A stretch of 64,000 nucleotides of DNA from Amoebophrya sp. A120 (taxonomy: Eukaryota > Protista > Dinoflagellata). The translations under genes were made by a program, and so were the position numbers. Where the stretch lies: positions 1,488,001 through 1,552,000 of the forward strand of contig CAJINV010000008.1 of NCBI GenBank assembly GCA_905178155.1. Reading direction: 5' to 3'. Positions 1 to 64,000 of the stretch are shown piece after piece. The notes under the pieces are model-generated. The model saw only the letters and a list, made by a program, of their open reading frames with translations. It had not been told where the DNA came from and ran no database searches. Positions within the stretch are counted from its first letter, which is position 1. Every line of letters starts with the position of its first letter.

Positions 1-3000
1 ATCGTCGCACCAAGTCGAAGGAGCCCTGGCACATCCACTCCATTCGAGGACAAGTCCTTGGATAGTTTGATGCAGAAAGCTATGGATTGCAAAAATAACT
101 GGGTCTGGAAAGTTGGAACTTGTAATGCTGGTCTTGCATTCATATCAAATCTGTATTGCATGACCAACAAAGGTGGTAGCCTCTCATGTCAAACAAAAAC
201 GCAGTTTCTCATCCAGAGTTCGTATGAGAAAGCGTGCTGCAACCTTGTCATGCTTTCCTGCATAAGGAAGTGACTCCTTCTTGCACATTTTAGCATCACA
301 AAGTTCCAGACCCAGACATATTTGCAATGCATAAAAGCTTCGTTTCTGCAAGACGAAGACGCGGAGGCGGACGACCGCAGCCGCATTGTGCGCACGCGTC
401 TCGAACACCAAAAAATCGCCGACGAGATTAACGCGGCCAATTTAGGTTGGAAAGCGAAAGTGTACGACCGCTTTCTCGACAAAACCCCACGGGAGCTGAA
501 TTTGATGTCAGGCCGCCGCGCGGGGCTCTTCCCCCGGCAGAATCGGAACACATTGCAGAGCGAAATTACGCCCGACACCGATTCGGTATTTCCGCAGCCG
601 CGAAAGGTGTTATCGGGTGCACTATGGAAAGGAAGGCAAAAGTAAAAAGTACTGGAACCGTGCTTGCAGTGCTGACGTTTCTTGCGCGGACGTCAAAATG
701 ATCGTTGCAATTGGTGCAGCTGCACAAGCACAACAAAGTAAAAGTTTGTGCTCTGGCATAGTAGCAGAAGTTGTGTGGAAAGTACGAAGATCGGCCGATA
801 CAAAGACAATAACAATCACCGAAAGATCATGAAAGTAAGAAGTGCTCGCACTTCAGTTGTTGGTCAACGCAGACTCCTCTTTCGAACCGCATAATAGTCA
901 CCGAATCTGAATCAAACAACGCACAGAGCTTGTTCAAAAAAGTCCTTACTTTCCATAGAACTCGCAGCACATCCAGAATCTGGCGCTTTTGCAGGAAGAA
1001 GCGAATGGATCCGAGCTCCTCTCGAAAGCGGCGGCCGCCGCAACGGAGAAGAAGCGGGCACTTCCGAAGCAGTTCGACTGGCGCAATCCAAACGACGGCG
1101 GCCACCCGCTCATCGTCACGGAAGGCATCAACCAAGGCAACTGCGGCTCTTGCTACGTCCTGTCGGCGACGCAGGCGCTCAACGCCAGGCTGCGCGTCAA
1201 GAAACTGCGGGAATTGAAGGCCAAGGACGCAAGCGACGCGGAAATCCACACGGCGCTCAAAAACAGCCAGAAGTTCTCCTACGAACATGCCCTCGGCTGC
1301 TCCGAGTTCAATCAAGGCTGTGATGGCGGGTACAATTCGTATTTTTGTATAATCGTGCAGGTGGAGGTAGGTACAGGTAGTGGTTGTGCAAGGGCTACAC
1401 CCAAAAAATGTGTACGTACTTGATGTTCCTTCATCTAGGTTGTGCGTGATTTGTGCTTTTTCTCTACTCACGACAAGCCCGCATTTCAAGTTATGGAAAT
1501 TCTTCTGACATCGTATTTGTATTTCACTTTCAGAGTTTTGAAAAAGTAAAAGATAGTAAATGGCAATGCATGAAGGAAGCTGAGTAGATCAGCCCAAAAA
1601 TTTTTCCATAATCAACCAAAGAGCCACGACTTGTCTTATCTTGTACGAAACTCTCAGGTACAGCCACCTGTTTGGTCAGTGGTCGCGGTTGTTTGGCCTG
1701 GCGCCCGCAGACGAGGAGTGCACTCCGGAGGGCGGATGGGGCGACGGTTCGGAGTGCAAGCCGATCCCTGCCTCTTGTCCGCAAGAGAAGTATCCACAGT
1801 AAATTTCCCGTACGCGTACAAATGCTGTCTCTGCATGACAACCTTTTTTTCCAATCCTATTCAGCATGACAAGTGGCATCCGAAGCTGCTTGCGGCGACG
1901 GTGCAAAGGTTTTTGATGTGGTGCAGTCGGGTATGCATGACAAGTGGCATGCTCCAACTTACGAAAATTTCTCAAGCATTTTGTACATGTACAGGAAATT
2001 TGTATTGCATAAGAAGCTGAGGTACCGCACGAAGGACGTCCACTACGTCGGCGTATCAAAGCCTCAGAATGGAAATCCTCAAAGTGGAAATAATTTGCGA
2101 TGCATGAAATGCAGGGCAAAAAAGACTGTATTGCAGAGGACGCAATGGAGACCGACCATTGTCCTGCTAGGGGTGACGAATTGGAGTGCTGCTTGGCACG
2201 AGAGAAGGGCACCACTTTGCCCCAACCTGCATGACAGACATGCTTTAAGGGCCCGGAAAATTTGTCATGCGCCGACTACAAATGGCGTCTGAGCTGGATT
2301 CGTTTTTTGCATTACAAATTATTTCCACTTCGAGGATTTCCAACCTGAGGTTTCATACGGCGGTCGCTACTTCTACTCGGACGAGGAAAACATCATGCAG
2401 GAGTTGTACGACAAAGGACCCTTTGTGCTGGGGTTCGAGCCCGACAACGCCTTCATGTACTACGAGAGCGGGATTTACGGCAAGACCCGCGGCATCGACT
2501 CCCTGCACCATTCGATGGACCCAAATTGGGAAAGAGTGGATCACGCGGTGGTAGAACAAGCTGAAGCTTTGCACCACTTCTATGCTATAGTGACTGTGGT
2601 TTGTTTGCCTCTGGCCCTGGTGTTCATGATCTTTTAGCTTTTTATCTGCAGGAGCGTTAACAAGATCAGATGTATTTGATGATTGATAATTGGCCTATGA
2701 TGACGGCTCCGAAGCGCTTTGTTGAGTCGGGTTGCGAGCAGCACGAGCAGCTGCGATCTTGTAAAAGATTGACCTAGTCTGTTGAACTACATCGCAGTAA
2801 CAATATCCAGGTTTTGGTCGGCTGGGGCGAGGATTCGAGCGGAACGAAGTACTGGGTCCTGCAGAATTCGTGGGGCGACTCCCTCGGGGATGGTTGGGGC
2901 GAAACGGATCCGTACCTGAAGGAGGCGGATGCGCCGGTGCGCACCGGCTTTTTCCAGATAAAGCGCGGAGAGAATATCCTGGGTATCGAATCTATTGCCG

Positions 3001-3071
3001 AGGCGGCAGACGTCGAGGAGCTTACTGCCGAGCAAGCGGAAAAATCGATCAACTTTATCAGAGAGGAGTAG
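1..3071 (+). CDS. Cathepsin C / dipeptidyl aminopeptidase (DPAP)-like papain-family cysteine protease, 5' end outside window; exons approx. <1-80, 339-585, 995-1329, 1658-1790, 2017-2053, 2363-2550, 2811-3071
   Basis: Motifs LPKQFDWR, NQGNCGSCY (catalytic Cys), CSEFNQGCDGGY, YVGGRY..IMQELYDKGP, DHAV-VLVGWG (His), LQNSWG (Asn). Three GT-AG introns plus three introners join in frame. Confidence 0.9.
81..333. mobile_element. Introner, family F1 (TIR ~TATCAAATGCAAAAATGTCTGGGTCTGGAA)
   Basis: TAT...ATA ends, imperfect TIR, 5-bp direct repeat AAAGC; removal gives MQKASFLQ in frame. Confidence 0.85.
1791..2011. mobile_element. Introner, family F4 (TATCCACAGTAAATTTCC)
   Basis: DR AGAAG; removal gives PQEKLRYR. 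Confidence 0.85.
2054..2357. mobile_element. Introner (TATCAAAGCCTCAG...CTGAGGTTTCATA; F5-related)
   Basis: DR CGGCG; removal gives HYVGGRY. Confidence 0.85.
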
Positions 3072-3427
3072 TATAACCGCGGTCCTCGCAGGGTTCTTGA
3101 GAGTTGCGGAAGATGAACGGCACGGCTTTTGTTGCTCTTACTTCTTCAGTACAATTTCCTTAGTAAATTTTTTCTAATCAAAATGCAGATGCGAAATCTT
3201 CAGTTCTTGTCTAAGCCACTTCTGTGTAGGTCGTATGCTGTCTTCAATTCTGAACAGTTGCAACGCAGGAAAGTTGTACAAGACCCAGTCTTGCTCTGGT
3301 TGGGCTCAGTGGCCGCGTTGACGAGGCAGCTTCCATTTCTATCTAACTAAGAGTCGGCACTTACTTTTTGTTTTTCTAGACTCTATCTAGCAGTGGCGAG
3401 GGGATCTTGTTTCTTCCTCAGAATTTG

Positions 3428-6400
3428 AATTGAATGCTAACATGATGACAAAACCCAAAGTACAACACATAGCTGGACGAGCGAGTTTGTGGCGCGACGA
3501 CTGGACCTGGTCCTGGTGAGGTGGCCCTCAAGTTCTCCTTCGGAAAAACTAGGCAGCTCTGGTTCGGAGAGCAGGGCGTCAGGGCTCAGGGACGCGGGTT
3601 TGGCTCCCTGGCAGGCACGGCAGGACTGCATCTTTATTATCATTCAAGGATACGGAAGGAATAGGAAATGGTAAAGGAATAGGTAAAGGATGGACATCAT
3701 GGTGGCAGGAGGAGTACGGCGGTTTGCTAATGCTCGCGCGCACGGTCTGGCTAGGACTAGGAGGTCAGCGCAGAGCTTTTCCTTTTGACTTCTGACTTTT
3801 CTGCTTATGATTTCTTATTTCTTCGCTAGGGGGTGGAAGCACTGTGGGTGCTGGCTAGGATGACAGAGCTCGCATTTCGCGGCTTCGGTGGTACATACGG
3901 GCTAAGTTAGCGAAGGCTTCGGAGGCAGGCTACTCACCTTGTCACACATTCAGTGGCATACCTGGCACAAGGAACCAGAGGCTTTTTTATCTACGGACAG
4001 GGCAGTCCCTGACGGCTGGCTGGTGCAGGGCTTACTTACTCTCTCGCAGGGCGTGAGGCTGCAGGATTTACATCGACTTAGGAAGGGGCCCGCATGGTAA
4101 GGCATTAAGCAAACACGCTTCGAAGGTAGGGCCAGGGACAAGAATCAGGGAACAGGCAGGCTGCAGAGATAAGGAGAAGGACAGGACCTGCTGTGGGGCA
4201 TGACGGCTGAGTCCGTGGCTATTTTTGGTGGCGTCGAATTCATGGCGGAGGGAAGTTGCTTTGGGGCACCAGGGCGCTACTAGGAAGTTCGAATGAGACG
4301 GGTTAGGACAGCCCGGTAGCTCCGTTGATTGTTTACTCCAGGCACGGACGACGCGGATATCGCAGCAAGGTTTCGCTCAGTCAGCTGCCTGTTGTATTGA
4401 GCAGGACCCGAGGGCTCTTGCCATGAGGTTCCTCGCTGCTAGGGGGTCTACCTTTCCCGGGTCAGGAGGGGGCCGCGTGCCATTTTTTTGCGCGGCGCAA
4501 GTTCGTTGTACTTTTAGGGGCTGTTGTATGCCTCGGATTCCAAGTCGAAGTCCAGGGCGCCTTGGCGGCTCTTAGGTTGTGGTGCGCCACAGTCTCCTGT
4601 TGATAGGTTTGCTCGGATATCTCCTTTACTGCGTTCGGCAGGCTGCACTACCCTCTGGCTTCCGGGTGTGTTATTCCGGCTATGATTTGGGTAAGGTCTC
4701 TTTCGCATTTTTGGGCGGCGGCTTTGGCGATCTTCTCCGCGGTACTTGTCCGTGTTTGTCACTCGGGATGCTACGTTCGTCACTAGCTCGGGTCTGAGTC
4801 CATTTCCACTTCCGTCGTGTTGCACTAATGTCTCCGAAAGGCTTCGGAGGTCGCGCTGCTCCCTGTTGGTCTGCTTCCTCACTTAGGGGGTCAATTTCGG
4901 GTCGATCGGCGTCGTTGGGCCCTGGGTAATATGGGCAAGTCGGCTTTAGTCCCTTCACTTTTATCGGAACTGGGGGCCTACCGGGTTTACGGCGAGCGCC
5001 AGGAGGTGCGCGCGGGTGCCACTTGTTCAAGTGGTCTATCATGTGCCGGGATGTAGGCCTTGTCTGGGGGTGTAGTTGTTCTCTCTCACCGTGCCATCCC
5101 TTGTTTATTTTTGGAACCCCAAGGCACGGTGGTCAGCGGTGCTACGGCTTACAGGTTGAGGTATGGACCCGTGTAGGACGTCAGCGTCCTGGCTCAGTTT
5201 GCTGTTTGAAACATGGCCGGGCCGTTGAGCTATGAGTGCGGCGCGCTGGTTATTCAAATTGGTTCCGCCTTTGCAATTCTTGTCCAGCACCACCAGGAAT
5301 GGGTTTTTGCGGGCTACCGGGACTTGGGGCGCGACTCGTTAGCTATAGGCTGCTACGCCGATGGCCTTCAGGGTGCTCGAGGTTGCGTCTTTGACGGTTT
5401 TGTATCGAACGGTTGAGGCGCTTTTGTTGCTTTTGGCCTTGGAGGATGAGGGCTAGCAGATCCCTGGTAAGCTAATGCACGGCGGCACGACTGGACCCGC
5501 ATTCGAGGCGGGGGTCGTGCCATGGTTCTTAATTTTCTTTCGATCCCGCCCACCCACCCGGTGCGCTGTTTCCTCGTGCCCACGTGGTTTTCGTGGTGAC
5601 AGAGGATACATCTTGGGAGGGGCCTTGAGACATCCCTGGCGACTGTCTCTACGGTGAGGGACCGAGACGCCCTTGCCCTCTCTCCTCCGATCACGCCATA
5701 GGGCGTGTCGGGTGGCTGGTCAAGTTCGATAGGACGATAGGAACGAAGCGAAATTGAATGCTAACATGATGACAAAACCCAAAGTACAACACATAGCTGG
5801 ACGAGCATATGATAGCTACTGCTAGCTGACACAATACAATAGTTTTGGTCTGCCTCATATGAGCTAGCTGCTAGGCCGGGGGGGCGGCCTGGTTTTAAGT
5901 TAAGCCACCTGTGCTCGGCTGCGTGTGGGCCCTCTGTGCCGGCGATTGGGGTAGGTCGTGAGTGGGACCTGTATTCTAGAGCGCTGGCCGACGCCCCTCC
6001 CCCGGCTAGTGCGGTAGCTCGGGCAGAGGGGGAGGGCGCACCCGCGCCAGACCCCGGCGGCAGGCGCAGCAGTAGGTAGGTCGGGCAGGTGATGCTAGTG
6101 CAGCACCTGCCCTCCCTGGTCGCCGGGCAGGTGTAACACTTGCCCGGACCGGAGGGATCAGGGCAGTGTGGTGGCGCGGATCAGCCGCGCCACCACACAA
6201 CGACAGCAATAGGTGGACCGGGGAGACCGCCTAGCCCTGATTTGCGCAGGCGGCCGACACACCTCAGGAGGCAGGCCGGGCAACCCAACACTGGCTCCCG
6301 CCGGCCCGCCACTATCCTGGTAGGTAGGTCGGGCACTTGGCCTAGCTGGCACCGGTCGGGGCCAGCTACGGGCCGTCGGAGCCAGGCCCGGAAGGCCGGG

Positions 6401-9400
6401 CTTGTTTTCTGATCGCCGCCAGCGACGCACAGCCCAGACCCGCCGTCTGGTAGGTAGGTCAGGTAGGGCGCGGCCGCGGAACTCGAAGCGCCGCCAGCTC
6501 CACCAGCCAGAGGGCGGGGGTAGGTAGGTCGGGCGCGTTGCAGTCCCCCGGCCCGGGCCACTTGCAGTCAGCGGCACATGGTAGGTAGGTCGGGTAGATG
6601 GGTCGGGGACCTATGACCCCCGCCAGCCACAGAGGTCAAAAGGCAACCGGGTGGAGTAGGTAGGTAGGGCTAGTGCGGAAATTTTTTGGCTTCTGTTGGG
6701 CGCCTCTAGCTGGCATCAGCCCGCCCTACCTACTGCACGGCATTGCCTGCATGTAGTTGGCGCCAGTCGGAAGCGAAGCCTCGACCTTCCCGACCTAAAT
6801 GCACATAAGTAGGTAGGTCGAGTAGATCCGGGAATGTTGCCTAGCGGCAGGCAAGGGCCGCGCTCCATAGTAGGTAGGTCGGGCGGGTCGGGGATCTCTC
6901 ATCTGCGCCACCCGCATACACAGCGACTACTAGTCGCTGGCAGTAGGTAGGTAGGGCAGATCGGAGATCATCTCTGACCCGCGCGAGCTAGCGGCGCCGG
7001 GCGGAAGTAGGTAGGTAGGGCACGTCGGGACTTGTTGAAAGGGAAGGAACCTGCTAAGAGATAGGGCGGGCCGTAGGTAGGTAGATGGGCGCCCTGTGAT
7101 CCGCACCAGCTACGGAAGCTAGTCACTAGTAGGTAGGTAGGGCGGCTCGAGACCTATGCTCTGTGGCAGCTCGGCCGATAGTAGAAGGTAGGTCGGGTAG
7201 CTCGCCTCGCGCTGAGACGTGCATGACTGTGGCCGACCCGATGACGGTAGGTAGGTAGGAGGGTAAAGTCACGGGAGGAAAGACACTACGACCACGCTCG
7301 AGGTAGCTAACGCCAATGCCATCTAGTTCACAGCATCGCCGTACTTAACTACCTACCGACCTACCGAAAAGGGCCTGCCGGGTCTGGCCTATTGCTAACA
7401 TGATGACAAAACCCAAAGTACAACACATAGCTGGACGAGCGAGTGCGACACGTAGCTGGCTACCTTTGAGCCCTGCGGCCGCCATCCCGTTGCCCCGCAC
7501 GCCGACAACACTCGCCGCCCCTCTGGGGTTAAGGAAAAGGCAAAAAAACACGAGCGCGGTAAGCTCTGGAGAGGGTTTGCCTGCGATGAGGTAACTGCCT
7601 TCGCAATATTGCGCTGGCAAATGCAAAGCACACGCACGGCGCGGGCTAGGGCGAAAAAAAGACGCTCCGCCCGTTCGCAAACGATGCCGCGGCCTCTTCC
7701 GTGAGTTCCTCTAGAGGCTTGCCCTTCCCGTCTTCCATAGACCCCCATTGTGGGCTGCGGTTCCCGACATCCTGGCAAGCCCCACGTCGAACGCACTCGC
7801 CTCTTGCTCATTTCAGAAAATGAAAGGCCGGATCCACCCCCGGACAAAAAAGAAGCAAACGGCCTTTCGGCTACCCCTGAAAGGCCTTTTTTGGGTACCC
7901 CTCGTAGCATCGGGGGAAGCGCAAAAAAGGGCGTTTTTGGCTACCCCTCCTGGGTACCCCTCCCGGAGGGGTGACACGAACAAGACATCAGGCCAAGAAA
8001 CACGTTTTGCAGGAGTGCGAAAGCACCAGTTGCGCGCCGTTTTTGTCAGTGCCCGCAAGCCTCGCGGGCGAGGCTGTTTGTTCAGTTTTTCCGCGGTGCT
8101 TCGCGGCGCAGCCGGGAGCCAGCTCGCAAAGAAGCTTTGTGCGCTATGTAGATGCAGCCGGTTTCGGGGTGGTGCGCCTGAGCACAGAAGAACGGCGCCT
8201 GGCCCGTATGCAGAGGGGACTCGCCACGCTGCGTCCATGTGAGTCCCCCGGGGGTGTCTTGCGAGTTCGACAGCCAGCGCCCCCCGAAGGGACGAAGGGT
8301 GGGCACAGTGGCTAGCGTCCTTCCCATCGTACGGTGTCCATTTTTCATTTGGCACTGCATCGACGCAAGCAGGGGGCAGAAGCTCCGGGCGACAAGAATT
8401 CTCCCCGCAGACTCTGTCGGGGCAGCCCCGCCAAGGTCCGCGCATTGCGCCTGCTTGCTGGCACAGTCTCCGGACGTGCCCGGCGTAGCTCATAGGCTCG
8501 GCGTGTGTATTCATCTAGCTAGCTTCTTAAGCATGACAAAGCGACCAAGAGCGCGTCGCGACCTCATCAGAAACGCTCAGCGGAGCTCTATGACGCCCCG
8601 TGAGGACCCTGAATTTTTTTTCCACTTTTGAGAAATCCGTACTTAGTATCGCCATAAAACCAAAAGTACAACACATAGCTGGACGAGCGGTGTGTAGCTG
8701 CAAGGCTTTGCCGGAAGGTGGCTGCCCGAGCCCTCCTTCCGGCGCCCTCCAGGCATTCTCTTGTGGGGTGTTTTAAGTCGTCGTCGATGTGGCGCCACGC
8801 TAGGGCCAGCTCGGAAAAGGAAGGGCATTAGGTCCGCGCCCGGCTTCGCATAGGCCAGGGCGCAAGAGGTTTCGGGCCCTGGACAAGCAAAGCCAACAAA
8901 GCTGAGCGCCTTCGCCGTGGTTCGGCAAGCTGGTTGCCCTTCGTGAAGTGAAGCGCCTCAACTCCGGCCAATTTTGTAAAACCCGCCCCCGACTGCGAGG
9001 TGGCTCGAGGCGGGACAAATGACACGGCCCCACGTGGATGCCAGCATAGGCAGGCTCCTCCCGCTTCGGCCTCTGGGGCAGGTAGGTCTGCAAGGGTTGA
9101 GCGGCCTCAGCTCAGAAGGGGGCGATGGGCTTTGCCTTCAAAGCTGAAGTGCCTCGGGTCTGGCCATTTAGAAGAAAGCAGCGTGAGGGCCGGGGCCGTT
9201 TCCGGGTTGGGACGAGGGGCGCGTGGGTTCCGAAGCATGTGGCGTAGGTTTGGAAGGATGGGGCCCGGGCTCCGGATGAGGGCGCTTGGGCTGTGGAAGA
9301 AGTGGTCTGGGTTCCGCGTGAAGGGGGCCGGGGCCCACAGGAGAAGACCTGGCTCAGGGAGTAGGCGGCTGAACTTGTAGAGGAGGTGGACTGGGTTGGG

Positions 9401-10370
9401 AAGGAGAAGGCTCGGGCCCCAGGGGAGGTAGCGGGGGTTGGGGGAGGAGGTAGTTGGGGCATCTGCTGGCGCTAGTGCAAATTTTCCGAGAGCCTAAATA
9501 CACAACAAACTGCTGGTGCAATGCTCACATGAATTTCCGAGAGCCTATACATGATGACAAAACCAAAAGTACAACACATAGCTGGACGAGCGGGGTTTGT
9601 TGAACATGAAAGTGCCGCGCTAGAATCGCGGTCATCTCTTTCACGGACCACTCTTCAATCTCATGCGGCTGCGAGCCCATGTTTGAGTGGGCTTCTTGGT
9701 GTTGGGTCCTAAAGGCCTGAAGATAAGGGCCTCGACAGCAGGCCGCTTCCCTTTAAAGCCCTCGAGGCAGAGTCTCTGGGGCAAAACTCCGGGTGCGGGA
9801 CAGCTCTCTACAGTGGGTGGCGCTAGCGGGGCTGGTAGGGGTACCTCAACACGGGAGGGGCCTGCCACTATATACACCAAAAAGACTCACTTTCTATGGT
9901 TCTTGGCTACTTGGATTGCGAATCTGTCATGCTAATTATGGTCTATTCTGAAACAACCTCAAATCAGGTTCACCGAAGCACTGCTGTATTTGGACACCGA
10001 GGATAAGGCCAAGCTCGTCAACCGACTAGGACTTCATGTACGTACAGAATCCCCTGGTGTTACGAGGTGGGGCCAGAGTGGTTCATCCTGGTCTACTGCT
10101 GGTCGCTGTCCGGTTCCGGTCCCGAGAATATAAACTACCTGCCTCCTTAGCTACTTAGTTAACTTGAAGCAACCGTAGCTAGATTATATCTACATAATTT
10201 GCAATACAAACATCAACCGACATCAGGTACCGCGGGGTTCGACAGCTCAAATATTTTTTTACTTTTACTAAGAAAAAATTCGGTGTTTTTTCGGCATATG
10301 TGTAACAGATACAGTTTTTTTCTTCGATAAAACCAAAAGTACAACACATAGCTGGACGAGCGAGTGCGAC
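3428..10370. repeat. Array A: six direct copies of a 33-55 bp joint (core AAAACC(C/A)AAAGTACAACACATAGCTGGACGAGC) at 3428-3482, 5752-5806, 7393-7449, 8656-8689, 9549-9592, 10327-10370, separated by unrelated 0.7-2.3 kb segments
   Basis: Copies read directly; core identical except one position; intervening segments show no evident mutual similarity and no recognisable intact gene. Confidence 0.9.
6071..7366 (+). repeat. Periodic array of (A/G)GTAGGTAGGT(C/A)GGGC motif with unique spacers, period ~55-75 bp
   Basis: Copies at 6071, 6319, 6449, 6519, 6580, 6655, 6808, 6869, 6942, 7006, 7072, 7128, ~7185, 7246; inverted copies at ~6723 and ~7348. Confidence 0.9.
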
Positions 10371-11458
10371 GAGGAGCACATCAACATACGGTCGCGGTCC
10401 TGCAGGTGTCTCGCTCTTCCAAGAAGGGCGGGGCACTCGGGCTAAGGAAAGACGAGGACAAGCTGCTCCTTATCCTTTTTATCCAATGACAATATAGTAC
10501 GTAGTTTCCACCACTTCATGCGTCACTCAGACTCACCAGAAGAGCAAGTGCATGAACCTGTACAATGTTTGAACTGATGCAATGGCAATCAATCTGCTTT
10601 CACGACCATAATGAAAGAGAAAGACGGGAAACAGCAGAAGAATCGAACAAGTAAAGTAGAAACATCTTACTTGTGTCGCGACTTCTGGCACGAAACAGTT
10701 CCTACCTGTGGTGCCCTACCCATCGAGTATTTGGAATTGGGGTTCGTTTGCACTTGTTTACGGACCTTGAGTACTAAGTCGCACGAAAACATAAGATGCG
10801 AACACGTAGACGTACGCAATGCGTCGAGCATTCTGGCATATAGTCGTCGTTGTCGATGCGTAGGCTTGTTTCTTCGTCATCGTGCTTTTCCTTAATTTTT
10901 TGTTTAATGTCGTCTTTTCTGCGACTTTCACCATCAATCCTCATGTATCTTGTGACAGAGTGACAAAGACGAGGACGACAACCACTTCTACTACCATTTG
11001 TGGTCTACAACTCTCACGCATTCCGGATTCTGATCGGTGGCAAGAGCCGCCGCCCTCGCCATCTCCAGGAGCTAGTTTTACAATTCTGTTTATTTTCCTG
11101 GCTGCCGCTGCAGCACTTGCAAGGATATCAATTTGAATTTGTACTTGTAACAGCAGACGCGGTTGGTCGGGCAACTCCTAGCACAGATACGGGTAAATAA
11201 TGACATTTCGAGGTGCGCCCACATTCGCACTGTCGCTGGGCCTGCTGCATGAATCTCCGATGCGCAGTTTCTTTTGCTTCTGTCATGAGGCCACAGAGAG
11301 CAATTAGTCTCTATGTTGGCCGTCGCACTTTTCTTTTGGCATGAAATCAAAAGACCGCATCCACGTGCAGCTCTTCATCGAGTCGGAACCTTTATCTCCG
11401 ACCTGAGCTCCATCGGAACTGCGACTGTACTACTACATCCATTTACATTATTCAAAAG

Positions 11459-14400
11459 ATGTCGAGGGACGAGAGGGAGACCGGGGATAGGGAAAGCGCT
11501 GCTCCGGAAAAGGGGATTGCTTTGGACCAGACAGGAGTCGCAAGGGAATTCAGTGGCGCACCGAGAGATGAACCCGAAGCACACTCATTATCCGCAAGAT
11601 CGAATACCAATCCTTTTCTGCGCGAGGATGCACGAGGAGGCGGCCCTGTTTTTGGCGCATCAACCGCTTCAGTAAGCAACGATGGCAATCCTGCTTTGCC
11701 AGCCGGCGCACGTTCAAGGACAAGCCCCGCCACTGCATCCGGAACATCATCGCTTGCGCAATGCTTCCAGCAGACACCTGTGCCTCGTGGTCTGGGCGGA
11801 AAGGTTCAACATAATTCCATGGAACACGGTCCTCCGACGAGATATAGTGACACGTCGAATGATGTTGAGTTAGCAAATCCTGCCGCCGCGACCACGACGC
11901 ACTCGTCTCGTCCGAAGTGCTACTATCCAGAAAATCGCACGGTTGCTGCTTCGTACCCCGGTGCACCAACACCGGGGCTGGCAGATTTGCTGAACAACAT
12001 CAGCATTCACACGAGAGCAGGTGGATCTTCAGATGGGGCTGCAGGGGCCAACAGCAGCTTTCTTAGCGGGCACGGAGAACGCAGCGACGGCGGCGGAAAC
12101 GACCCACGCGCGGCCGTCTCTGCTAGCAGCCGCGAGCACGTGGCGGATGATCCGACGGGGGCACACAAAAGCTACATCGATGAGGCCGAGGGCCCCTTGC
12201 TCCAGCAGCGCCTGCAGTTTGACTACCGCCAGAGTCTGCGCGTCCTGCAGCACCGAGATCGCGAAATCGCAGATTTGCGACAGGAATATCACCTGGCACA
12301 GAAAGGCCTGAATGAGCTGCAGCGCGAGTTGAAGCAGCAAATGACAAAGACCTCCCTTCTGGAGCGCCAGACACACGAAGAAAAATTGCGGCTTGAAGAA
12401 CAGATACGCACCGTGACGAAGGACCACGACCTATTTCTACAGAAAACCCGTGAGGAGCGAAAGCAATGGGAGGAAAGAATCCGGGAAATGGCAGCGGTGT
12501 ACGAGCAAAAGATGAATGAACTGCGAAAGAAAACCGATCAGGCAGAAAAATTCGCACTCGAAAAGGAAAGAAAAGTGAATGAAGACCTGCACACAGTGGC
12601 CGAGAAGCTTCGCTCACAAAAGCAAAAGTTTCAAACCTCGGTAACCCTTTGTCTTTGACTGCTTCGATTTCGATTTCCACGATTGTGATTACAAATTACA
12701 TGACCACAGTACCGTGGATGTTTCTAAAAATGTGCCAGGAATCCATGAAACTGAAGCACAAGCAACGGAATCGAAAATATGGTGTAGTTGATAAAAATTA
12801 ACATAGTCGTGTTCGTGGTGAGGACCTAGATAAAACTACCTCGCATTGCTATGTGGACGAAAACTGCAAGATATCCGCAATGCATTCTTGAAGAACACGG
12901 AATGGAACTCCATCCTTTTTTGGTGAACGAAGTAGAGATGCCAAGCACGCAACGAACACTGCACAACATCTACAACTACAACAGCTCGACGAGAAAGACG
13001 CGGGGCATCAGCGTACGCGGGCCGACTTGGAGCAGCGGTTTGAGCAGGAGAGGCGGAGTCTGCAGGCGAAGTGCGCCGAAGTCGAAACCAGTCGGGATCG
13101 CATGGAGTCGCGGTTGCGTACGGAGCAGGAACTTGCTACGAAGTTCAAGGAGCAGCTCTACCAGGTCGAGCGCGACCAGAAGCAGAAGGAGCAGGAGTGG
13201 AGATTCGCGGTGGAGAACTTGCAAAACGAGCTACTGGAGAAGAAGAGGACGGCGGAGATGGGCAGCAAGCAGTACGAATTGAAGCTAGGCGAGGTGTCCG
13301 AGGAGAAGGCCACTTTGGAAAGTGCGAACAAGAAGATGTGGGCGGAGAACATCGATCTCCAGAAAAAGTGCGAGGCCTACGGGAAAACGGACGCCATGTT
13401 GAAAAGGGAAAAGACCGAACTCGAAGACACGTTATCACGGCTAAAAAAAGAGTACAAGCAAGAGATCCGGGCGAAGGCGGACGAGCTCGCGGAGATGGTC
13501 TCAAAACTGGCTGGGGAGAAGCAAAAGATGGAGGACGATTTTCGCAAAGTTGCGCAGTCCGAACAGAGAAAGTGGCAGGCGCAGAGGGAAAGTGAGGTGC
13601 GCCCGCTAAAGAACGAAATTCGGTTGCTCACAGAAAACCTAGATCGAGTCACGAAGGATTGCCGCGAAGCGAAGAGCCGCGGAGAAGAATTCTGTACTTC
13701 GATTAACCTTCCTGACAAAATAAAATCTGTACCTCGATAAGAATCGCGCTCCTCCTACTGAAATGTGAAATGTTGGTCTTCTTTCTTCTAACTCTAACAT
13801 TTCTTGGGTCTGTCGTGGTGCCGTCGCCACATTCATATTCATACTGCGTGTACTTTCTCAGATCTAGTATCTGCTGAGAGTTGGAGGATTCCTTGACTCG
13901 GGTCCGACGACGCAATGAGCTGTGACTTTGACAGCCGGTGCCACCGAGGAACAAGTCTTCTGCTCTTTTTTGATACGACACCGCGGACACGACACATGTG
14001 ATCAAATCTTTAGATCCTCAATAAAAACTTCCGAATTTTTGACAATACAGATCTGGAGGCCCACACTCGCAATCAGGAGTGCGTCACCTTGCGCGAAGAA
14101 AACGCAGCTTTAAAACTGCGTTTGTGGAGCGATGAAGCTGCGGAGCGGCTGCATCCGGGAGGAATGAAAGAGGACGGCGCCAGAGCTGGATCGAACTACC
14201 CACCACAGCAGTTTGGCTACCCATCCGTCGGCGCAGTAGAAGACGAGGAGCAGGGGAATAACTACATGGATCTGGTCAGTGATGCGCGGACAGCTTTTTC
14301 CTCAATTTCTCCAAAATTTCGCAAGTCCCACTACTCGACCAGAGGCCCTGGTGCCGGGGGAGCACAGCGTCGTTTTGTTCAACACCCTGATCAGATGACT

Positions 14401-16864
14401 CAAGCGCCCCGCATGAAAGCGAGTGGCGCCTTGCGGCACCCGACTCCGGACCCGACAAAGGGCTTGCTGCGCTCGCGATCGCGAGGGAACACCGGGGACG
14501 ATATCATCTCGTCTGCAGACCAGGATATGGAGCTGCAACTGCTGCAGAAGCAGCGGGGTAAAATGGATGACGTGCGTGCGCTCAGCGATTGCGTCGAGCC
14601 TGCGTCCGTTCCCGCTGCGCCCCCGCCAAGTGAGCCGCTGCGCCAGTTCCGAGGAGGGGAAGCGGCACAGCCAATGAGGCCAGCTTGGCTGGATTCAAAA
14701 ACAGGTGGAACGCCCCAACGAGACCTGGTTCATCTGGAGAGAAGAATAAACGATAATGCTTTGCGTGCCCCCCCTTCAGTATCAGTGCCGGGAGCACGAG
14801 CAGACAACGGTGGAGCTGGTGCCGCGTACTTCGCGATGCATGCGAACGCGCTTCCGCTGAATGCAAACCAGGCTGTCAACGGAGCTGCGGTGGCACCACC
14901 AGGGGCGTCGTCGAGCACGACGCAATATCAAATGCAGAAATGTCTGGGTCTGGAAGAATGCGCAATTTGTCATGCAGATTTTCCATGACCCATGAGGTCT
15001 GGAATGCAGGACCTAGCATGACAGATTCTGTGCGATCTCTCTCATGCCTATCCTGCATGAGAATCTCCCTCCCGACTTGGTCAAAACTGGACGACTTTTG
15101 GTAATCATGCAACACAGATTTTTACATGCTTGAGATTTAGCATGACAACTTGCATTCTTCCAGACCCAGACATTTTTACATTTGATACGCAACAGGATCA
15201 ACAGGCAGTCGTTTTGTCGCACCTTGCGGACTATCCTGTGCAAAAGTATCGTACTCGTACTAGTAAATTGCAGATATGCATGACAAATCCAACTTTCTAC
15301 CTGAAATAGCATGAAAAATTGCATTTTTGTTCTTGGGAAAATTTGTATATGCAATTTATACTAGTAGTACGATAGTTTTGCAATGCATACGGACGCGCTG
15401 GCCAAGGTGACAGAGCAGCAGGCTGACCTGAAAGAGCTTGTGATGAAAACGCGAAAGCAGCAGCAACGACAGGAGAACAAGAATCGCCAAGAAGACCACC
15501 ACCACGAGGATGCGCATCTTGCGCATGAAGATGCGCCATCCGCCACGCATGCCCTGCAGTGGGCCACGTTAGTAGGACAAGAAGAAAGAAAGGAGCTACA
15601 ACTCGAGCAGAGGCAGATCCAGCAGGCACCTCAAGAGAACAAGTACACCTCTGCTGATCTTGTTAGTGAGGACGAGGAGGGCGCTGAACTACAACCTGAA
15701 ACTGGGACAGCTTCGCTCACGGCTCCTGGCCAAAACAGGGACATCAACTGCGAAGACGTCGACGGCTCCCACTCCCCGACGTCGAACAAAAGCGTGGTGA
15801 ATATCACCGCTCTCATAGAGGAAGACGAGCAGTATTGCAAAAGTCTTTTCCCAAAGAATGTTGAAGCAAGCTCTTGTTCGTCCCAAACGAGGAAGCCGCC
15901 AGACAAGATTTTCTCCTTTGGAGATCCCTACGAGGTTCCTGCATATCTGGCCCACAAGGAGAGCAGCTCGAGTTGCGCACGGGATGAACAGGAGGCAGGA
16001 ACTGCAAGCCTTTTGAGCGATCAGGTCGATGAAATGGGTCTGCGCCTTGCGGCGGCTGGCTCTACGTCTTTTGACCTGCACGAGGCTGCGGAAGCGGAGA
16101 TTCGCCGCCGGGCGTCCGTCGTCGCGAACGCTGCGTCTTCTTCGAGTGCGCCGAGGCTGAAGGCTTCCGAAAGCTTGCCGAGCTTCCCTCTAGGGCAGCA
16201 GCGTCGTGCTGGTGTTCTTAACGTCGAAGATCCAGAGGAAGACTTGGAGTTCTTCGGCTCTGGGCCGCTACTGAATTTCGAAGACACGAATCAGGGTTTC
16301 CCAGGTCGGCACACGCGCGCAGCTTCTATGGTTGACAGCCGCGAGCAGAATGTTGCAAGACGTAACCGTCGTGCGGACCGGGTTCGAACTTTGAATGAAG
16401 CCTCCACAGGCCAGAGCTTGAATGTGAACGCGATCCTGGCTAATTCCGCGAATCGTCCGGAGCCGGAACTGTTGCGCGAATCGCCGTATCTCGGCACGGG
16501 AGCAGGGTCGCTGATCGTGGGCGGGGGGAAGGTGGCAGGACCAGGAGGAGCTGCACGGGCGCCTAGTGCGAGAAATATTAGAACCGAAAATTCCGCTAAT
16601 GCGGGACAGCCAAGGCTGCAGCGGAGTAGCAACAACAATCTCAACGGATCCTACGGCGCTACCCGGACGACCACACTTTCCGGGCGTCCGAAGAGACGCA
16701 ACAGGCCTGGCGGTGCCCCGGGTGCAGCGCCAAATTCGTTGTACAACGCACGGCGTGCGGGCTTAGCACTACCCGTGCGCGCACGCGTGAACTCTGGGCT
16801 AACGGCAGCGCGGGACGCCTTATCCGAAACAGGAAGGTCTTCCTGGGTCGGATCGTCAAAATGA
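11459..16864 (+). CDS. Large coiled-coil/disordered protein of unknown function (~1424 aa); exons 11459-12640, 12985-13693, 14051-14925, 15193-15231, 15395-16864
   Basis: Long E/K/Q/R-rich helical ORFs joined in frame by two GT-AG introns and two introners; total 4275 nt is divisible by 3. Confidence 0.8.
14926..15187. mobile_element. Introner F1
   Basis: ~30-bp TIR, DR CGCAA; no GT-AG possible in any slide position. Confidence 0.9.
15232..15389. mobile_element. Introner F2 (TATCCTGTGCAAAAGTATCGTACTCG)
   Basis: DR CGGAC; removal gives LADALAK. Confidence 0.9.
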
Positions 16865-17676
16865 GTGCTGCATATTGGTGCCCGCCTGTTGCTCAGATAG
16901 AAAGAGATGAAGTTCTTGATGCGAAAATGGCAAGACGCGACTTTTATCTATGCGCGCTTGGGGACGGAGTGCCATACGCGCATCTGTTGTGGCACAAAGA
17001 GACGCATGCAGGGTGGCAGATTCACCCAAACCAGAAAAAGAATGTGAATGAATACGCATACTATAAGGACAAAGCATCCGCCAACGGGGACTATGCTCGA
17101 TGCTACGAGTGGGGAGGAATTATGACGATGATGATGGTCTCAACTGTGGCAATCCTGCTGTCTGTCTTACTGGTGTGTCGTTGTGACGCCTATGCATATC
17201 ATGTTTTGTGTCTTGCTTTTTATTTCTCGGCGTTGTGCGTCGTGCCTCCTCTCGGTATTTCTCTTGCGTCCTTTCCACCCTTGGTATATGGTTTGGCGGC
17301 GTTGACTCTTGATGCCGGGTCGGTCTTCACCATTATGATTCAGAGCGATAGCAATATTGATGCCAGAGTGCAAAGCGAGTTCTTTCAGCTCTTTTTTTCT
17401 TCTGGTGCGTCCCTGCAGTGTAGTTGGAGTGCAAGAGCTGCTGGCTTTGTATACAAGAACAAATGAAAATTCAGTCGATCATTCAAGGTTTTCTTTCAAA
17501 AATTTTATTTTTGCCCCTCTGTGATTCTGTCTGTGAATAGATACGCAAGCTTGTGAACAAGCCCCCCTTGCCCCGAGCCGACGCATTGGATTGTAGAGGA
17601 TCAGGGCGAAGAGGCGGGACAACGACAAGCACAAGGGCACGGCTTCTGTTTTTGTTTGAGCATTGAAATAATAGCC

Positions 17677-20600
17677 ATGTCACTGTTCCAGGCGCGCGAA
17701 TATTGGAGCGTGCGCGGAAACGAGCAAGCGCATTGCTGTGTGGTCTTATCCTGTGCAAAAGTATCGTACTCGTATAAATGCATTACAAATTCCCTCAGCA
17801 TGAGAAATATAGATTTGTCATGCGAATTTACCTTCGAAAAAGAATTTGTAATGCAAGACTTGCATTTATACGAGGCCGAGGGAGTGCGATACTTTTGCAA
17901 TGCATAGGTCTGCAATGTCGACAATGAGCCTGGTGGTCACAACAAGATTGTCATCGGCAGTCTGGATGGTATGCTGCGGATGTACTACCCAAGGTACTTT
18001 TATATTGAATTCGTTTGACGATTTTAACTTTAACTGTCGTTTACATTCATAATGTAATCGTAGTACGCTTTATTCGACAAATCGAAATCTGGCACGGGTA
18101 GAGACCGGCGCTTCTTCACACGATAAATCGACGTCGCGTCCGGATTTATATATATGTTAGGTGAATGAGAGCTGAGTCTTTTTCCGAAACATGTACCTGA
18201 TCTTCACTTCAGGCGAAGGGAGTACCGGGTAGACGATTTGATTCTCGAGAAAGTCTTAGAGGGGCCTATCCTGCAGTTGTCCGCCGGCAAGTTCGTTGCT
18301 GGGTCCCGCGACCTGTGCCTGGCGGTCCTGCACCCCAAGCGCATTGCCATTTTCATGGTCTCTGCGTCGATGAACCAGCAACAGGCCGTGTATCCTGAGT
18401 AAAAGCATCCCCATCCCATAGTCAAGTTGGGAATCTAGCAACACAAATCTCCAAGTTTTGGGAGCTGTGCATGACAAGTTTCCCTCTGCAGTGTAGTGCT
18501 GATTGGCAAGAGAAGCCGCATGAGAAAGCCACTTTCGCATCCTGTTTACAGCATTACAGATTCCAAAACACGACTGAAAATGCCTCTCATGGAGCTGCGC
18601 ATTACAAACGTTTGTGTCATTGCACATTTGCATGGCGACTCTGGTGTGGGGACGTTTTTACTCAGGATGCCGTGAACTACTACAACACCATCGAGTGCTA
18701 TCGCAAAAAAAAAGTGTTACAGTTACACATTGTGTTGCAAGACCGGCAACACAGACAACCTTTCTCATGCAGGAAATGCTTGGGAGCCTCGTTTCCTTCC
18801 TCTTTTCCATTATGATCTTCGCATTACAAGTTTTCTTTGCCACGCAGAGAAAATTTGTGATGCAGAAACTCCAACTAGTGTGTAACTGTAACACTTTTTT
18901 CTCATGATAAATGCTACGGTCACGAACTCCTGCGCCCTGCGTTCAACTTCTGCCAGGGCGCGTTCGCACAGCAAAAGAACTATTCGGACCGCGACTTTCT
19001 CTGTGTGCAGTCCCTCGACGCGGTCCTGCAGTTCTTCGAGCAGGATGCCCCGGCGTTCAAGCGGGCGCTGCCGCAGGAGCAGTTTCTGTCACCGAATCCG
19101 CTCCTGTACATTCCCAAAACAGACTCCTTCGTCACCGCGGACTCCTGCATGTATATACACGCGTATCGCTACTCCGTGTTGGCTGCTGCGGCAGACAATG
19201 TGGCGGTCTACGGCGGAAGTTCAGCTGGACCCAGCAACCCGGGGGATGCCTTCGGCCAGACAACCTTCGGTGGGTCCTCCTCGAGCACGGCGGGCGCTGG
19301 TGCCGCCGGGGGTAGTACCAACAGTACTTCCGTCGGGGGTGGAAAGAAAGTGCAGGTAGATTGGTCCGTCAATCTGGGGGAGCATGCGGAGCACCTCTTT
19401 TTTGCGCGGATGCTGCGCTCGAACACGGGTCCCAACCCCGAGAGCATCGTCGTCGTGGGCGAGCGGCACCTGTACTATTTGAAGGCGGACGGGGAAACGC
19501 AGCTGACGAAGCGACTCGACTACGAGGTCAGTTGTGCGACCGTGTACCCGACGCCCGGCGCGGCGGGGAGTGCAGGGACACTGGGCAGCAGTGGTTTCAG
19601 CACCGCGGCGAACACGGATTCCAGCGGCACCCTCTACAATCTGATGCTCGGCACGCATTCCGGGCACCTTTTGATTTTTCGCGAGACGCAGATCATCTGG
19701 TGTGCGCAGCTGGGACACGTCCCCATCTCCGTGGATGTCGCTGAGGTGGCCGGGGTCCGCGGAATGATAACCACGCTCGACGAAGACGGCCTGCTGCAGG
19801 TAAAAACCTAGGGGCCCGGCTGTAATGTGGCATAGATATGTGAGATCACGCAAAAGTACCGGCCGCGGTCGTTGGCCAAATTCGAGCAACCAGCGCTCTA
19901 CGTGACACAACTTTCGCTATGCCGGCATAACATATGCGCCATATTAACCAACGTGCTCGTTGTATTCCAACACACGACCCTACCTCTTTAATACTAAAAA
20001 ATGAGAATATTTTCGTATATTGATGTCATGTGCACTTCTACGACTACACGAGTTCCTGGAGGTCTTTCTAAGTATTTACAAACAGTGCGCCCCCTTCAGG
20101 TCTCCTACCTCGGAACGGACCCGCCGCCAGCGGCGCTGGTCAACACAGAAATATCCACAGTAAATTTCCTGTACACGACGTACAAATGCAGTCTCTGCAT
20201 GGCAAAACTTGCCTTCAATCCTGGTGTAGCATGACAAGTTGGACACTGCAAGTTAGCGAAATTTGTCATGCAACATTTTGTACATGCTACAGGAAATTTA
20301 CATTGCATAAGAAACAAAGGAGCTCAATTACGCGGCCATGGAGGATATCCTGTCGTGCAAAAGTATCGTATCCGTATTGTAATCATGCATTACAAATCTT
20401 TTTGTTAAGTCAAATCCGCATTACACATTTTATTTCTCACGCTGAAAATGCGGAAATTTGTAATGCATTTATACGAATACGATACTTTAACTTTTGCAGT
20501 TCATAGATGAGGAACACCAGCAGCTGCTGGCTACCATCCGGGAGTCGCATGGCGAGGGCCGTAAAGAGCCCACGGACCGTCTGGTCATGCATGCGCAAGT

Positions 20601-22941
20601 ACAGCCGCACTGCTCCCTAGAGGAAGACGCAGACGACGCCGAAGAGGTAGAAGGGACACTATATATAATTGCAGAAAAACAGCAGCCTTATGCTTATTAC
20701 TCCATTAGTTTCATTGTGAGTCCATTTGCGTTTGGGTTTGACGCGAGTCTGTGCCCCATTATGAAGGTCAGCGAAACTTTGGAGTTACTTACTCAAAAAT
20801 TACTCACATCATCTTCAGTTTGCGCAAATCGATGGTGTTTTGCTCGAGGGCAGTGTCCGCATCGTCAGCAGCCTCCAGGGTGCCGAAGCCGCAGAGAAGT
20901 TGACTTTTTGCATCGAGGCGCCCGAGTGTTTCGCGGTGAGTCAGAAGTCGTTGTACGTCAATCAGCTGAAATCCAACAGCACACCACTGGTGGTGACGAT
21001 CAACTTCAAAATTGTTTCTTCCAGCCTGTGTAGTTCGTTGACGGCCCGCGCGAGTTGCTGCTATCTGCTGAAGCACAACCAAGAGCCCCGCGTGAGCTCA
21101 ACGGAATTCGAGATACCTCTCTCGTGGGTGGTCAAGCCCATACCACCGATCAAGACTGCAACATACAAAATTCAATTTGACTGCTCCCGAACACCGCCGC
21201 CGTTGACCGAGGTCTTCTCGGACCTCTTCGAGCCGGGAAGTTTGACAGCGGTATTCCTGATAAATATACGTGCAGTTGTTCGGTTGCAATAGTGTTCAAG
21301 ATTTTCATCATTTTCTTGGGCGCAGAACAAAACTTTCCAGTTGTTGTCTTGAAGGAAAAAAGAAAAAGTGAAACGTATTTACCGCCTCAACTTCATATAA
21401 AAAAACTGATTCATTTTCTGCTCCATAGTCATTTGTTGGAATTCAGGCAGCTATGTTCAGGTGTAAAAAAGCTTAGCTTGCTCTGCCAACACATTATGCC
21501 CTTCGATCAGTGTCCCATGCCGGGAGGCCTTTTGCAAATCAAGGTGAAGAAAAATGCAGTCCAGAAAAAATCTTCAGTGAAACAATACAGATGGTGCCAG
21601 TATCGGGATTGAACCCCGCCACAAGCAGCAACATCCTGTCATTGCAGTATCTCGCGGGCACAAACTTCACCGTTACCATTTTGGTTTCCAAATCTGCGGG
21701 AAGGATAAGTGTCCAATCAGGCGAATTCGGGGCCCTCTTTCTTATTTGCCACACTTTGTGCGAGAGGCTGTCCCATCATCGATGCGATGTCAGCTTCCAG
21801 GATAGTCTCCCGCTGCACGATTACTTTTCCGTTCTGGACGACCACTTTTCCGTCCGACGGCATTTGGCATCCTTGAGAACTGAGCTCGCAGACAGGACGA
21901 AACAGTACTCGATCTTTTCCTGGTAGTTCCGTGTGGCTATCGTGCCATGGTGCTAATGCAGCTTTACAACACTATCTTCCATTCGTGCAACGTAGTTCGT
22001 TGTCACATCTTTATTCATCATTGATTTGCGCCAATTTATTACCTCAAAATAGATTCCGAGTTCGTACTCAACAGGTACCGCGTCATCCAGAAGCGGCTTC
22101 TTCTTCGGTACAAAGACCGGGCCAACCCCGCGCCCCTGGGAAACCTGGACAGTCTGCTGCAATTGACCTACGAAAACATTTCATCATATGCAATTCAAAT
22201 TTCCCGCACATGTACAACATGCATCACAAATTTCACCAATTTGGAGTGTAAAACTTGTCATGCTAAACTAGGATCGAAGCCAAGTTTTGTCATGCAGAGA
22301 CCGCATCTGTACGTGTGCGGGAAATTTACTGTGGACACGTCACTCGCGGAAACCATCGAGGACGCGGAAAAAGCGCTGTCGGTCGTGACGCAGCACTTGT
22401 ATGAACTGCAAACGTATCGTACTCGTATTGCCATCATGCATTACAAATTTTTCTTCTCAAGGTAAATTCGCATTACAAATTTTATGTCTACTCGGATAGA
22501 TGATGATGATACTCATGCTGAGGAAATTTGTAATGCATCTATGTATACGAGTGCGATACTTCTGCACAGGATAACTTGCAAGCGACGACGAAGTTGGTGC
22601 TGCTCCTGATTCAGTACCGTTTCGATCTGCAGGACGACGTCGGCGTGCTGCACAGCTACTTCGGGGCCATCTCTAGCGCCAACAGCACGCAGCAAGGGTG
22701 GGAGGAGCTGATTGAGTACAACCTGGACCACCTGCTAAAGTGCGCACTGGTGGACCACAGTTCCGCTGGCACGACGAAAAAGCAGGACCAGAACTTCCTC
22801 GGAAATAGCAACAACCCTCTGAAGATGCCCTCGGATCTGAATCGATTGAAAAAAAGGATAACCACGATGATCGACCGCCTCGCTAATGGTGTGCGGATCG
22901 CGCCGAGCATTATCTTAGGAGGCGAGGAGGAGGACGATTGA
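17677..22941 (+). CDS. BBS9: BBSome subunit BBS9 / PTHB1, multi-exon (7 introners plus about 5 GT-AG introns)
   Basis: Reconstructed MSLFQAREYWS..CNVDN..KIVIGSLDGMLRMY..DDLILE..PILQLSAGKFV..LAVLHPKR..DFLCVQSLD..FFEQ..TDSFVT..SYLGTDP..ELNY matches the well-known BBS9 N-terminal motifs. Confidence 0.93.
17747..17906. mobile_element. Introner F2
   Basis: DR GGTCT; removal gives CVVCNVDN; this one can be read as GT-AG. Confidence 0.9.
18391..18669. mobile_element. Introner F3 (TATCCTGAGTAAAA..CCCCA)
   Basis: DR CCGTG; TIR; right end mutated to ATG. Confidence 0.88.
18699..18909. mobile_element. Introner F6 (AAAAAAGTGTTACAGTTACAC TIR)
   Basis: DR AGTGC/AATGC; removal gives IECYGHELL. Confidence 0.85.
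20152..20309. mobile_element. Introner F4
   Basis: DR AGAAA; removal gives NTETKELNY. Confidence 0.88.
20346..20505. mobile_element. Introner F2
   Basis: DR GAGGA/GATGA; removal restores frame. Confidence 0.85.
22187..22337. mobile_element. Introner F4, inverted relative to the copies at 1791 and 20152
   Basis: Ends GGAAATTTACTGTGGACA; DR CATCA/CGTCA; removal gives NISSLAET. Confidence 0.85.
22400..22573. mobile_element. Introner F2, inverted orientation
   Basis: Ends CTGCACAGGATA; DR ACTTG; removal gives QHLQATT. Confidence 0.88.
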
Positions 22942-23800
22942 CTAGCTGCCGTGACGACTACCACGCGTGCAGGCTTCACGGCAGGGCGGGCCAAGACAGT
23001 TGCGCTAGGCGGCCGCGTTGGGGACCAGGGCGGGGAAAAAGCGAACGCCGCGACACGACCTAAGGGAAGCGCGAGAGAGGGGGACGATCACGACAAGACG
23101 CTCTCGTGGTATTAGGTGACTGTCTGGCCGGTCGACTGTAGAAGCGATCCTGGTGAACCAGACCACATACCACAGTGTGCTGTCGCTTGATTTTGCAGTG
23201 TAGAGTGCCATGCTCTTGTGGTTGATCTTGTTTTTATTCGCAAGGACAACCGGACTAGCAAACTGGTGCCGCGCTGCTGATGCAGTGCACGAACTGCAAC
23301 GACGGGTGAAAACACTTGGACCTGTAACAAGCCTCGGTCTTATCGGTATGACCAAAATTATACCCTGAGGACATACTTGCCGCATGTCACACTCTCTTCT
23401 GTGCTGTTTTAAGTACATTTTTTACCGATCATTGCAGTGGTTGGTAGATGATGATCATGATCTGCGTTCAGTTAGTAACTTGGCCCCCTGCTTGTGCAAA
23501 TTATTCTCCCGGCTACGTGTACAACGTGTTCCTGGTGACTACATTTTCGTCACAAAGTAGATCTCTACCTAGTGTCATCTTCGTGATGGCTCGTATTATC
23601 ACTATCATGTACTCTGTGCTGCTGCTGTTTACAGGAACGCTCTACTCACTGGAGTATGAGCGCTCTTTCACGAGAGCTTTCCGCCTCCCTTCGAATTTCA
23701 GTCACTGCGACGGAGGGTTCCTTTTGATCATCACCGACATTGTAGATTTCCGTTTCGGAAGATCTATTGCGCGTCGCAACAAGGAGCAGACAAAGAGACC

Positions 23801-26708
23801 ATGTCAGCCCTTGGAGCAACGCCGGCGGCGTTTTTGTTGCTCCTTTGGTCGTCATCTAAAGTTTCAGTTGTCCGCGCAGATCTGCCGGTGCATTGCATCC
23901 GCCCACAGGTTGCGGGCAACTGGAAATTCCACTTGGGACCGGCCAGCAAGACTCGCTCCACCTGTGGTCACGCGACTCCGGATGTCGACAGCAAGCAGCC
24001 CGATTTGACGAAGTTCTTCAAAGACTCGGAAACAAAGACGCTGGATATTAAACTGGAAAATCCCCTGGTGGCCCGTGTGGGCGCGGACAAGACCGGCAAG
24101 TGGACCATGATCTACGACGAGGGTATCTCGGTGCAGAGCAAGGACTACGAGTTCTTCACCTTTTCGCACTTTGAGAAACCCACCAAGCCCAGTGTGCACG
24201 GGAAGAAATATTTTCGTTCCTTCTGTGGGAGATCGGAGGTCGGCTGGTAAAAGTCAGATCTATTTTCAGATAGATTGTTGTACGAAGTATCTTTAGCTTC
24301 ATGTACGAAGTATCTTTATCGTCCATGGACTAGCACATCATTGCATTTTCATCATCTACGACGCCTCGGCACCTACGGGAGAACTACTATCCTTGAAAAG
24401 GGTTCTTCACCTTCTACTTAAGGTATCGCGAGACTGCGACCGGCTTGTTCGGTTGTTTCAAGGCTGAGAAGGCGAATGCAGCGCAACAGAATCTGGCGTT
24501 TTACCATCTCTCCTTGTTGGAGGAAAAAAAGCGGGCCATGCGCAACAGCCGGAATTATAAATCGGCAACTGCAAAATCAAAAAAAGCCACGACGGGTTTT
24601 CTGGCGGCCAAGAAGCAGACCGCGGAAGAGGACCAGGTCCAGACTGTTCGCTTCGAGGACGATTTCCGGGCGGAGAAGGTAGACCACTCAGAAGTCGTGT
24701 CCAGCATCAACGCGCAGCAAACTACCTGGACCGCGACCAAATATTCCGACGAATTTCTGCAGCAGAAAATGCGCCAACTGCAGAAACGCGGCCGGAATAA
24801 ACCTACCAGCGAACAACATCAAGCATATCCAGGAAAAAACACCCATCCCCATCCAATTTGTCATGCAAAACATGCATAAAGATAAAATCCACTATTTGTC
24901 ATACAAAAAATGGATGGGGATGGGTGTTTTTTCCTGGATAAAGCAAGTGTGAGTGCTACTGCTACCCCGTCTACGAAGCTGGCCAAGGCCAAGGGAAAAA
25001 GTGTAGCGGCAACGTTGCAGAAGGACCAGGGGCCGGAGCAAGAAGACGCCTCGCAGAAGATTCTCGAGGACTTGCCGTCGAATCACAGTTGGGACAACGT
25101 CGATGGGGAAAACTACTTGGAACCGATTCTGGATCAATACGACGGAATGCCTTTGAGTCGATCAGGGAACGAAAATCGTTAAAACGAGATTTGACTGTTG
25201 AAGCTGTGAATGCGATGAATATCGCTCTCATTACTTGTTGCGACGAAGTTGAATTGTTTGGTGTTTGAAGTGGAACAACGTTCAACGACCACAAGGACGA
25301 GGCGTGCATGATTTAGTAAACTTTTCTTGCCGAAGCAGAAGTGGAGCTCGTGAATTTTGATGATGCGTGCCTGTAATATGTGCAACACCCGCCACCCAGG
25401 AAAGCGAGAGGCACAAATCGCATCAAGATCAATATCAAAAGAAAATGATGAGAATTATCAAATCAATATGTAGTGGTCCGTGAATTTGAATATCATGCAA
25501 TAGGAATATAAAAGCGAATTAGTCCCCCCCGACTCAAGATTTTCATACAATATTCGAGCGGATTGTGGGTCTTGCTACGCAGTGTCGTCCGTGCACATGC
25601 TTTCCGCTCGGTACCGCGTGCAACAGAAAAACGCCAAACTGCCGGGCTTTAGCATCAATTTTCCGCTGTATTGCTCGGACCTGAACCAGGGCTGCCAAGG
25701 CGGCTATCCCTCGCTGGTTTCCATGTGGTCCAAGCACGTCGGCTTGATCCCGAAAGAATGCGCCGGGCCGTACTTCACCTCGGACACAATCACGTGCAAG
25801 CGAATGTTCGAGGAAAATTCTCTGCTGGATGTGACGCCCAAGAACACCGCGTCCTCCAGCACTGCTCTCGATACCAACACGTTAAGAAAGGCGAGTCACC
25901 GCAGAGCCCCCTCCGTTCTGCAGCTCATGTCGACAAAGAAAAACTCCAAGGCGGGGTCGACGCGGCGCCGAAGCGACAGCGAACGCAAAAATTCAAAATT
26001 TTCCCAATGCGTGAAGAAGGCCGAGGAAAGCCACCAGGTCGCCAAGGTGCACCACTGGAACTACATCGGGGTATCCTCTGCAGAAGTATCGTGCTCGCAG
26101 GTATTCCAGCACAGCATGAAAGAACTAGAATTGGTCGCTTAGCAGGGGCATCAGCATTACACACTTCGGACTTTTTGTTGGAAACTGAGTTTCCAACTCG
26201 TACTAACGCGGCCGCTCTATTCTTTCATTGTAATAACGAATTTTTTTTGTCCCTAGTGCGATACTTTTGCAGCGCATACGGTGGTTATTATGGGAACTGC
26301 AACGTCGTCGGTATGATGCAAGACCTGTACAAATTTGGTCCCTTGGCTGTGGCGCTCGAGCCGGGAATGGACTTCATGTACTACCGGTCAGGGGTGTACA
26401 AGTCGCAGCCAATCAAGACCGACCAGCCCTGGGTGAAGGTGGATCATGCGGTGCTGCTAATCGGCTGGGGCGAAGAGCCCGCCAGCAAGGAAACGGCTCT
26501 CGCGAAGAAGCCCGCGCGCCCCCAGCCGTTTTGGACCATCCAGAACAGCTGGGGCAGCTCTTGGGGCGAAAACGGGAACATCCGCATTGCCCGGGGCGAA
26601 AACGAGAGCGGCGTCGAGTTCCAGGCGGTGGCTGCGTACCTGGAAGAGGGAAAGGCGCAACCGGTTTTGGACTACGTCTTCGATAGCATTCTGAACGACG
26701 AACTGTGA
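23801..26708 (+). CDS. Cathepsin C / DPAP-like cysteine protease (second paralog); exons approx. 23801-24246, 24423-24825, 24945-25137, 25558-26071, 26284-26708
   Basis: Signal peptide, exclusion-domain motifs ADLPVHC..GNWKFHLG and WTMIYDEG; DQADCGSCY, NQGCQGGYP, YIGGYYGNC, DHAVLLIGWG, QNSWGSSWGENG. Confidence 0.92.
24826..24939. mobile_element. Introner F7 (TATCCAGGAAAAAACACCCATCCCCATCC), 114 bp
   Basis: Near-perfect ~30-bp TIR; DR AAGCA. Confidence 0.9.
26072..26278. mobile_element. Introner F2-like
   Basis: DR CGGGG/CGGTG; removal gives YIGGYYG. Confidence 0.87.
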
Positions 26709-27567
26709 ATGATGTAATCGCTTTCTTTTTCTTTTCCGACAAGCAGAATGAGGCAAAGGCTTGCTCTTTCTGACGAGCAGCTGTACTTTTTTCTATGATT
26801 TTATTGTTTCTGGCCAAGAAAAATGTCCCCCTTGCAATTTAGGGCAGCGCAAAAATACTGCATGTATCGGGCAGTAATACGAGGAAGTACCTCATATGTT
26901 CTTGTTAGTCGCTGGTCGTTTTCGTCAACTGGTGTCCTCCGTCATTCTCGTTCCCGTTCGTGTCCTTAATATACAACTCATAGCGCACCATTGTACGTGT
27001 CCTGGAGTTGGAATATGAAGTTCCAGTAGAAATCATTGGTGAACACGAGAGTCCGCGCAAACGTAACGGAGTCGTCGTCTGTATTGTATGTAATTTGTGC
27101 TTGTAGTTTCGTATGGTCGCCACGACTCGAAATCCACATCGCAGAAGAACAAGAGTGTGAGCCGACGAATCGCATAAGATTTCAGGAGGAGATCACGCGT
27201 GGACCACGACAACTGATATTTATTTTGTCCCAGAAGACGATGAGGCCCCGCCCCACACAAGCACTGTAGAAGTTTTACTTTTACCTGCTAAGCATCGAAA
27301 ATACAATATCAAAGATCTAAAATCGGCAGTGCCGCGCTTCCCCGGTGCTGCTGCGCCGGGGCGGAGGAGGAGGCCCGAGGCGGGCGGGGTCGGCAGCTTG
27401 ATGAAAATGCATTCTTCTCCGAAAGCATCTGATAAAAATCATCCAGCTTTTCCAGCGACACAATTCCCTTACATGCCACGCATTACAGGTTTTCTCTGTC
27501 TTGTAGAGCAAATTTGTGATGCTGTCGACCAAAGATAGGTGCACTAACACAGTTTTTTTCTTGGATA

Positions 27568-28007
27568 CAGGCCACCGAAAAAGCAGTTTCCGGTGCCGGA
27601 AGAGGGGTCCAGGGATCCGAATCACGAATGGACGTTTCAGTATCAAATGCAAAAATGTCTGCGTCTCGGAGGATGGAACTTGTGATGCGTCCTGTGGGTT
27701 ATACAAAAATCTGTGTTGCGTGATCACCAAAAGTTTTCCTTTTTTGACCAACATGAGCGGGAGTTTCTCATTGCAGGTTCAGCATGATAGGGACTTCGTA
27801 GAATCCGTCATGCTAGGTCCTGCATTCCAGACCTCATGGGGCATGGAAAATATGCATGACAAGTCTGCATTCTTCCAGACCCAGACACTTTTGCATTTGA
27901 TAGTCAGACATTAAGGGACTACGACGGGGACAAGAACCGCATGTACATAGGAGTCTGCGGATTGGTTTTCGACGTACAGGAAAGCGACAACTTTAGGCCG
28001 GATTTTG
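27568..28007 (+). pseudogene. Fragment of a cytochrome b5-like heme/steroid-binding (MAPR-type) gene
   Basis: After introner removal: EWTFQTLRDYDGDKNRMYIGVCGLVFDV; no start or C-terminal half evident. Confidence 0.7.
27641..27902. mobile_element. Introner F1
   Basis: TIR; DR TTCAG/GTCAG. Confidence 0.87.
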
Positions 28008-28432
28008 GTATTTTATTCTGAATAGTGTGTCGTCCTCGTCAGTGCTGCTCCGACTAATTATTTCGCATGAAGTTTATTGTCATCCCTGTTTTATTCGTAG
28101 GCCCACGACATGATCATGATGCGAAGATCGATCGTCTCAATCTCAATGTAGCTTCACCAAGGATCACGAATTACCGGAGAACGAGGAGCCGCTAGATCTG
28201 GTACAGCTACGACGAGGACCCAGCAAAACAAGATCAACCTAACATCTGAGGAACCAACCACGCAACAAGAATCCTCGTGGATCCAGGCGAAGCCAAGTTT
28301 CAGCAGTACGAGAGGGATTGTCCCGCAGTTGTTATCTGGACAGGTGGCAGGACGAGCTCAGCAAGCACATGGGGCGAGTAAAAATGGATTGCAGGAGCAT
28401 GATGGGGGACCTGCTCAGCTTCTCGGTGGTGC

Positions 28433-28717
28433 TATGCTGAGTAAAAAAGTACCCACACCAGAGTCAAGATGGGGATTTTGCAACACAAACCTTGATGAAG
28501 TTTTGGGAGCCACGCATGACAAATTGCAGGCTGTATTGTAATGCAGTTTAGCAAGGGAAACCGCATTACATCAAACTTATCTGCTTATCCTGTTTACAGC
28601 ATTACAAGTTCCAAAACACAATTGGAAATGGCTCTCATGGGGATGCGCATTACAAGTCTTCCTGGTTTTGCAAATCTGCATTACAACTCTGGTGTGGGTA
28701 CGTTTTTACTCAGGATA
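28433..28717. mobile_element. Introner F3
   Basis: TIR; DR GGTGC. Confidence 0.87.
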
Positions 28718-28831
28718 GGTGCAGATGAGTTCCCGCAGTTGATGCAGTGGATGAACATCATAGCGCCGGCACTTGAAAATGCATTCTTCTCCGAAAGCAT
28801 CTGATAAAAATCATCCAGCTTTTCCAGCGAC

Positions 28832-29870
28832 AGTACCGGGTTGTCGTGGATGAACACCGTCATACGGTATCCTGAGGAAAAACGTCCCCAACCCGTAGTT
28901 GTCATGCAGATTGGCAACGACAAGCAAACTTGTGATGCGCATCCCCATGAAAGGCGTTTTCGATCGTGTTTTGAAATCTGTGATGCTGTACACAGGATGA
29001 GCAGCTGGGTTTGTAATGCGGATGACCTTGCTAACCTGCACTACACTACAGACGGCAACTTGTCATGCGCTACAGCCAAAACTTCTGGATTTGTGTTGCG
29101 AGATCCCCATCTTGACTCTGGGGTGGGAACGTTTTCACACAGGATATCCGGATGGAGTTCATCATGTCCATCGACATGGAGCGGAGCGCCGGGTTTTCCC
29201 TGATGTGAACCTCACCCCGGACATTCCCGCCAATGTTCATGAAAAGTAAATCGGGATTGCTGTGCAAAATAATCGACGTCCGGTCTTGCGCGGTGACCCC
29301 GATATAAGCGAAGTCCAACGTTGTGGTGGTGGTCGTGGTCGTTGTCGGGGGTAACGTCGTGCTTCCATCATCGGAATTCGACTCAAACACCACCAAGCTC
29401 GGACCGGAAAGGGTTGGTGGCCCCGCCGTCGCGAGCAGAACTTGCCCGGGGCCGGCGACAACCGCCGTTTCGGTTGTCAACAGGTTCCCGTCTCCGTCTC
29501 GCTCCCCCACTCGCGGCCAGTCGATCGGCGGACCGGTTCGTGGCGTGTTGAAGAAGTTCGCTAGCGGGTTCAGGGAATTCCCATACGCCATTAACAAGTA
29601 CTGGAGCTTCATGTTGTTCGTGATCTCGATGTTGTTGCTGATGTAGGTGACTCGGGGGAAATTCATGCTGTTCGCGATCGGGTTCGACCGCGTGATCCAT
29701 CGCCGGGTGCTGTACGTATACTGCCCGAGCGGATTTTCCGCCGTGGTGAAACCCATCTGTGTAGTTGTGAGAGCACGAGGAGAGGAGGAACCTTGTTGTT
29801 CAAGTCCAGGCTGACCACCACCACCGTCTTCAGATTTATTGTTCTTTATTTCATCTGGGTAGTGCGTCCG
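28832..29870 (-). pseudogene. Internal fragment of a Thr-rich, probably surface, protein with L-domain/beta-solenoid-like repeats (I.NN..L, I.ENP.L, IHDNP.L)
   Basis: Open minus-strand frame that continues across an introner; truncated at both ends by array B joints. Confidence 0.55.
28868..29146. mobile_element. Introner F3 in a minus-strand gene fragment
   Basis: DR TACGG/TCCGG; removal gives NSIRMTVFIHDNP. Confidence 0.85.
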
Positions 29871-30055
29871 ATAACCCGGCTCCGAAAGCATCCATAATAG
29901 TCTTCTCCGAAAGCATCTGATAAAAATCACCCACCTTTTCCAGCGACACAATTCCCTTACAAGCCACGCATTACAGGTTTTCTCTGTCTTGTAGAGCAAA
30001 TTTGTGATGCTGTCGACCAAAGATAGGTGCACTAACACAGTTTTTTTCTTGGATA

Positions 30056-30495
30056 CAGGCCACCGAAAAAGCAGTTTCCGGTGCCGGAAGAGGGGTCCAG
30101 GGATCCGAATCACGAATGGACGTTTCAGTATCAAATGCAAAAATGTCTGCGTCTCGGAGGATGGAACTTGTGATGCGTCCTGTGGGTTATACAAAAATCT
30201 GTGTTGCGTGATCACCAAAAGTTTTCCTTTTTTGACCAACATGAGCGGGAGTTTCTCATTGCAGGTTCAGCATGATAGGGACTTCGTAGAATCCGTCATG
30301 CTAGGTCCTGCATTCCAGACCTCATGGGGCATGGAAAATATGCATGACAAGTCTGCATTCTTCCAGACCCAGACACTTTTGCATTTGATAGTCAGACATT
30401 AAGGGACTACGACGGGGACAAGAACCGCATGTACATAGGAGTCTGCGGATTGGTTTTCGACGTACAGGAAAGCGACAACTTTAGGCCGGATTTTG
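30056..30495 (+). pseudogene. Second copy of the MAPR/cyt-b5-like fragment
   Basis: Duplicate of 27568-28007. Confidence 0.7.
30129..30390. mobile_element. Introner F1 (duplicate of 27641)
   Basis: Same sequence and flanks. Confidence 0.87.
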
Positions 30496-30920
30496 GTATT
30501 TTATTCTGAATAGTGTGTCGTCCTCGTCAGTGCTGCTCCGACTAATTATTTCGCATGAAGTTTATTGTCATCCCTGTTTTATTCGTAGGCCCACGACATG
30601 ATCATGATGCGAAGATCGATCGTCTCAATCTCAATGTAGCTTCACCAAGGATCACGAATTACCGGAGAACGAGGAGCCGCTAGATCTGGTACAGCTACGA
30701 CGAGGACCCAGCAAAACAAGATCAACCTAACATCTGAGGAACCAACCACGCAACAAGAATCCTCGTGGATCCAGGCGAAGCCAAGTTTCAGCAGTACGAG
30801 AGGGATTGTCCCGCAGTTGTTATCTGGACAGGTGGCAGGACGAGCTCAGCAAGCACATGGGGCGAGTAAAAATGGATTGCAGGAGCATGATGGGGGACCT
30901 GCTCAGCTTCTCGGTGGTGC

Positions 30921-31202
30921 TATGCTGAGTAAAAAAGTACCCACACCAGAGTCAAGATGGGGATTTTGCAACACAAACCTTGATGAAGTTTTGGGAGCCA
31001 CGCATGACAAATTGCAGGCTGTATTGTAATGCAGTTTAGCAAGGGAAACCGCATTACAAACTTATCTGCTTATCCTGTTTACAGCATTACAAGTTCCAAA
31101 ACACAATTGGAAATGGCTCTCATGGGGATGCGCATTACAAGTCTTCCTGGTTTTGCAAATCTGCATTACAACTCTGGTGTGGGTACGTTTTTACTCAGGA
31201 TA
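30921..31202. mobile_element. Introner F3 (duplicate of 28433)
   Basis: DR GGTGC; 3 bp shorter than the first copy. Confidence 0.87.
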
Positions 31203-31316
31203 GGTGCAGATGAGTTCCCGCAGTTGATGCAGTGGATGAACATCATAGCGCCGGCACTTGAAAATGCATTCTTCTCCGAAAGCATCTGATAAAAATCATC
31301 CAGCTTTTCCAGCGAC

Positions 31317-31562
31317 GGGTGGCAACGTGCACGTAGAGACGCAGCAAGCGGCGTCCTCCAACAGGTTCGTGTCCAGTTCCAAGAGCGGCCAGAGGCTCAC
31401 CGGCTTCTCCATGGCGCACATGCGGCAAAACCGGTTTTTCCCGAACTGGTAGTCTCCACAGTAGGGGCAGTACCAGTCGCATCGTCGGTAAAAGCGTCCC
31501 CGCCCCAGGTTTGTCACGAGAAACACAAGCGCACCACACTTTGCCTCCCCCTTTGCAACCAA
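31317..31562 (-). pseudogene. RanBP2-type zinc-finger gene fragment
   Basis: DWYCPYCGDYQFGKNRFCRMC fits W-x-C-x2-C...C-x2-C; cut by a joint; stops upstream. Confidence 0.6.
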
Positions 31563-32959
31563 AAGCGTAGCACACTTCTATCAGCATTATCAGTGGGAAC
31601 TAGGTCTTTCAACCCAACCTCCCAATTTTCCGGGCAAGCGTTACCGTTAGTAACTTTCCCTCCCCAGATTTGCATGCCCCAGACGTTTCTCATGTGCAGC
31701 TCCACCAGGAGCATAGTAATCTAGTGCCGTTTTGGACTTTGACGTCAAGCCAGAATCAAGATAACGTGATCGATTTGCGATGTGGCTGCACTAGCGAACC
31801 ACGACTACACTGGGAGCCCAAGCCTGGTGTCATGCGTAACGGCTAAGCATTATCGTCGATTTGCGTAGCATAGTGTAGTAGTTTTCCTCTGCATAGTGTA
31901 GTACTATCTGCAAGGCGGGGACGTAGTTCTTACTGGGAATAAGTCGCCCGGCCGCGTCATCCCCGGCCGCACGTTGCTCTTTTTGTTCCGCATGGTATTC
32001 CTCTAGCTTTACAGAGGTCGCAGCAATCTCGCCGGATATATAACACCCCTGCCCTTGGTCGAGATGTTGCGCTACCCGATCAATGCATACCAAGCAGAGT
32101 TGTAGATCACAAACAGTGGGGCCGTGCGCAGCCGATTGCGCGCTTCGCTTGATGATATGAAAAGTCGCATGTTTATGTTTTTAGACAGAAATATCGAGCA
32201 TCGTCTTCAACGGATTTACTACTACTGGACTTTGTACAGAAGCGATCATGTAGAGCTTGTGGCTTACAGATACAGCAAACCGCTCGCAAACAATATAAAT
32301 CAAAAACATTTTTTGAAGCAAGTCTGAAGAAAAAAAAACACAAGAAAGGACAACAGCCTGGCTGTTGCTAACGCCGTCACTGCGATGACGAATGCGAGAA
32401 CTGCGCTCCATTACCTCGTCCAGAAGCGTAAGCCAACCCCTGTGATAGAAAACGTAGAAAAACATCTGATATTCATATATCGTATAGTAAAAAACGACGA
32501 TGAAAACGGGATAATATCCAGCATCGTAGGATGCTGGATATTATTTATCAGACTTTTCCAGCTGGAAAAGGTGGATGATTTTTATCAGATGCTTTCGGAG
32601 AAGGTGTAAGTAGAAAAACATCTGAATACACATTCATCTCTGCAACAGTCTGACCGCCATCCAGGTTCTCCATCAACACCTTCTCAAGGATTCTTCGGCT
32701 CCACGTCGTCGCTGAGGCTGACGCCTTACGACGTGCATGATTATCCTCCTGACCCAGTGCGGCAAGGTCTGAACAGCGCAAAGAACGTGCGAACTACGCA
32801 AGAAAGAAAAGGCGAAGGATTTTTGCCGCAGGGCTTCGTGCTGGCAGTTCCACTTGCCCCATTGGCACGAGTACGAGAAGCGCCGCAGCACTCGTGTGGA
32901 CCTTGCTTGACCACCGCTTCCGCACTGCATCCGGCGGATAAACCACAGAGGTTGTCAGC

Positions 32960-35825
32960 ATGGGGTGTCTGACGCAAACTCGAATTTGGTATATCACGCT
33001 GCTGTTCAATATTGTGAATTTCTGCGTCTTCATCGCTGCCGGATATTACCCTTGGTACTCCCGGCCGGGAGAACCACCGCCGAACACCAAAGAAGTGCCC
33101 TGGATCGAGGAATCATTTAACGACCGGGCGCACGTAAACGGCTTGTGGCGGGCGGCAGCGCTCATCGGCGTCCTAGGTGGCGCCCTGTGTAGCGGAATTT
33201 GTATCGTGCTGTTGACCTGCGGAGAGCAGCTCATTAGTGCTGCGACGGTAAGAATCTACTGAATTTTGGAACAAAAGTAGAAAACGCTTCGATGATGAAT
33301 TACTGCTCAATTTTGTTATTACTACTTCCAAACCATCATTTGAAATATCGTTTCACTTTCAGGGCGCGTGGAGTTGGCTTTCCTGGGGCCTGAAAGCAAA
33401 GCTCACGTTTTCTTATTGTGCGGAAAAATCTCTCCTCACCATAAGCAAAAAAAGAGACTTCTCATTGTCGATTTGTGTACACGACAAATTGCATGATTGC
33501 TAATAGACGGCAAGAAAGAAGCACACTTGCGGCCTCGTTCGCAGGCAAATTATCGCACTATCCCTGGTAGTACAGTTGCTGGGTTGCTTCTTACAGTTTT
33601 GAACAAGACGCAAGGCTTTACTTTTGCACCAGCCAGCACTACAGCCAGCATCCCCTCCCTGTCAGCACGACAACTCGACTTGTAAGGAATCACAAACCAT
33701 GCTAGACAGATGCAAATCTCCGTTTGAGAACGGGGGAGGCGGATTTTTCCTTACCATATTTCCGGCGCACTATTTCAAACCAAAGCCGCTTTCTTGTGCC
33801 TCGCGGCCGCCAACATGCTCACTGTCCCGGACAAAGTCCAGGATCCGGGCCAACCTGGAAAGATTTACCACGACCAATTTAGCAGGGGATTCCTGTACTC
33901 CTGCATTTCTTCTTCCTTATTTTCTAGTACTTCACAGTGGTCACAAAGGTGCACTATAAGTAATTGCATATTGAATTGTTCCGAAATCATGGCAGCACAA
34001 GCCAGAAGCAGAGAGAGTGACAATGCACATCTCCTGCTCTAAACTCAGGTTTGTAATTGGGTCCGTGTTCAATGCGTGCGTTATTGATCTCCTTCTAGTG
34101 TATTACCCGTGTGCCCCGAGCGATGGCTCCAGCTGGTGGAACAGCAGCACGAGCACCGCCGATCCGTCCGAGTGGTTGTTTAGCACGGGCGCAGAGGAGG
34201 AAGAAGATGACGCTGTAAAAGCCCGCCTTTCTTCCCATGGGGTCGATCGTGCAATGCAAGAAGACGCGGATATCCGGAAAAAAATGGAAGAAGGTAAGTA
34301 GTGGTACCTATTTCTCTTGTAGACTGTGACTGTCGCGCTCTTGATAAACGTAAGCTACCAGAGCTCTATACTAGAGGAAATGCCAGAGGGCAGCAACGTA
34401 GAGAGATCTTTTTATTCTTCATCATCCGCGCAGCGATTGGTCATTGGTCTGGCAGCTAGACCGCTTGGAAGTTTTGATGATGTGATCAGCAAAAGATAAA
34501 ATAAAAACAGAGCAAAACCTGAGCTGGGCCTCAGTATTTGGACTCGAAGAGTCGGAAGAAGACAAGAAGGTGGAGCGAAAGCAGACTGCCGAGACAGGAA
34601 AAATTGACTTTCGTCCGATGTTTTCGGACGATGACGATGATTCTGACGCCGGACTACCACCACCAGACGCGCCGGCAATTCAAGCTAAAGAAACGACCAA
34701 ACCGCTTCCGCAGAAAAAGAGAAGGGAAGACTCGGCGACGCCGGCCCATGCTCACCTTCCGGTCGTGATTAACCGAGGCCGAGAGGCTTCCGATTTATCT
34801 TCATAAAAATCCCACCTCCTGGTCATTATTCTTGCAAAGTGCCATTTTGTGTGAGATCAATATAGAATTACGATTTGCATAACATTACGTCTTGTATAGA
34901 GAATAAAATCAAGCAGCAAGAGAGCAGAAACAGCAAGCCCTGGTAAGTAGATTGCAGCGGGGTTGCACAGTACTAGTGCGACAGAGCAATCAATTTGCGC
35001 CCGCTCAAAATATTTCAAGCACACACGACAAGTCATTGTTTTCTGCGCATGATGAAGGGCGGTCTGTAGTAGTTCTGATCGATTTGGCACGACAAATGCA
35101 AATGTGCTCGTCGAGGAGCATGACAAGGAGGCAGTTTTGCTCAGGATCCGACTCGAGCGATGACCAGCCAGTACCGTACGAGGGCATCAAAACGTCGGAG
35201 GTGCCGCTGCGCGAGATAAAGCACTCCTATCCCACAGAAAAAAGTTACTAGCATGATGTCCCATTTATTTGAAACATGCGAGAATTAGAATAAATACAGA
35301 GAAAAATTTTCCGTGGGCCGCAGGCCCATAGCCATAGCATGCTGCTGCAGACGTGCAAAGCATGAAGCGCTTTTTTGTATTCATGTAGTTCAAGTTCTCT
35401 CTTTCACCAGTTGCGGTTGGAGAAGGCGCTCAGCTGACGAGGTTTGTCGGACTCCAAAGACGTCCCTACATCATCACTCATTCATTCCATGCTCATTTAT
35501 CTTTGACCTCCTACCTTTAGTACCGCTACAAACAAGAAGCATGATATGCCAGTTTTTTGTCTGGGATAACTCCGACGAGCCCGCCAAAGAGGCCAGCGGA
35601 GCAAAGGTCGGCGCGGACGAGGAGGGCGCCGCCAAAGACTTCCAGAACTTTTTTCAGAACTTGTTTTCCCCAGCTGACGAGGACGAGGATTCCAAGAATC
35701 CAGAAAACACAACTAATGGCAACCACACCGCTACGGCTACGGCTACGCACGACAGAGACGGCCAAGAAGACGGTGGAGCAGGCCCCGAGGAGGAGGAAGG
35801 TTTCTTCGCGGGCTTGTTTGGCTGA
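32960..35825 (+). CDS. Multi-exon membrane protein with acidic C-terminal region, unknown function; exon structure uncertain
   Basis: First exon has two hydrophobic helices and ends at a GT donor (~33248). Further coding-like segments at ~33740-33895, 34050-34293, 34535-34765, 35145-35240 and 35553-35825. Confidence 0.5.
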
Positions 35826-35974
35826 TACTTACTTCTTCTGAGAAGGAGCGATAATCGCGGCGGGCTCGACGCCGCATATTTCTGAACAAGAAGAAGTGCT
35901 CCCGTTCGTCCTTTCCATCGCCGTTCACTGCATGGGCATGGGCGATTTCTTGTGACAGCACGAGATGAATGGCG

Positions 35975-36990
35975 ATGATGGCCTCCTGCAACGTCTTCGT
36001 GTTCGTGGTAGTACTGGCAGTACTCTCAAACCCCGGGTGGTTCCCGTGCTGCGTCAGCAAGCATCATTACCGTTGTCCCGTGCATTCGGCGCGGCGCCCA
36101 TCAGAAGTTATCCGCCCTTCTGCTCACTGCAGTACAGCCCAGCAGACGCAAAATTGAGCCACTTCATGCGCATCGTATCCATTGGCGTTTGATGTGTTTC
36201 GGTTTCCGAGACGAGAATATAGAATCCGAATGTCGAAATGCGTGCGCACCAATGATGAATATCCGTGCAGCCCTCTGCCAAGAGAAAAACAATGAAGCGA
36301 ACGCTACTTGTAAGTACTTTTACAAAAGATAAAAAAATAAGATGAGTTGGGAAAAAAAACGACATCAAAATAACGAAAAAAAGGATCATGATTCAACGTT
36401 TCTTTGACTATCGTTTCTTGTTCAGCTGTAGCTGTTTTCAGGTCCTCGCTCTATCACAGAAATGTCGACTTCGTAAGATTCGTAAAACATGGGAGTGATG
36501 GAGTAGTCGCGACGGGCAGAGCTATTCTGATGAATAACGAAAAACACGGAGCGGCTTGGTGAGAGGTTGGAGCGTAAAATAAATGTTGCAGACGCTAAAT
36601 CTGTACGTGCTTCTGCTTGTGTAGTGTTGTCTCAATACCAGGAACGGGGAAGAATTGTGACGAGAGACGAGTGGTGATGGCCGCCTGCAAGAACCTTGTC
36701 GCGTTCGTGCCACTGATAGTACTCTCAAACCATAGGTGGTCCCCGTTCTACGTCTGCCAGCAGTCCCATGCATTTGGTGCGCCCATCAATTCTCAGTGGT
36801 TTTCCGCGCTTCTGCAGTACAGCCTACGAGACGCAAAATTGAACCACTTTATGCGCGTCGTATAATTGGTGTTTGACTTTATTGTGTTTCCGATGGTATA
36901 GAACACTCCGAATACAAAAAATGCGTGCGCAATGATAAATATTTATCCGTGCCCCCTGCTGGAGAAAAACAATGATGAAGCGCGTACAAA
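35975..36990. repeat. Degenerate dispersed repeat: ~35975-36310 resembles ~36670-36990; ~36420-36640 resembles ~53515-53705
   Basis: Shared blocks GTACTCTCAAACC, CTGCAGTACAGCC..GACGCAAAATTGA, CAGAAATGTCGACTTCG, GAGCTATTCTGATGAATAACGA. Confidence 0.7.
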
Positions 36991-37081
36991 AAGTAGAGAA
37001 CGAAGCGGAATTGTGATTTCTTAGAACAGGATCTCATGAAAACTGCCTAGAAAAATGTTCATGTTTCGATAACAACGAAAG

Positions 37082-38966
37082 ATGCGGGGGAACAACACCG
37101 GGAACAATTTTCCCGGCCTGGCAGTGGTAACACAGCTGCTGCTCTGTTTCTTACTTCACCTGCGTTCTCCTTTCGAAGGGCTGGCGGCAGCGGTGGAGCG
37201 TCTTGAAGACCATCGTCATCAGCAACTACACGGTGGACATCACTTGCATCAAACATCCACACTAGAAATCGTGGCCGACGCCGGTGTAGAAACGACAACG
37301 ACGAGCGACGCCTCCTCTTCAAAACAAACGCCTGGACCACAGCCTGGAAAGAGCAGTACGGTACCTGCTTCCAAGACGTCACACAGACACAAGAAGACGA
37401 CGAAGAAAACCATCAGCAAAAAGCAGGCCGCGGTCGTACCACGGGTCGATGCGGCCGCTTCTACGCCAGGACATGATCATGAGGAAGAACACGACGAGGG
37501 AACTACATCGCACCATCAAAACATCGGAGGACAGCAGCTGGCCAGCGACGACGGGCGACACAGTAAGAACAACGAATTTTTCGGTGATGTTAAACAATCA
37601 CGACAAGTCGAACCAACACTGCACCGCCATCAGCTGGCCGGCGCGAAGGGGACCCGTCGTCAGCACGAGCAAGAACATGCTGTCGTCCAGAGTGCGCCGA
37701 CGACCATGCGGCGAGAGAACAAACTTAATAGCGAAAGCAAAACTCCTGCTGCGGATGAAGAATTACTAGAAATTTCCACCCGCCCAGTACATCATCTTCA
37801 GGGTCGTGGCAAAGATGATGAAAAGCAGGCTCTCCACCAAGCCGAGATGATCATGATCCCCCGCCTGCAGAAGAACAGCACGGCTGCGAAGGAGAAACCC
37901 GCCGGTCTTGAAGGTGTGCAAGATGCGCTGCACCAGCACTCCAGCCGTACGGTGAAGCGGGCACAACAGTTGATGACGACCGAGCGGAACCGCGTGACGT
38001 TTGTCCAGCGAGCGGAGCAGGCTCTCCACCAAGCTGAGGCCCCCCTCCTGCAGAAGAACAGCACCGCTGCGAAGGAGAAACCCGCCGCCGGTCTTCTTGA
38101 AGGTGTACAAGATGCGCGGCTGCACGCTCCCCACTCCAGTCGTACGGCCAAGCGGGCACCAAATTTGATGGCGAGCGAGCGGAACCGCCTGACGTTGGTC
38201 CAGCGGGCGGGCCAGGCCCTCAACGAGAACGGCGAGAGCAAAGCCAAGCATAAGCAAGGCGCGTCTGCAGACGAGGTGGACATCACGCCCACGGACGCGC
38301 CGGGCAGCGTCACGGCATCGAGCTATTTTGGAAATCCCGACGACGGAGGGCTTTGGTACAGCCCGGGACTGTTTATTGATAACACACTGAGCAACAATTT
38401 TGCCACGGCCAGCGATGCGAACAACCGCGGAACCGCGCAGGTGTGTCCGTGGGTGCAGATCGATTTGGGTAAGGCAATGGCCGTGTCGGAGGTCCGATAC
38501 ACATTCAAAACAAGCGACATTACTACAATCCGCAGAAATTTTTTCGAGACGGTGTCCTGGCATGTTGCTGCTATCCAGTACGAAGGTGGTAAGGACAGGG
38601 CAACCGGCTCTGCGGACAAAGGGTTCCGGGTAGCGGTTTCGTCTAGAGAACGCGTGAACACCGACACCTGCGAGGTCCAAAACACCCCAAACTGGCAAGA
38701 CGGGTGGTGCAAGGGTAAGGCCGCCGGAGAGGAGTGTCCGACCACGGCGGAGGAGACCTGCGAGCTCGTCCAGTACGGCGCCGGAGGAGAGGGACTCGCC
38801 CGCTTCACCCAGGAGGATGACCACCCCGAGTTTGGCACGGCTACCATCAATTGTAACGGCAAGGTCGGCCAGTACGTGATCCTCGAGTGGCCCGGGGGGA
38901 TTGCTGATGGTGTGTCGAAGAAACGATGTGGGCAGGTCAGCGAACTGAGGGTATTCCGTGCCGAGT
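37082..38966 (+). CDS. Secreted protein with internal ~63-aa duplication and C-terminal F5/8 type C / F-type-lectin-like domain; interrupted by a Copia insertion (current ORF runs into the LTR and stops at 39022)
   Basis: N-terminal hydrophobic signal; PWVQIDLG, GFRVAVS, CNGKVGQYVIL, VSELRVF motifs of the discoidin/fucolectin fold. Confidence 0.75.
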
Positions 38967-39319
38967 TGCCAGCGTATGCTAATGTTCCAACGATAAAATG
39001 CTCAACACTCGCTCCAGAATGATAAAATCTCAATGCTATAAAGATCTCAACACAACAACAAAACAAGAACACAAAGAGAGAAATAGCATTACAAATCCAA
39101 GCATGAAATCGTAAACAGCATTACAAATTCTATGAAGATGCTGACGAATGGAATTCCCATGGACCCAATGCACTCCACAGGCCTTGAGTCATACAATTTG
39201 CATGCCAAACTACTAATTTCCAATTGTAAGAAGAACATAAATACTCTGCTACATTTGCATTACATTCTGGTGGTATTTAGTGTTCAGCATTCGTTTGCTT
39301 TGGTTCGGGATTAACCACA
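38967..39319 (+). repeat. 5' LTR (TG...CA)
   Basis: Colinear with 49325-49677; 16 mismatches counted by eye. Confidence 0.95.
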
Positions 39320-39321
39320 GA

Positions 39322-39333
39322 GTTATGAGCCCA
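39322..39333 (+). promoter_or_regulatory. Primer binding site GTTATGAGCCCA, complementary to the anticodon arm of initiator tRNA-Met (half-tRNA priming as in Drosophila copia)
   Basis: Lies 2 nt after the 5' LTR; resembles the copia-type PBS GGTTATGGGCCCA. Confidence 0.8.
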
Positions 39334-40441
39334 AACCGTTTCCACTAGCGAAAAATAATTTTTTAAGCGCAAGGCATTTTTTATCTATTTGCTTAGCACG
39401 TCGTAAGTAACTTAGCAAAAAAACGTGGAATATTTGTAAGGATTTTAAACTATAGCGAGCAAATCTCTGATGCATATTAACGACGTTTATTTTTTTAGCT
39501 CGGAACTTCAGCGTGAGTACGTCAATTTCAACACATTTGCACCAAAACTTCTGCAATAAACGACAAACCCGCATTACAAAAGGCAACTTTTCCCATATAT
39601 TTTTGCTGGAGCTGTGTCGTAGACTTTTAAACTTCCAGACACCAAAACCTGCATTATAGACGAAATGTTTTTTTTTGCATACAACTTATTACTTCCTGGC
39701 TTTCGCTCCGGATAACATTTTTTTTTGCACAAACACGATCGTACTACGAACACGAAGCATTTAGATGCATAGAGGCCAACTGTCCACATATCAACCGAGA
39801 AAAGAACTGCACTTATCTCAAATTACACATGTACATTGCTACCGACATAAATACTTTTCAAATTACCTGCACGCGCACGACCTAAGTCTTTCCATGCAAT
39901 TTTTTTTTTGCAGCCGATCGCTGTTACTTGGCATTTTAATTTTAAAAAATAATTACCATATCTTGACGCGGGAAAACAGCTCTTATTTTTATTTTTTTTT
40001 ACTTGAACCGCCGCAAGACAACGGCGGCAGGGTTTAGAATTTTTTTCAGCTTTGGCGACCGTTTACGCTTAAAAATTGTCGATTTCTGTCTTCACGTCGA
40101 GCATTTTGAACGAGAAAAAGCTACAAGAACTACGAAAAATCTGTCCTTGCCGTTTACGCTTAAAAACTAGCGACGCTAGTTCCTTTCTAGCTGAGACGCG
40201 CCTAGCAGCCAGAAAACGGGCGCACACACTACCAAACCCCTCCGACTGGCCTATTGCCGAGATATCCAGTTTTACGCGCTGAAAAAGCTACATTCTTTTT
40301 TTGTCTTTCCTATCGCATTCACACGACGGGACTTTTTTTTTTTTGAAAAATCATTTTCGTTTCTTCGCTCTCGCGCAACACAGAAATAATTATCGCGTCT
40401 TCGCCCTCGCGCAATACACATTCAAACTCTATTGGCCAAAA

Positions 40442-41626
40442 ATGCTCGCGCATTGCTTGACCGCAAAAACATCATCCCCGGCGGGTTGGTCCAACGATCC
40501 CGGCGCGCCTACACCCCTGGCCAATCCGGATGACAATCCGGATGATGAGCAGTGCGAGTATTCCTGGGAACGTACAGCCGCGGGAGAAGAAGCAGAGCGG
40601 CGCCGGCAGGTCGCGGAACAAGACCGCCAAGAATTAGCGCGACAAGCGGCCAGAGAAGAGCACGAGCAGAAGCAGCAGCGTGAAGCCGCTGCAGCAGAGC
40701 GCGCGCGAGCAGCAGCGGCAGAAAAACAGAGAAAGGAGAAACAGCAACGCGACGCCGCTGAGTTGCGTGAACACCTGGAACACCAGGCCCGGGAAGAAGC
40801 GAGGAGGACCCGGGAAAGAGAGGAAGCAGAGCAACAAGAGGCAGAGAGGAAGGCAGCGGAGGCAGAAGCAAGGCGTGCGGCGGAACAGCAGCGGCAGAAA
40901 CAAAAACAAGAAGAAGAAAAACGAAAAATGGAGGAAATAGCCGCGAGGATGGACCAACAATTTTCGTTCGAAGAACATCGGTTAAAGTATATCCTGGGCG
41001 CGGACGGGAATTATAAAATAAATCCTGACCACACGGAGTCCGGTGCTGACGCCACGACAGCAGCAGCACCCGCGGGCACCACAGCACTGGCAACCGGCGT
41101 CAGCACAACACCACCGGGAACAGTTGCAAAAGCAGTACCAGCAGCAACAACTTCGACTCTAACCGCCCCAGCAGCAACAACTTCGACGATTACTGCACCA
41201 GCAGCAACAACTTCAACTACTGCTGCACCAGCAGCAGCAATTGCAACTACATACGTAACCACTGCGACTGCTCCTGATACGCAGCAACAGCAGCAGTTGC
41301 AACCGCAACAGGTTTCGGAGCAGAAAAATAGTCTATCGCTGGTGGACCCGGAACAGCCGATAACTGAAGCTCAACCTGTCCAGCACTCCTTCGCTCTTGG
41401 GTCCGACGGAAAGTGCTACCGCATCGACTTCGGGACAAGAACAGCAGCAGCAGTGCCACAGGCGCCGAATTCGATGCTGCAACAGCGGCGAAATTTATTT
41501 TCCACCCCCCAGCACCAGGCTCAAGATCATCGGGGAACTTTGGAGCATGGTGCTAGTATCGGTGAATGCAAGTTTGATGCTGGGGAACAAAAGTCTGACG
41601 CTGATTCCAGATGGCGACGCAAGTAG
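40442..41626 (+). CDS. Retrotransposon ORF1 (coiled-coil plus Ala/Thr repeats; probable gag N-terminal part)
   Basis: Open frame from ATG 40442 inside the element, overlapping the polyprotein start by 16 nt. Confidence 0.6.
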   Translation: MLAHCLTAKTSSPAGWSNDPGAPTPLANPDDNPDDEQCEYSWERTAAGEEAERRRQVAEQDRQELARQAAREEHEQKQQREAAAAERARAAAAEKQRKEKQQRDAAELREHLEHQAREEARRTREREEAEQQEAERKAAEAEARRAAEQQRQKQKQEEEKRKMEEIAARMDQQFSFEEHRLKYILGADGNYKINPDHTESGADATTAAAPAGTTALATGVSTTPPGTVAKAVPAATTSTLTAPAATTSTITAPAATTSTTAAPAAAIATTYVTTATAPDTQQQQQLQPQQVSEQKNSLSLVDPEQPITEAQPVQHSFALGSDGKCYRIDFGTRTAAAVPQAPNSMLQQRRNLFSTPQHQAQDHRGTLEHGASIGECKFDAGEQKSDADSRWRRK

Positions 41627-44600
41627 ATAGTTTCCAGGTCGGGCACGATTTAACTCAAGCGCAGAATCCGGGTGGATGCATGCATTTTTTTTTTTACCAG
41701 CAAAATAGTCCGGGGAAGCACCAGCCTACCGATGCGGGACAGCACCAACAGGGAGCCGGAGATGGCAAGAAAAACTCGCACTCCGGCGGGAAAGAAAAAG
41801 ACGACGGCGACAGAAATCGCAAAAATGCTCGGGGGAATAAGAAAAAGAAAAATAGTAAAAAGGGAAAAGAAAAGGACGGGCCGCCGTCCGATGATGACAG
41901 CTCTAGCAGCAGCAGCAGTAGCTCGCATAGTATTTCTAGTTCGAGCGAAGATGATGATGAGTCGAGCAGCAGCAGCAGCAGCAGTTCGAGTAGCAGCAGC
42001 AGCAGCTCGCAGGCTGACAAAAAGAAGAAGAAGAAGAAGAAAAATGACAAGAAAAAGGCTAGGAAAAACAAAAATGATAAGAAAACGAAGAAAGAGAAGA
42101 AGAAGCACAAGAAAGACAAAAAGAAAAATCAAGGCAAAACTTCCAACATCCAAGCTTGGCGCGAAGGACAGCCCGAACCTTTTTCGACGTGGATGCATCG
42201 ACAACGGCGAAAGGCTTCGTTTTATTCGCTGTTGAGGCATCTCGATGATCGCATCCAGTCAGCAGTAGTGAAAGCGCGACTTTGTACTCTGAGAGACACC
42301 GCAATGAAAGACGGAAAGTTGCGGGGTTCTGCACAAAAATTCAAGAGTATTCGAGCTCAGTGCGTGGGCCTTTACGAGGGTAAGGAAAGTGCCGCAGCAC
42401 TTTTACGGGCGGCGCCACAAATACAAAAGAAGTCGGAAAATAGTACAACTTTTCTGCAGAAGTTCGAGCGACGCGCCTCCCAATTAAAATTGACGGGCAC
42501 GGAACAAGTTCGAATCCTCAAAGAGATATGTAATAGCGATTTCCTGAGTGTTATCGTGGCGAGAAGGGCTGCGGAGCCTGCGGATTTAGCCAGTGCCGCT
42601 GCAGATGCGGACTTACTTTTAAAAAAGAAAGATGAAGAGTCTTCCGATGACAGCGACAACGGAGAAAGCCGGAAAAAGAAAAAGAAAAACGACAAGCGTG
42701 CCAGTTACTTTGCCGGCGACAAAGATGGCAAAGGAAAAGGCAAATACGGAAAGGACGGAAAAGGTGGAAAGTATAGCTATAATTTCAGCACCACGCCGTA
42801 CCCAGCGAAGAACTGGAACAACGAAGCAGGGAAGAACAGGCACCAGGAAAATGGCCATTGGAATTCTTGGCAGCAGCACAATGGTCATTGGAATTCTTGG
42901 CAGCCGCACAATGGTCATTGGAATTCTTGGCAGCAGCCGCGAAAAGACAAGGACAAAGGCAAAGGAAAGCACGAAAAAGGAAAAACGTACTATGGCAATG
43001 ACGAGAAGGAGAAGGCGCACTACGGCGATGGCGAGAAGAAAGACAAAGCGAAGAAACGCAAAAAGTCTTCGTCCTCGGAACAGACTTTCCTTTTGACAGA
43101 AATCGAACAGGCTTTCTTCGCGAACGAGGAACAAGAAGAGGACGGCGTAGTGACGGTAAGTCTTTTACTCGATAGTGGAACCACGGCCCACATCGCAGCG
43201 GAAGAAAAATTCCTGAAGAATACCGAGGAAATTTATCGACCATTTCGCGCAGTCGGTGCCCCAGCAATAGCGACAAAGATTGGAACTTTATGCGGTAGAA
43301 TCGGCGAAAAGCGATGCAAAATCCGCAATGTCAATTTTCTCAAGGGTGCCAATGTGTCGATTTTGTCAGTAGGGGCACTAGTAGCTGCAGGCGGAGACAT
43401 AAACTTCAAGAGAAAATATTTGGAATTTTCTGATGGAGAGCGTACGCCCATCCTGCAGAGAAAGAATCTCTTCTACGTAAAGACGAGAATCAACGCCAAA
43501 GGGTCGCAGGATGAAGACTACTACGAGCAGGATGCCGACTACTATGCGGCTTGTGAGAGTGAGGATTGGCTGAGGTCGACTACTATGGGCCCGGCTATCT
43601 TCGCTGCAAAAGAGTATCTCAGCGCTGCTAAACTCGCTGGGCAGCTCTATAGCCATAAGCAGGAAGGAGAAAAACGAAAAAGAAAGAGAGAAAGAGAGAA
43701 GAAAACGAAAAACAAAATCGCGAAACACGACCTGACTACTCCTACTCCGGTGGGCCTTGCGTCTAGGTCCACCCCGTCCGTAAAACTCCCCAAAGAAATG
43801 CAGAACTTCTATGAGGATTTGTCTGAAGCTTTAGATCCTGCATCTTGTCTTGCTACTGATAACAGGCCTGATCTAGTTAGCAACGAGGTAACTTATTACA
43901 ACGGTGAATCGCTACGAAAAGTCCTGTCTTCGAGGCCGAAGCACTTGCGAGCACTTGTCGAAAATTCTCCACCACTAGTCCTCCTGGGTGAAACTAGGAC
44001 GACGAAGAAAGTGGAAAAACAGGGGAAGGAGAAAGTTTTGCATGAAATAGGCTTGAGATATGAAGTATATTTTTACAGTACTGCGAAAGCCAGAGCAGGC
44101 ATGGCGGCACTTGTCCTGCGCGATGCGTGGTGTGAAAAGAGTTCGATTTCTTGTGCCCCGCACCTGCCTGAAGGTCGAGGAATAGTTTTACGAATGCCGC
44201 GACTGACTACAATGAAAATCCTTGGGGTGTATGCGCAAAATAGAGCTAAAGACGCGCATGAGTGGGATGCTTCTTTCCGCAAATGCTTCCAGTCTTTGGG
44301 GCAAGAAATTTTGGTTGTTGAAGATGTAAACTATGTCTTGGGGGAAAAAGATTTTGATTCTGTTTTAGCAGGCCTACCGGGCACGCGCGATGCGGACCGG
44401 GCAGAGTGCTCTGCTGTTTTGAAAGAGTTTAAACTTGTTGATCGCTATCGCGATTTGAATCCTGAGGGGGTGCAGTACACCTGCACAACTTGGGGGCTTC
44501 CAGAGTTTGAAAATAAAAATGGAAAAGGCCTACGAATCGACGTTGCTTGGGTGAGCGAATCGCACAAGCAGGAGATCGAGGATGTAAAAACTATACCTGA

Positions 44601-47600
44601 AATCCAGCGAGGGTGTGGCGATCACTTTCCTCTGCGTGTGATTTTTCAGGGATCCAAAATTCCACAAAAACAGGAAAAATTTGCAGAAAAACTTCCGCCC
44701 GCTGAGAAAATGACGGCGGAAAAAGTTGCTGAGCTAGCACATGGCGCGGGGTATCCAAATTTTCAGACAGTTTGGGAAGTCGTGCGCAAGCATGATCCAC
44801 GCCAAGCAGCCAAGGCTTTGGTGGTTGAATACTGCAAAACGCAGTTGAACCGCTTGACCCACCTCCCGTTCCACCACAACAAAAAAGGGGGGATCAAAGT
44901 TGAAACTATTGAGGAATGGTGTGCCTTGGACACGTTCTATCTTGAAAGTAAACAACTCACAGTGCTACACTGCATGAATTTGCTTTCCAAGTATTCAGTT
45001 GCGAAAGTTTTGAAAAAGGCAGCGCCAACAGCTGAAGACACTGTAAATCTTTTACGCCTTTGCCGTGAGCGAGGTGTTTTGGGAAAGAATCTCATGTGTG
45101 ATTTAGGAAGGGAATTTTACAACCTTGCAGTGGTTGAACAAAGTGAGCTCTATGGTTGCAAGATGCATTTCGCACCAGTGGCAGCGCACTGGTGTAATCC
45201 CATCGAGCGACGCCACTTGACAAGCAAAATGCTTATTGCCAAACTTCGCTTCATTTATGGGCCGAATGTTATGCAAAAGTTAGTTGGGGAAGCTGTAGCT
45301 GCGATAAATGAGCGACCAACAAAAGTTTTAGTGGGATTGTCTCCCTACCAGTTTCAGTACGCAAAAAGCCCGCCTCTGTACGAATCTGCGGAGGACCGCG
45401 AGGGTCCAGCTTTGCCGAGATACAGAGATGGCTCGACAGCGTCAGAAGCTTACAAATTTCGAATGCTAGTTCGTTCACAGCATGAAACACTTCAGCGCGA
45501 GAAAAATTACGTTGCGGAACTTGAGAAAATTCATGAGACTTTACGCAAATTTTTCCATGAAGCTGCAGCAGTTAAGATGGGAGATTTTGCTGAAATTTGG
45601 TGTGATGTCACTAAAGGTTGGGTAGGACCTGTGAAGGTGATTTACATCGAACACCACGTGACAAGCAAAACGCACGTGGTCGATAGGAACGGTTTCTATT
45701 CTAAAATCCATCCCGCACACATCAGAAAGCGCACTACGCTTGACCAGATGACCTTTCCACCTAGTATTCTTCGCATTGCAAAGCGAACGCACAAAATCCA
45801 ACAAGATGAGAGTGACCCTAGCGCGGTGCTATCGGATCACTATCGCCTTGAAAAATTTGAACAGCAAAAACCAGAAGCCAAAGAAGAACTGCCACGATAC
45901 CGACAGCGATTGAATATGCCACAAAATCCAAAGCCTGACTTATCGGGAAGCTCCCCGAAAAAGCCTCAGGTAGAGAAAGAAAATTTTGAAGTTGAATTTT
46001 TGGAAAATGAGAAAAATGGAAATGAGAAAAATAAGGAAAATGGAAAAGCGAAAGAGGCTGGCCAACCACCCATCCAAACCCTTGGGGCCTCTGGCCTACC
46101 GAGATCGGATTCGCTCAAGGTAAGGGATGAGAAGGACAGCAAAAAGGAAAAAGAAAATCGCACGGGGACTGCAGCCCTGGACGCGAAACAGAAAAAGAAG
46201 AAAGACGACAGCAAGCTAGTTGCCGAAGCTACTACTGTCGCGGATGTGAAAGAATTTGATGAGTTTGCATCTCGCACGGTCGACGTCGAAGAAAGTCGAA
46301 CAAGCGACGACGCCACCACTCCTCTCCTCGAGGATCAGATGGAGCGTGTCAATATTTCCAACAAAGGACTTAGAGTCACGAAAAACTACACCAGTGAGCT
46401 TTGTCGTGAAATGAAAGAAGACTGTCCAGAAATTTTACAACAATTGCCTGGCTCCCCAGGAACGAAAATTCCATATGGGAAGCGAAAGGAAGCAATCAAG
46501 GAACTAACGCAGGCACTTTTGAGAAAGCAAATCAAAGCACACCAGAGGACCACTGGCAACAGAGTGGGTACGCGGTTGAGATCGTTGAAAGAGCAGCAAA
46601 CTGAAAAAGTGGCAAGCGCTTTGCGCGACCAATACAAGGACGACAAATCGTTTCAGATCGTGGACTTCTGTGCATTTGTGGCAAATTTGATTTTTGAGCA
46701 CGACACTGAGAGTGAAGATTTTTGCTTCAATCTTACTCCGGAACAGCAAAAAGACCCAAAAATGGCGGAAGCTATCGCGAAAGAATTGAAAGCACGCACA
46801 GGAGTTTTTGTACAGGCTACGGACCAAGAAATTTCTGAGTACCAGAAAGCCAAAAAGAAGCTTACTCCGTGCAAATTGATTCTGAGCGTGAAAAGATGTG
46901 GAAGGTTTAAAGCGCGTTTGGTTTGCTTAGGGTTTTTAGCACCCGACAACGGGATCACGCGCTATGCGGGGGCTACCGATATGCAAATCATTAGGATGCT
47001 TTTGGCTTTGCTTGCCAATGTGCCAACTGTTGAATTATTTTCAGCAGATGCAACTTCAGCATTTTTGCAGGCTGAGTATCCACTTTTGGATGGTGATCAG
47101 ATGCCTTTGATCCAGTTGGATTCTCGCTTATCGAATCTTTTGGGGTATCAAGTGGGTAAAATTCAAAAGTGCATGAATGGACTGCGACACTCAAGTATAG
47201 GATGGGCACTACACAGGAAGAAAATTTTGCTGGAAAAAGGTTGGAAGCCGTTCTACAACGACCGAGCAGCTTTTCACAAAGCTGGCGTTTGTCTGGCAGT
47301 TTTTGTCGACAACTTCTTTTGCTGGGGTGATTCGGAAACAATTCAAAAACTATACTTAGAATTGAAAGAAGAATTGCAGCTGGTTGAAGAACCACCAGAG
47401 GAAAATGAGTTGACCCAGACTTGGGACGTTTTGGGCATTGCAGCCATTCGCAGCAAGGTAGATGGTTCCGCTACCTTGTCTGGCGGTGCCTATGTTACAA
47501 AATTGCTTGAAAAATTTGGAGGAGAAGATGGAAAAGAGTACAGTACGCCAATACAAACTGCTCCAGATCCACTGGAAGAGCCTGATCAAACTCTTTACGG

Positions 47601-48291
47601 TCCAAAGATGGCTCTATGCGGCTCACTGCAATACTTGCGCAGCATTAGGCCGGATATTTTGATAGCGTTGAAATATGCTAGCAAAGCAAAAACGCCGCAA
47701 AGTTCCATCCAGTGTTTGAAGCGTATTATCCGCTACTTGCGGAAGCGTAGATGGCTAGTCTACCGCAAAGACGAAAGGCCTACGCAGAGCAAGCGGCTAG
47801 TGTTAGACTGTTGGAGTGATTCTGATTGGGCAACAGAACAGGGTAGATGCTCTACGTCTGGGATTCTTATTTACTTGAATTCTTGTGCAATTGCTTTCAA
47901 AGCAGAGACCCAGAGTGGGACTGCGACTAGTACTTCTGAAGCCGAAGTATATGCAGCTTCGCAAACGTGCAAGCTCTCGATGTACTTGAGAAATGTCCTT
48001 GAAGAAGTTATGGAATCTGGTACGTTGAAGGGTTGGACTATTGTGCAACCCATGCCATTGCATTTGGATAATATGGGATGCTTGAAATATAGCACGTCCC
48101 TGGAATCCAATTCCAGACTCAAACATATTGACACTAGGCATTGTTTCGGAAGGTTCAACATCGAGAATGGCACACGCAAGGGATCATATGCAAAAAGTGA
48201 GGAACAACGCGCAGACGGACTCACTATAATTTTGTCTCCGATTCTATTCAGAAAATTTCTTCAGTTTTTGAATATGGAAGATGAAAAATAA
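41611..48291 (+). CDS. Copia gag-pol polyprotein (2226 aa): gag-like, aspartic protease, ExoIII/AP endonuclease, DDE integrase, reverse transcriptase, RNase H
   Basis: LLDSGTTAH (PR, 43171); WCALD / CDLGREF / NPIERR (IN); FKARLV, DATSAFLQA, FVDN (RT); SDSDWA, STSEAE, DNMG, KHID, ADGLT (RH); EEP motifs at 43882-44646. Confidence 0.95.
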   Translation: MATQVDSFQVGHDLTQAQNPGGCMHFFFYQQNSPGKHQPTDAGQHQQGAGDGKKNSHSGGKEKDDGDRNRKNARGNKKKKNSKKGKEKDGPPSDDDSSSSSSSSSHSISSSSEDDDESSSSSSSSSSSSSSSSQADKKKKKKKKNDKKKARKNKNDKKTKKEKKKHKKDKKKNQGKTSNIQAWREGQPEPFSTWMHRQRRKASFYSLLRHLDDRIQSAVVKARLCTLRDTAMKDGKLRGSAQKFKSIRAQCVGLYEGKESAAALLRAAPQIQKKSENSTTFLQKFERRASQLKLTGTEQVRILKEICNSDFLSVIVARRAAEPADLASAAADADLLLKKKDEESSDDSDNGESRKKKKKNDKRASYFAGDKDGKGKGKYGKDGKGGKYSYNFSTTPYPAKNWNNEAGKNRHQENGHWNSWQQHNGHWNSWQPHNGHWNSWQQPRKDKDKGKGKHEKGKTYYGNDEKEKAHYGDGEKKDKAKKRKKSSSSEQTFLLTEIEQAFFANEEQEEDGVVTVSLLLDSGTTAHIAAEEKFLKNTEEIYRPFRAVGAPAIATKIGTLCGRIGEKRCKIRNVNFLKGANVSILSVGALVAAGGDINFKRKYLEFSDGERTPILQRKNLFYVKTRINAKGSQDEDYYEQDADYYAACESEDWLRSTTMGPAIFAAKEYLSAAKLAGQLYSHKQEGEKRKRKREREKKTKNKIAKHDLTTPTPVGLASRSTPSVKLPKEMQNFYEDLSEALDPASCLATDNRPDLVSNEVTYYNGESLRKVLSSRPKHLRALVENSPPLVLLGETRTTKKVEKQGKEKVLHEIGLRYEVYFYSTAKARAGMAALVLRDAWCEKSSISCAPHLPEGRGIVLRMPRLTTMKILGVYAQNRAKDAHEWDASFRKCFQSLGQEILVVEDVNYVLGEKDFDSVLAGLPGTRDADRAECSAVLKEFKLVDRYRDLNPEGVQYTCTTWGLPEFENKNGKGLRIDVAWVSESHKQEIEDVKTIPEIQRGCGDHFPLRVIFQGSKIPQKQEKFAEKLPPAEKMTAEKVAELAHGAGYPNFQTVWEVVRKHDPRQAAKALVVEYCKTQLNRLTHLPFHHNKKGGIKVETIEEWCALDTFYLESKQLTVLHCMNLLSKYSVAKVLKKAAPTAEDTVNLLRLCRERGVLGKNLMCDLGREFYNLAVVEQSELYGCKMHFAPVAAHWCNPIERRHLTSKMLIAKLRFIYGPNVMQKLVGEAVAAINERPTKVLVGLSPYQFQYAKSPPLYESAEDREGPALPRYRDGSTASEAYKFRMLVRSQHETLQREKNYVAELEKIHETLRKFFHEAAAVKMGDFAEIWCDVTKGWVGPVKVIYIEHHVTSKTHVVDRNGFYSKIHPAHIRKRTTLDQMTFPPSILRIAKRTHKIQQDESDPSAVLSDHYRLEKFEQQKPEAKEELPRYRQRLNMPQNPKPDLSGSSPKKPQVEKENFEVEFLENEKNGNEKNKENGKAKEAGQPPIQTLGASGLPRSDSLKVRDEKDSKKEKENRTGTAALDAKQKKKKDDSKLVAEATTVADVKEFDEFASRTVDVEESRTSDDATTPLLEDQMERVNISNKGLRVTKNYTSELCREMKEDCPEILQQLPGSPGTKIPYGKRKEAIKELTQALLRKQIKAHQRTTGNRVGTRLRSLKEQQTEKVASALRDQYKDDKSFQIVDFCAFVANLIFEHDTESEDFCFNLTPEQQKDPKMAEAIAKELKARTGVFVQATDQEISEYQKAKKKLTPCKLILSVKRCGRFKARLVCLGFLAPDNGITRYAGATDMQIIRMLLALLANVPTVELFSADATSAFLQAEYPLLDGDQMPLIQLDSRLSNLLGYQVGKIQKCMNGLRHSSIGWALHRKKILLEKGWKPFYNDRAAFHKAGVCLAVFVDNFFCWGDSETIQKLYLELKEELQLVEEPPEENELTQTWDVLGIAAIRSKVDGSATLSGGAYVTKLLEKFGGEDGKEYSTPIQTAPDPLEEPDQTLYGPKMALCGSLQYLRSIRPDILIALKYASKAKTPQSSIQCLKRIIRYLRKRRWLVYRKDERPTQSKRLVLDCWSDSDWATEQGRCSTSGILIYLNSCAIAFKAETQSGTATSTSEAEVYAASQTCKLSMYLRNVLEEVMESGTLKGWTIVQPMPLHLDNMGCLKYSTSLESNSRLKHIDTRHCFGRFNIENGTRKGSYAKSEEQRADGLTIILSPILFRKFLQFLNMEDEK

Positions 48292-49311
48292 AGAAAAGAA
48301 AGAAAAAGAAAGTGAAAAAGAGGAAAAGGAAAGAAATTGAAAGAAGCAGAAAAGTGAAGAAATTGCTGATGATTCTGACAATGCAAAGCATATCTTCGTA
48401 GAAGCTTCAAACAAATTATTGGCTACTTGTATGATTTGAAATGATGAAAACTATTCGCATACGTGTTGGTCGGGGAAGCCTATTCTCCACACCTCTCAAC
48501 CGGTAGTAGGTCGATTTCTGCTCGACAGCTTGACGCTGCGCAGTAATGATGCCGAAGCAAGACAATTCGAATTTCCGATGGGTTTTGACACCGATCCGAA
48601 AAATTTCAAGTGGATTCGAAGGAGGAGGAGAGAAGATTTGGAAAGAGAAGACTAAAACAAAGTAAAACTTTTCGAGAAAACAAAAATCGAAAATAAATTA
48701 CTACCTCCTACTTTACTACGGATTATAAAAGAAAAAAGATTTCTATCTGTCTGGAGCTCTACATTGGTTTTCAAGAAAAATTACACAACCAAAAATTTAC
48801 GAAAAAGGAAAACTTTTATGACAAAAAGACCACGTAAGATTATGACTATTTCGCGCTAGGTAATTCTTCTATTTTTCTCGAAGCTTCGAGTGTGAGATGT
48901 TGTATGATTGTTGCTTTGATCTCGATTTGGATTTTCTTTCGATTTGAGAAAAGAATTATTAATGTTGTACTACCCCGAGAACGCTAATTGTATGATGAAA
49001 AAGAAAAATGTATGATGAACAAAGACAAAACTTTTCACCACGTATTTTTATAAAAGCATTACTTTCCAAGCCTAGAACTCAGAAATGCTCTATCGAAAAC
49101 AAGAACTACTTGTACGATTTACACCTACGATATAGATTCCAAAAGTCTATACGTAGGGGGGATAAACGGTATAGCAGCAAAATTCTACGTATAGACTTTT
49201 ATGGTATTCAAAGCAAAACTTTTTCACTGATTTTCAGAAAGTAACATCATGGATTTTCAACACCTATACTATTTCTACTCCTACTGTAGTTTCCAAAACT
49301 GGCCGAGTATC

Positions 49312-49324
49312 GAGCAAGGGGGGA
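49312..49324 (+). promoter_or_regulatory. Polypurine tract
   Basis: GAGCAAGGGGGGA directly before the 3' LTR. Confidence 0.85.
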
Positions 49325-49677
49325 TGTCAGCGTATGCTAATGCTCCAACGATAAAATGCTCAACACTCGATCCAGAGTGATAAAATCTCAACGCTATAAA
49401 GATCTCAACACAACAACAAAACAAGAACGCAAAGAGATAAATAGCATTACAAGTCCAATCATGAAATCGTAAACAGCATTACAAATTCTATGAAGATGCT
49501 GACGAATGGAATTCCCATGGACCCAATGCACTCCACAGGCCTTGAGTCATACAATTTGCATGACAGGCTACTAATTTCCAATTGTACTAAGAACGTAAAT
49601 ACTCTGCTACATTTGCATTACATTCTGGTGGTATTTAGTGTTCAGCATTCGTTTGCTTTGGTTCGGGATTAACCACG
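49325..49677 (+). repeat. 3' LTR (TG...CG, terminal A mutated)
   Basis: Colinear with the 5' LTR, followed by the TSD. Confidence 0.95.
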
Positions 49678-49682
49678 CGAGT

Positions 49683-49864
49683 ACATCGAACCGCCAGCGA
49701 CCGAATCGCCCGAGAAGGAAGGCGAATCCGCGGCCAAAAGTGCCACGGTTGATGAGAGCGCCGCAACGACCAGGATCGCCAGGCCTTCCTTCATTTTCCT
49801 TGCGGCAACTACAATGGCGATGGTGCTGGCCACGAACTTCTGCGCTGTGTGGTTTGGTCTGTGA
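49683..49864 (+). pseudogene. Displaced C-terminal ~60 codons of the lectin-like gene (linker plus hydrophobic GPI-signal/TM-like tail)
   Basis: Excising the element and one TSD gives VFRAE-YIEPPATESPEKEGE...RPSFIFLAATTMAMVLATNFCAVWFGL-stop in frame. Confidence 0.85.
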
Positions 49865-50125
49865 TTGTGCAGCTTCACGACCGAAAAAATACTTGTTCGA
49901 ATAAGGACGCAAAGAATCAATAAAGCATCTTTTACTTTTCAACAGCGAGAAACAGGACTACGTTTTAAATTTTTAGAACATCACTGCTTTGTAGCCTTCC
50001 CAACTTTTCAGTAGACTTTTAACTTTCAGCGTCAATCTTTTAACTTTTCAACAACTTCAGTAGCAAACAAAATAGTACTCCCCAATCACTTTCGAACTTT
50101 TTATAAGAAAGAGCTTTTTCTCGTC

Positions 50126-50353
50126 CTCAGCAGCAGTTCCTTCTTGGCAGCTAAAAAGCCTCAACTTATCCCTGCTTGCCAAAAATACTACGGGTAGTGT
50201 TTAATTAAGTTGATACTGATAGACTCACGCTAAGACTCAGAATTCACTCTTCGTTAGCATTTAGATTGGCAGCTAAAAAGCCTCAATTTCTCCCTGCTTG
50301 CCAAAAATACTACGGGTAGTGCTTAATTAAGTTAAATGCTTATCATTTTTCAC

Positions 50354-50388
<35 letters not shown>

Positions 50389-50400
50389 GCAGTTCCTTCT
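50126..50400. repeat. Local ~68-bp direct repeat (50144-50212 / 50267-50333), 19-bp repeat and (TC)n microsatellite
   Basis: TTGGCAGCTAAAAAGCCTCAA...TTAATTAAGTT twice; TC run at ~50356-50383. Confidence 0.8.
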
Positions 50401-50729
50401 AGTTTTTCTAAGGTTGGAGCCAAAGCAGCTCCACCAAGTTGTCCTCTTTTTGTTGAAGTAGCGCTAGACACATGTGAAGAAAGAACAACTTTCAAGCGGT
50501 TCCATGTGACCACTCTCAACAAACAAACAAGTATGTTGAGCTTGAACATCATAAATAACGTGACGAAGTAATATGAACATCAACAATTAGAGAACTAAGC
50601 AATATGAAGTAAAATTTCGACACTCTATCCACGACTGCGCCTGCGCATCGCCCCGCTTCGGGCAGCAGTGCGAAGTTGGCCGGCGGAACTGGCCTGAGCA
50701 GGCTGCTTGAACGGGGCAACGAAGCAGAA

Positions 50730-52862
50730 ATGAACGCAGGCCTGAACAACACTACTTTTACCTCCTGGCCCGGGAGATTCATCAACCGGATGATCATCGC
50801 GAGGGCGAAGCATTACGGGCGCTGGACACCGGGGCACCGGTTGAGTCCGTGGATGTTGACCACCGCCCTCGTAATAATCAACTTGCTCCAGTACGGTTCC
50901 CCTTTCGACCCGAAGGTCATCGACGAGGTGTTCGTGGATCAGGACGGGAAGTCGATACCGTACGAAACTCTGGAGCAGGAGTCTTTTCTGCTTGACAGCT
51001 ACGACATGAGCCGCTGGAAAGATGGCACTCATACGGAGGACGTGGACGTGGTGGACAGCAGCGGACTGGATGACGTAACAAGTACTGGCAACCAAACGCA
51101 ATCGCTGTCGACCTCCGACGTAGTTGTTTCGACTGCATTCCTACAAGAAGGAGAGGCGAGGGTCAGCGAGAAAGAAAAAACCGGCGTGCAGCTTCAGCAG
51201 CAGAAAGAGGTCCGGAGTAAAGGAATTTGGCAGAAGGGAAAGTGGGCGGTGTGGATGTTCACCACGATGTTCCCTGCCGCACAAAGAACGCTGCGTGCGT
51301 ACGAGGATCCGAAATCTCCACCCGCGGTCGCTCAAGCGAAGAATCGACTGGACGCCGCCAAGTACCACTTGATCGACCACGCAACCGGGGCTTTGGAGGA
51401 AGCCGGCCTGGGTAGATATTTCAGCGAGAAGCACAACCCAGCACTGAAGTACTCGGACTTGAAGAAGTCGCGCAGCACGCTTCTTGGGAAACATCGCGTA
51501 CAGGTCCTGTTTCCGAAGGGGGTGATCGGCGTTGCGCCGGAACTGCAGAAAGCGTTCGCGACGGTGAGGACTGTGACTACGCAGGACGGGCCGAAGCCCG
51601 GGACGAAGAAAATAGTGGCGGCCATCGAATCCGGCGGAAGAAGTGGTGTTTTGGTCAAGAAGTACCCCAGCATCCCGATCGAATTTCTCTACGAAGTACC
51701 GAAGAAGGGAGAGGTGTTTACATTTCTTCACGCTTTGCCTTGCCAGGTGACTGGTGAGGCTCGCTGGTTGACCTGTTACCCTGGAGGAGTCTACGTGTGT
51801 ACCTCATACGACGAAAGGAGCATGGTCGTCAAGTTCGAGACCTGCAGTCCCGTGGAAGGGCGTTCGGACCAAGGAGCGGGCGGGCTCGCGATGAAGTCGC
51901 AGAAGGGAGTCACGGCCAACAAGCTGTACGTGTTCGCGGGCGCAGCTGCTGAGAAGATACGCGTGTTCTCTCCCGCTGGAGTCTCCAGTGGAAAAGAGGA
52001 TACGCGAGACACCTCCGGCGTCTGGATTTTCTCGCCAAAGTCCAGGACCCTCTCTCCAGACCAAAGCGTGACGACCCAAGCCACGCGGGCAGCTATGGGC
52101 ATCGCAGACGCCACGGGCGTGGCGGCGTCCTCTTTCGTGAAGATGCACATTACCAAGCCGAACCTCTTCCAGCAGGTTTCCGGCGTGCTCCACAGCGTCA
52201 CTCAAATAGTTCCGGCGGCGTTATTCCCGCAAAGTGGAAACGCGAAGAAGCAGAAGGCGAAGGGTGTGCCGATTGTGCTGCATCCCTTTCAGCAGACGGT
52301 CTTGCTGATGCCCGTGTCCGAAAATCTGCTCCGATTTCAAATCGACGCGCCCGAAGTAATGTTCGACGTCAATCGGTTGCTGAAAGTGGATGTGCTTGCT
52401 AGCGGAGCATCCGAGTCGTTTGAAAGACTCCATCGAAGCTTGCCTTTGGACGCCGGCGCGCGTGAAGTCGGCGAAGTGATTAACGCGACCGTGCAGTTTG
52501 CCGACGCAGCTCTTTCGGCACCAACCGGCTCGGGCCCAGCATCTCCGCTTGATGTAGTTCTCAACGACATGCCAAAAGAACTACCACAAACGACTTCTTC
52601 GCTCCCAAAAGTTTTTGCAAAATTCGCAAACAAATTCGGCAGCGCAGTAGAGAGAGGAGTGGCCGACGGCGCGGCTTCGTCGTCGTTTCTGCAGTGGGAC
52701 TCGGACAATCCGAGCTGGATGGGACCGTCCGGGTCCGGGGAGGGCTACTTGCCCTCCCGGTTTACGATCGTTGCTGTCGTGGTCGCTATTATTGTGTTCG
52801 GAATTTTGATGATCCTGGTAAGCACAGGGACCGTATCAATGGATGAATTAATGCGGCGCTGA
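50730..52862 (+). CDS. Intronless ~710-aa protein with N-proximal hydrophobic segment and C-terminal TM helix, unknown function
   Basis: Long ORF with GC3-rich codons like neighbouring genes; TM FTIVAVVVAIIVFGILMILV; start codon uncertain. Confidence 0.75.
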   Translation: MNAGLNNTTFTSWPGRFINRMIIARAKHYGRWTPGHRLSPWMLTTALVIINLLQYGSPFDPKVIDEVFVDQDGKSIPYETLEQESFLLDSYDMSRWKDGTHTEDVDVVDSSGLDDVTSTGNQTQSLSTSDVVVSTAFLQEGEARVSEKEKTGVQLQQQKEVRSKGIWQKGKWAVWMFTTMFPAAQRTLRAYEDPKSPPAVAQAKNRLDAAKYHLIDHATGALEEAGLGRYFSEKHNPALKYSDLKKSRSTLLGKHRVQVLFPKGVIGVAPELQKAFATVRTVTTQDGPKPGTKKIVAAIESGGRSGVLVKKYPSIPIEFLYEVPKKGEVFTFLHALPCQVTGEARWLTCYPGGVYVCTSYDERSMVVKFETCSPVEGRSDQGAGGLAMKSQKGVTANKLYVFAGAAAEKIRVFSPAGVSSGKEDTRDTSGVWIFSPKSRTLSPDQSVTTQATRAAMGIADATGVAASSFVKMHITKPNLFQQVSGVLHSVTQIVPAALFPQSGNAKKQKAKGVPIVLHPFQQTVLLMPVSENLLRFQIDAPEVMFDVNRLLKVDVLASGASESFERLHRSLPLDAGAREVGEVINATVQFADAALSAPTGSGPASPLDVVLNDMPKELPQTTSSLPKVFAKFANKFGSAVERGVADGAASSSFLQWDSDNPSWMGPSGSGEGYLPSRFTIVAVVVAIIVFGILMILVSTGTVSMDELMRR

Positions 52863-53014
52863 TCTACTGGCGGGAAAGTAGACCGCAGGGTAGTGGACAA
52901 TTCAACTTCGAGTAAGCGCGTTTGTTTTATTTCTAAAAAGTAAAAAACACAAAAGCAGCTCTGGGCTGGAGGAGGGAGTAGCACGCAGCAGTCCGCTAAA
53001 GGGCACACTGCCAA

Positions 53015-53045
<31 letters not shown>

Positions 53046-54942
53046 CACAAAAGCAAAAAACAGCTCCTCCTTCAAGAGCGCCGCTTTTTTACGAAGAAGA
53101 AAATCACGCATTCCAACTCTTTCTTTCGCAGCAGACCAAGAATTTCGGAAAACGAGCTTTGCTTTTACGACAGAAACGCTTCAAGGAGACAACTTTTTAC
53201 CTTTTGGCAGCAACTGTTTAAGTTTTCAACCTTTAGTTTTACCGCAGGGCTTTCGCTTTCAATAGTTTTCCTTTTGTTTCAGGTCTGAGCAGCCAAAGAC
53301 GCTTGGGCCATTTTTCTTGAAGAAGCTCTAGAGTTGTGAGAAGAAGGCAACTCCTCCAAGAGGATGCCACGAATATAACGTCACGAACAAAACAAACATC
53401 ATAAAAAAGAGAAAAATGAAATGAGTTGTAAAAAAATAAAATCTATATCAAAATTAAAATAATAAGAGGACTACAAAAATCCAAACTTTCTACTTTGGCT
53501 ATCGTTTATTGTTAAGCTGTTTTCAGTTCGTCGCTCTGTCGCAGAAATGTCGACTTCGCAGGGGAGTGATGGAGCAGTCGTGACGTGCAACAGAGCTATT
53601 CTGATGAATAACGACGGACGCGGAGCGGCTTGGTGACGAGAGGTTGGAGCGTAATGTTGCAGATCCTAGCTGTACGTGCTTGTGTGGTGCTGTCTCAATA
53701 CCAGCAACTCGAAAAGAAGGTGTTGCTGATGAGGTTACAACGTCGCCGGTGGTCGACAACGTTACTAAATGGAGAAAAAGCACTGACGGAAAAGGAAATG
53801 CTATCCTTCGGCTCGTTTGGATTTGTTACTACGGGGAAAAGTTCAAGAATAATAATTTTTGCAAAAATTGCTTCGTGGGGTCGACGACGGCGCGGAAGCC
53901 GATGACGAAAAGGGCCCCGAGCTGCGTGTCGTCGAGGCACGTCTCCAGTGGTGAAACCGAGTAAAGCGGCTCGTGCGGTTGGTCCAGAAGCATCGCGTGC
54001 TCCCGGTGTCAGCTTGTCCGGGAGAGAACACTTTTGGCAAAAAATCATTTTCAGGTCACCTGCAACTTACCTGCTGCTCCCGGGATGTCGATACCAGCGT
54101 CCACACACTAAGCTAGTTAACCACCATCATCAGTTCATCTGCAACGCAAATCATGAAAAGGCTTTAGGGAGCATATTTATTCACAAAAACTAGACTCAGG
54201 GGCGGCGGCCGATCCTCATGTCGCACGACCACAGCTCGGGGGCCCATGATGCCAGCTTGATTCTGCACTTCCACGCTCCGGGACGATGACGCCTCGTTGC
54301 ACCAGGTGGTGCAACGGATCTGCCGGTCGGTCCAACAGCTACAGCCCACATATCTTCGCTGCTGTTCAGATGGTGCTCAGCCAGGTGTTTTTCAACGGCT
54401 TGTGTGGACTGCGGAGAAAGTCCGCGCTGCGTCACCTGTGCTTGGGTGGTCGGTGCAAGGTTGACTGTTTTGAAATGGTTATTTGAGAGTAGTTGTAGTG
54501 TGAGTTAGCTAGCTTAGTGTGTGGACGCTGGTATTGATGAGGCATCGTCGCGGCGCCGGACCTGGTAAGACCTTTTTATTAATGGTGAAAAAGTGACGCG
54601 GTAAATCATGCTCCATGGCACCTTTGCGATGCACCTGTTTTTGTGGGTTCGGATTATCCTGTGTGTGACATTTGGCCTGCATTTCAACAAAAAATAAACT
54701 ACTACACCACAGCCCAGCGCTTACCGTCGCGGGGCCTGATATGCAATTTTTGCTCGGATTCTTATTCTTGAACTTTTCCCCTTAGTATTTGTGCCGTAGT
54801 TGCGATTCAGTAAGGAGGTAGTAATATTTTGTAGATAGTAACAACCAAGTCGAGGTCGAGGAGACCTTTTCTCGCTGATGCAAACTCACATCACGCCTAA
54901 GAAGGCCCATGACCGACTGAACGACTTTCAGAAGAGAGCACA

Positions 54943-57900
54943 ATGCGAATTACAACAATATGGTGTTCCTCCTCCGCCGCAGAGGGCAGGGCACCGCTCT
55001 GGCTGCGGTTACTACTCGTTAGCTGTACCGGTGCAGTCTTCTTCAGCAGCACTGACGTGTTCAAACTCGATCTCGTCTTGGCTGTTGCAGAAAAAAGAAA
55101 CAAGGCTTCATTTCTCCCAGGGAGCACAACGACAAGCGCGCCAGATGCCGTGTCAAGTCAACGCCAACGCGTGGAGGTCGGCGCAACCGGGGCAGCTGGA
55201 GCATTCGAGCAGGAGAACACGGACGAAGTGGACCAGGAGCACGATGGGAAACAAGTATTAAACCATGCTGACCTCCATCCCAGAGCCAGAGGTTCTGTCT
55301 CTCATTCTCTTGCGATGAGCAGCTTTTTACGCACTTTGGAAGCAACGCAAACGGAGGGTGCCACGCTTGGTGAGAGGACCCAGCAAATACGCGATTGGTG
55401 GAACGGAAACTCCGCGACGTCTGCAACCACCAACATCACTACTCCCGATGGCCGCTCCGCTGCAGACAGCGAGTCCGACAGACGCCTGGAGCACGCAGTA
55501 TCAAATGTAAAAATGTCTGGGTCTGGAAGATTGCGAGATATGTCATGCATGTTTCGGATCACTCAAATGGCGTCTGATGCTGGCAAAAGCATCACAGGTT
55601 TTGAGCAAGCGCCATGATGCCTGTCCCGCATGAGAAACTTCCTACTTGCGTGCCAAGAAATGGACAGCTTTTGGCGCTCATGCAACACAAATTTTTGTGT
55701 GTTCCAGGGTTTGCATCACAAGTTCCAACCCTTCCAGACCCAGACACTTTTACATTTGATACGCAGACGAAGTCGACGATGTAGAGAGGGCTGAGAAGGA
55801 AAAACTCGCGATGGTATCCTGTGCAAAAGTATCGTACTCGTAGTAATTGTTATCATGCATGACAGACATCCATTTTTAGTTAAATCAGCATTACAAATTC
55901 CATTTTTCTTCTTGAAAAAAATTGTGATGCAATTTATAGTAGTGCGATACTTTTGCAATGCATAGATGGCAGCACTGCGCAATCATGACGTAGACCACGG
56001 GGACGATGGCATCCCGGATGCTAAAAATGAAGCTGCAAGTCCTCACGCACCCGAAGTCGCAAAGAAGACCCGGTGGGAGCGGATAAAGGAGTACGGAAAG
56101 AAGGTCGGCCAGTTTTGGCTAAACTGGAAAACCAAGACCGGCAACAATCTGAATCTCGCCCGCACTCGACTTGCCATGGGGGTGGGGCGTTGGATGCCCA
56201 CCATTACCCGTCGAGACAAATGGTACAGAAAGACCATGCCCATGGTTGAGCAAGGTCGAAATTTGACGCAGCAGCTGCTTATCAAATGCAAAAATGTCTG
56301 GCTCTGGAAGAATGCAACTTGTGGCGCTGATTTTGGATTGTACCTGAAATCTGTATTGCATGAGTACCAAGAAAGGGAGTCCAAGTTTTGCTACACGGGA
56401 AGAGCATTTGTCATGCAGAATACGCATCAAGATGCCCTCAAAACATCTGTGAAGATGCTAGGGCATGCATCACAGACATGATGGCTCATGCAAAACGTGC
56501 ATGACAAGTGGCAGAATCTCGCAGACCCAGACATTTTTACAGTTGATACTGCTGCAAAAATCACCCGAAGAGTGGTACGAACTTGGGGAAAAGCTGCTTA
56601 TCAAGATTATCCTGAGTAAAAACGTCCCCACACCAGAGTTGTCATGCAGATTTGCGATGACAGGAACATTTGTAACGCGCATCGCCAGGAGAGGCATTTT
56701 TAGTCGTGTTTTGGTATTTGTAATGCTGTAAACAGGATGAGCAGATGGATTTCTGACGCAGCTGGGCTTCCGAGCCTGCACTACACTTCTATGGACTGCA
56801 ACTTGTGATGCGTGACCCCCAAAAGTTCTAGGCTTGTGTTGCAAAATCCCCATCTTGACTCTGGTGCGGGGATGTTTTTACTCAGGATAAAGATGGCCGA
56901 TTGGGGCCGCCTACGGAATCGGCGCAAGACCTCGGATATGAACTGTAAAAGTGTCTGGGTCTGGAAGAATGCAACTTGTCATGCTAAATCTGAAGCATGC
57001 AAAAATCTGTGTTGCGTGATTACCAAAAGTCGTCCAGTTTTGACCAATTCGGGAGGGAGTTTCCGATGCAGGATAGGCATGAGAGAGATCGGACAGAATC
57101 TGTCACGCTAGGTCCTGCATTCCAGACCTCATGGGTCATGGAAAAGCTGCATGACAAATCGCGCAGTCTTCCAGACCACCCAGACACTTTTACATTTGAT
57201 ATCGGAAAGAACGTGGACGCCGGAACGAAGCATTGTCGAGAAGACGGTGGAATTCACCCAGTATCTGACGATTGCGTACAAGTACCTATGGAAGCGTCAG
57301 GTTTGAAATCGACAAAGTTCAAATGATTTGTCATGCATAAAATGCAAGGCATGCAGTGCCTGTCTCGCCGGGACGGCAAGGGAGGCAGACTATCAGCCTG
57401 CTTAGGGTTTGAAATAGAGCTGCTAAAGTAGCATGACAAAAGCAGGCGGCTGTGCCCAAACAGCCTGACAAATTATTGGATTCCGGTGCTCGGAAAATTT
57501 GTCATGCACCGCTTGAAAATTGGGCTTCCAACTGGTATCGATTTTATGCATTACAAGTTATTTTAACTTTGACGATTTCAATCCTGACGCTTCCATAGTG
57601 CCTGCTCGATAAACTGTACCGAGATGGCATCGTCCCGGAGCTCGAGAAGGCAACTCGATCGCAAAAAGGGAAAAAGCAGACACGCCTTCTGCAAAAGCGC
57701 TTCGCTTTGGAACGTGTCAACAAGGTATTAATTGAAATTGATAGTTAACGCTTTGCCAAACCCTTTTTACCGCGGACTAGCTCCCGGCGACTCGACTCGA
57801 TTTTTCGGTTTCACGATGAAATACTATAAAAAAAAATACAAAAAACACAATCATATGTAGTATACACAAGGTAATCGCGTCGCTCGTTTTTTTTTGGTGC

Positions 57901-60900
57901 AAATTGAAATTTCAATTTGTGATAACGAAAAATGAAATACAAGGTGGTGCAACAGATAGCCGGGACCGGCAAGCAACTCGCGCACCATAGACGCGTGGCG
58001 TTTCAAGCGGCGATGCGGATTGCCGTTTCACTTGGGCAGGGCAAATGGTTTATGGACCAAATGCAAGTTGGTGGCAACGCTGGGGCAGCGACCTGGAGGA
58101 CCACGCAGTACCACAAACTTGCTAGCGGGAAACGCGCAATCGCCTTGAAGGAAGGTCAGACTGGCGTGCGCCTGGGTGCGCAGATTATTCTCTGAAAATT
58201 TTCCATCCCCATCCAGTTTGTCATCGCAGAATTTATGGAGTAGAGTCGGCTTTTCTCCCGAGACCGGTCGGTAATTTTTGAGGCGACTGTTCGGGGTACT
58301 AGCGCGGGATTTGCTATGTTGAGGTCGCCGAAAGTTCTTGCTCGCCCTACCCCCAGGGGGGGGATCCTTGACCTGTGGCGCTGGGTGAGCAGGGTGCCCA
58401 CTACATGATGACGATGTTGACGATGATGCAAATAAAGAGGGATCGGGACGGTTATTAATTTTCAGGGAATACAGATCGCCCACCACACCGACGAAGCTTC
58501 ATCGCCGGAACTGTTTACCGTTAAAGAGATCGATCGGAGCCCAGCTGCTGCGACTGGGGACCTGTCGCGGAGTACCGTGCTTTTGAGGAATGAGCAGACC
58601 GGCAGTAGTTTGTGGGCGCGCGCGGGCGAGCTGTTCGTCGAGGAGCACCCAAGTGAGGAGCAAACCATGATGCTCCCCTCTTGGTCCGAAGTCGGTGGTC
58701 TCTCCTTCGATGACCCGTCGTATCAAACAAAAAAGTGCTAAAAACGTTAACGGTTATCATAGATTGCAAATATGCATGACAAATTTTGGCTTTGCCTAGC
58801 ATCAGAATGCATGCTAAGCATGACAAATTTCCGCACGTTTTGTGATGCATTACTGCATGCCAAATTCGCTCCGCTAACGTTAACACTTTTTGGTGTGATG
58901 CGTCGAATTGGGCTTTGATAACAGCAGTGCACCCCAGTTCTCCTGCAGCCCAGATGGGGATCCGAGAGGAGGACGAAATCGTGGCGATCAACGGCATCGA
59001 AATGAACACCACCGCCCACGATGCAGAACTGGTGGAAACCGAATTAAAATTACTCCGTGCTGCTTCACATCATCAAAACACAAGCGCATCAACAAGCACA
59101 AGCTTGTTAGCTGAAGCCCCAGCCGACCCCGGTCGTCATGCACAGCAGGCCAAGGAAGATGCGAAAAAAGATGTACTATCCGAATCTGCTCCGTTCGCCG
59201 GCGGCGATCGTGAAAAAGAACAAGGTGCTCGCGACGGCAAAAGTACGGCCGCGTCGTTGGAAGCAGAGCTGGAAGACATGCTTGCTGACATGGATAGCAA
59301 TCGCACGAACAGGGAGATCATGGAGCACGACACGACCTATCCTGTGCAAAAGTATCGTACTCGTATAAATAAATGCAAGTCTTGCATTACAAATCTTGTT
59401 CCCAAAGCAAATCTGCATTACAAATCTTATTTCTCTTGCTGAGAAAATTTGTAATGCATTCATACGAGCACGATACTTTTGCAATTCATACGACCAAGCG
59501 TTTAACTACAACTACCTTGAAAACTTCCGCCGTCGCAGCAGAACTACAGACTTCGTCGCAGCGGGTCGTCTCCTCTGTGCTTGATGACGCGGTCGTGGGT
59601 AGCATCGTCAAGGCCGCCAACGGGAACCAAAACAGGCACCGCGGCTACGCATCCGAGCGCGAGTGGGCGACTTCAGCAAACTTGGAATCCGTGCAACTGA
59701 TGTACCGCAGAGTGTCGATATCCTGTGCAAAAGTATCGTACTCGTATAAAAATAAATGCAGGTCTTGCATTACAAATTTCTTTATCAAGGCAAATCAGCA
59801 TTACAAATTCTATTTCTCATGCTAAGGAAATCTGTAATGCATTTATACGAGTACGATACTTTTGCACAGCATAGTCGAACGAGAACGTCGATCTCCTATC
59901 CACGCGGCAGGTCTTCTATCCCCCAGAAAAAGACCGACAGGTCATATTTGTAATGCAAAAATGAATAGACAAAAAAATCTGTATTGCATGCCCTAAACAG
60001 GATGTTATGGCCTCGCCCATGACAGATTTTCCTGTGTATTTATTTTTGCATTACAAATATGACCTGTCGGTCTTTTTCTGTGGGATATCTTCGTCTCGGA
60101 GCATGACGAGGAGCCGGAGGATATCCTGAGTAAAAACGTACCCACACCAGAGTTGTAATGCAAATCTGCATGCTGAAAATGTTTCTCATGCGGAGCCCCA
60201 TGAGAAGCATTTTCTAGTCGTGTTTTGCAATTTGTCATGCGCCAATCAGCATGAGATACTAGATCTGTAATGCTGCTAAACTAGCTCAAACAGCACTATA
60301 CGACGCGGACAAACTTGTCATGCCAAACAACCAAAGCTGGCTGATTTGTCTAGCAGATTCCCCATCCTGACTCTGGTGTGGGTACGTTTTTACTCAGGAT
60401 AGCGGACCACGATCACAGCCTTTCTCACAGGGACTTATGGAAGCGTCAGGTTGGAAATTTGCAAACTGGGAAATACTTGCGATGCTTAAATACGAGGCAC
60501 GAAGTGCCTGCGTTGCAGAAATTAAGGCATGCTCTTACTGTATCTATGTATGCATGCTCTACTTGACGTGGCTGCGGTCGGTTTAGCTTCTAAGGTTCAT
60601 TGCATTTACTTACTTCCATTTTCTCGATTTCCAGCCTGACAATCCCATGAACACTAGAACAAGAATCGGTCGAGTTATCCTGTGCAAAAGTATCGTACTC
60701 GTAGTAATTTAATTTGTGTGTTACAAATACAAATTTCTTTCTCAAGTCAAATCTGCATTACAAATTTCTCATCATGAGAAATATTAAGTTAATTAAGTTA
60801 ATAAATCAGGATGACACGCACATGCTGAGGACATGATTTGTCATGCGATTTATACGTAGTGCGATGCTTTTGCATTTCATACGAGTACAACGAAGTGGAT

Positions 60901-61379
60901 TTCACGTTCTCCCCTGCCTCCAGAAAAACCATCCAAGAGAGCGACGCGAGCGTCGCTTACGTCCCAACAACCACAAGTCCCAACGCGGCTGACACAGACC
61001 ACGAACAGGCGACTTTTGCAAGTTTGGAGCATTTTCAGTCGTCTCTGAACAACCCTGCCGACATTGCCGACCTAATGATCCAGGAGAATACGAAAGTCTA
61101 TCTGAAAAAGCTGGACACGGGCGTTTCTGATGAGAGCGGCAGGGAGGCATCAGGGAGAAAAATCAACTTGCGGAACATAGTATCACCCGGTGCAGTGATA
61201 GGAATGGACACATACCGAGAGATGCGAACGAACAGAGTACTTTTTCCACGGGCTGACTCTTTTGAGTGCGTCGAACTGGAAAAGCAGCGCCCAGGAAAGT
61301 CCGGGTGCGGCATCTTTCTGGCGGTGAACATGAAGGCCGACGAATTTGGCTACGTTCCCTTTGCCACCAAGGACAATCC
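54943..61379 (+). CDS. Secreted-type protein with a PDZ-like domain, split by 15 introners and one GT-AG intron (~57725-57943); 3' end interrupted or outside the window
   Basis: Each complete introner removal keeps one open frame; PDZ signature ITAVHPSSPAAQMGIREEDEIVAING (~58915-59000); hydrophobic N-terminus. Confidence 0.8.
55499..55761. mobile_element. Introner F1
   Basis: DR CGCAG, TIR. Confidence 0.9.
55815..55964. mobile_element. Introner F2
   Basis: DR GATGG, TIR. Confidence 0.9.
56280..56548. mobile_element. Introner F1
   Basis: DR CTGCT, TIR. Confidence 0.9.
56608..56889. mobile_element. Introner F3
   Basis: DR AAGAT, TIR. Confidence 0.9.
56937..57201. mobile_element. Introner F1, inverted relative to 14926
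   Basis: DR TCGGA; internal sequence is largely the reverse complement of the 14926 copy. Confidence 0.88.
57287..57597. mobile_element. Introner F5 (TATGGAAGCGTCAGG)
   Basis: Perfect 15-bp terminal TIR; DR GTACC/GTGCC. Confidence 0.88.
58186..58471. mobile_element. Introner (TATTCTCTGAAAATT; F7-related)
   Basis: DR CAGAT; removal gives AQIAHH. Confidence 0.82.
58721..58900. mobile_element. Introner F6-like
   Basis: DR CGTCG; imperfect TIR. Confidence 0.82.
59338..59490. mobile_element. Introner F2
   Basis: DR CGACC. Confidence 0.9.
59719..59873. mobile_element. Introner F2
   Basis: DR GTCGA. Confidence 0.9.
59917..60087. mobile_element. Introner F8 (TATCCCCCAGAAAAAGACCGACAGGTCATATTTGTAATGC), almost wholly palindromic
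   Basis: DR TCTTC; long TIR. Confidence 0.9.
60122..60401. mobile_element. Introner F3
   Basis: DR GAGGA/GCGGA. Confidence 0.88.
60436..60649. mobile_element. Introner F5, degenerate right end
   Basis: Left TIR intact; DR not conserved, but removal with 5 extra nt keeps the frame. Confidence 0.7.
60676..60881. mobile_element. Introner F2
   Basis: DR CGAGT; removal gives VEYNEVD. Confidence 0.88.
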
Positions 61380-61450
61380 TATCCTGTGCAAAAGTATCGT
61401 ACTCGTGGCAATTGCTATCATGCATTTCAAATATCCCTTTTATAACTCCT
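61380..61450. mobile_element. Left part of an F2 introner, truncated
   Basis: Left TIR present, no right TIR before the repeat block. Confidence 0.75.
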
Positions 61451-61615
61451 ATTGCTGAGCGGTGTGAGTTAAAACTTTGCGACGGGGACGAAAATCGTCC
61501 ACGCCGAATATTTTTTTACAATTTGCAAACTTTCCAAAGCTGTCGCGGTTTGGGAAGTCGCCCAACGCCCAACGGCCAACGGCTTCAAATGTTTATTGGC
61601 TTCGAGTGTTTGTTT

Positions 61616-62110
61616 TGCGGCTTCAAATATTTCGCGGCTTCAGATATTTCGCGGCTTCAAATATTTCGCGGCTGCAAATGTTTTGCGGCTGCAAATGTTT
61701 TGCGGCTTCAAATATTTCGCAGCTCGAAATATTCTGCAGCCCGAAATATTTTCCAGCTCGAAATATTTTCCAGCTCGAAATATTTTCCAGCTCGAAATAT
61801 TTTCCAGCTCGAAATATTTTCCAGCTCGAAATATTTTCCAGCTCGAAATATTTTCCAGCTCGAAATATTTTCCAGCTCGAAATATTTTCCAGCTCGAAAT
61901 ATTTTCCAGCTCGAAATATTTTCCAGCTCGAAATATTTTCCAGCTCGAAATATTTTCCAGCTCGAAATATTTTCCAGCTCGAAATATTTTCCAGCTCGAA
62001 ATATTTTCCAGCTCGAAATATTTTCCAGCTCGAAATATTTTCCAGCTCGAAATATTTTCCAGCTCGAAATATTTTCCAGCTCGAAATATTTTCTAGCTCG
62101 AAAATATTTC
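61616..62110. repeat. 17-bp minisatellite CGAAATATTTTCCAGCT (21 copies at 61742-62098, plus degenerate upstream units)
   Basis: Direct reading. Confidence 0.97.
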
Positions 62111-62291
62111 GCGACGCAAAATATTCTGCAGGGAGGGTCACTCGGATCTGCGTGATCGCGTGGCACTTCCTTACTGAAGTCCCGAAGGAAAAAAAAACCT
62201 CAGCTGATCGCGCGTCCGAGGAGAACAACGCGATCAGGCAGCCGACGGTGGCGATCGCAGCCCTGCAAGCTGTACATGGATTGCCACCTAT

Positions 62292-62915
62292 CCTACTGGG
62301 AAATCTTTCCCCTGGGTAGCCAGAATTGCTGCGCTAAACACAGCAAGTCGGGGAATACAAGCAAAATTCCCCCTCGCCGAGCCAGTATCTTCCCGCTTTC
62401 CCAATATCCCCTCACTATCCTGATACCCTCCCAGCACCCTACTGGGAAATCTTTCCCCTGGGTAGCCAGAATTGCTGTGCTAAGCACAGCAATTCGGGGA
62501 AAACCAGCAAAATTCTCCCACCGCGAACCCGTACTCTACAAATGCCCCAATATCCCCTCACTATCCTGATACCCTCCCAGTACCCTACTGGGAGGGAAAT
62601 CTGTCCCCTGGGTAGCCAGAAGTGCTGTGCTAAACACAGCAACTCGGGCAAAGCAGCAAACTTTCCCCAGCCGTTGCCAATATCCTCCACATACCCTGAA
62701 TATACCCTCCCAGTATCCTACTGAAAACCCTCTCCCCGGGTAGCCAGAATATCTATGCTGAGCGCGCCAATTCGTAAGACTAAAGAGAAGCAAACCGCTA
62801 TCATCCGTTCCCAATATCCTGTCAATAGACCGGTAGCCCCCAACTATCCCAATCCCTTCCCGTTAGCCCAATGTCTTCCCCGGGTAGCCAGAATAGCTGT
62901 GCTAAACGCAGCAAC
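62292..62915. repeat. ~146-bp degenerate tandem repeat (CCTACTGGGAAATCTTTCCCCTGGGTAGCCAGAATTGCTG core), ~4.5 units
   Basis: Unit starts 62292, 62438, 62584, 62717, partial ~62860. Confidence 0.85.
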
Positions 62916-63019
62916 TCGCGAAAAAAACCGAAAAGCCCCGAAATCTCCCCCGAAAATGCCCTTGGGCATCTCCAACCGAAATTCCGCCTGGATATGCCTT
63001 GGGGCGTCTTGCTTCGCCT

Positions 63020-63440
63020 GAAATTGCAGCAACGCCCGCGCCGCAGATGCCTTCTCAATGTGTTTCCAGCTGGATTCCCAGATAGAAATGGAACAGGCCT
63101 CTTCAGCTGGAAATCCAGCTGGAAACACTTTGAACAGCAACAGGCCAGGTGGGAAATGCATTGAGAAGGCGTCTGCAGCTGCATTTCCAGGTGGAAATGC
63201 GCTGCAGCAGATGCCTTTTCCAAATGTTTCCAGCTGGATTCCCAGCTGGAAACGCATTGAAAACGTCTGCCGCCGTCTGGGGAACGCCGCCGGCGGCCAA
63301 GCACCAGGCGAGCAGCTGCCCACCACCCTCCCCCGGCGCCCTCCCTCTGTTCGCGAAGGGAAAGTCGCGCCCCAGCGCCAGGCTTGCGCGCGAGCAGCTG
63401 CCCACCACCCTCCCCCGGCGCCCTCCCTCTGTTCACGAAG
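63020..63440. repeat. Palindrome-rich repeats (TTCCAGCTGGA; GCAGATGCCTTCTCAATG direct and inverted) and a ~43-bp direct repeat (63309 / 63392)
   Basis: Direct reading. Confidence 0.7.
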
Positions 63441-64000
63441 AGGCCGGCAGAGGGCGCCACCGTCCGCCGTTTCTGTCTTGGAGGGTGCGCGCGAGGGAAG
63501 CAGGCGGGGGCGAAACAGATTGCATGCGGGCTAACACGGGAGGCGCCGTTGCTGTCCGGGGGTGCTGGGGGAGAATGGTGGGCCCCTGCGCCTGGGAGGC
63601 AATGAATGCCCCGCCCCGGCGCCCGTCTATCTTCCATCCACACGCGCGGCAGGGGCCGCAACGCGCCCCCGTTCTGCAAAGCCGCGCGCGGGAGCAGGGC
63701 GGGGGGCACCAAGGCGCACAGGGGCGGGGCACACAGGCAGGCGGCACGAACGGGCCACACCGCAAACGCGCGGGCGGGGCGTCACGCGCCAGCGCCTCGC
63801 ATGGCGCGCACTGTTCCCCTGCTTCCTTCCCCCGTCCACTGGCGGCCGCCCGCTGCCGCGCTTTGCGTTGTTGCTTGGGCCTAAGGCTTGCCGCCACGCA
63901 AACGCGCGCCCAGTGCGGGCGGGGTCCTCGCGCTCGCACAACGACGGGAACCACGGGCGCCATGGCGCTCCGCCTTCGTTCTTTCAGCAAGAGGGGCGCA

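Follow-up and report, generated by a model that had tools for sequence, protein, structure and literature searches.

How unrelated pieces of DNA came repeatedly to one and the same site is the question raised by a locus of Amoebophrya sp. A120. Within the window, the 64,000-nucleotide stretch that was analysed, five segments (cargos 1-5) lie in a row between six copies of one short sequence, the joint. Such clustering is non-random: even with 50,000 insertions in the 115-Mb genome, the expected number of clusters with five insertions within 20 bp is 1e-5. In the reading that we favour, and to which we give an even chance, the cargos are five unrelated repeats of the host genome, and the array is a hotspot that grew as a retrotransposon-type enzyme, acting in trans, duplicated the site.

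Array layout and host gene

The features of the locus are collected in Table 1. The 33-bp core of the joint occurs in six exact copies on the same strand (at 3450, 5774, 7408, 8656, 9559 and 10329), with none expected by chance (100 shuffles). Core-to-core spacings are 2324, 1634, 1248, 903 and 770, and the cargos become shorter from left to right, an order with a chance of 1 in 60. The six same-orientation copies, the steadily shrinking spacing and the ragged joint extents described in the initial annotation are thereby borne out, with further partial extensions in copies 1, 3, 4 and 5. Upstream, copies 3 and 5 carry 15 and 10 bp of the joint extension, respectively; downstream, copy 1 carries 4 bp (GAGT) and copies 4 and 5 carry 1 bp each. 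A single variable base is C in copies 1-3 and A in copies 4-6. The AAT preceding joint 2 (5752-5754) is common to the element end and the target. Folding of the joint, the cargo ends and the reconstructed empty site is no better than that of shuffles, and the joints of this array and of the second array in the window (arrays A and B) resemble each other no more than expected by chance. A TAGCT motif lies within the first 25 bp of three of the five cargos, and in the joint; taken as a basis of priming, it yielded no workable model.

The array probably sits in the 3' UTR of a gene for a papain-family, cathepsin-like protease. Contigs from runs X3 and X4, probable RNA contigs whose assignment to RNA is a guess, span a splice from 3148 to 9968, with 28 and 30 letters on the shorter side. 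This intron takes out joints 1-5, cargos 1-4 and the left half of cargo 5. Cargo 5 itself provides the splice acceptor at 9967, and 9968-10328 stays in the spliced 3' UTR. The array may be tolerated because splicing to the cargo-5 acceptor removes most of it. An RNA gene as target finds no match at the site: Rfam gave only two chance matches (E 1.8 and 2.7) and ARAGORN no tRNA. A homology search with the downstream coiled-coil gene gave nothing.

Table 1. Features of the array and its host gene (positions within the window).
Feature	Position	Strand	Description
Last coding exon of the papain-family (cathepsin-like) protease gene	2778..3071	+	Open frame; Peptidase_C1, E 1.7e-5; stop at 3071
GT-AG intron in the 3' UTR	3149..9967	+	6819 nt; 3148 joined to 9968 in X3 and X4 contigs
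Pyrimidine tract and CAG, candidate original splice acceptor	3405..3421	+	From sequence only; just upstream of the target
Joint 1 (C form)	3428..3486	+	Unbroken with the left host flank; 4 bp (GAGT) beyond the core
Cargo 1	3487..5754		2268 bp; family terminus at 5754
Joint 2 (C form)	5755..5806	+	52 bp
Cargo 2	5807..7392		1586 bp; multi-copy element
Joint 3 (C form)	7393..7449	+	48 bp and 9 bp (GAGTGCGAC) of right host flank sequence
Cargo 3	7450..8655		1206 bp; left and middle low multi-copy, right 400 bp single-copy
Joint 4 (A form)	8656..8689	+	33 bp + 1
Cargo 4	8690..9548		859 bp; internal piece of a high-copy family
Joint 5 (A form)	9549..9592	+	43 bp + 1
Cargo 5	9593..10328		736 bp; left part single-copy, right end shared with another locus
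Joint 6 (A form)	10329..10370	+	Unbroken with the right host flank

Contig depth places the joint at one locus

Runs X1 and X2 come from one sample, possibly the source of the assembly. In X1, the 48-bp C form of the joint has a contig depth of 140 and the A form one of 106, where single-copy contigs have 42-51; in X2 the values are 82 and 54 against 24-33. Contig depth does not equal copy number, but these depths fit about six copies, all within the array, and each of the five loose ends listed for the joint is a context of this array. This points to the joint being host target DNA and not an element end. Contigs that share 30 letters or fewer with the array seem to go unaligned, which makes a lack of foreign flanks on the joint weak evidence by itself. 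Cargo contigs reach depths of 147-484, and each of the five cargos is multi-copy at least in part. For cargos 1, 2 and 5, further copies stop at 5753-5754, 7391-7394 and 10330, respectively, and continue into unrelated flanks. Together, a joint found at a single locus and three cargos that end at family termini argue that the joint is a long target duplication.

The same data bear on the reading of the joint as an element terminus or as an att site that is borne by the elements and accretes them through a tyrosine recombinase or in an integron-like manner. Bacterial islands at tRNA ends show tandem accretion with ragged repeats, and the array looks like them; moreover, if GAGTGCGAC were element-borne, 17 of 120 insertion histories would become possible. 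Yet the joint depth corresponds to the six copies here, copies of cargos 1, 2 and 5 elsewhere run out into flanks other than the joint, and the site holds no tRNA gene and no Rfam family, which leaves this reading very improbable. A joint that travels with an element to other loci is largely refuted by the joint depth and the unrelated flanks of the cargo copies. One-ended rolling-circle capture with the joint as the element end, a mechanism put forward in the initial annotation, fails on the joint depth, which fits this array only.

To an artefact in which alleles or library adaptors were collapsed into an array we give next to no credence. It is true that no listed contig spans the array, that the cargo-4/joint-5 junction is absent among the pieces listed, and that joints of 33 bp or more are too long for a 31-mer graph to place the cargos in order across them. 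However, short-read contigs that start in cargo or flank sequence reach 21-37 bases into the joint at most junctions, and the junctions recur in contigs from runs of a second study. A 1171-nt single-copy contig leads from the left flank 37 bases into joint 1, an X4 contig over joint 3 and cargo 3 (7420-7714) shows zero differences, and a single-copy contig covers the right flank from 10341 onward. Junction contigs of cargos 1, 2, 3 and 5 match the single-copy flank in depth (42-51 versus 41-42), and the splice links the gene to cargo 5 over 6.8 kb. The initial annotation had raised two outcomes that would undo it, unsupported junctions and one ordinary element with internal repeats; the junctions are present in short-read contigs, and the block is not such an element.

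The cargos are, at least in part, repeats of the host genome

Cargo 1 is single-copy in its interior (depth 42.7 over 3494-5478) and high-copy over its right-hand 300 bp, where contigs near the end have depths of 147 and 254; past the end at 5754, contig depth drops from 528 to 122. Its left end also occurs in at least one other copy, and the contigs include a 1728-nt relative of this cargo. Cargo 2 contains at least 14 TAGGTAGGT(A/C)GG motifs, spaced by 55-75 bp or multiples thereof; some of its other copies are left-truncated, and loose contig ends fall at 7391, 7394, 7050, 7339 and 5995. Contigs of cargo 3 have depths of 83.7 (7835-8170) and 41.7 (8257-8683). The family to which cargo 4 belongs (contig depths 452.6 and 483.9; loose ends at 8687 and 9483) extends at least 668 bp further left and diverges after 9483. 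The final 65 bp of cargo 4 do not follow the family consensus and hold a 14-bp repeat (9483/9534); cargo 1 has an 11-bp repeat. In cargo 5, depth is 44.2 over 9563-10143, loose ends lie at 10298 and 10330 (runs X3 and X4), and an X4 contig covering 9968-10362 has a depth of 255.

Comparison of the cargos with one another (10 pairs) returned one 15-bp match at E 0.7, no cargo matched elsewhere in the window, and 0 of 90 open frames of at least 50 aa passed the Pfam cut-off (three weak matches, E 0.012-0.045). Their description as mutually dissimilar, introner-free and devoid of intact genes is thus upheld. The claim that their composition is unlike that of the flanks holds for four cargos (GC 0.56-0.63 versus 0.49-0.52) but not for cargo 5 (0.49). 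One of ten cargo strands had a codon score above shuffles (cargo 1 minus, z 3.3), where genes used as controls reach z 5-10 and the minus strand of the right flank also reaches z 4.7. A cargo-1 frame had a best score of 0.79 in the ESM Atlas and no homologue there, and a homology search with a second cargo-1 frame found nothing. Relics of a reverse transcriptase or endonuclease were found neither among the 90 frames searched against Pfam nor in the homology searches of the cargo-1 frames. Amoebophrya introners are described as having 8-20-nt terminal inverted repeats and 3-5-nt direct repeats (PMC7789003). Of the 107 inverted pairs listed, the 25 longest include no terminal one; the cargos do not match the introners of the window, and an introner identity was rejected.

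All five cargos have AT as their right end, for which the chance is about 3e-5. This terminal AT is the only thing that the printed cargo ends have in common, and poly(A) occurs at none of the junctions.

The initial annotation had also proposed a search of the cargos against viral genomes and a possible role of the array as an archive of invader DNA. Against 50,697 phage records, the array had no BLASTN match. Exact-pattern scans were empty for the joint in metagenome and viral contigs, for a cargo-1 hairpin in metagenomes, and for cargo-2 and cargo-4 patterns in viral contigs; as these searches are insensitive to diverged sequence, a remote foreign origin is compatible with them. Since the cargos consist, at least in part, of host-genome repeats and had no phage, viral or metagenome match in these searches, the array is likely not an archive, and an immune-like role finds no support.

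Insertion order and proposed mechanism

We infer target duplications of 56, 48, 42, 44 and 34 bp for cargos 1-5, no empty allele having been seen. Two other inserts in the window are flanked by 16- and 19-bp repeats, an observation that supports the reading as duplications. A retrotransposon-type enzyme acting in trans would cut the two strands 34-56 bp apart, and a non-coding element copied in at this staggered cut would leave the site duplicated. As each duplication keeps the whole 33-bp core, every insertion would renew the target and invite the next. The elements would lie on the plus strand with complete 3' ends on the right (AT) and 5' truncation on the left, as in target-primed reverse transcription. 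Left truncation is found in cargo 4 (8687, with short microhomology) and in two other copies of cargo 2 (7050 and 7339), and short microhomology at the truncated end has been described for 5'-truncated L1 (PMC2912911). For Amoebophrya A120, PMC7789003 describes non-LTR retrotransposons and mostly unclassified repeats, with no putative transposase reported in the relevant passages.

Strict one-at-a-time insertion in one lineage accommodates none of 120 histories, and again none in all four array orders that the C/A variant permits. Taken alone, the trio of cargos 1-3 allows three histories and the duo of cargos 4-5 two. The boundary between trio and duo is the C/A boundary, and joint 4 is where both this boundary and the break in the serial logic fall. 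An extra event is therefore needed, either recombination between two haplotypes or template jumping. In the former case, one haplotype bearing the C form and cargos 1-3 would have recombined, within joint 4, with another bearing the A form and cargos 4-5.

Template jumping we regard as possible but doubtful. A target-primed reverse transcriptase would, within one or two events, copy an element RNA from its 3' end, then copy 33-52 target bases, jump to a different RNA and repeat, alternating between element RNAs and the exposed 3' end of the target top strand. Every joint or cargo segment should then have a fixed right end and a variable left end. Indeed, the right edges of the joints are nearly fixed (+4, 0, +9, +1, +1) and the left edges variable (52, 48, 33, 43, 33), the right ends of cargos 1, 2 and 5 are those of their families, the left end of cargo 4 is truncated, and the 65-bp stutter at the right end of that cargo fits as well. 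The failed serial order would be solved, because each joint would be copied from an intact site, and jumps from cDNA to target DNA are a step proposed for R2 and L1 (PMC2912911). However, one event should yield one joint sequence, and with C in copies 1-3 and A in copies 4-6 two events or later conversion would be required. In addition, the left end of cargo 1 is also found in another copy, and the literature matches listed include no case in which copies of the target alternate with several different templates. The initial annotation had suggested an adaptor templated at junctions, an idea that persists as a rival, though not as the best reading. We tentatively entertain that an as yet undescribed Amoebophrya polymerase writes concatemers at a break, in which re-copies of 33-52 target bases alternate with AU-ending element RNAs. 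If this were general, one sequence-independent enzyme, which recognises a 3' dinucleotide only and leaves 30-60-bp duplications, would mobilise much of the unclassified repeat fraction.

Several observations count against the favoured reading of an enzyme that acts in trans. Partners mobilised in trans normally have an end in common, and the cargos have neither a common sequence nor poly(A). One left-truncated copy of cargo 2 within a 3841-nt X4 contig shows no long duplication in the 30 letters on each side of it, hence long duplications are not obligatory for this family. Of the two duplication edges, the one beside the conserved element ends varies more (sd 8.6 versus 3.7; F-test p 0.06), the opposite of sequence-specific first-strand nicking. 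Furthermore, cargo 4 departs from the family consensus at both ends, and the right end of cargo 3 is single-copy.

Capture during break repair, in which a recurrent pair of staggered nicks, or a fragile site where the last exon starts, is mended with loose cDNA or DNA fragments and without a dedicated element enzyme, would agree with unrelated cargos, a fragment such as cargo 4 and the partly single-copy cargos 1, 3 and 5. Gene-like cargo with introners occurs in the second array of the window, and locus-unique 46-bp duplications without a mobility gene are described in bacteria (PMC2853133). We nevertheless consider this unlikely: with all five ending in AT and three stopping precisely at the terminus of their family, the cargos suggest an enzyme able to read element ends. 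The reconstructed empty site, moreover, has no better fold than its shuffles.

For three families the locus defines the right-hand end exactly; together with the terminal dinucleotide common to the five cargos and a duplication of unusual length, these ends are handles for finding the mobilising enzyme genome-wide. It also suggests a simple route to a hotspot, in which a duplication that holds the whole target renews it with each insertion. The failure of a strict serial order is a sharp discriminator between haplotype recombination and iterated template jumping.

Comparison with known systems

Among long duplications, bacterial insertions come close with a locus-unique duplication of about 46 bp and an insert without a mobility gene (PMC2853133), but those cases are prokaryotic single inserts with restriction-modification cargo, whereas here five eukaryotic repeats are involved. 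Target site duplications (TSDs), usually of 5-20 bp, measure 126 bp in the LINE R9 and a median of 900 bp in the LINE Dualen-4b (PMC9977147); as described there, these flank single non-LTR insertions and not arrays of unrelated non-coding elements at one site.

Replitron-1 of Chlamydomonas shares copy-in, a fixed orientation, one precise and one fuzzy end, and a variable TSD with the array (PMC10288648). Rolling-circle copy-in by a Replitron- or Helitron-like HUH enzyme, which would start at the conserved AT end, stop variably and leave variable duplications, would explain why each element has one conserved and one ragged end and a mosaic interior; variable TSDs with fixed orientation are also described for some Chlamydomonas Helitrons (PMC10288648). 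We think it improbable all the same. The geometry is opposite, as the precise end of Replitron-1 adjoins the fixed TSD edge and here the fixed edge adjoins the ragged end; there is no RG rule; and the survey in PMC10288648 found Replitron proteins in no TSAR clade other than stramenopiles, and Replitron-1 not in alveolates. Hairpins at the ends are no better than in shuffles (z -1.0 to +0.8; 6 cargo segments). Replitrons have short direct repeats at both termini; in a scan of cargos 1, 3, 4 and 5, none of 10 bp or more was present at both ends. A Replitron precise end after an RG target was rejected, as the fixed edge adjoins ragged left ends after ...GAGC. A canonical Helitron, which inserts between AT or TT with no TSD (PMC10288648), is ruled out by the 34-56-bp duplications.

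Penelope-like elements of the Naiad/Chlamys type resemble the array in variable TSDs, partial tandem ends, 30-40-bp tail extensions and non-autonomous partners, and such elements can carry intron-bearing host genes in trans (PMC8557442). Unlike them, the cargos have no clear pseudo-LTR (the repeats seen are the 14-bp one at the end of cargo 4 and the 11-bp one in cargo 1) and no hammerhead core in a motif scan or in Rfam, and the target is not a microsatellite. The hammerhead ribozyme belongs to canonical Penelope-like clades, and Naiad/Chlamys lack it anyway.

The CRE clade (CRE1/CRE2, SLACS, CZAR), a group of protist non-LTR elements, reuses one position with a TSD of variable size (PMC12278014, PMC3636483). 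These elements target spliced-leader RNA genes and are described as having a reverse transcriptase, a restriction-like endonuclease and generally poly(A); here, the target is a single-locus 3' UTR with no Rfam match below E 1.8, and the cargos have neither enzyme in 90 frames nor poly(A). Strict CRE/SLACS membership was rejected on the target, the lack of poly(A) and the presence of cargo relatives at other loci. Hence, of the repeated site-directed acquisition proposed initially, serial long target duplication stands as the best reading, though not in a strictly CRE/SLACS-like form.

The closest pattern is that of trypanosomes, where retroposons lie in tandem, separated by just a TSD (PMC3820030), and where RHS denotes a retrotransposon hot spot (PMC7563717). 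As in ingi/RIME, L1Tc/NARTc, TSIDER1 and RHS, elements lie head to tail after repeated hits, with a copy of the target between them. The trypanosome TSD is described as a fixed 12 bp (PMC3820030, PMC7563717), whereas it is variable and 34-56 bp long here; members there have a common 76-79-bp 5' signature and poly(A), and the cargos share no sequence and have no poly(A); and RHS is a multigene target, the target here being one locus. What differs in Amoebophrya are the long and variable duplications, the five unrelated non-poly(A) cargos that end in AT and the misfit of the array with any strict one-at-a-time order of insertion. Taken together, the array is most likely a long-duplication variant of the known tandem-retroposon pattern.

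Architecture of array A

The initial annotation described array A as six same-orientation copies of a ragged joint, the short, near-identical stretch that separates the kb-scale cargos. This description was borne out: the 33-bp core of the joint matches six times on the + strand, where no match is expected by chance, and the joints vary in reach from 33 to 55 bp on the left and from 0 to 9 bp on the right. Measured from the right end of the core, joints 2-6 extend leftward by 55, 48, 33, 43 and 33 bp. Past the core, joints 1-5 continue for 4, 0, 9, 1 and 1 bp that are identical to the right host flank. A single base within the core varies, being C in copies 1-3 (C form) and A in copies 4-6 (A form). 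Array A is real; that it is an artefact is extremely unlikely.

Cargos 1-5 measure 2268, 1586, 1206, 859 and 736 bp. They are mutually unrelated, as had been claimed, and they have no matches in the rest of the window; a Pfam scan of 90 cargo frames gave no domain above cut-off. The proposed difference in composition from the flanks holds for cargos 1-4, which have a higher GC content, with cargo 5 as the exception. All five cargos end on the right in AT (chance ~3e-5).

Origin of joints and cargos

We used contigs of public sequencing runs (X1-X4). X1 and X2 come from one sample, possibly the source of the assembly, and were taken as genomic DNA because X1 shows a flat depth of 41-44 across unique introns and flanks. 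Among the contigs listed (16 of 30), the 48-bp C form reaches a depth of 140 and the A form 106 in X1, against 42-51 for single-copy contigs; in X2 the two forms reach 82 and 54, against 24-33. With the proviso that contig depth is not copy number and that very short overlaps were seemingly left out of contig placement, these values fit about three C and two to three A copies, for which array A accounts. All five loose ends on the joint among those listed, i.e. sites where a contig leaves the window sequence, are contexts of array A. The evidence that the joint is host target DNA confined to this locus is strong, though short of conclusive.

At least in part, the cargos are dispersed repeats that show polarity, judging by the loose ends (18 of 60) and contig pieces (24 of 212) listed. 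The interior of cargo 1 is single-copy and its right end high-copy, with a family terminus at 5754, which makes joint 2 52 bp long with three bases of overlap. On the right, other cargo-2 copies stop at 7391-7394, and some start at 7050 or 7339 (among the loose ends listed). Cargo 3 is low multi-copy save for its single-copy right 400 bp, cargo 4 represents part of a family (depth 450-480) continuing at least 668 bp further left, and the right end of cargo 5 was found again at another locus. Wherever other cargo copies can be traced, among those listed, the flank past their right end differs from the joint; an att site carried by the elements themselves is very unlikely. The suggestion that the array archives invader DNA is unsupported, since most of the cargo is self DNA, and insensitive searches of phage records and of viral and metagenome contigs returned no foreign matches for array or cargos.

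A 38-nt stem-loop lies at 5484-5521, inside the most repeated part of cargo 1. Summed contig depth rises to 1691 beside it, at 5483, and 11 bp of it are repeated at the left end of the cargo (3497). Taken as a whole, the region does not fold better than shuffled sequence.

Insertion history and mechanism

Read as target duplications, the repeated lengths are 56, 48, 42, 44 and 34 bp. A counter-case to long duplications as a general rule is a shortened cargo-2 copy within one X4 contig, with no long repeat in 30 letters per flank. Five insertions inside ~20 bp cannot be random; capture of DNA during break repair is improbable as their source. We favour, at about an even chance, a model in which a non-LTR or Penelope-type enzyme repeatedly copied elements into the site. 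Here, a staggered cut would open the target, and the mobilising enzyme would act in trans on elements presumably in + orientation. Each insertion would renew the target, because every duplication retains the 33-bp core. Within the limits of depth and contigs, the single-locus joint, the multi-copy cargos, the termini that they share with other copies and the splice described below make up the observed part of this reading.

If each insertion duplicates only the content of the attacked joint, strict one-by-one insertion reproduces the observed edges in none of 120 orders. Cargo 3 requires the 9-bp right extension and must therefore precede cargos 4 and 5; cargo 4 requires a 43-bp left extension, which the 33-bp joint of cargo 3 lacks. 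The model also fails in all four array orders permitted by the C/A variant, which rules out assembly misorder as the cause. Cargos 1-3 (three histories) and cargos 4-5 (two histories) are each consistent on their own, and the boundary between them coincides with the C/A boundary. Two haplotypes that had each gathered insertions here and then recombined within joint 4 would be the simplest repair. Loss of 10 bp from joint 4 at a later time (20 histories) would serve as well, as would a 9-mer carried by the elements (17 histories). The main rival to trans copy-in, iterated template jumping, requires no serial order and predicts that joints as well as cargos have fixed right ends and variable left ones, but must account for the C/A split; we consider it rather unlikely.

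Host gene and transcript

The window includes a BBS9 exon with 98% identity to a protein labelled Amoebophrya sp. A120 (second-best match 55%). A papain-family protease gene has its stop ~360 bp before the start of array A. Two runs, RNA by software guess, have contigs in which 3148 is joined to 9968 with GT..AG ends. This junction places array A within the protease 3' UTR, with an intron of 6819 nt removing most of it; joint 6 and the right half of cargo 5 are kept in the transcript. X4 contigs over the retained part have depths of 255 and 223. Judging by sequence, the original acceptor may have been the pyrimidine tract with CAG at 3421, directly upstream of joint 1.

Array B and other repeats

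Array B, the second joint-cargo array, lies ~700 bp past the second cathepsin C gene and carries cargo B1 twice (99.6% identical) and cargo B2. Its joints have fixed right and variable left edges like those of array A, and no sequence similarity to them. Unlike array A cargos, those of array B contain introners. The minus strand of B2 is clearly protein-coding (z 17), and one reading frame runs through B2-joint-B1. A fifth, inverted joint copy lies at 32561-32603. Array B may reflect the array A process acting on gene DNA, or local gene rearrangement.

The Copia-type element splits an F5/8 type C gene and has protease and RVT_2 matches. After the protease, its polyprotein contains an exonuclease III / AP-endonuclease-like domain (43900-44700) with no Pfam match, whose top PDB match is an exodeoxyribonuclease (E 4e-5). 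We know of no LTR element with such a domain.

Array positions and further repeats in the window
Feature	Position	Description
Array A cores	3450, 5774, 7408, 8656, 9559, 10329	33 bp, + strand
Array B	27402-31316	four joint copies, 47-59 bp, at 27402, 28774, 29901, 31259
Insert	32454-32625	140 bp between 16-bp direct repeats; fold-back sequence and inverted array B joint copy
Two dispersed non-coding repeats	35962-36975 and 53403-53708	~320 bp, 69-72% identity; one sits between both copies of the other
Copia-type LTR retrotransposon	~38967-49676, ORF 41605-48291	LTRs ~350 bp at 96%, apparent 5-bp target-site duplication
Insert	50126-50400	237 bp between 19-bp direct repeats; partial tandem, 122-bp period, (CT)n end; resembles an insertion of non-LTR or Penelope type
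17-bp tandem array	61545-62945	~30 units, then 146-bp repeats and GC-rich sequence up to window end; possibly part of a large repeat

Comparison with known systems

The A120 genome contains 23.8% repeats, mostly unclassified, with LTR and non-LTR retrotransposons reported; in the accessible text, putative transposases are reported in A25 only, and the accessible supplement text gave no hits for transposable-element terms (PMC7789003). The literature searched, accessible in part and with few subscription papers, showed no account of an array of this kind, either in Amoebophrya or elsewhere among dinoflagellates.

The accessible parts of the following sources offer several parallels. Trypanosome tandem retroposons separated only by target-site duplications are ascribed to elements inserting independently into a single target (PMC3820030), and RHS genes are a hot spot with one or more elements (PMC7563717). 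CRE elements target spliced-leader genes with duplications of varying size (PMC12278014, PMC3636483), R9 and Dualen make much longer ones (PMC9977147), and Penelope-like elements combine variable duplications with tails and intron retention (PMC8557442). A bacterial insertion with long target duplication has 46-bp locus-unique repeats (PMC2853133), and template jumping to target DNA has been reviewed (PMC2912911). An HUH enzyme is quite improbable as the agent in array A. Replitron-1 also has variable duplications, but its end geometry is opposite to that of array A (PMC10288648).

Compared with each named family, array A fails on at least one tested feature, where testable. It would be of more interest if template jumping, or a single enzyme reading AU ends, were truly the cause. 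Array A works like the trypanosome tandems. It is a variation on a known pattern, a hotspot at which mobile elements lie in tandem and target duplications are long and variable.
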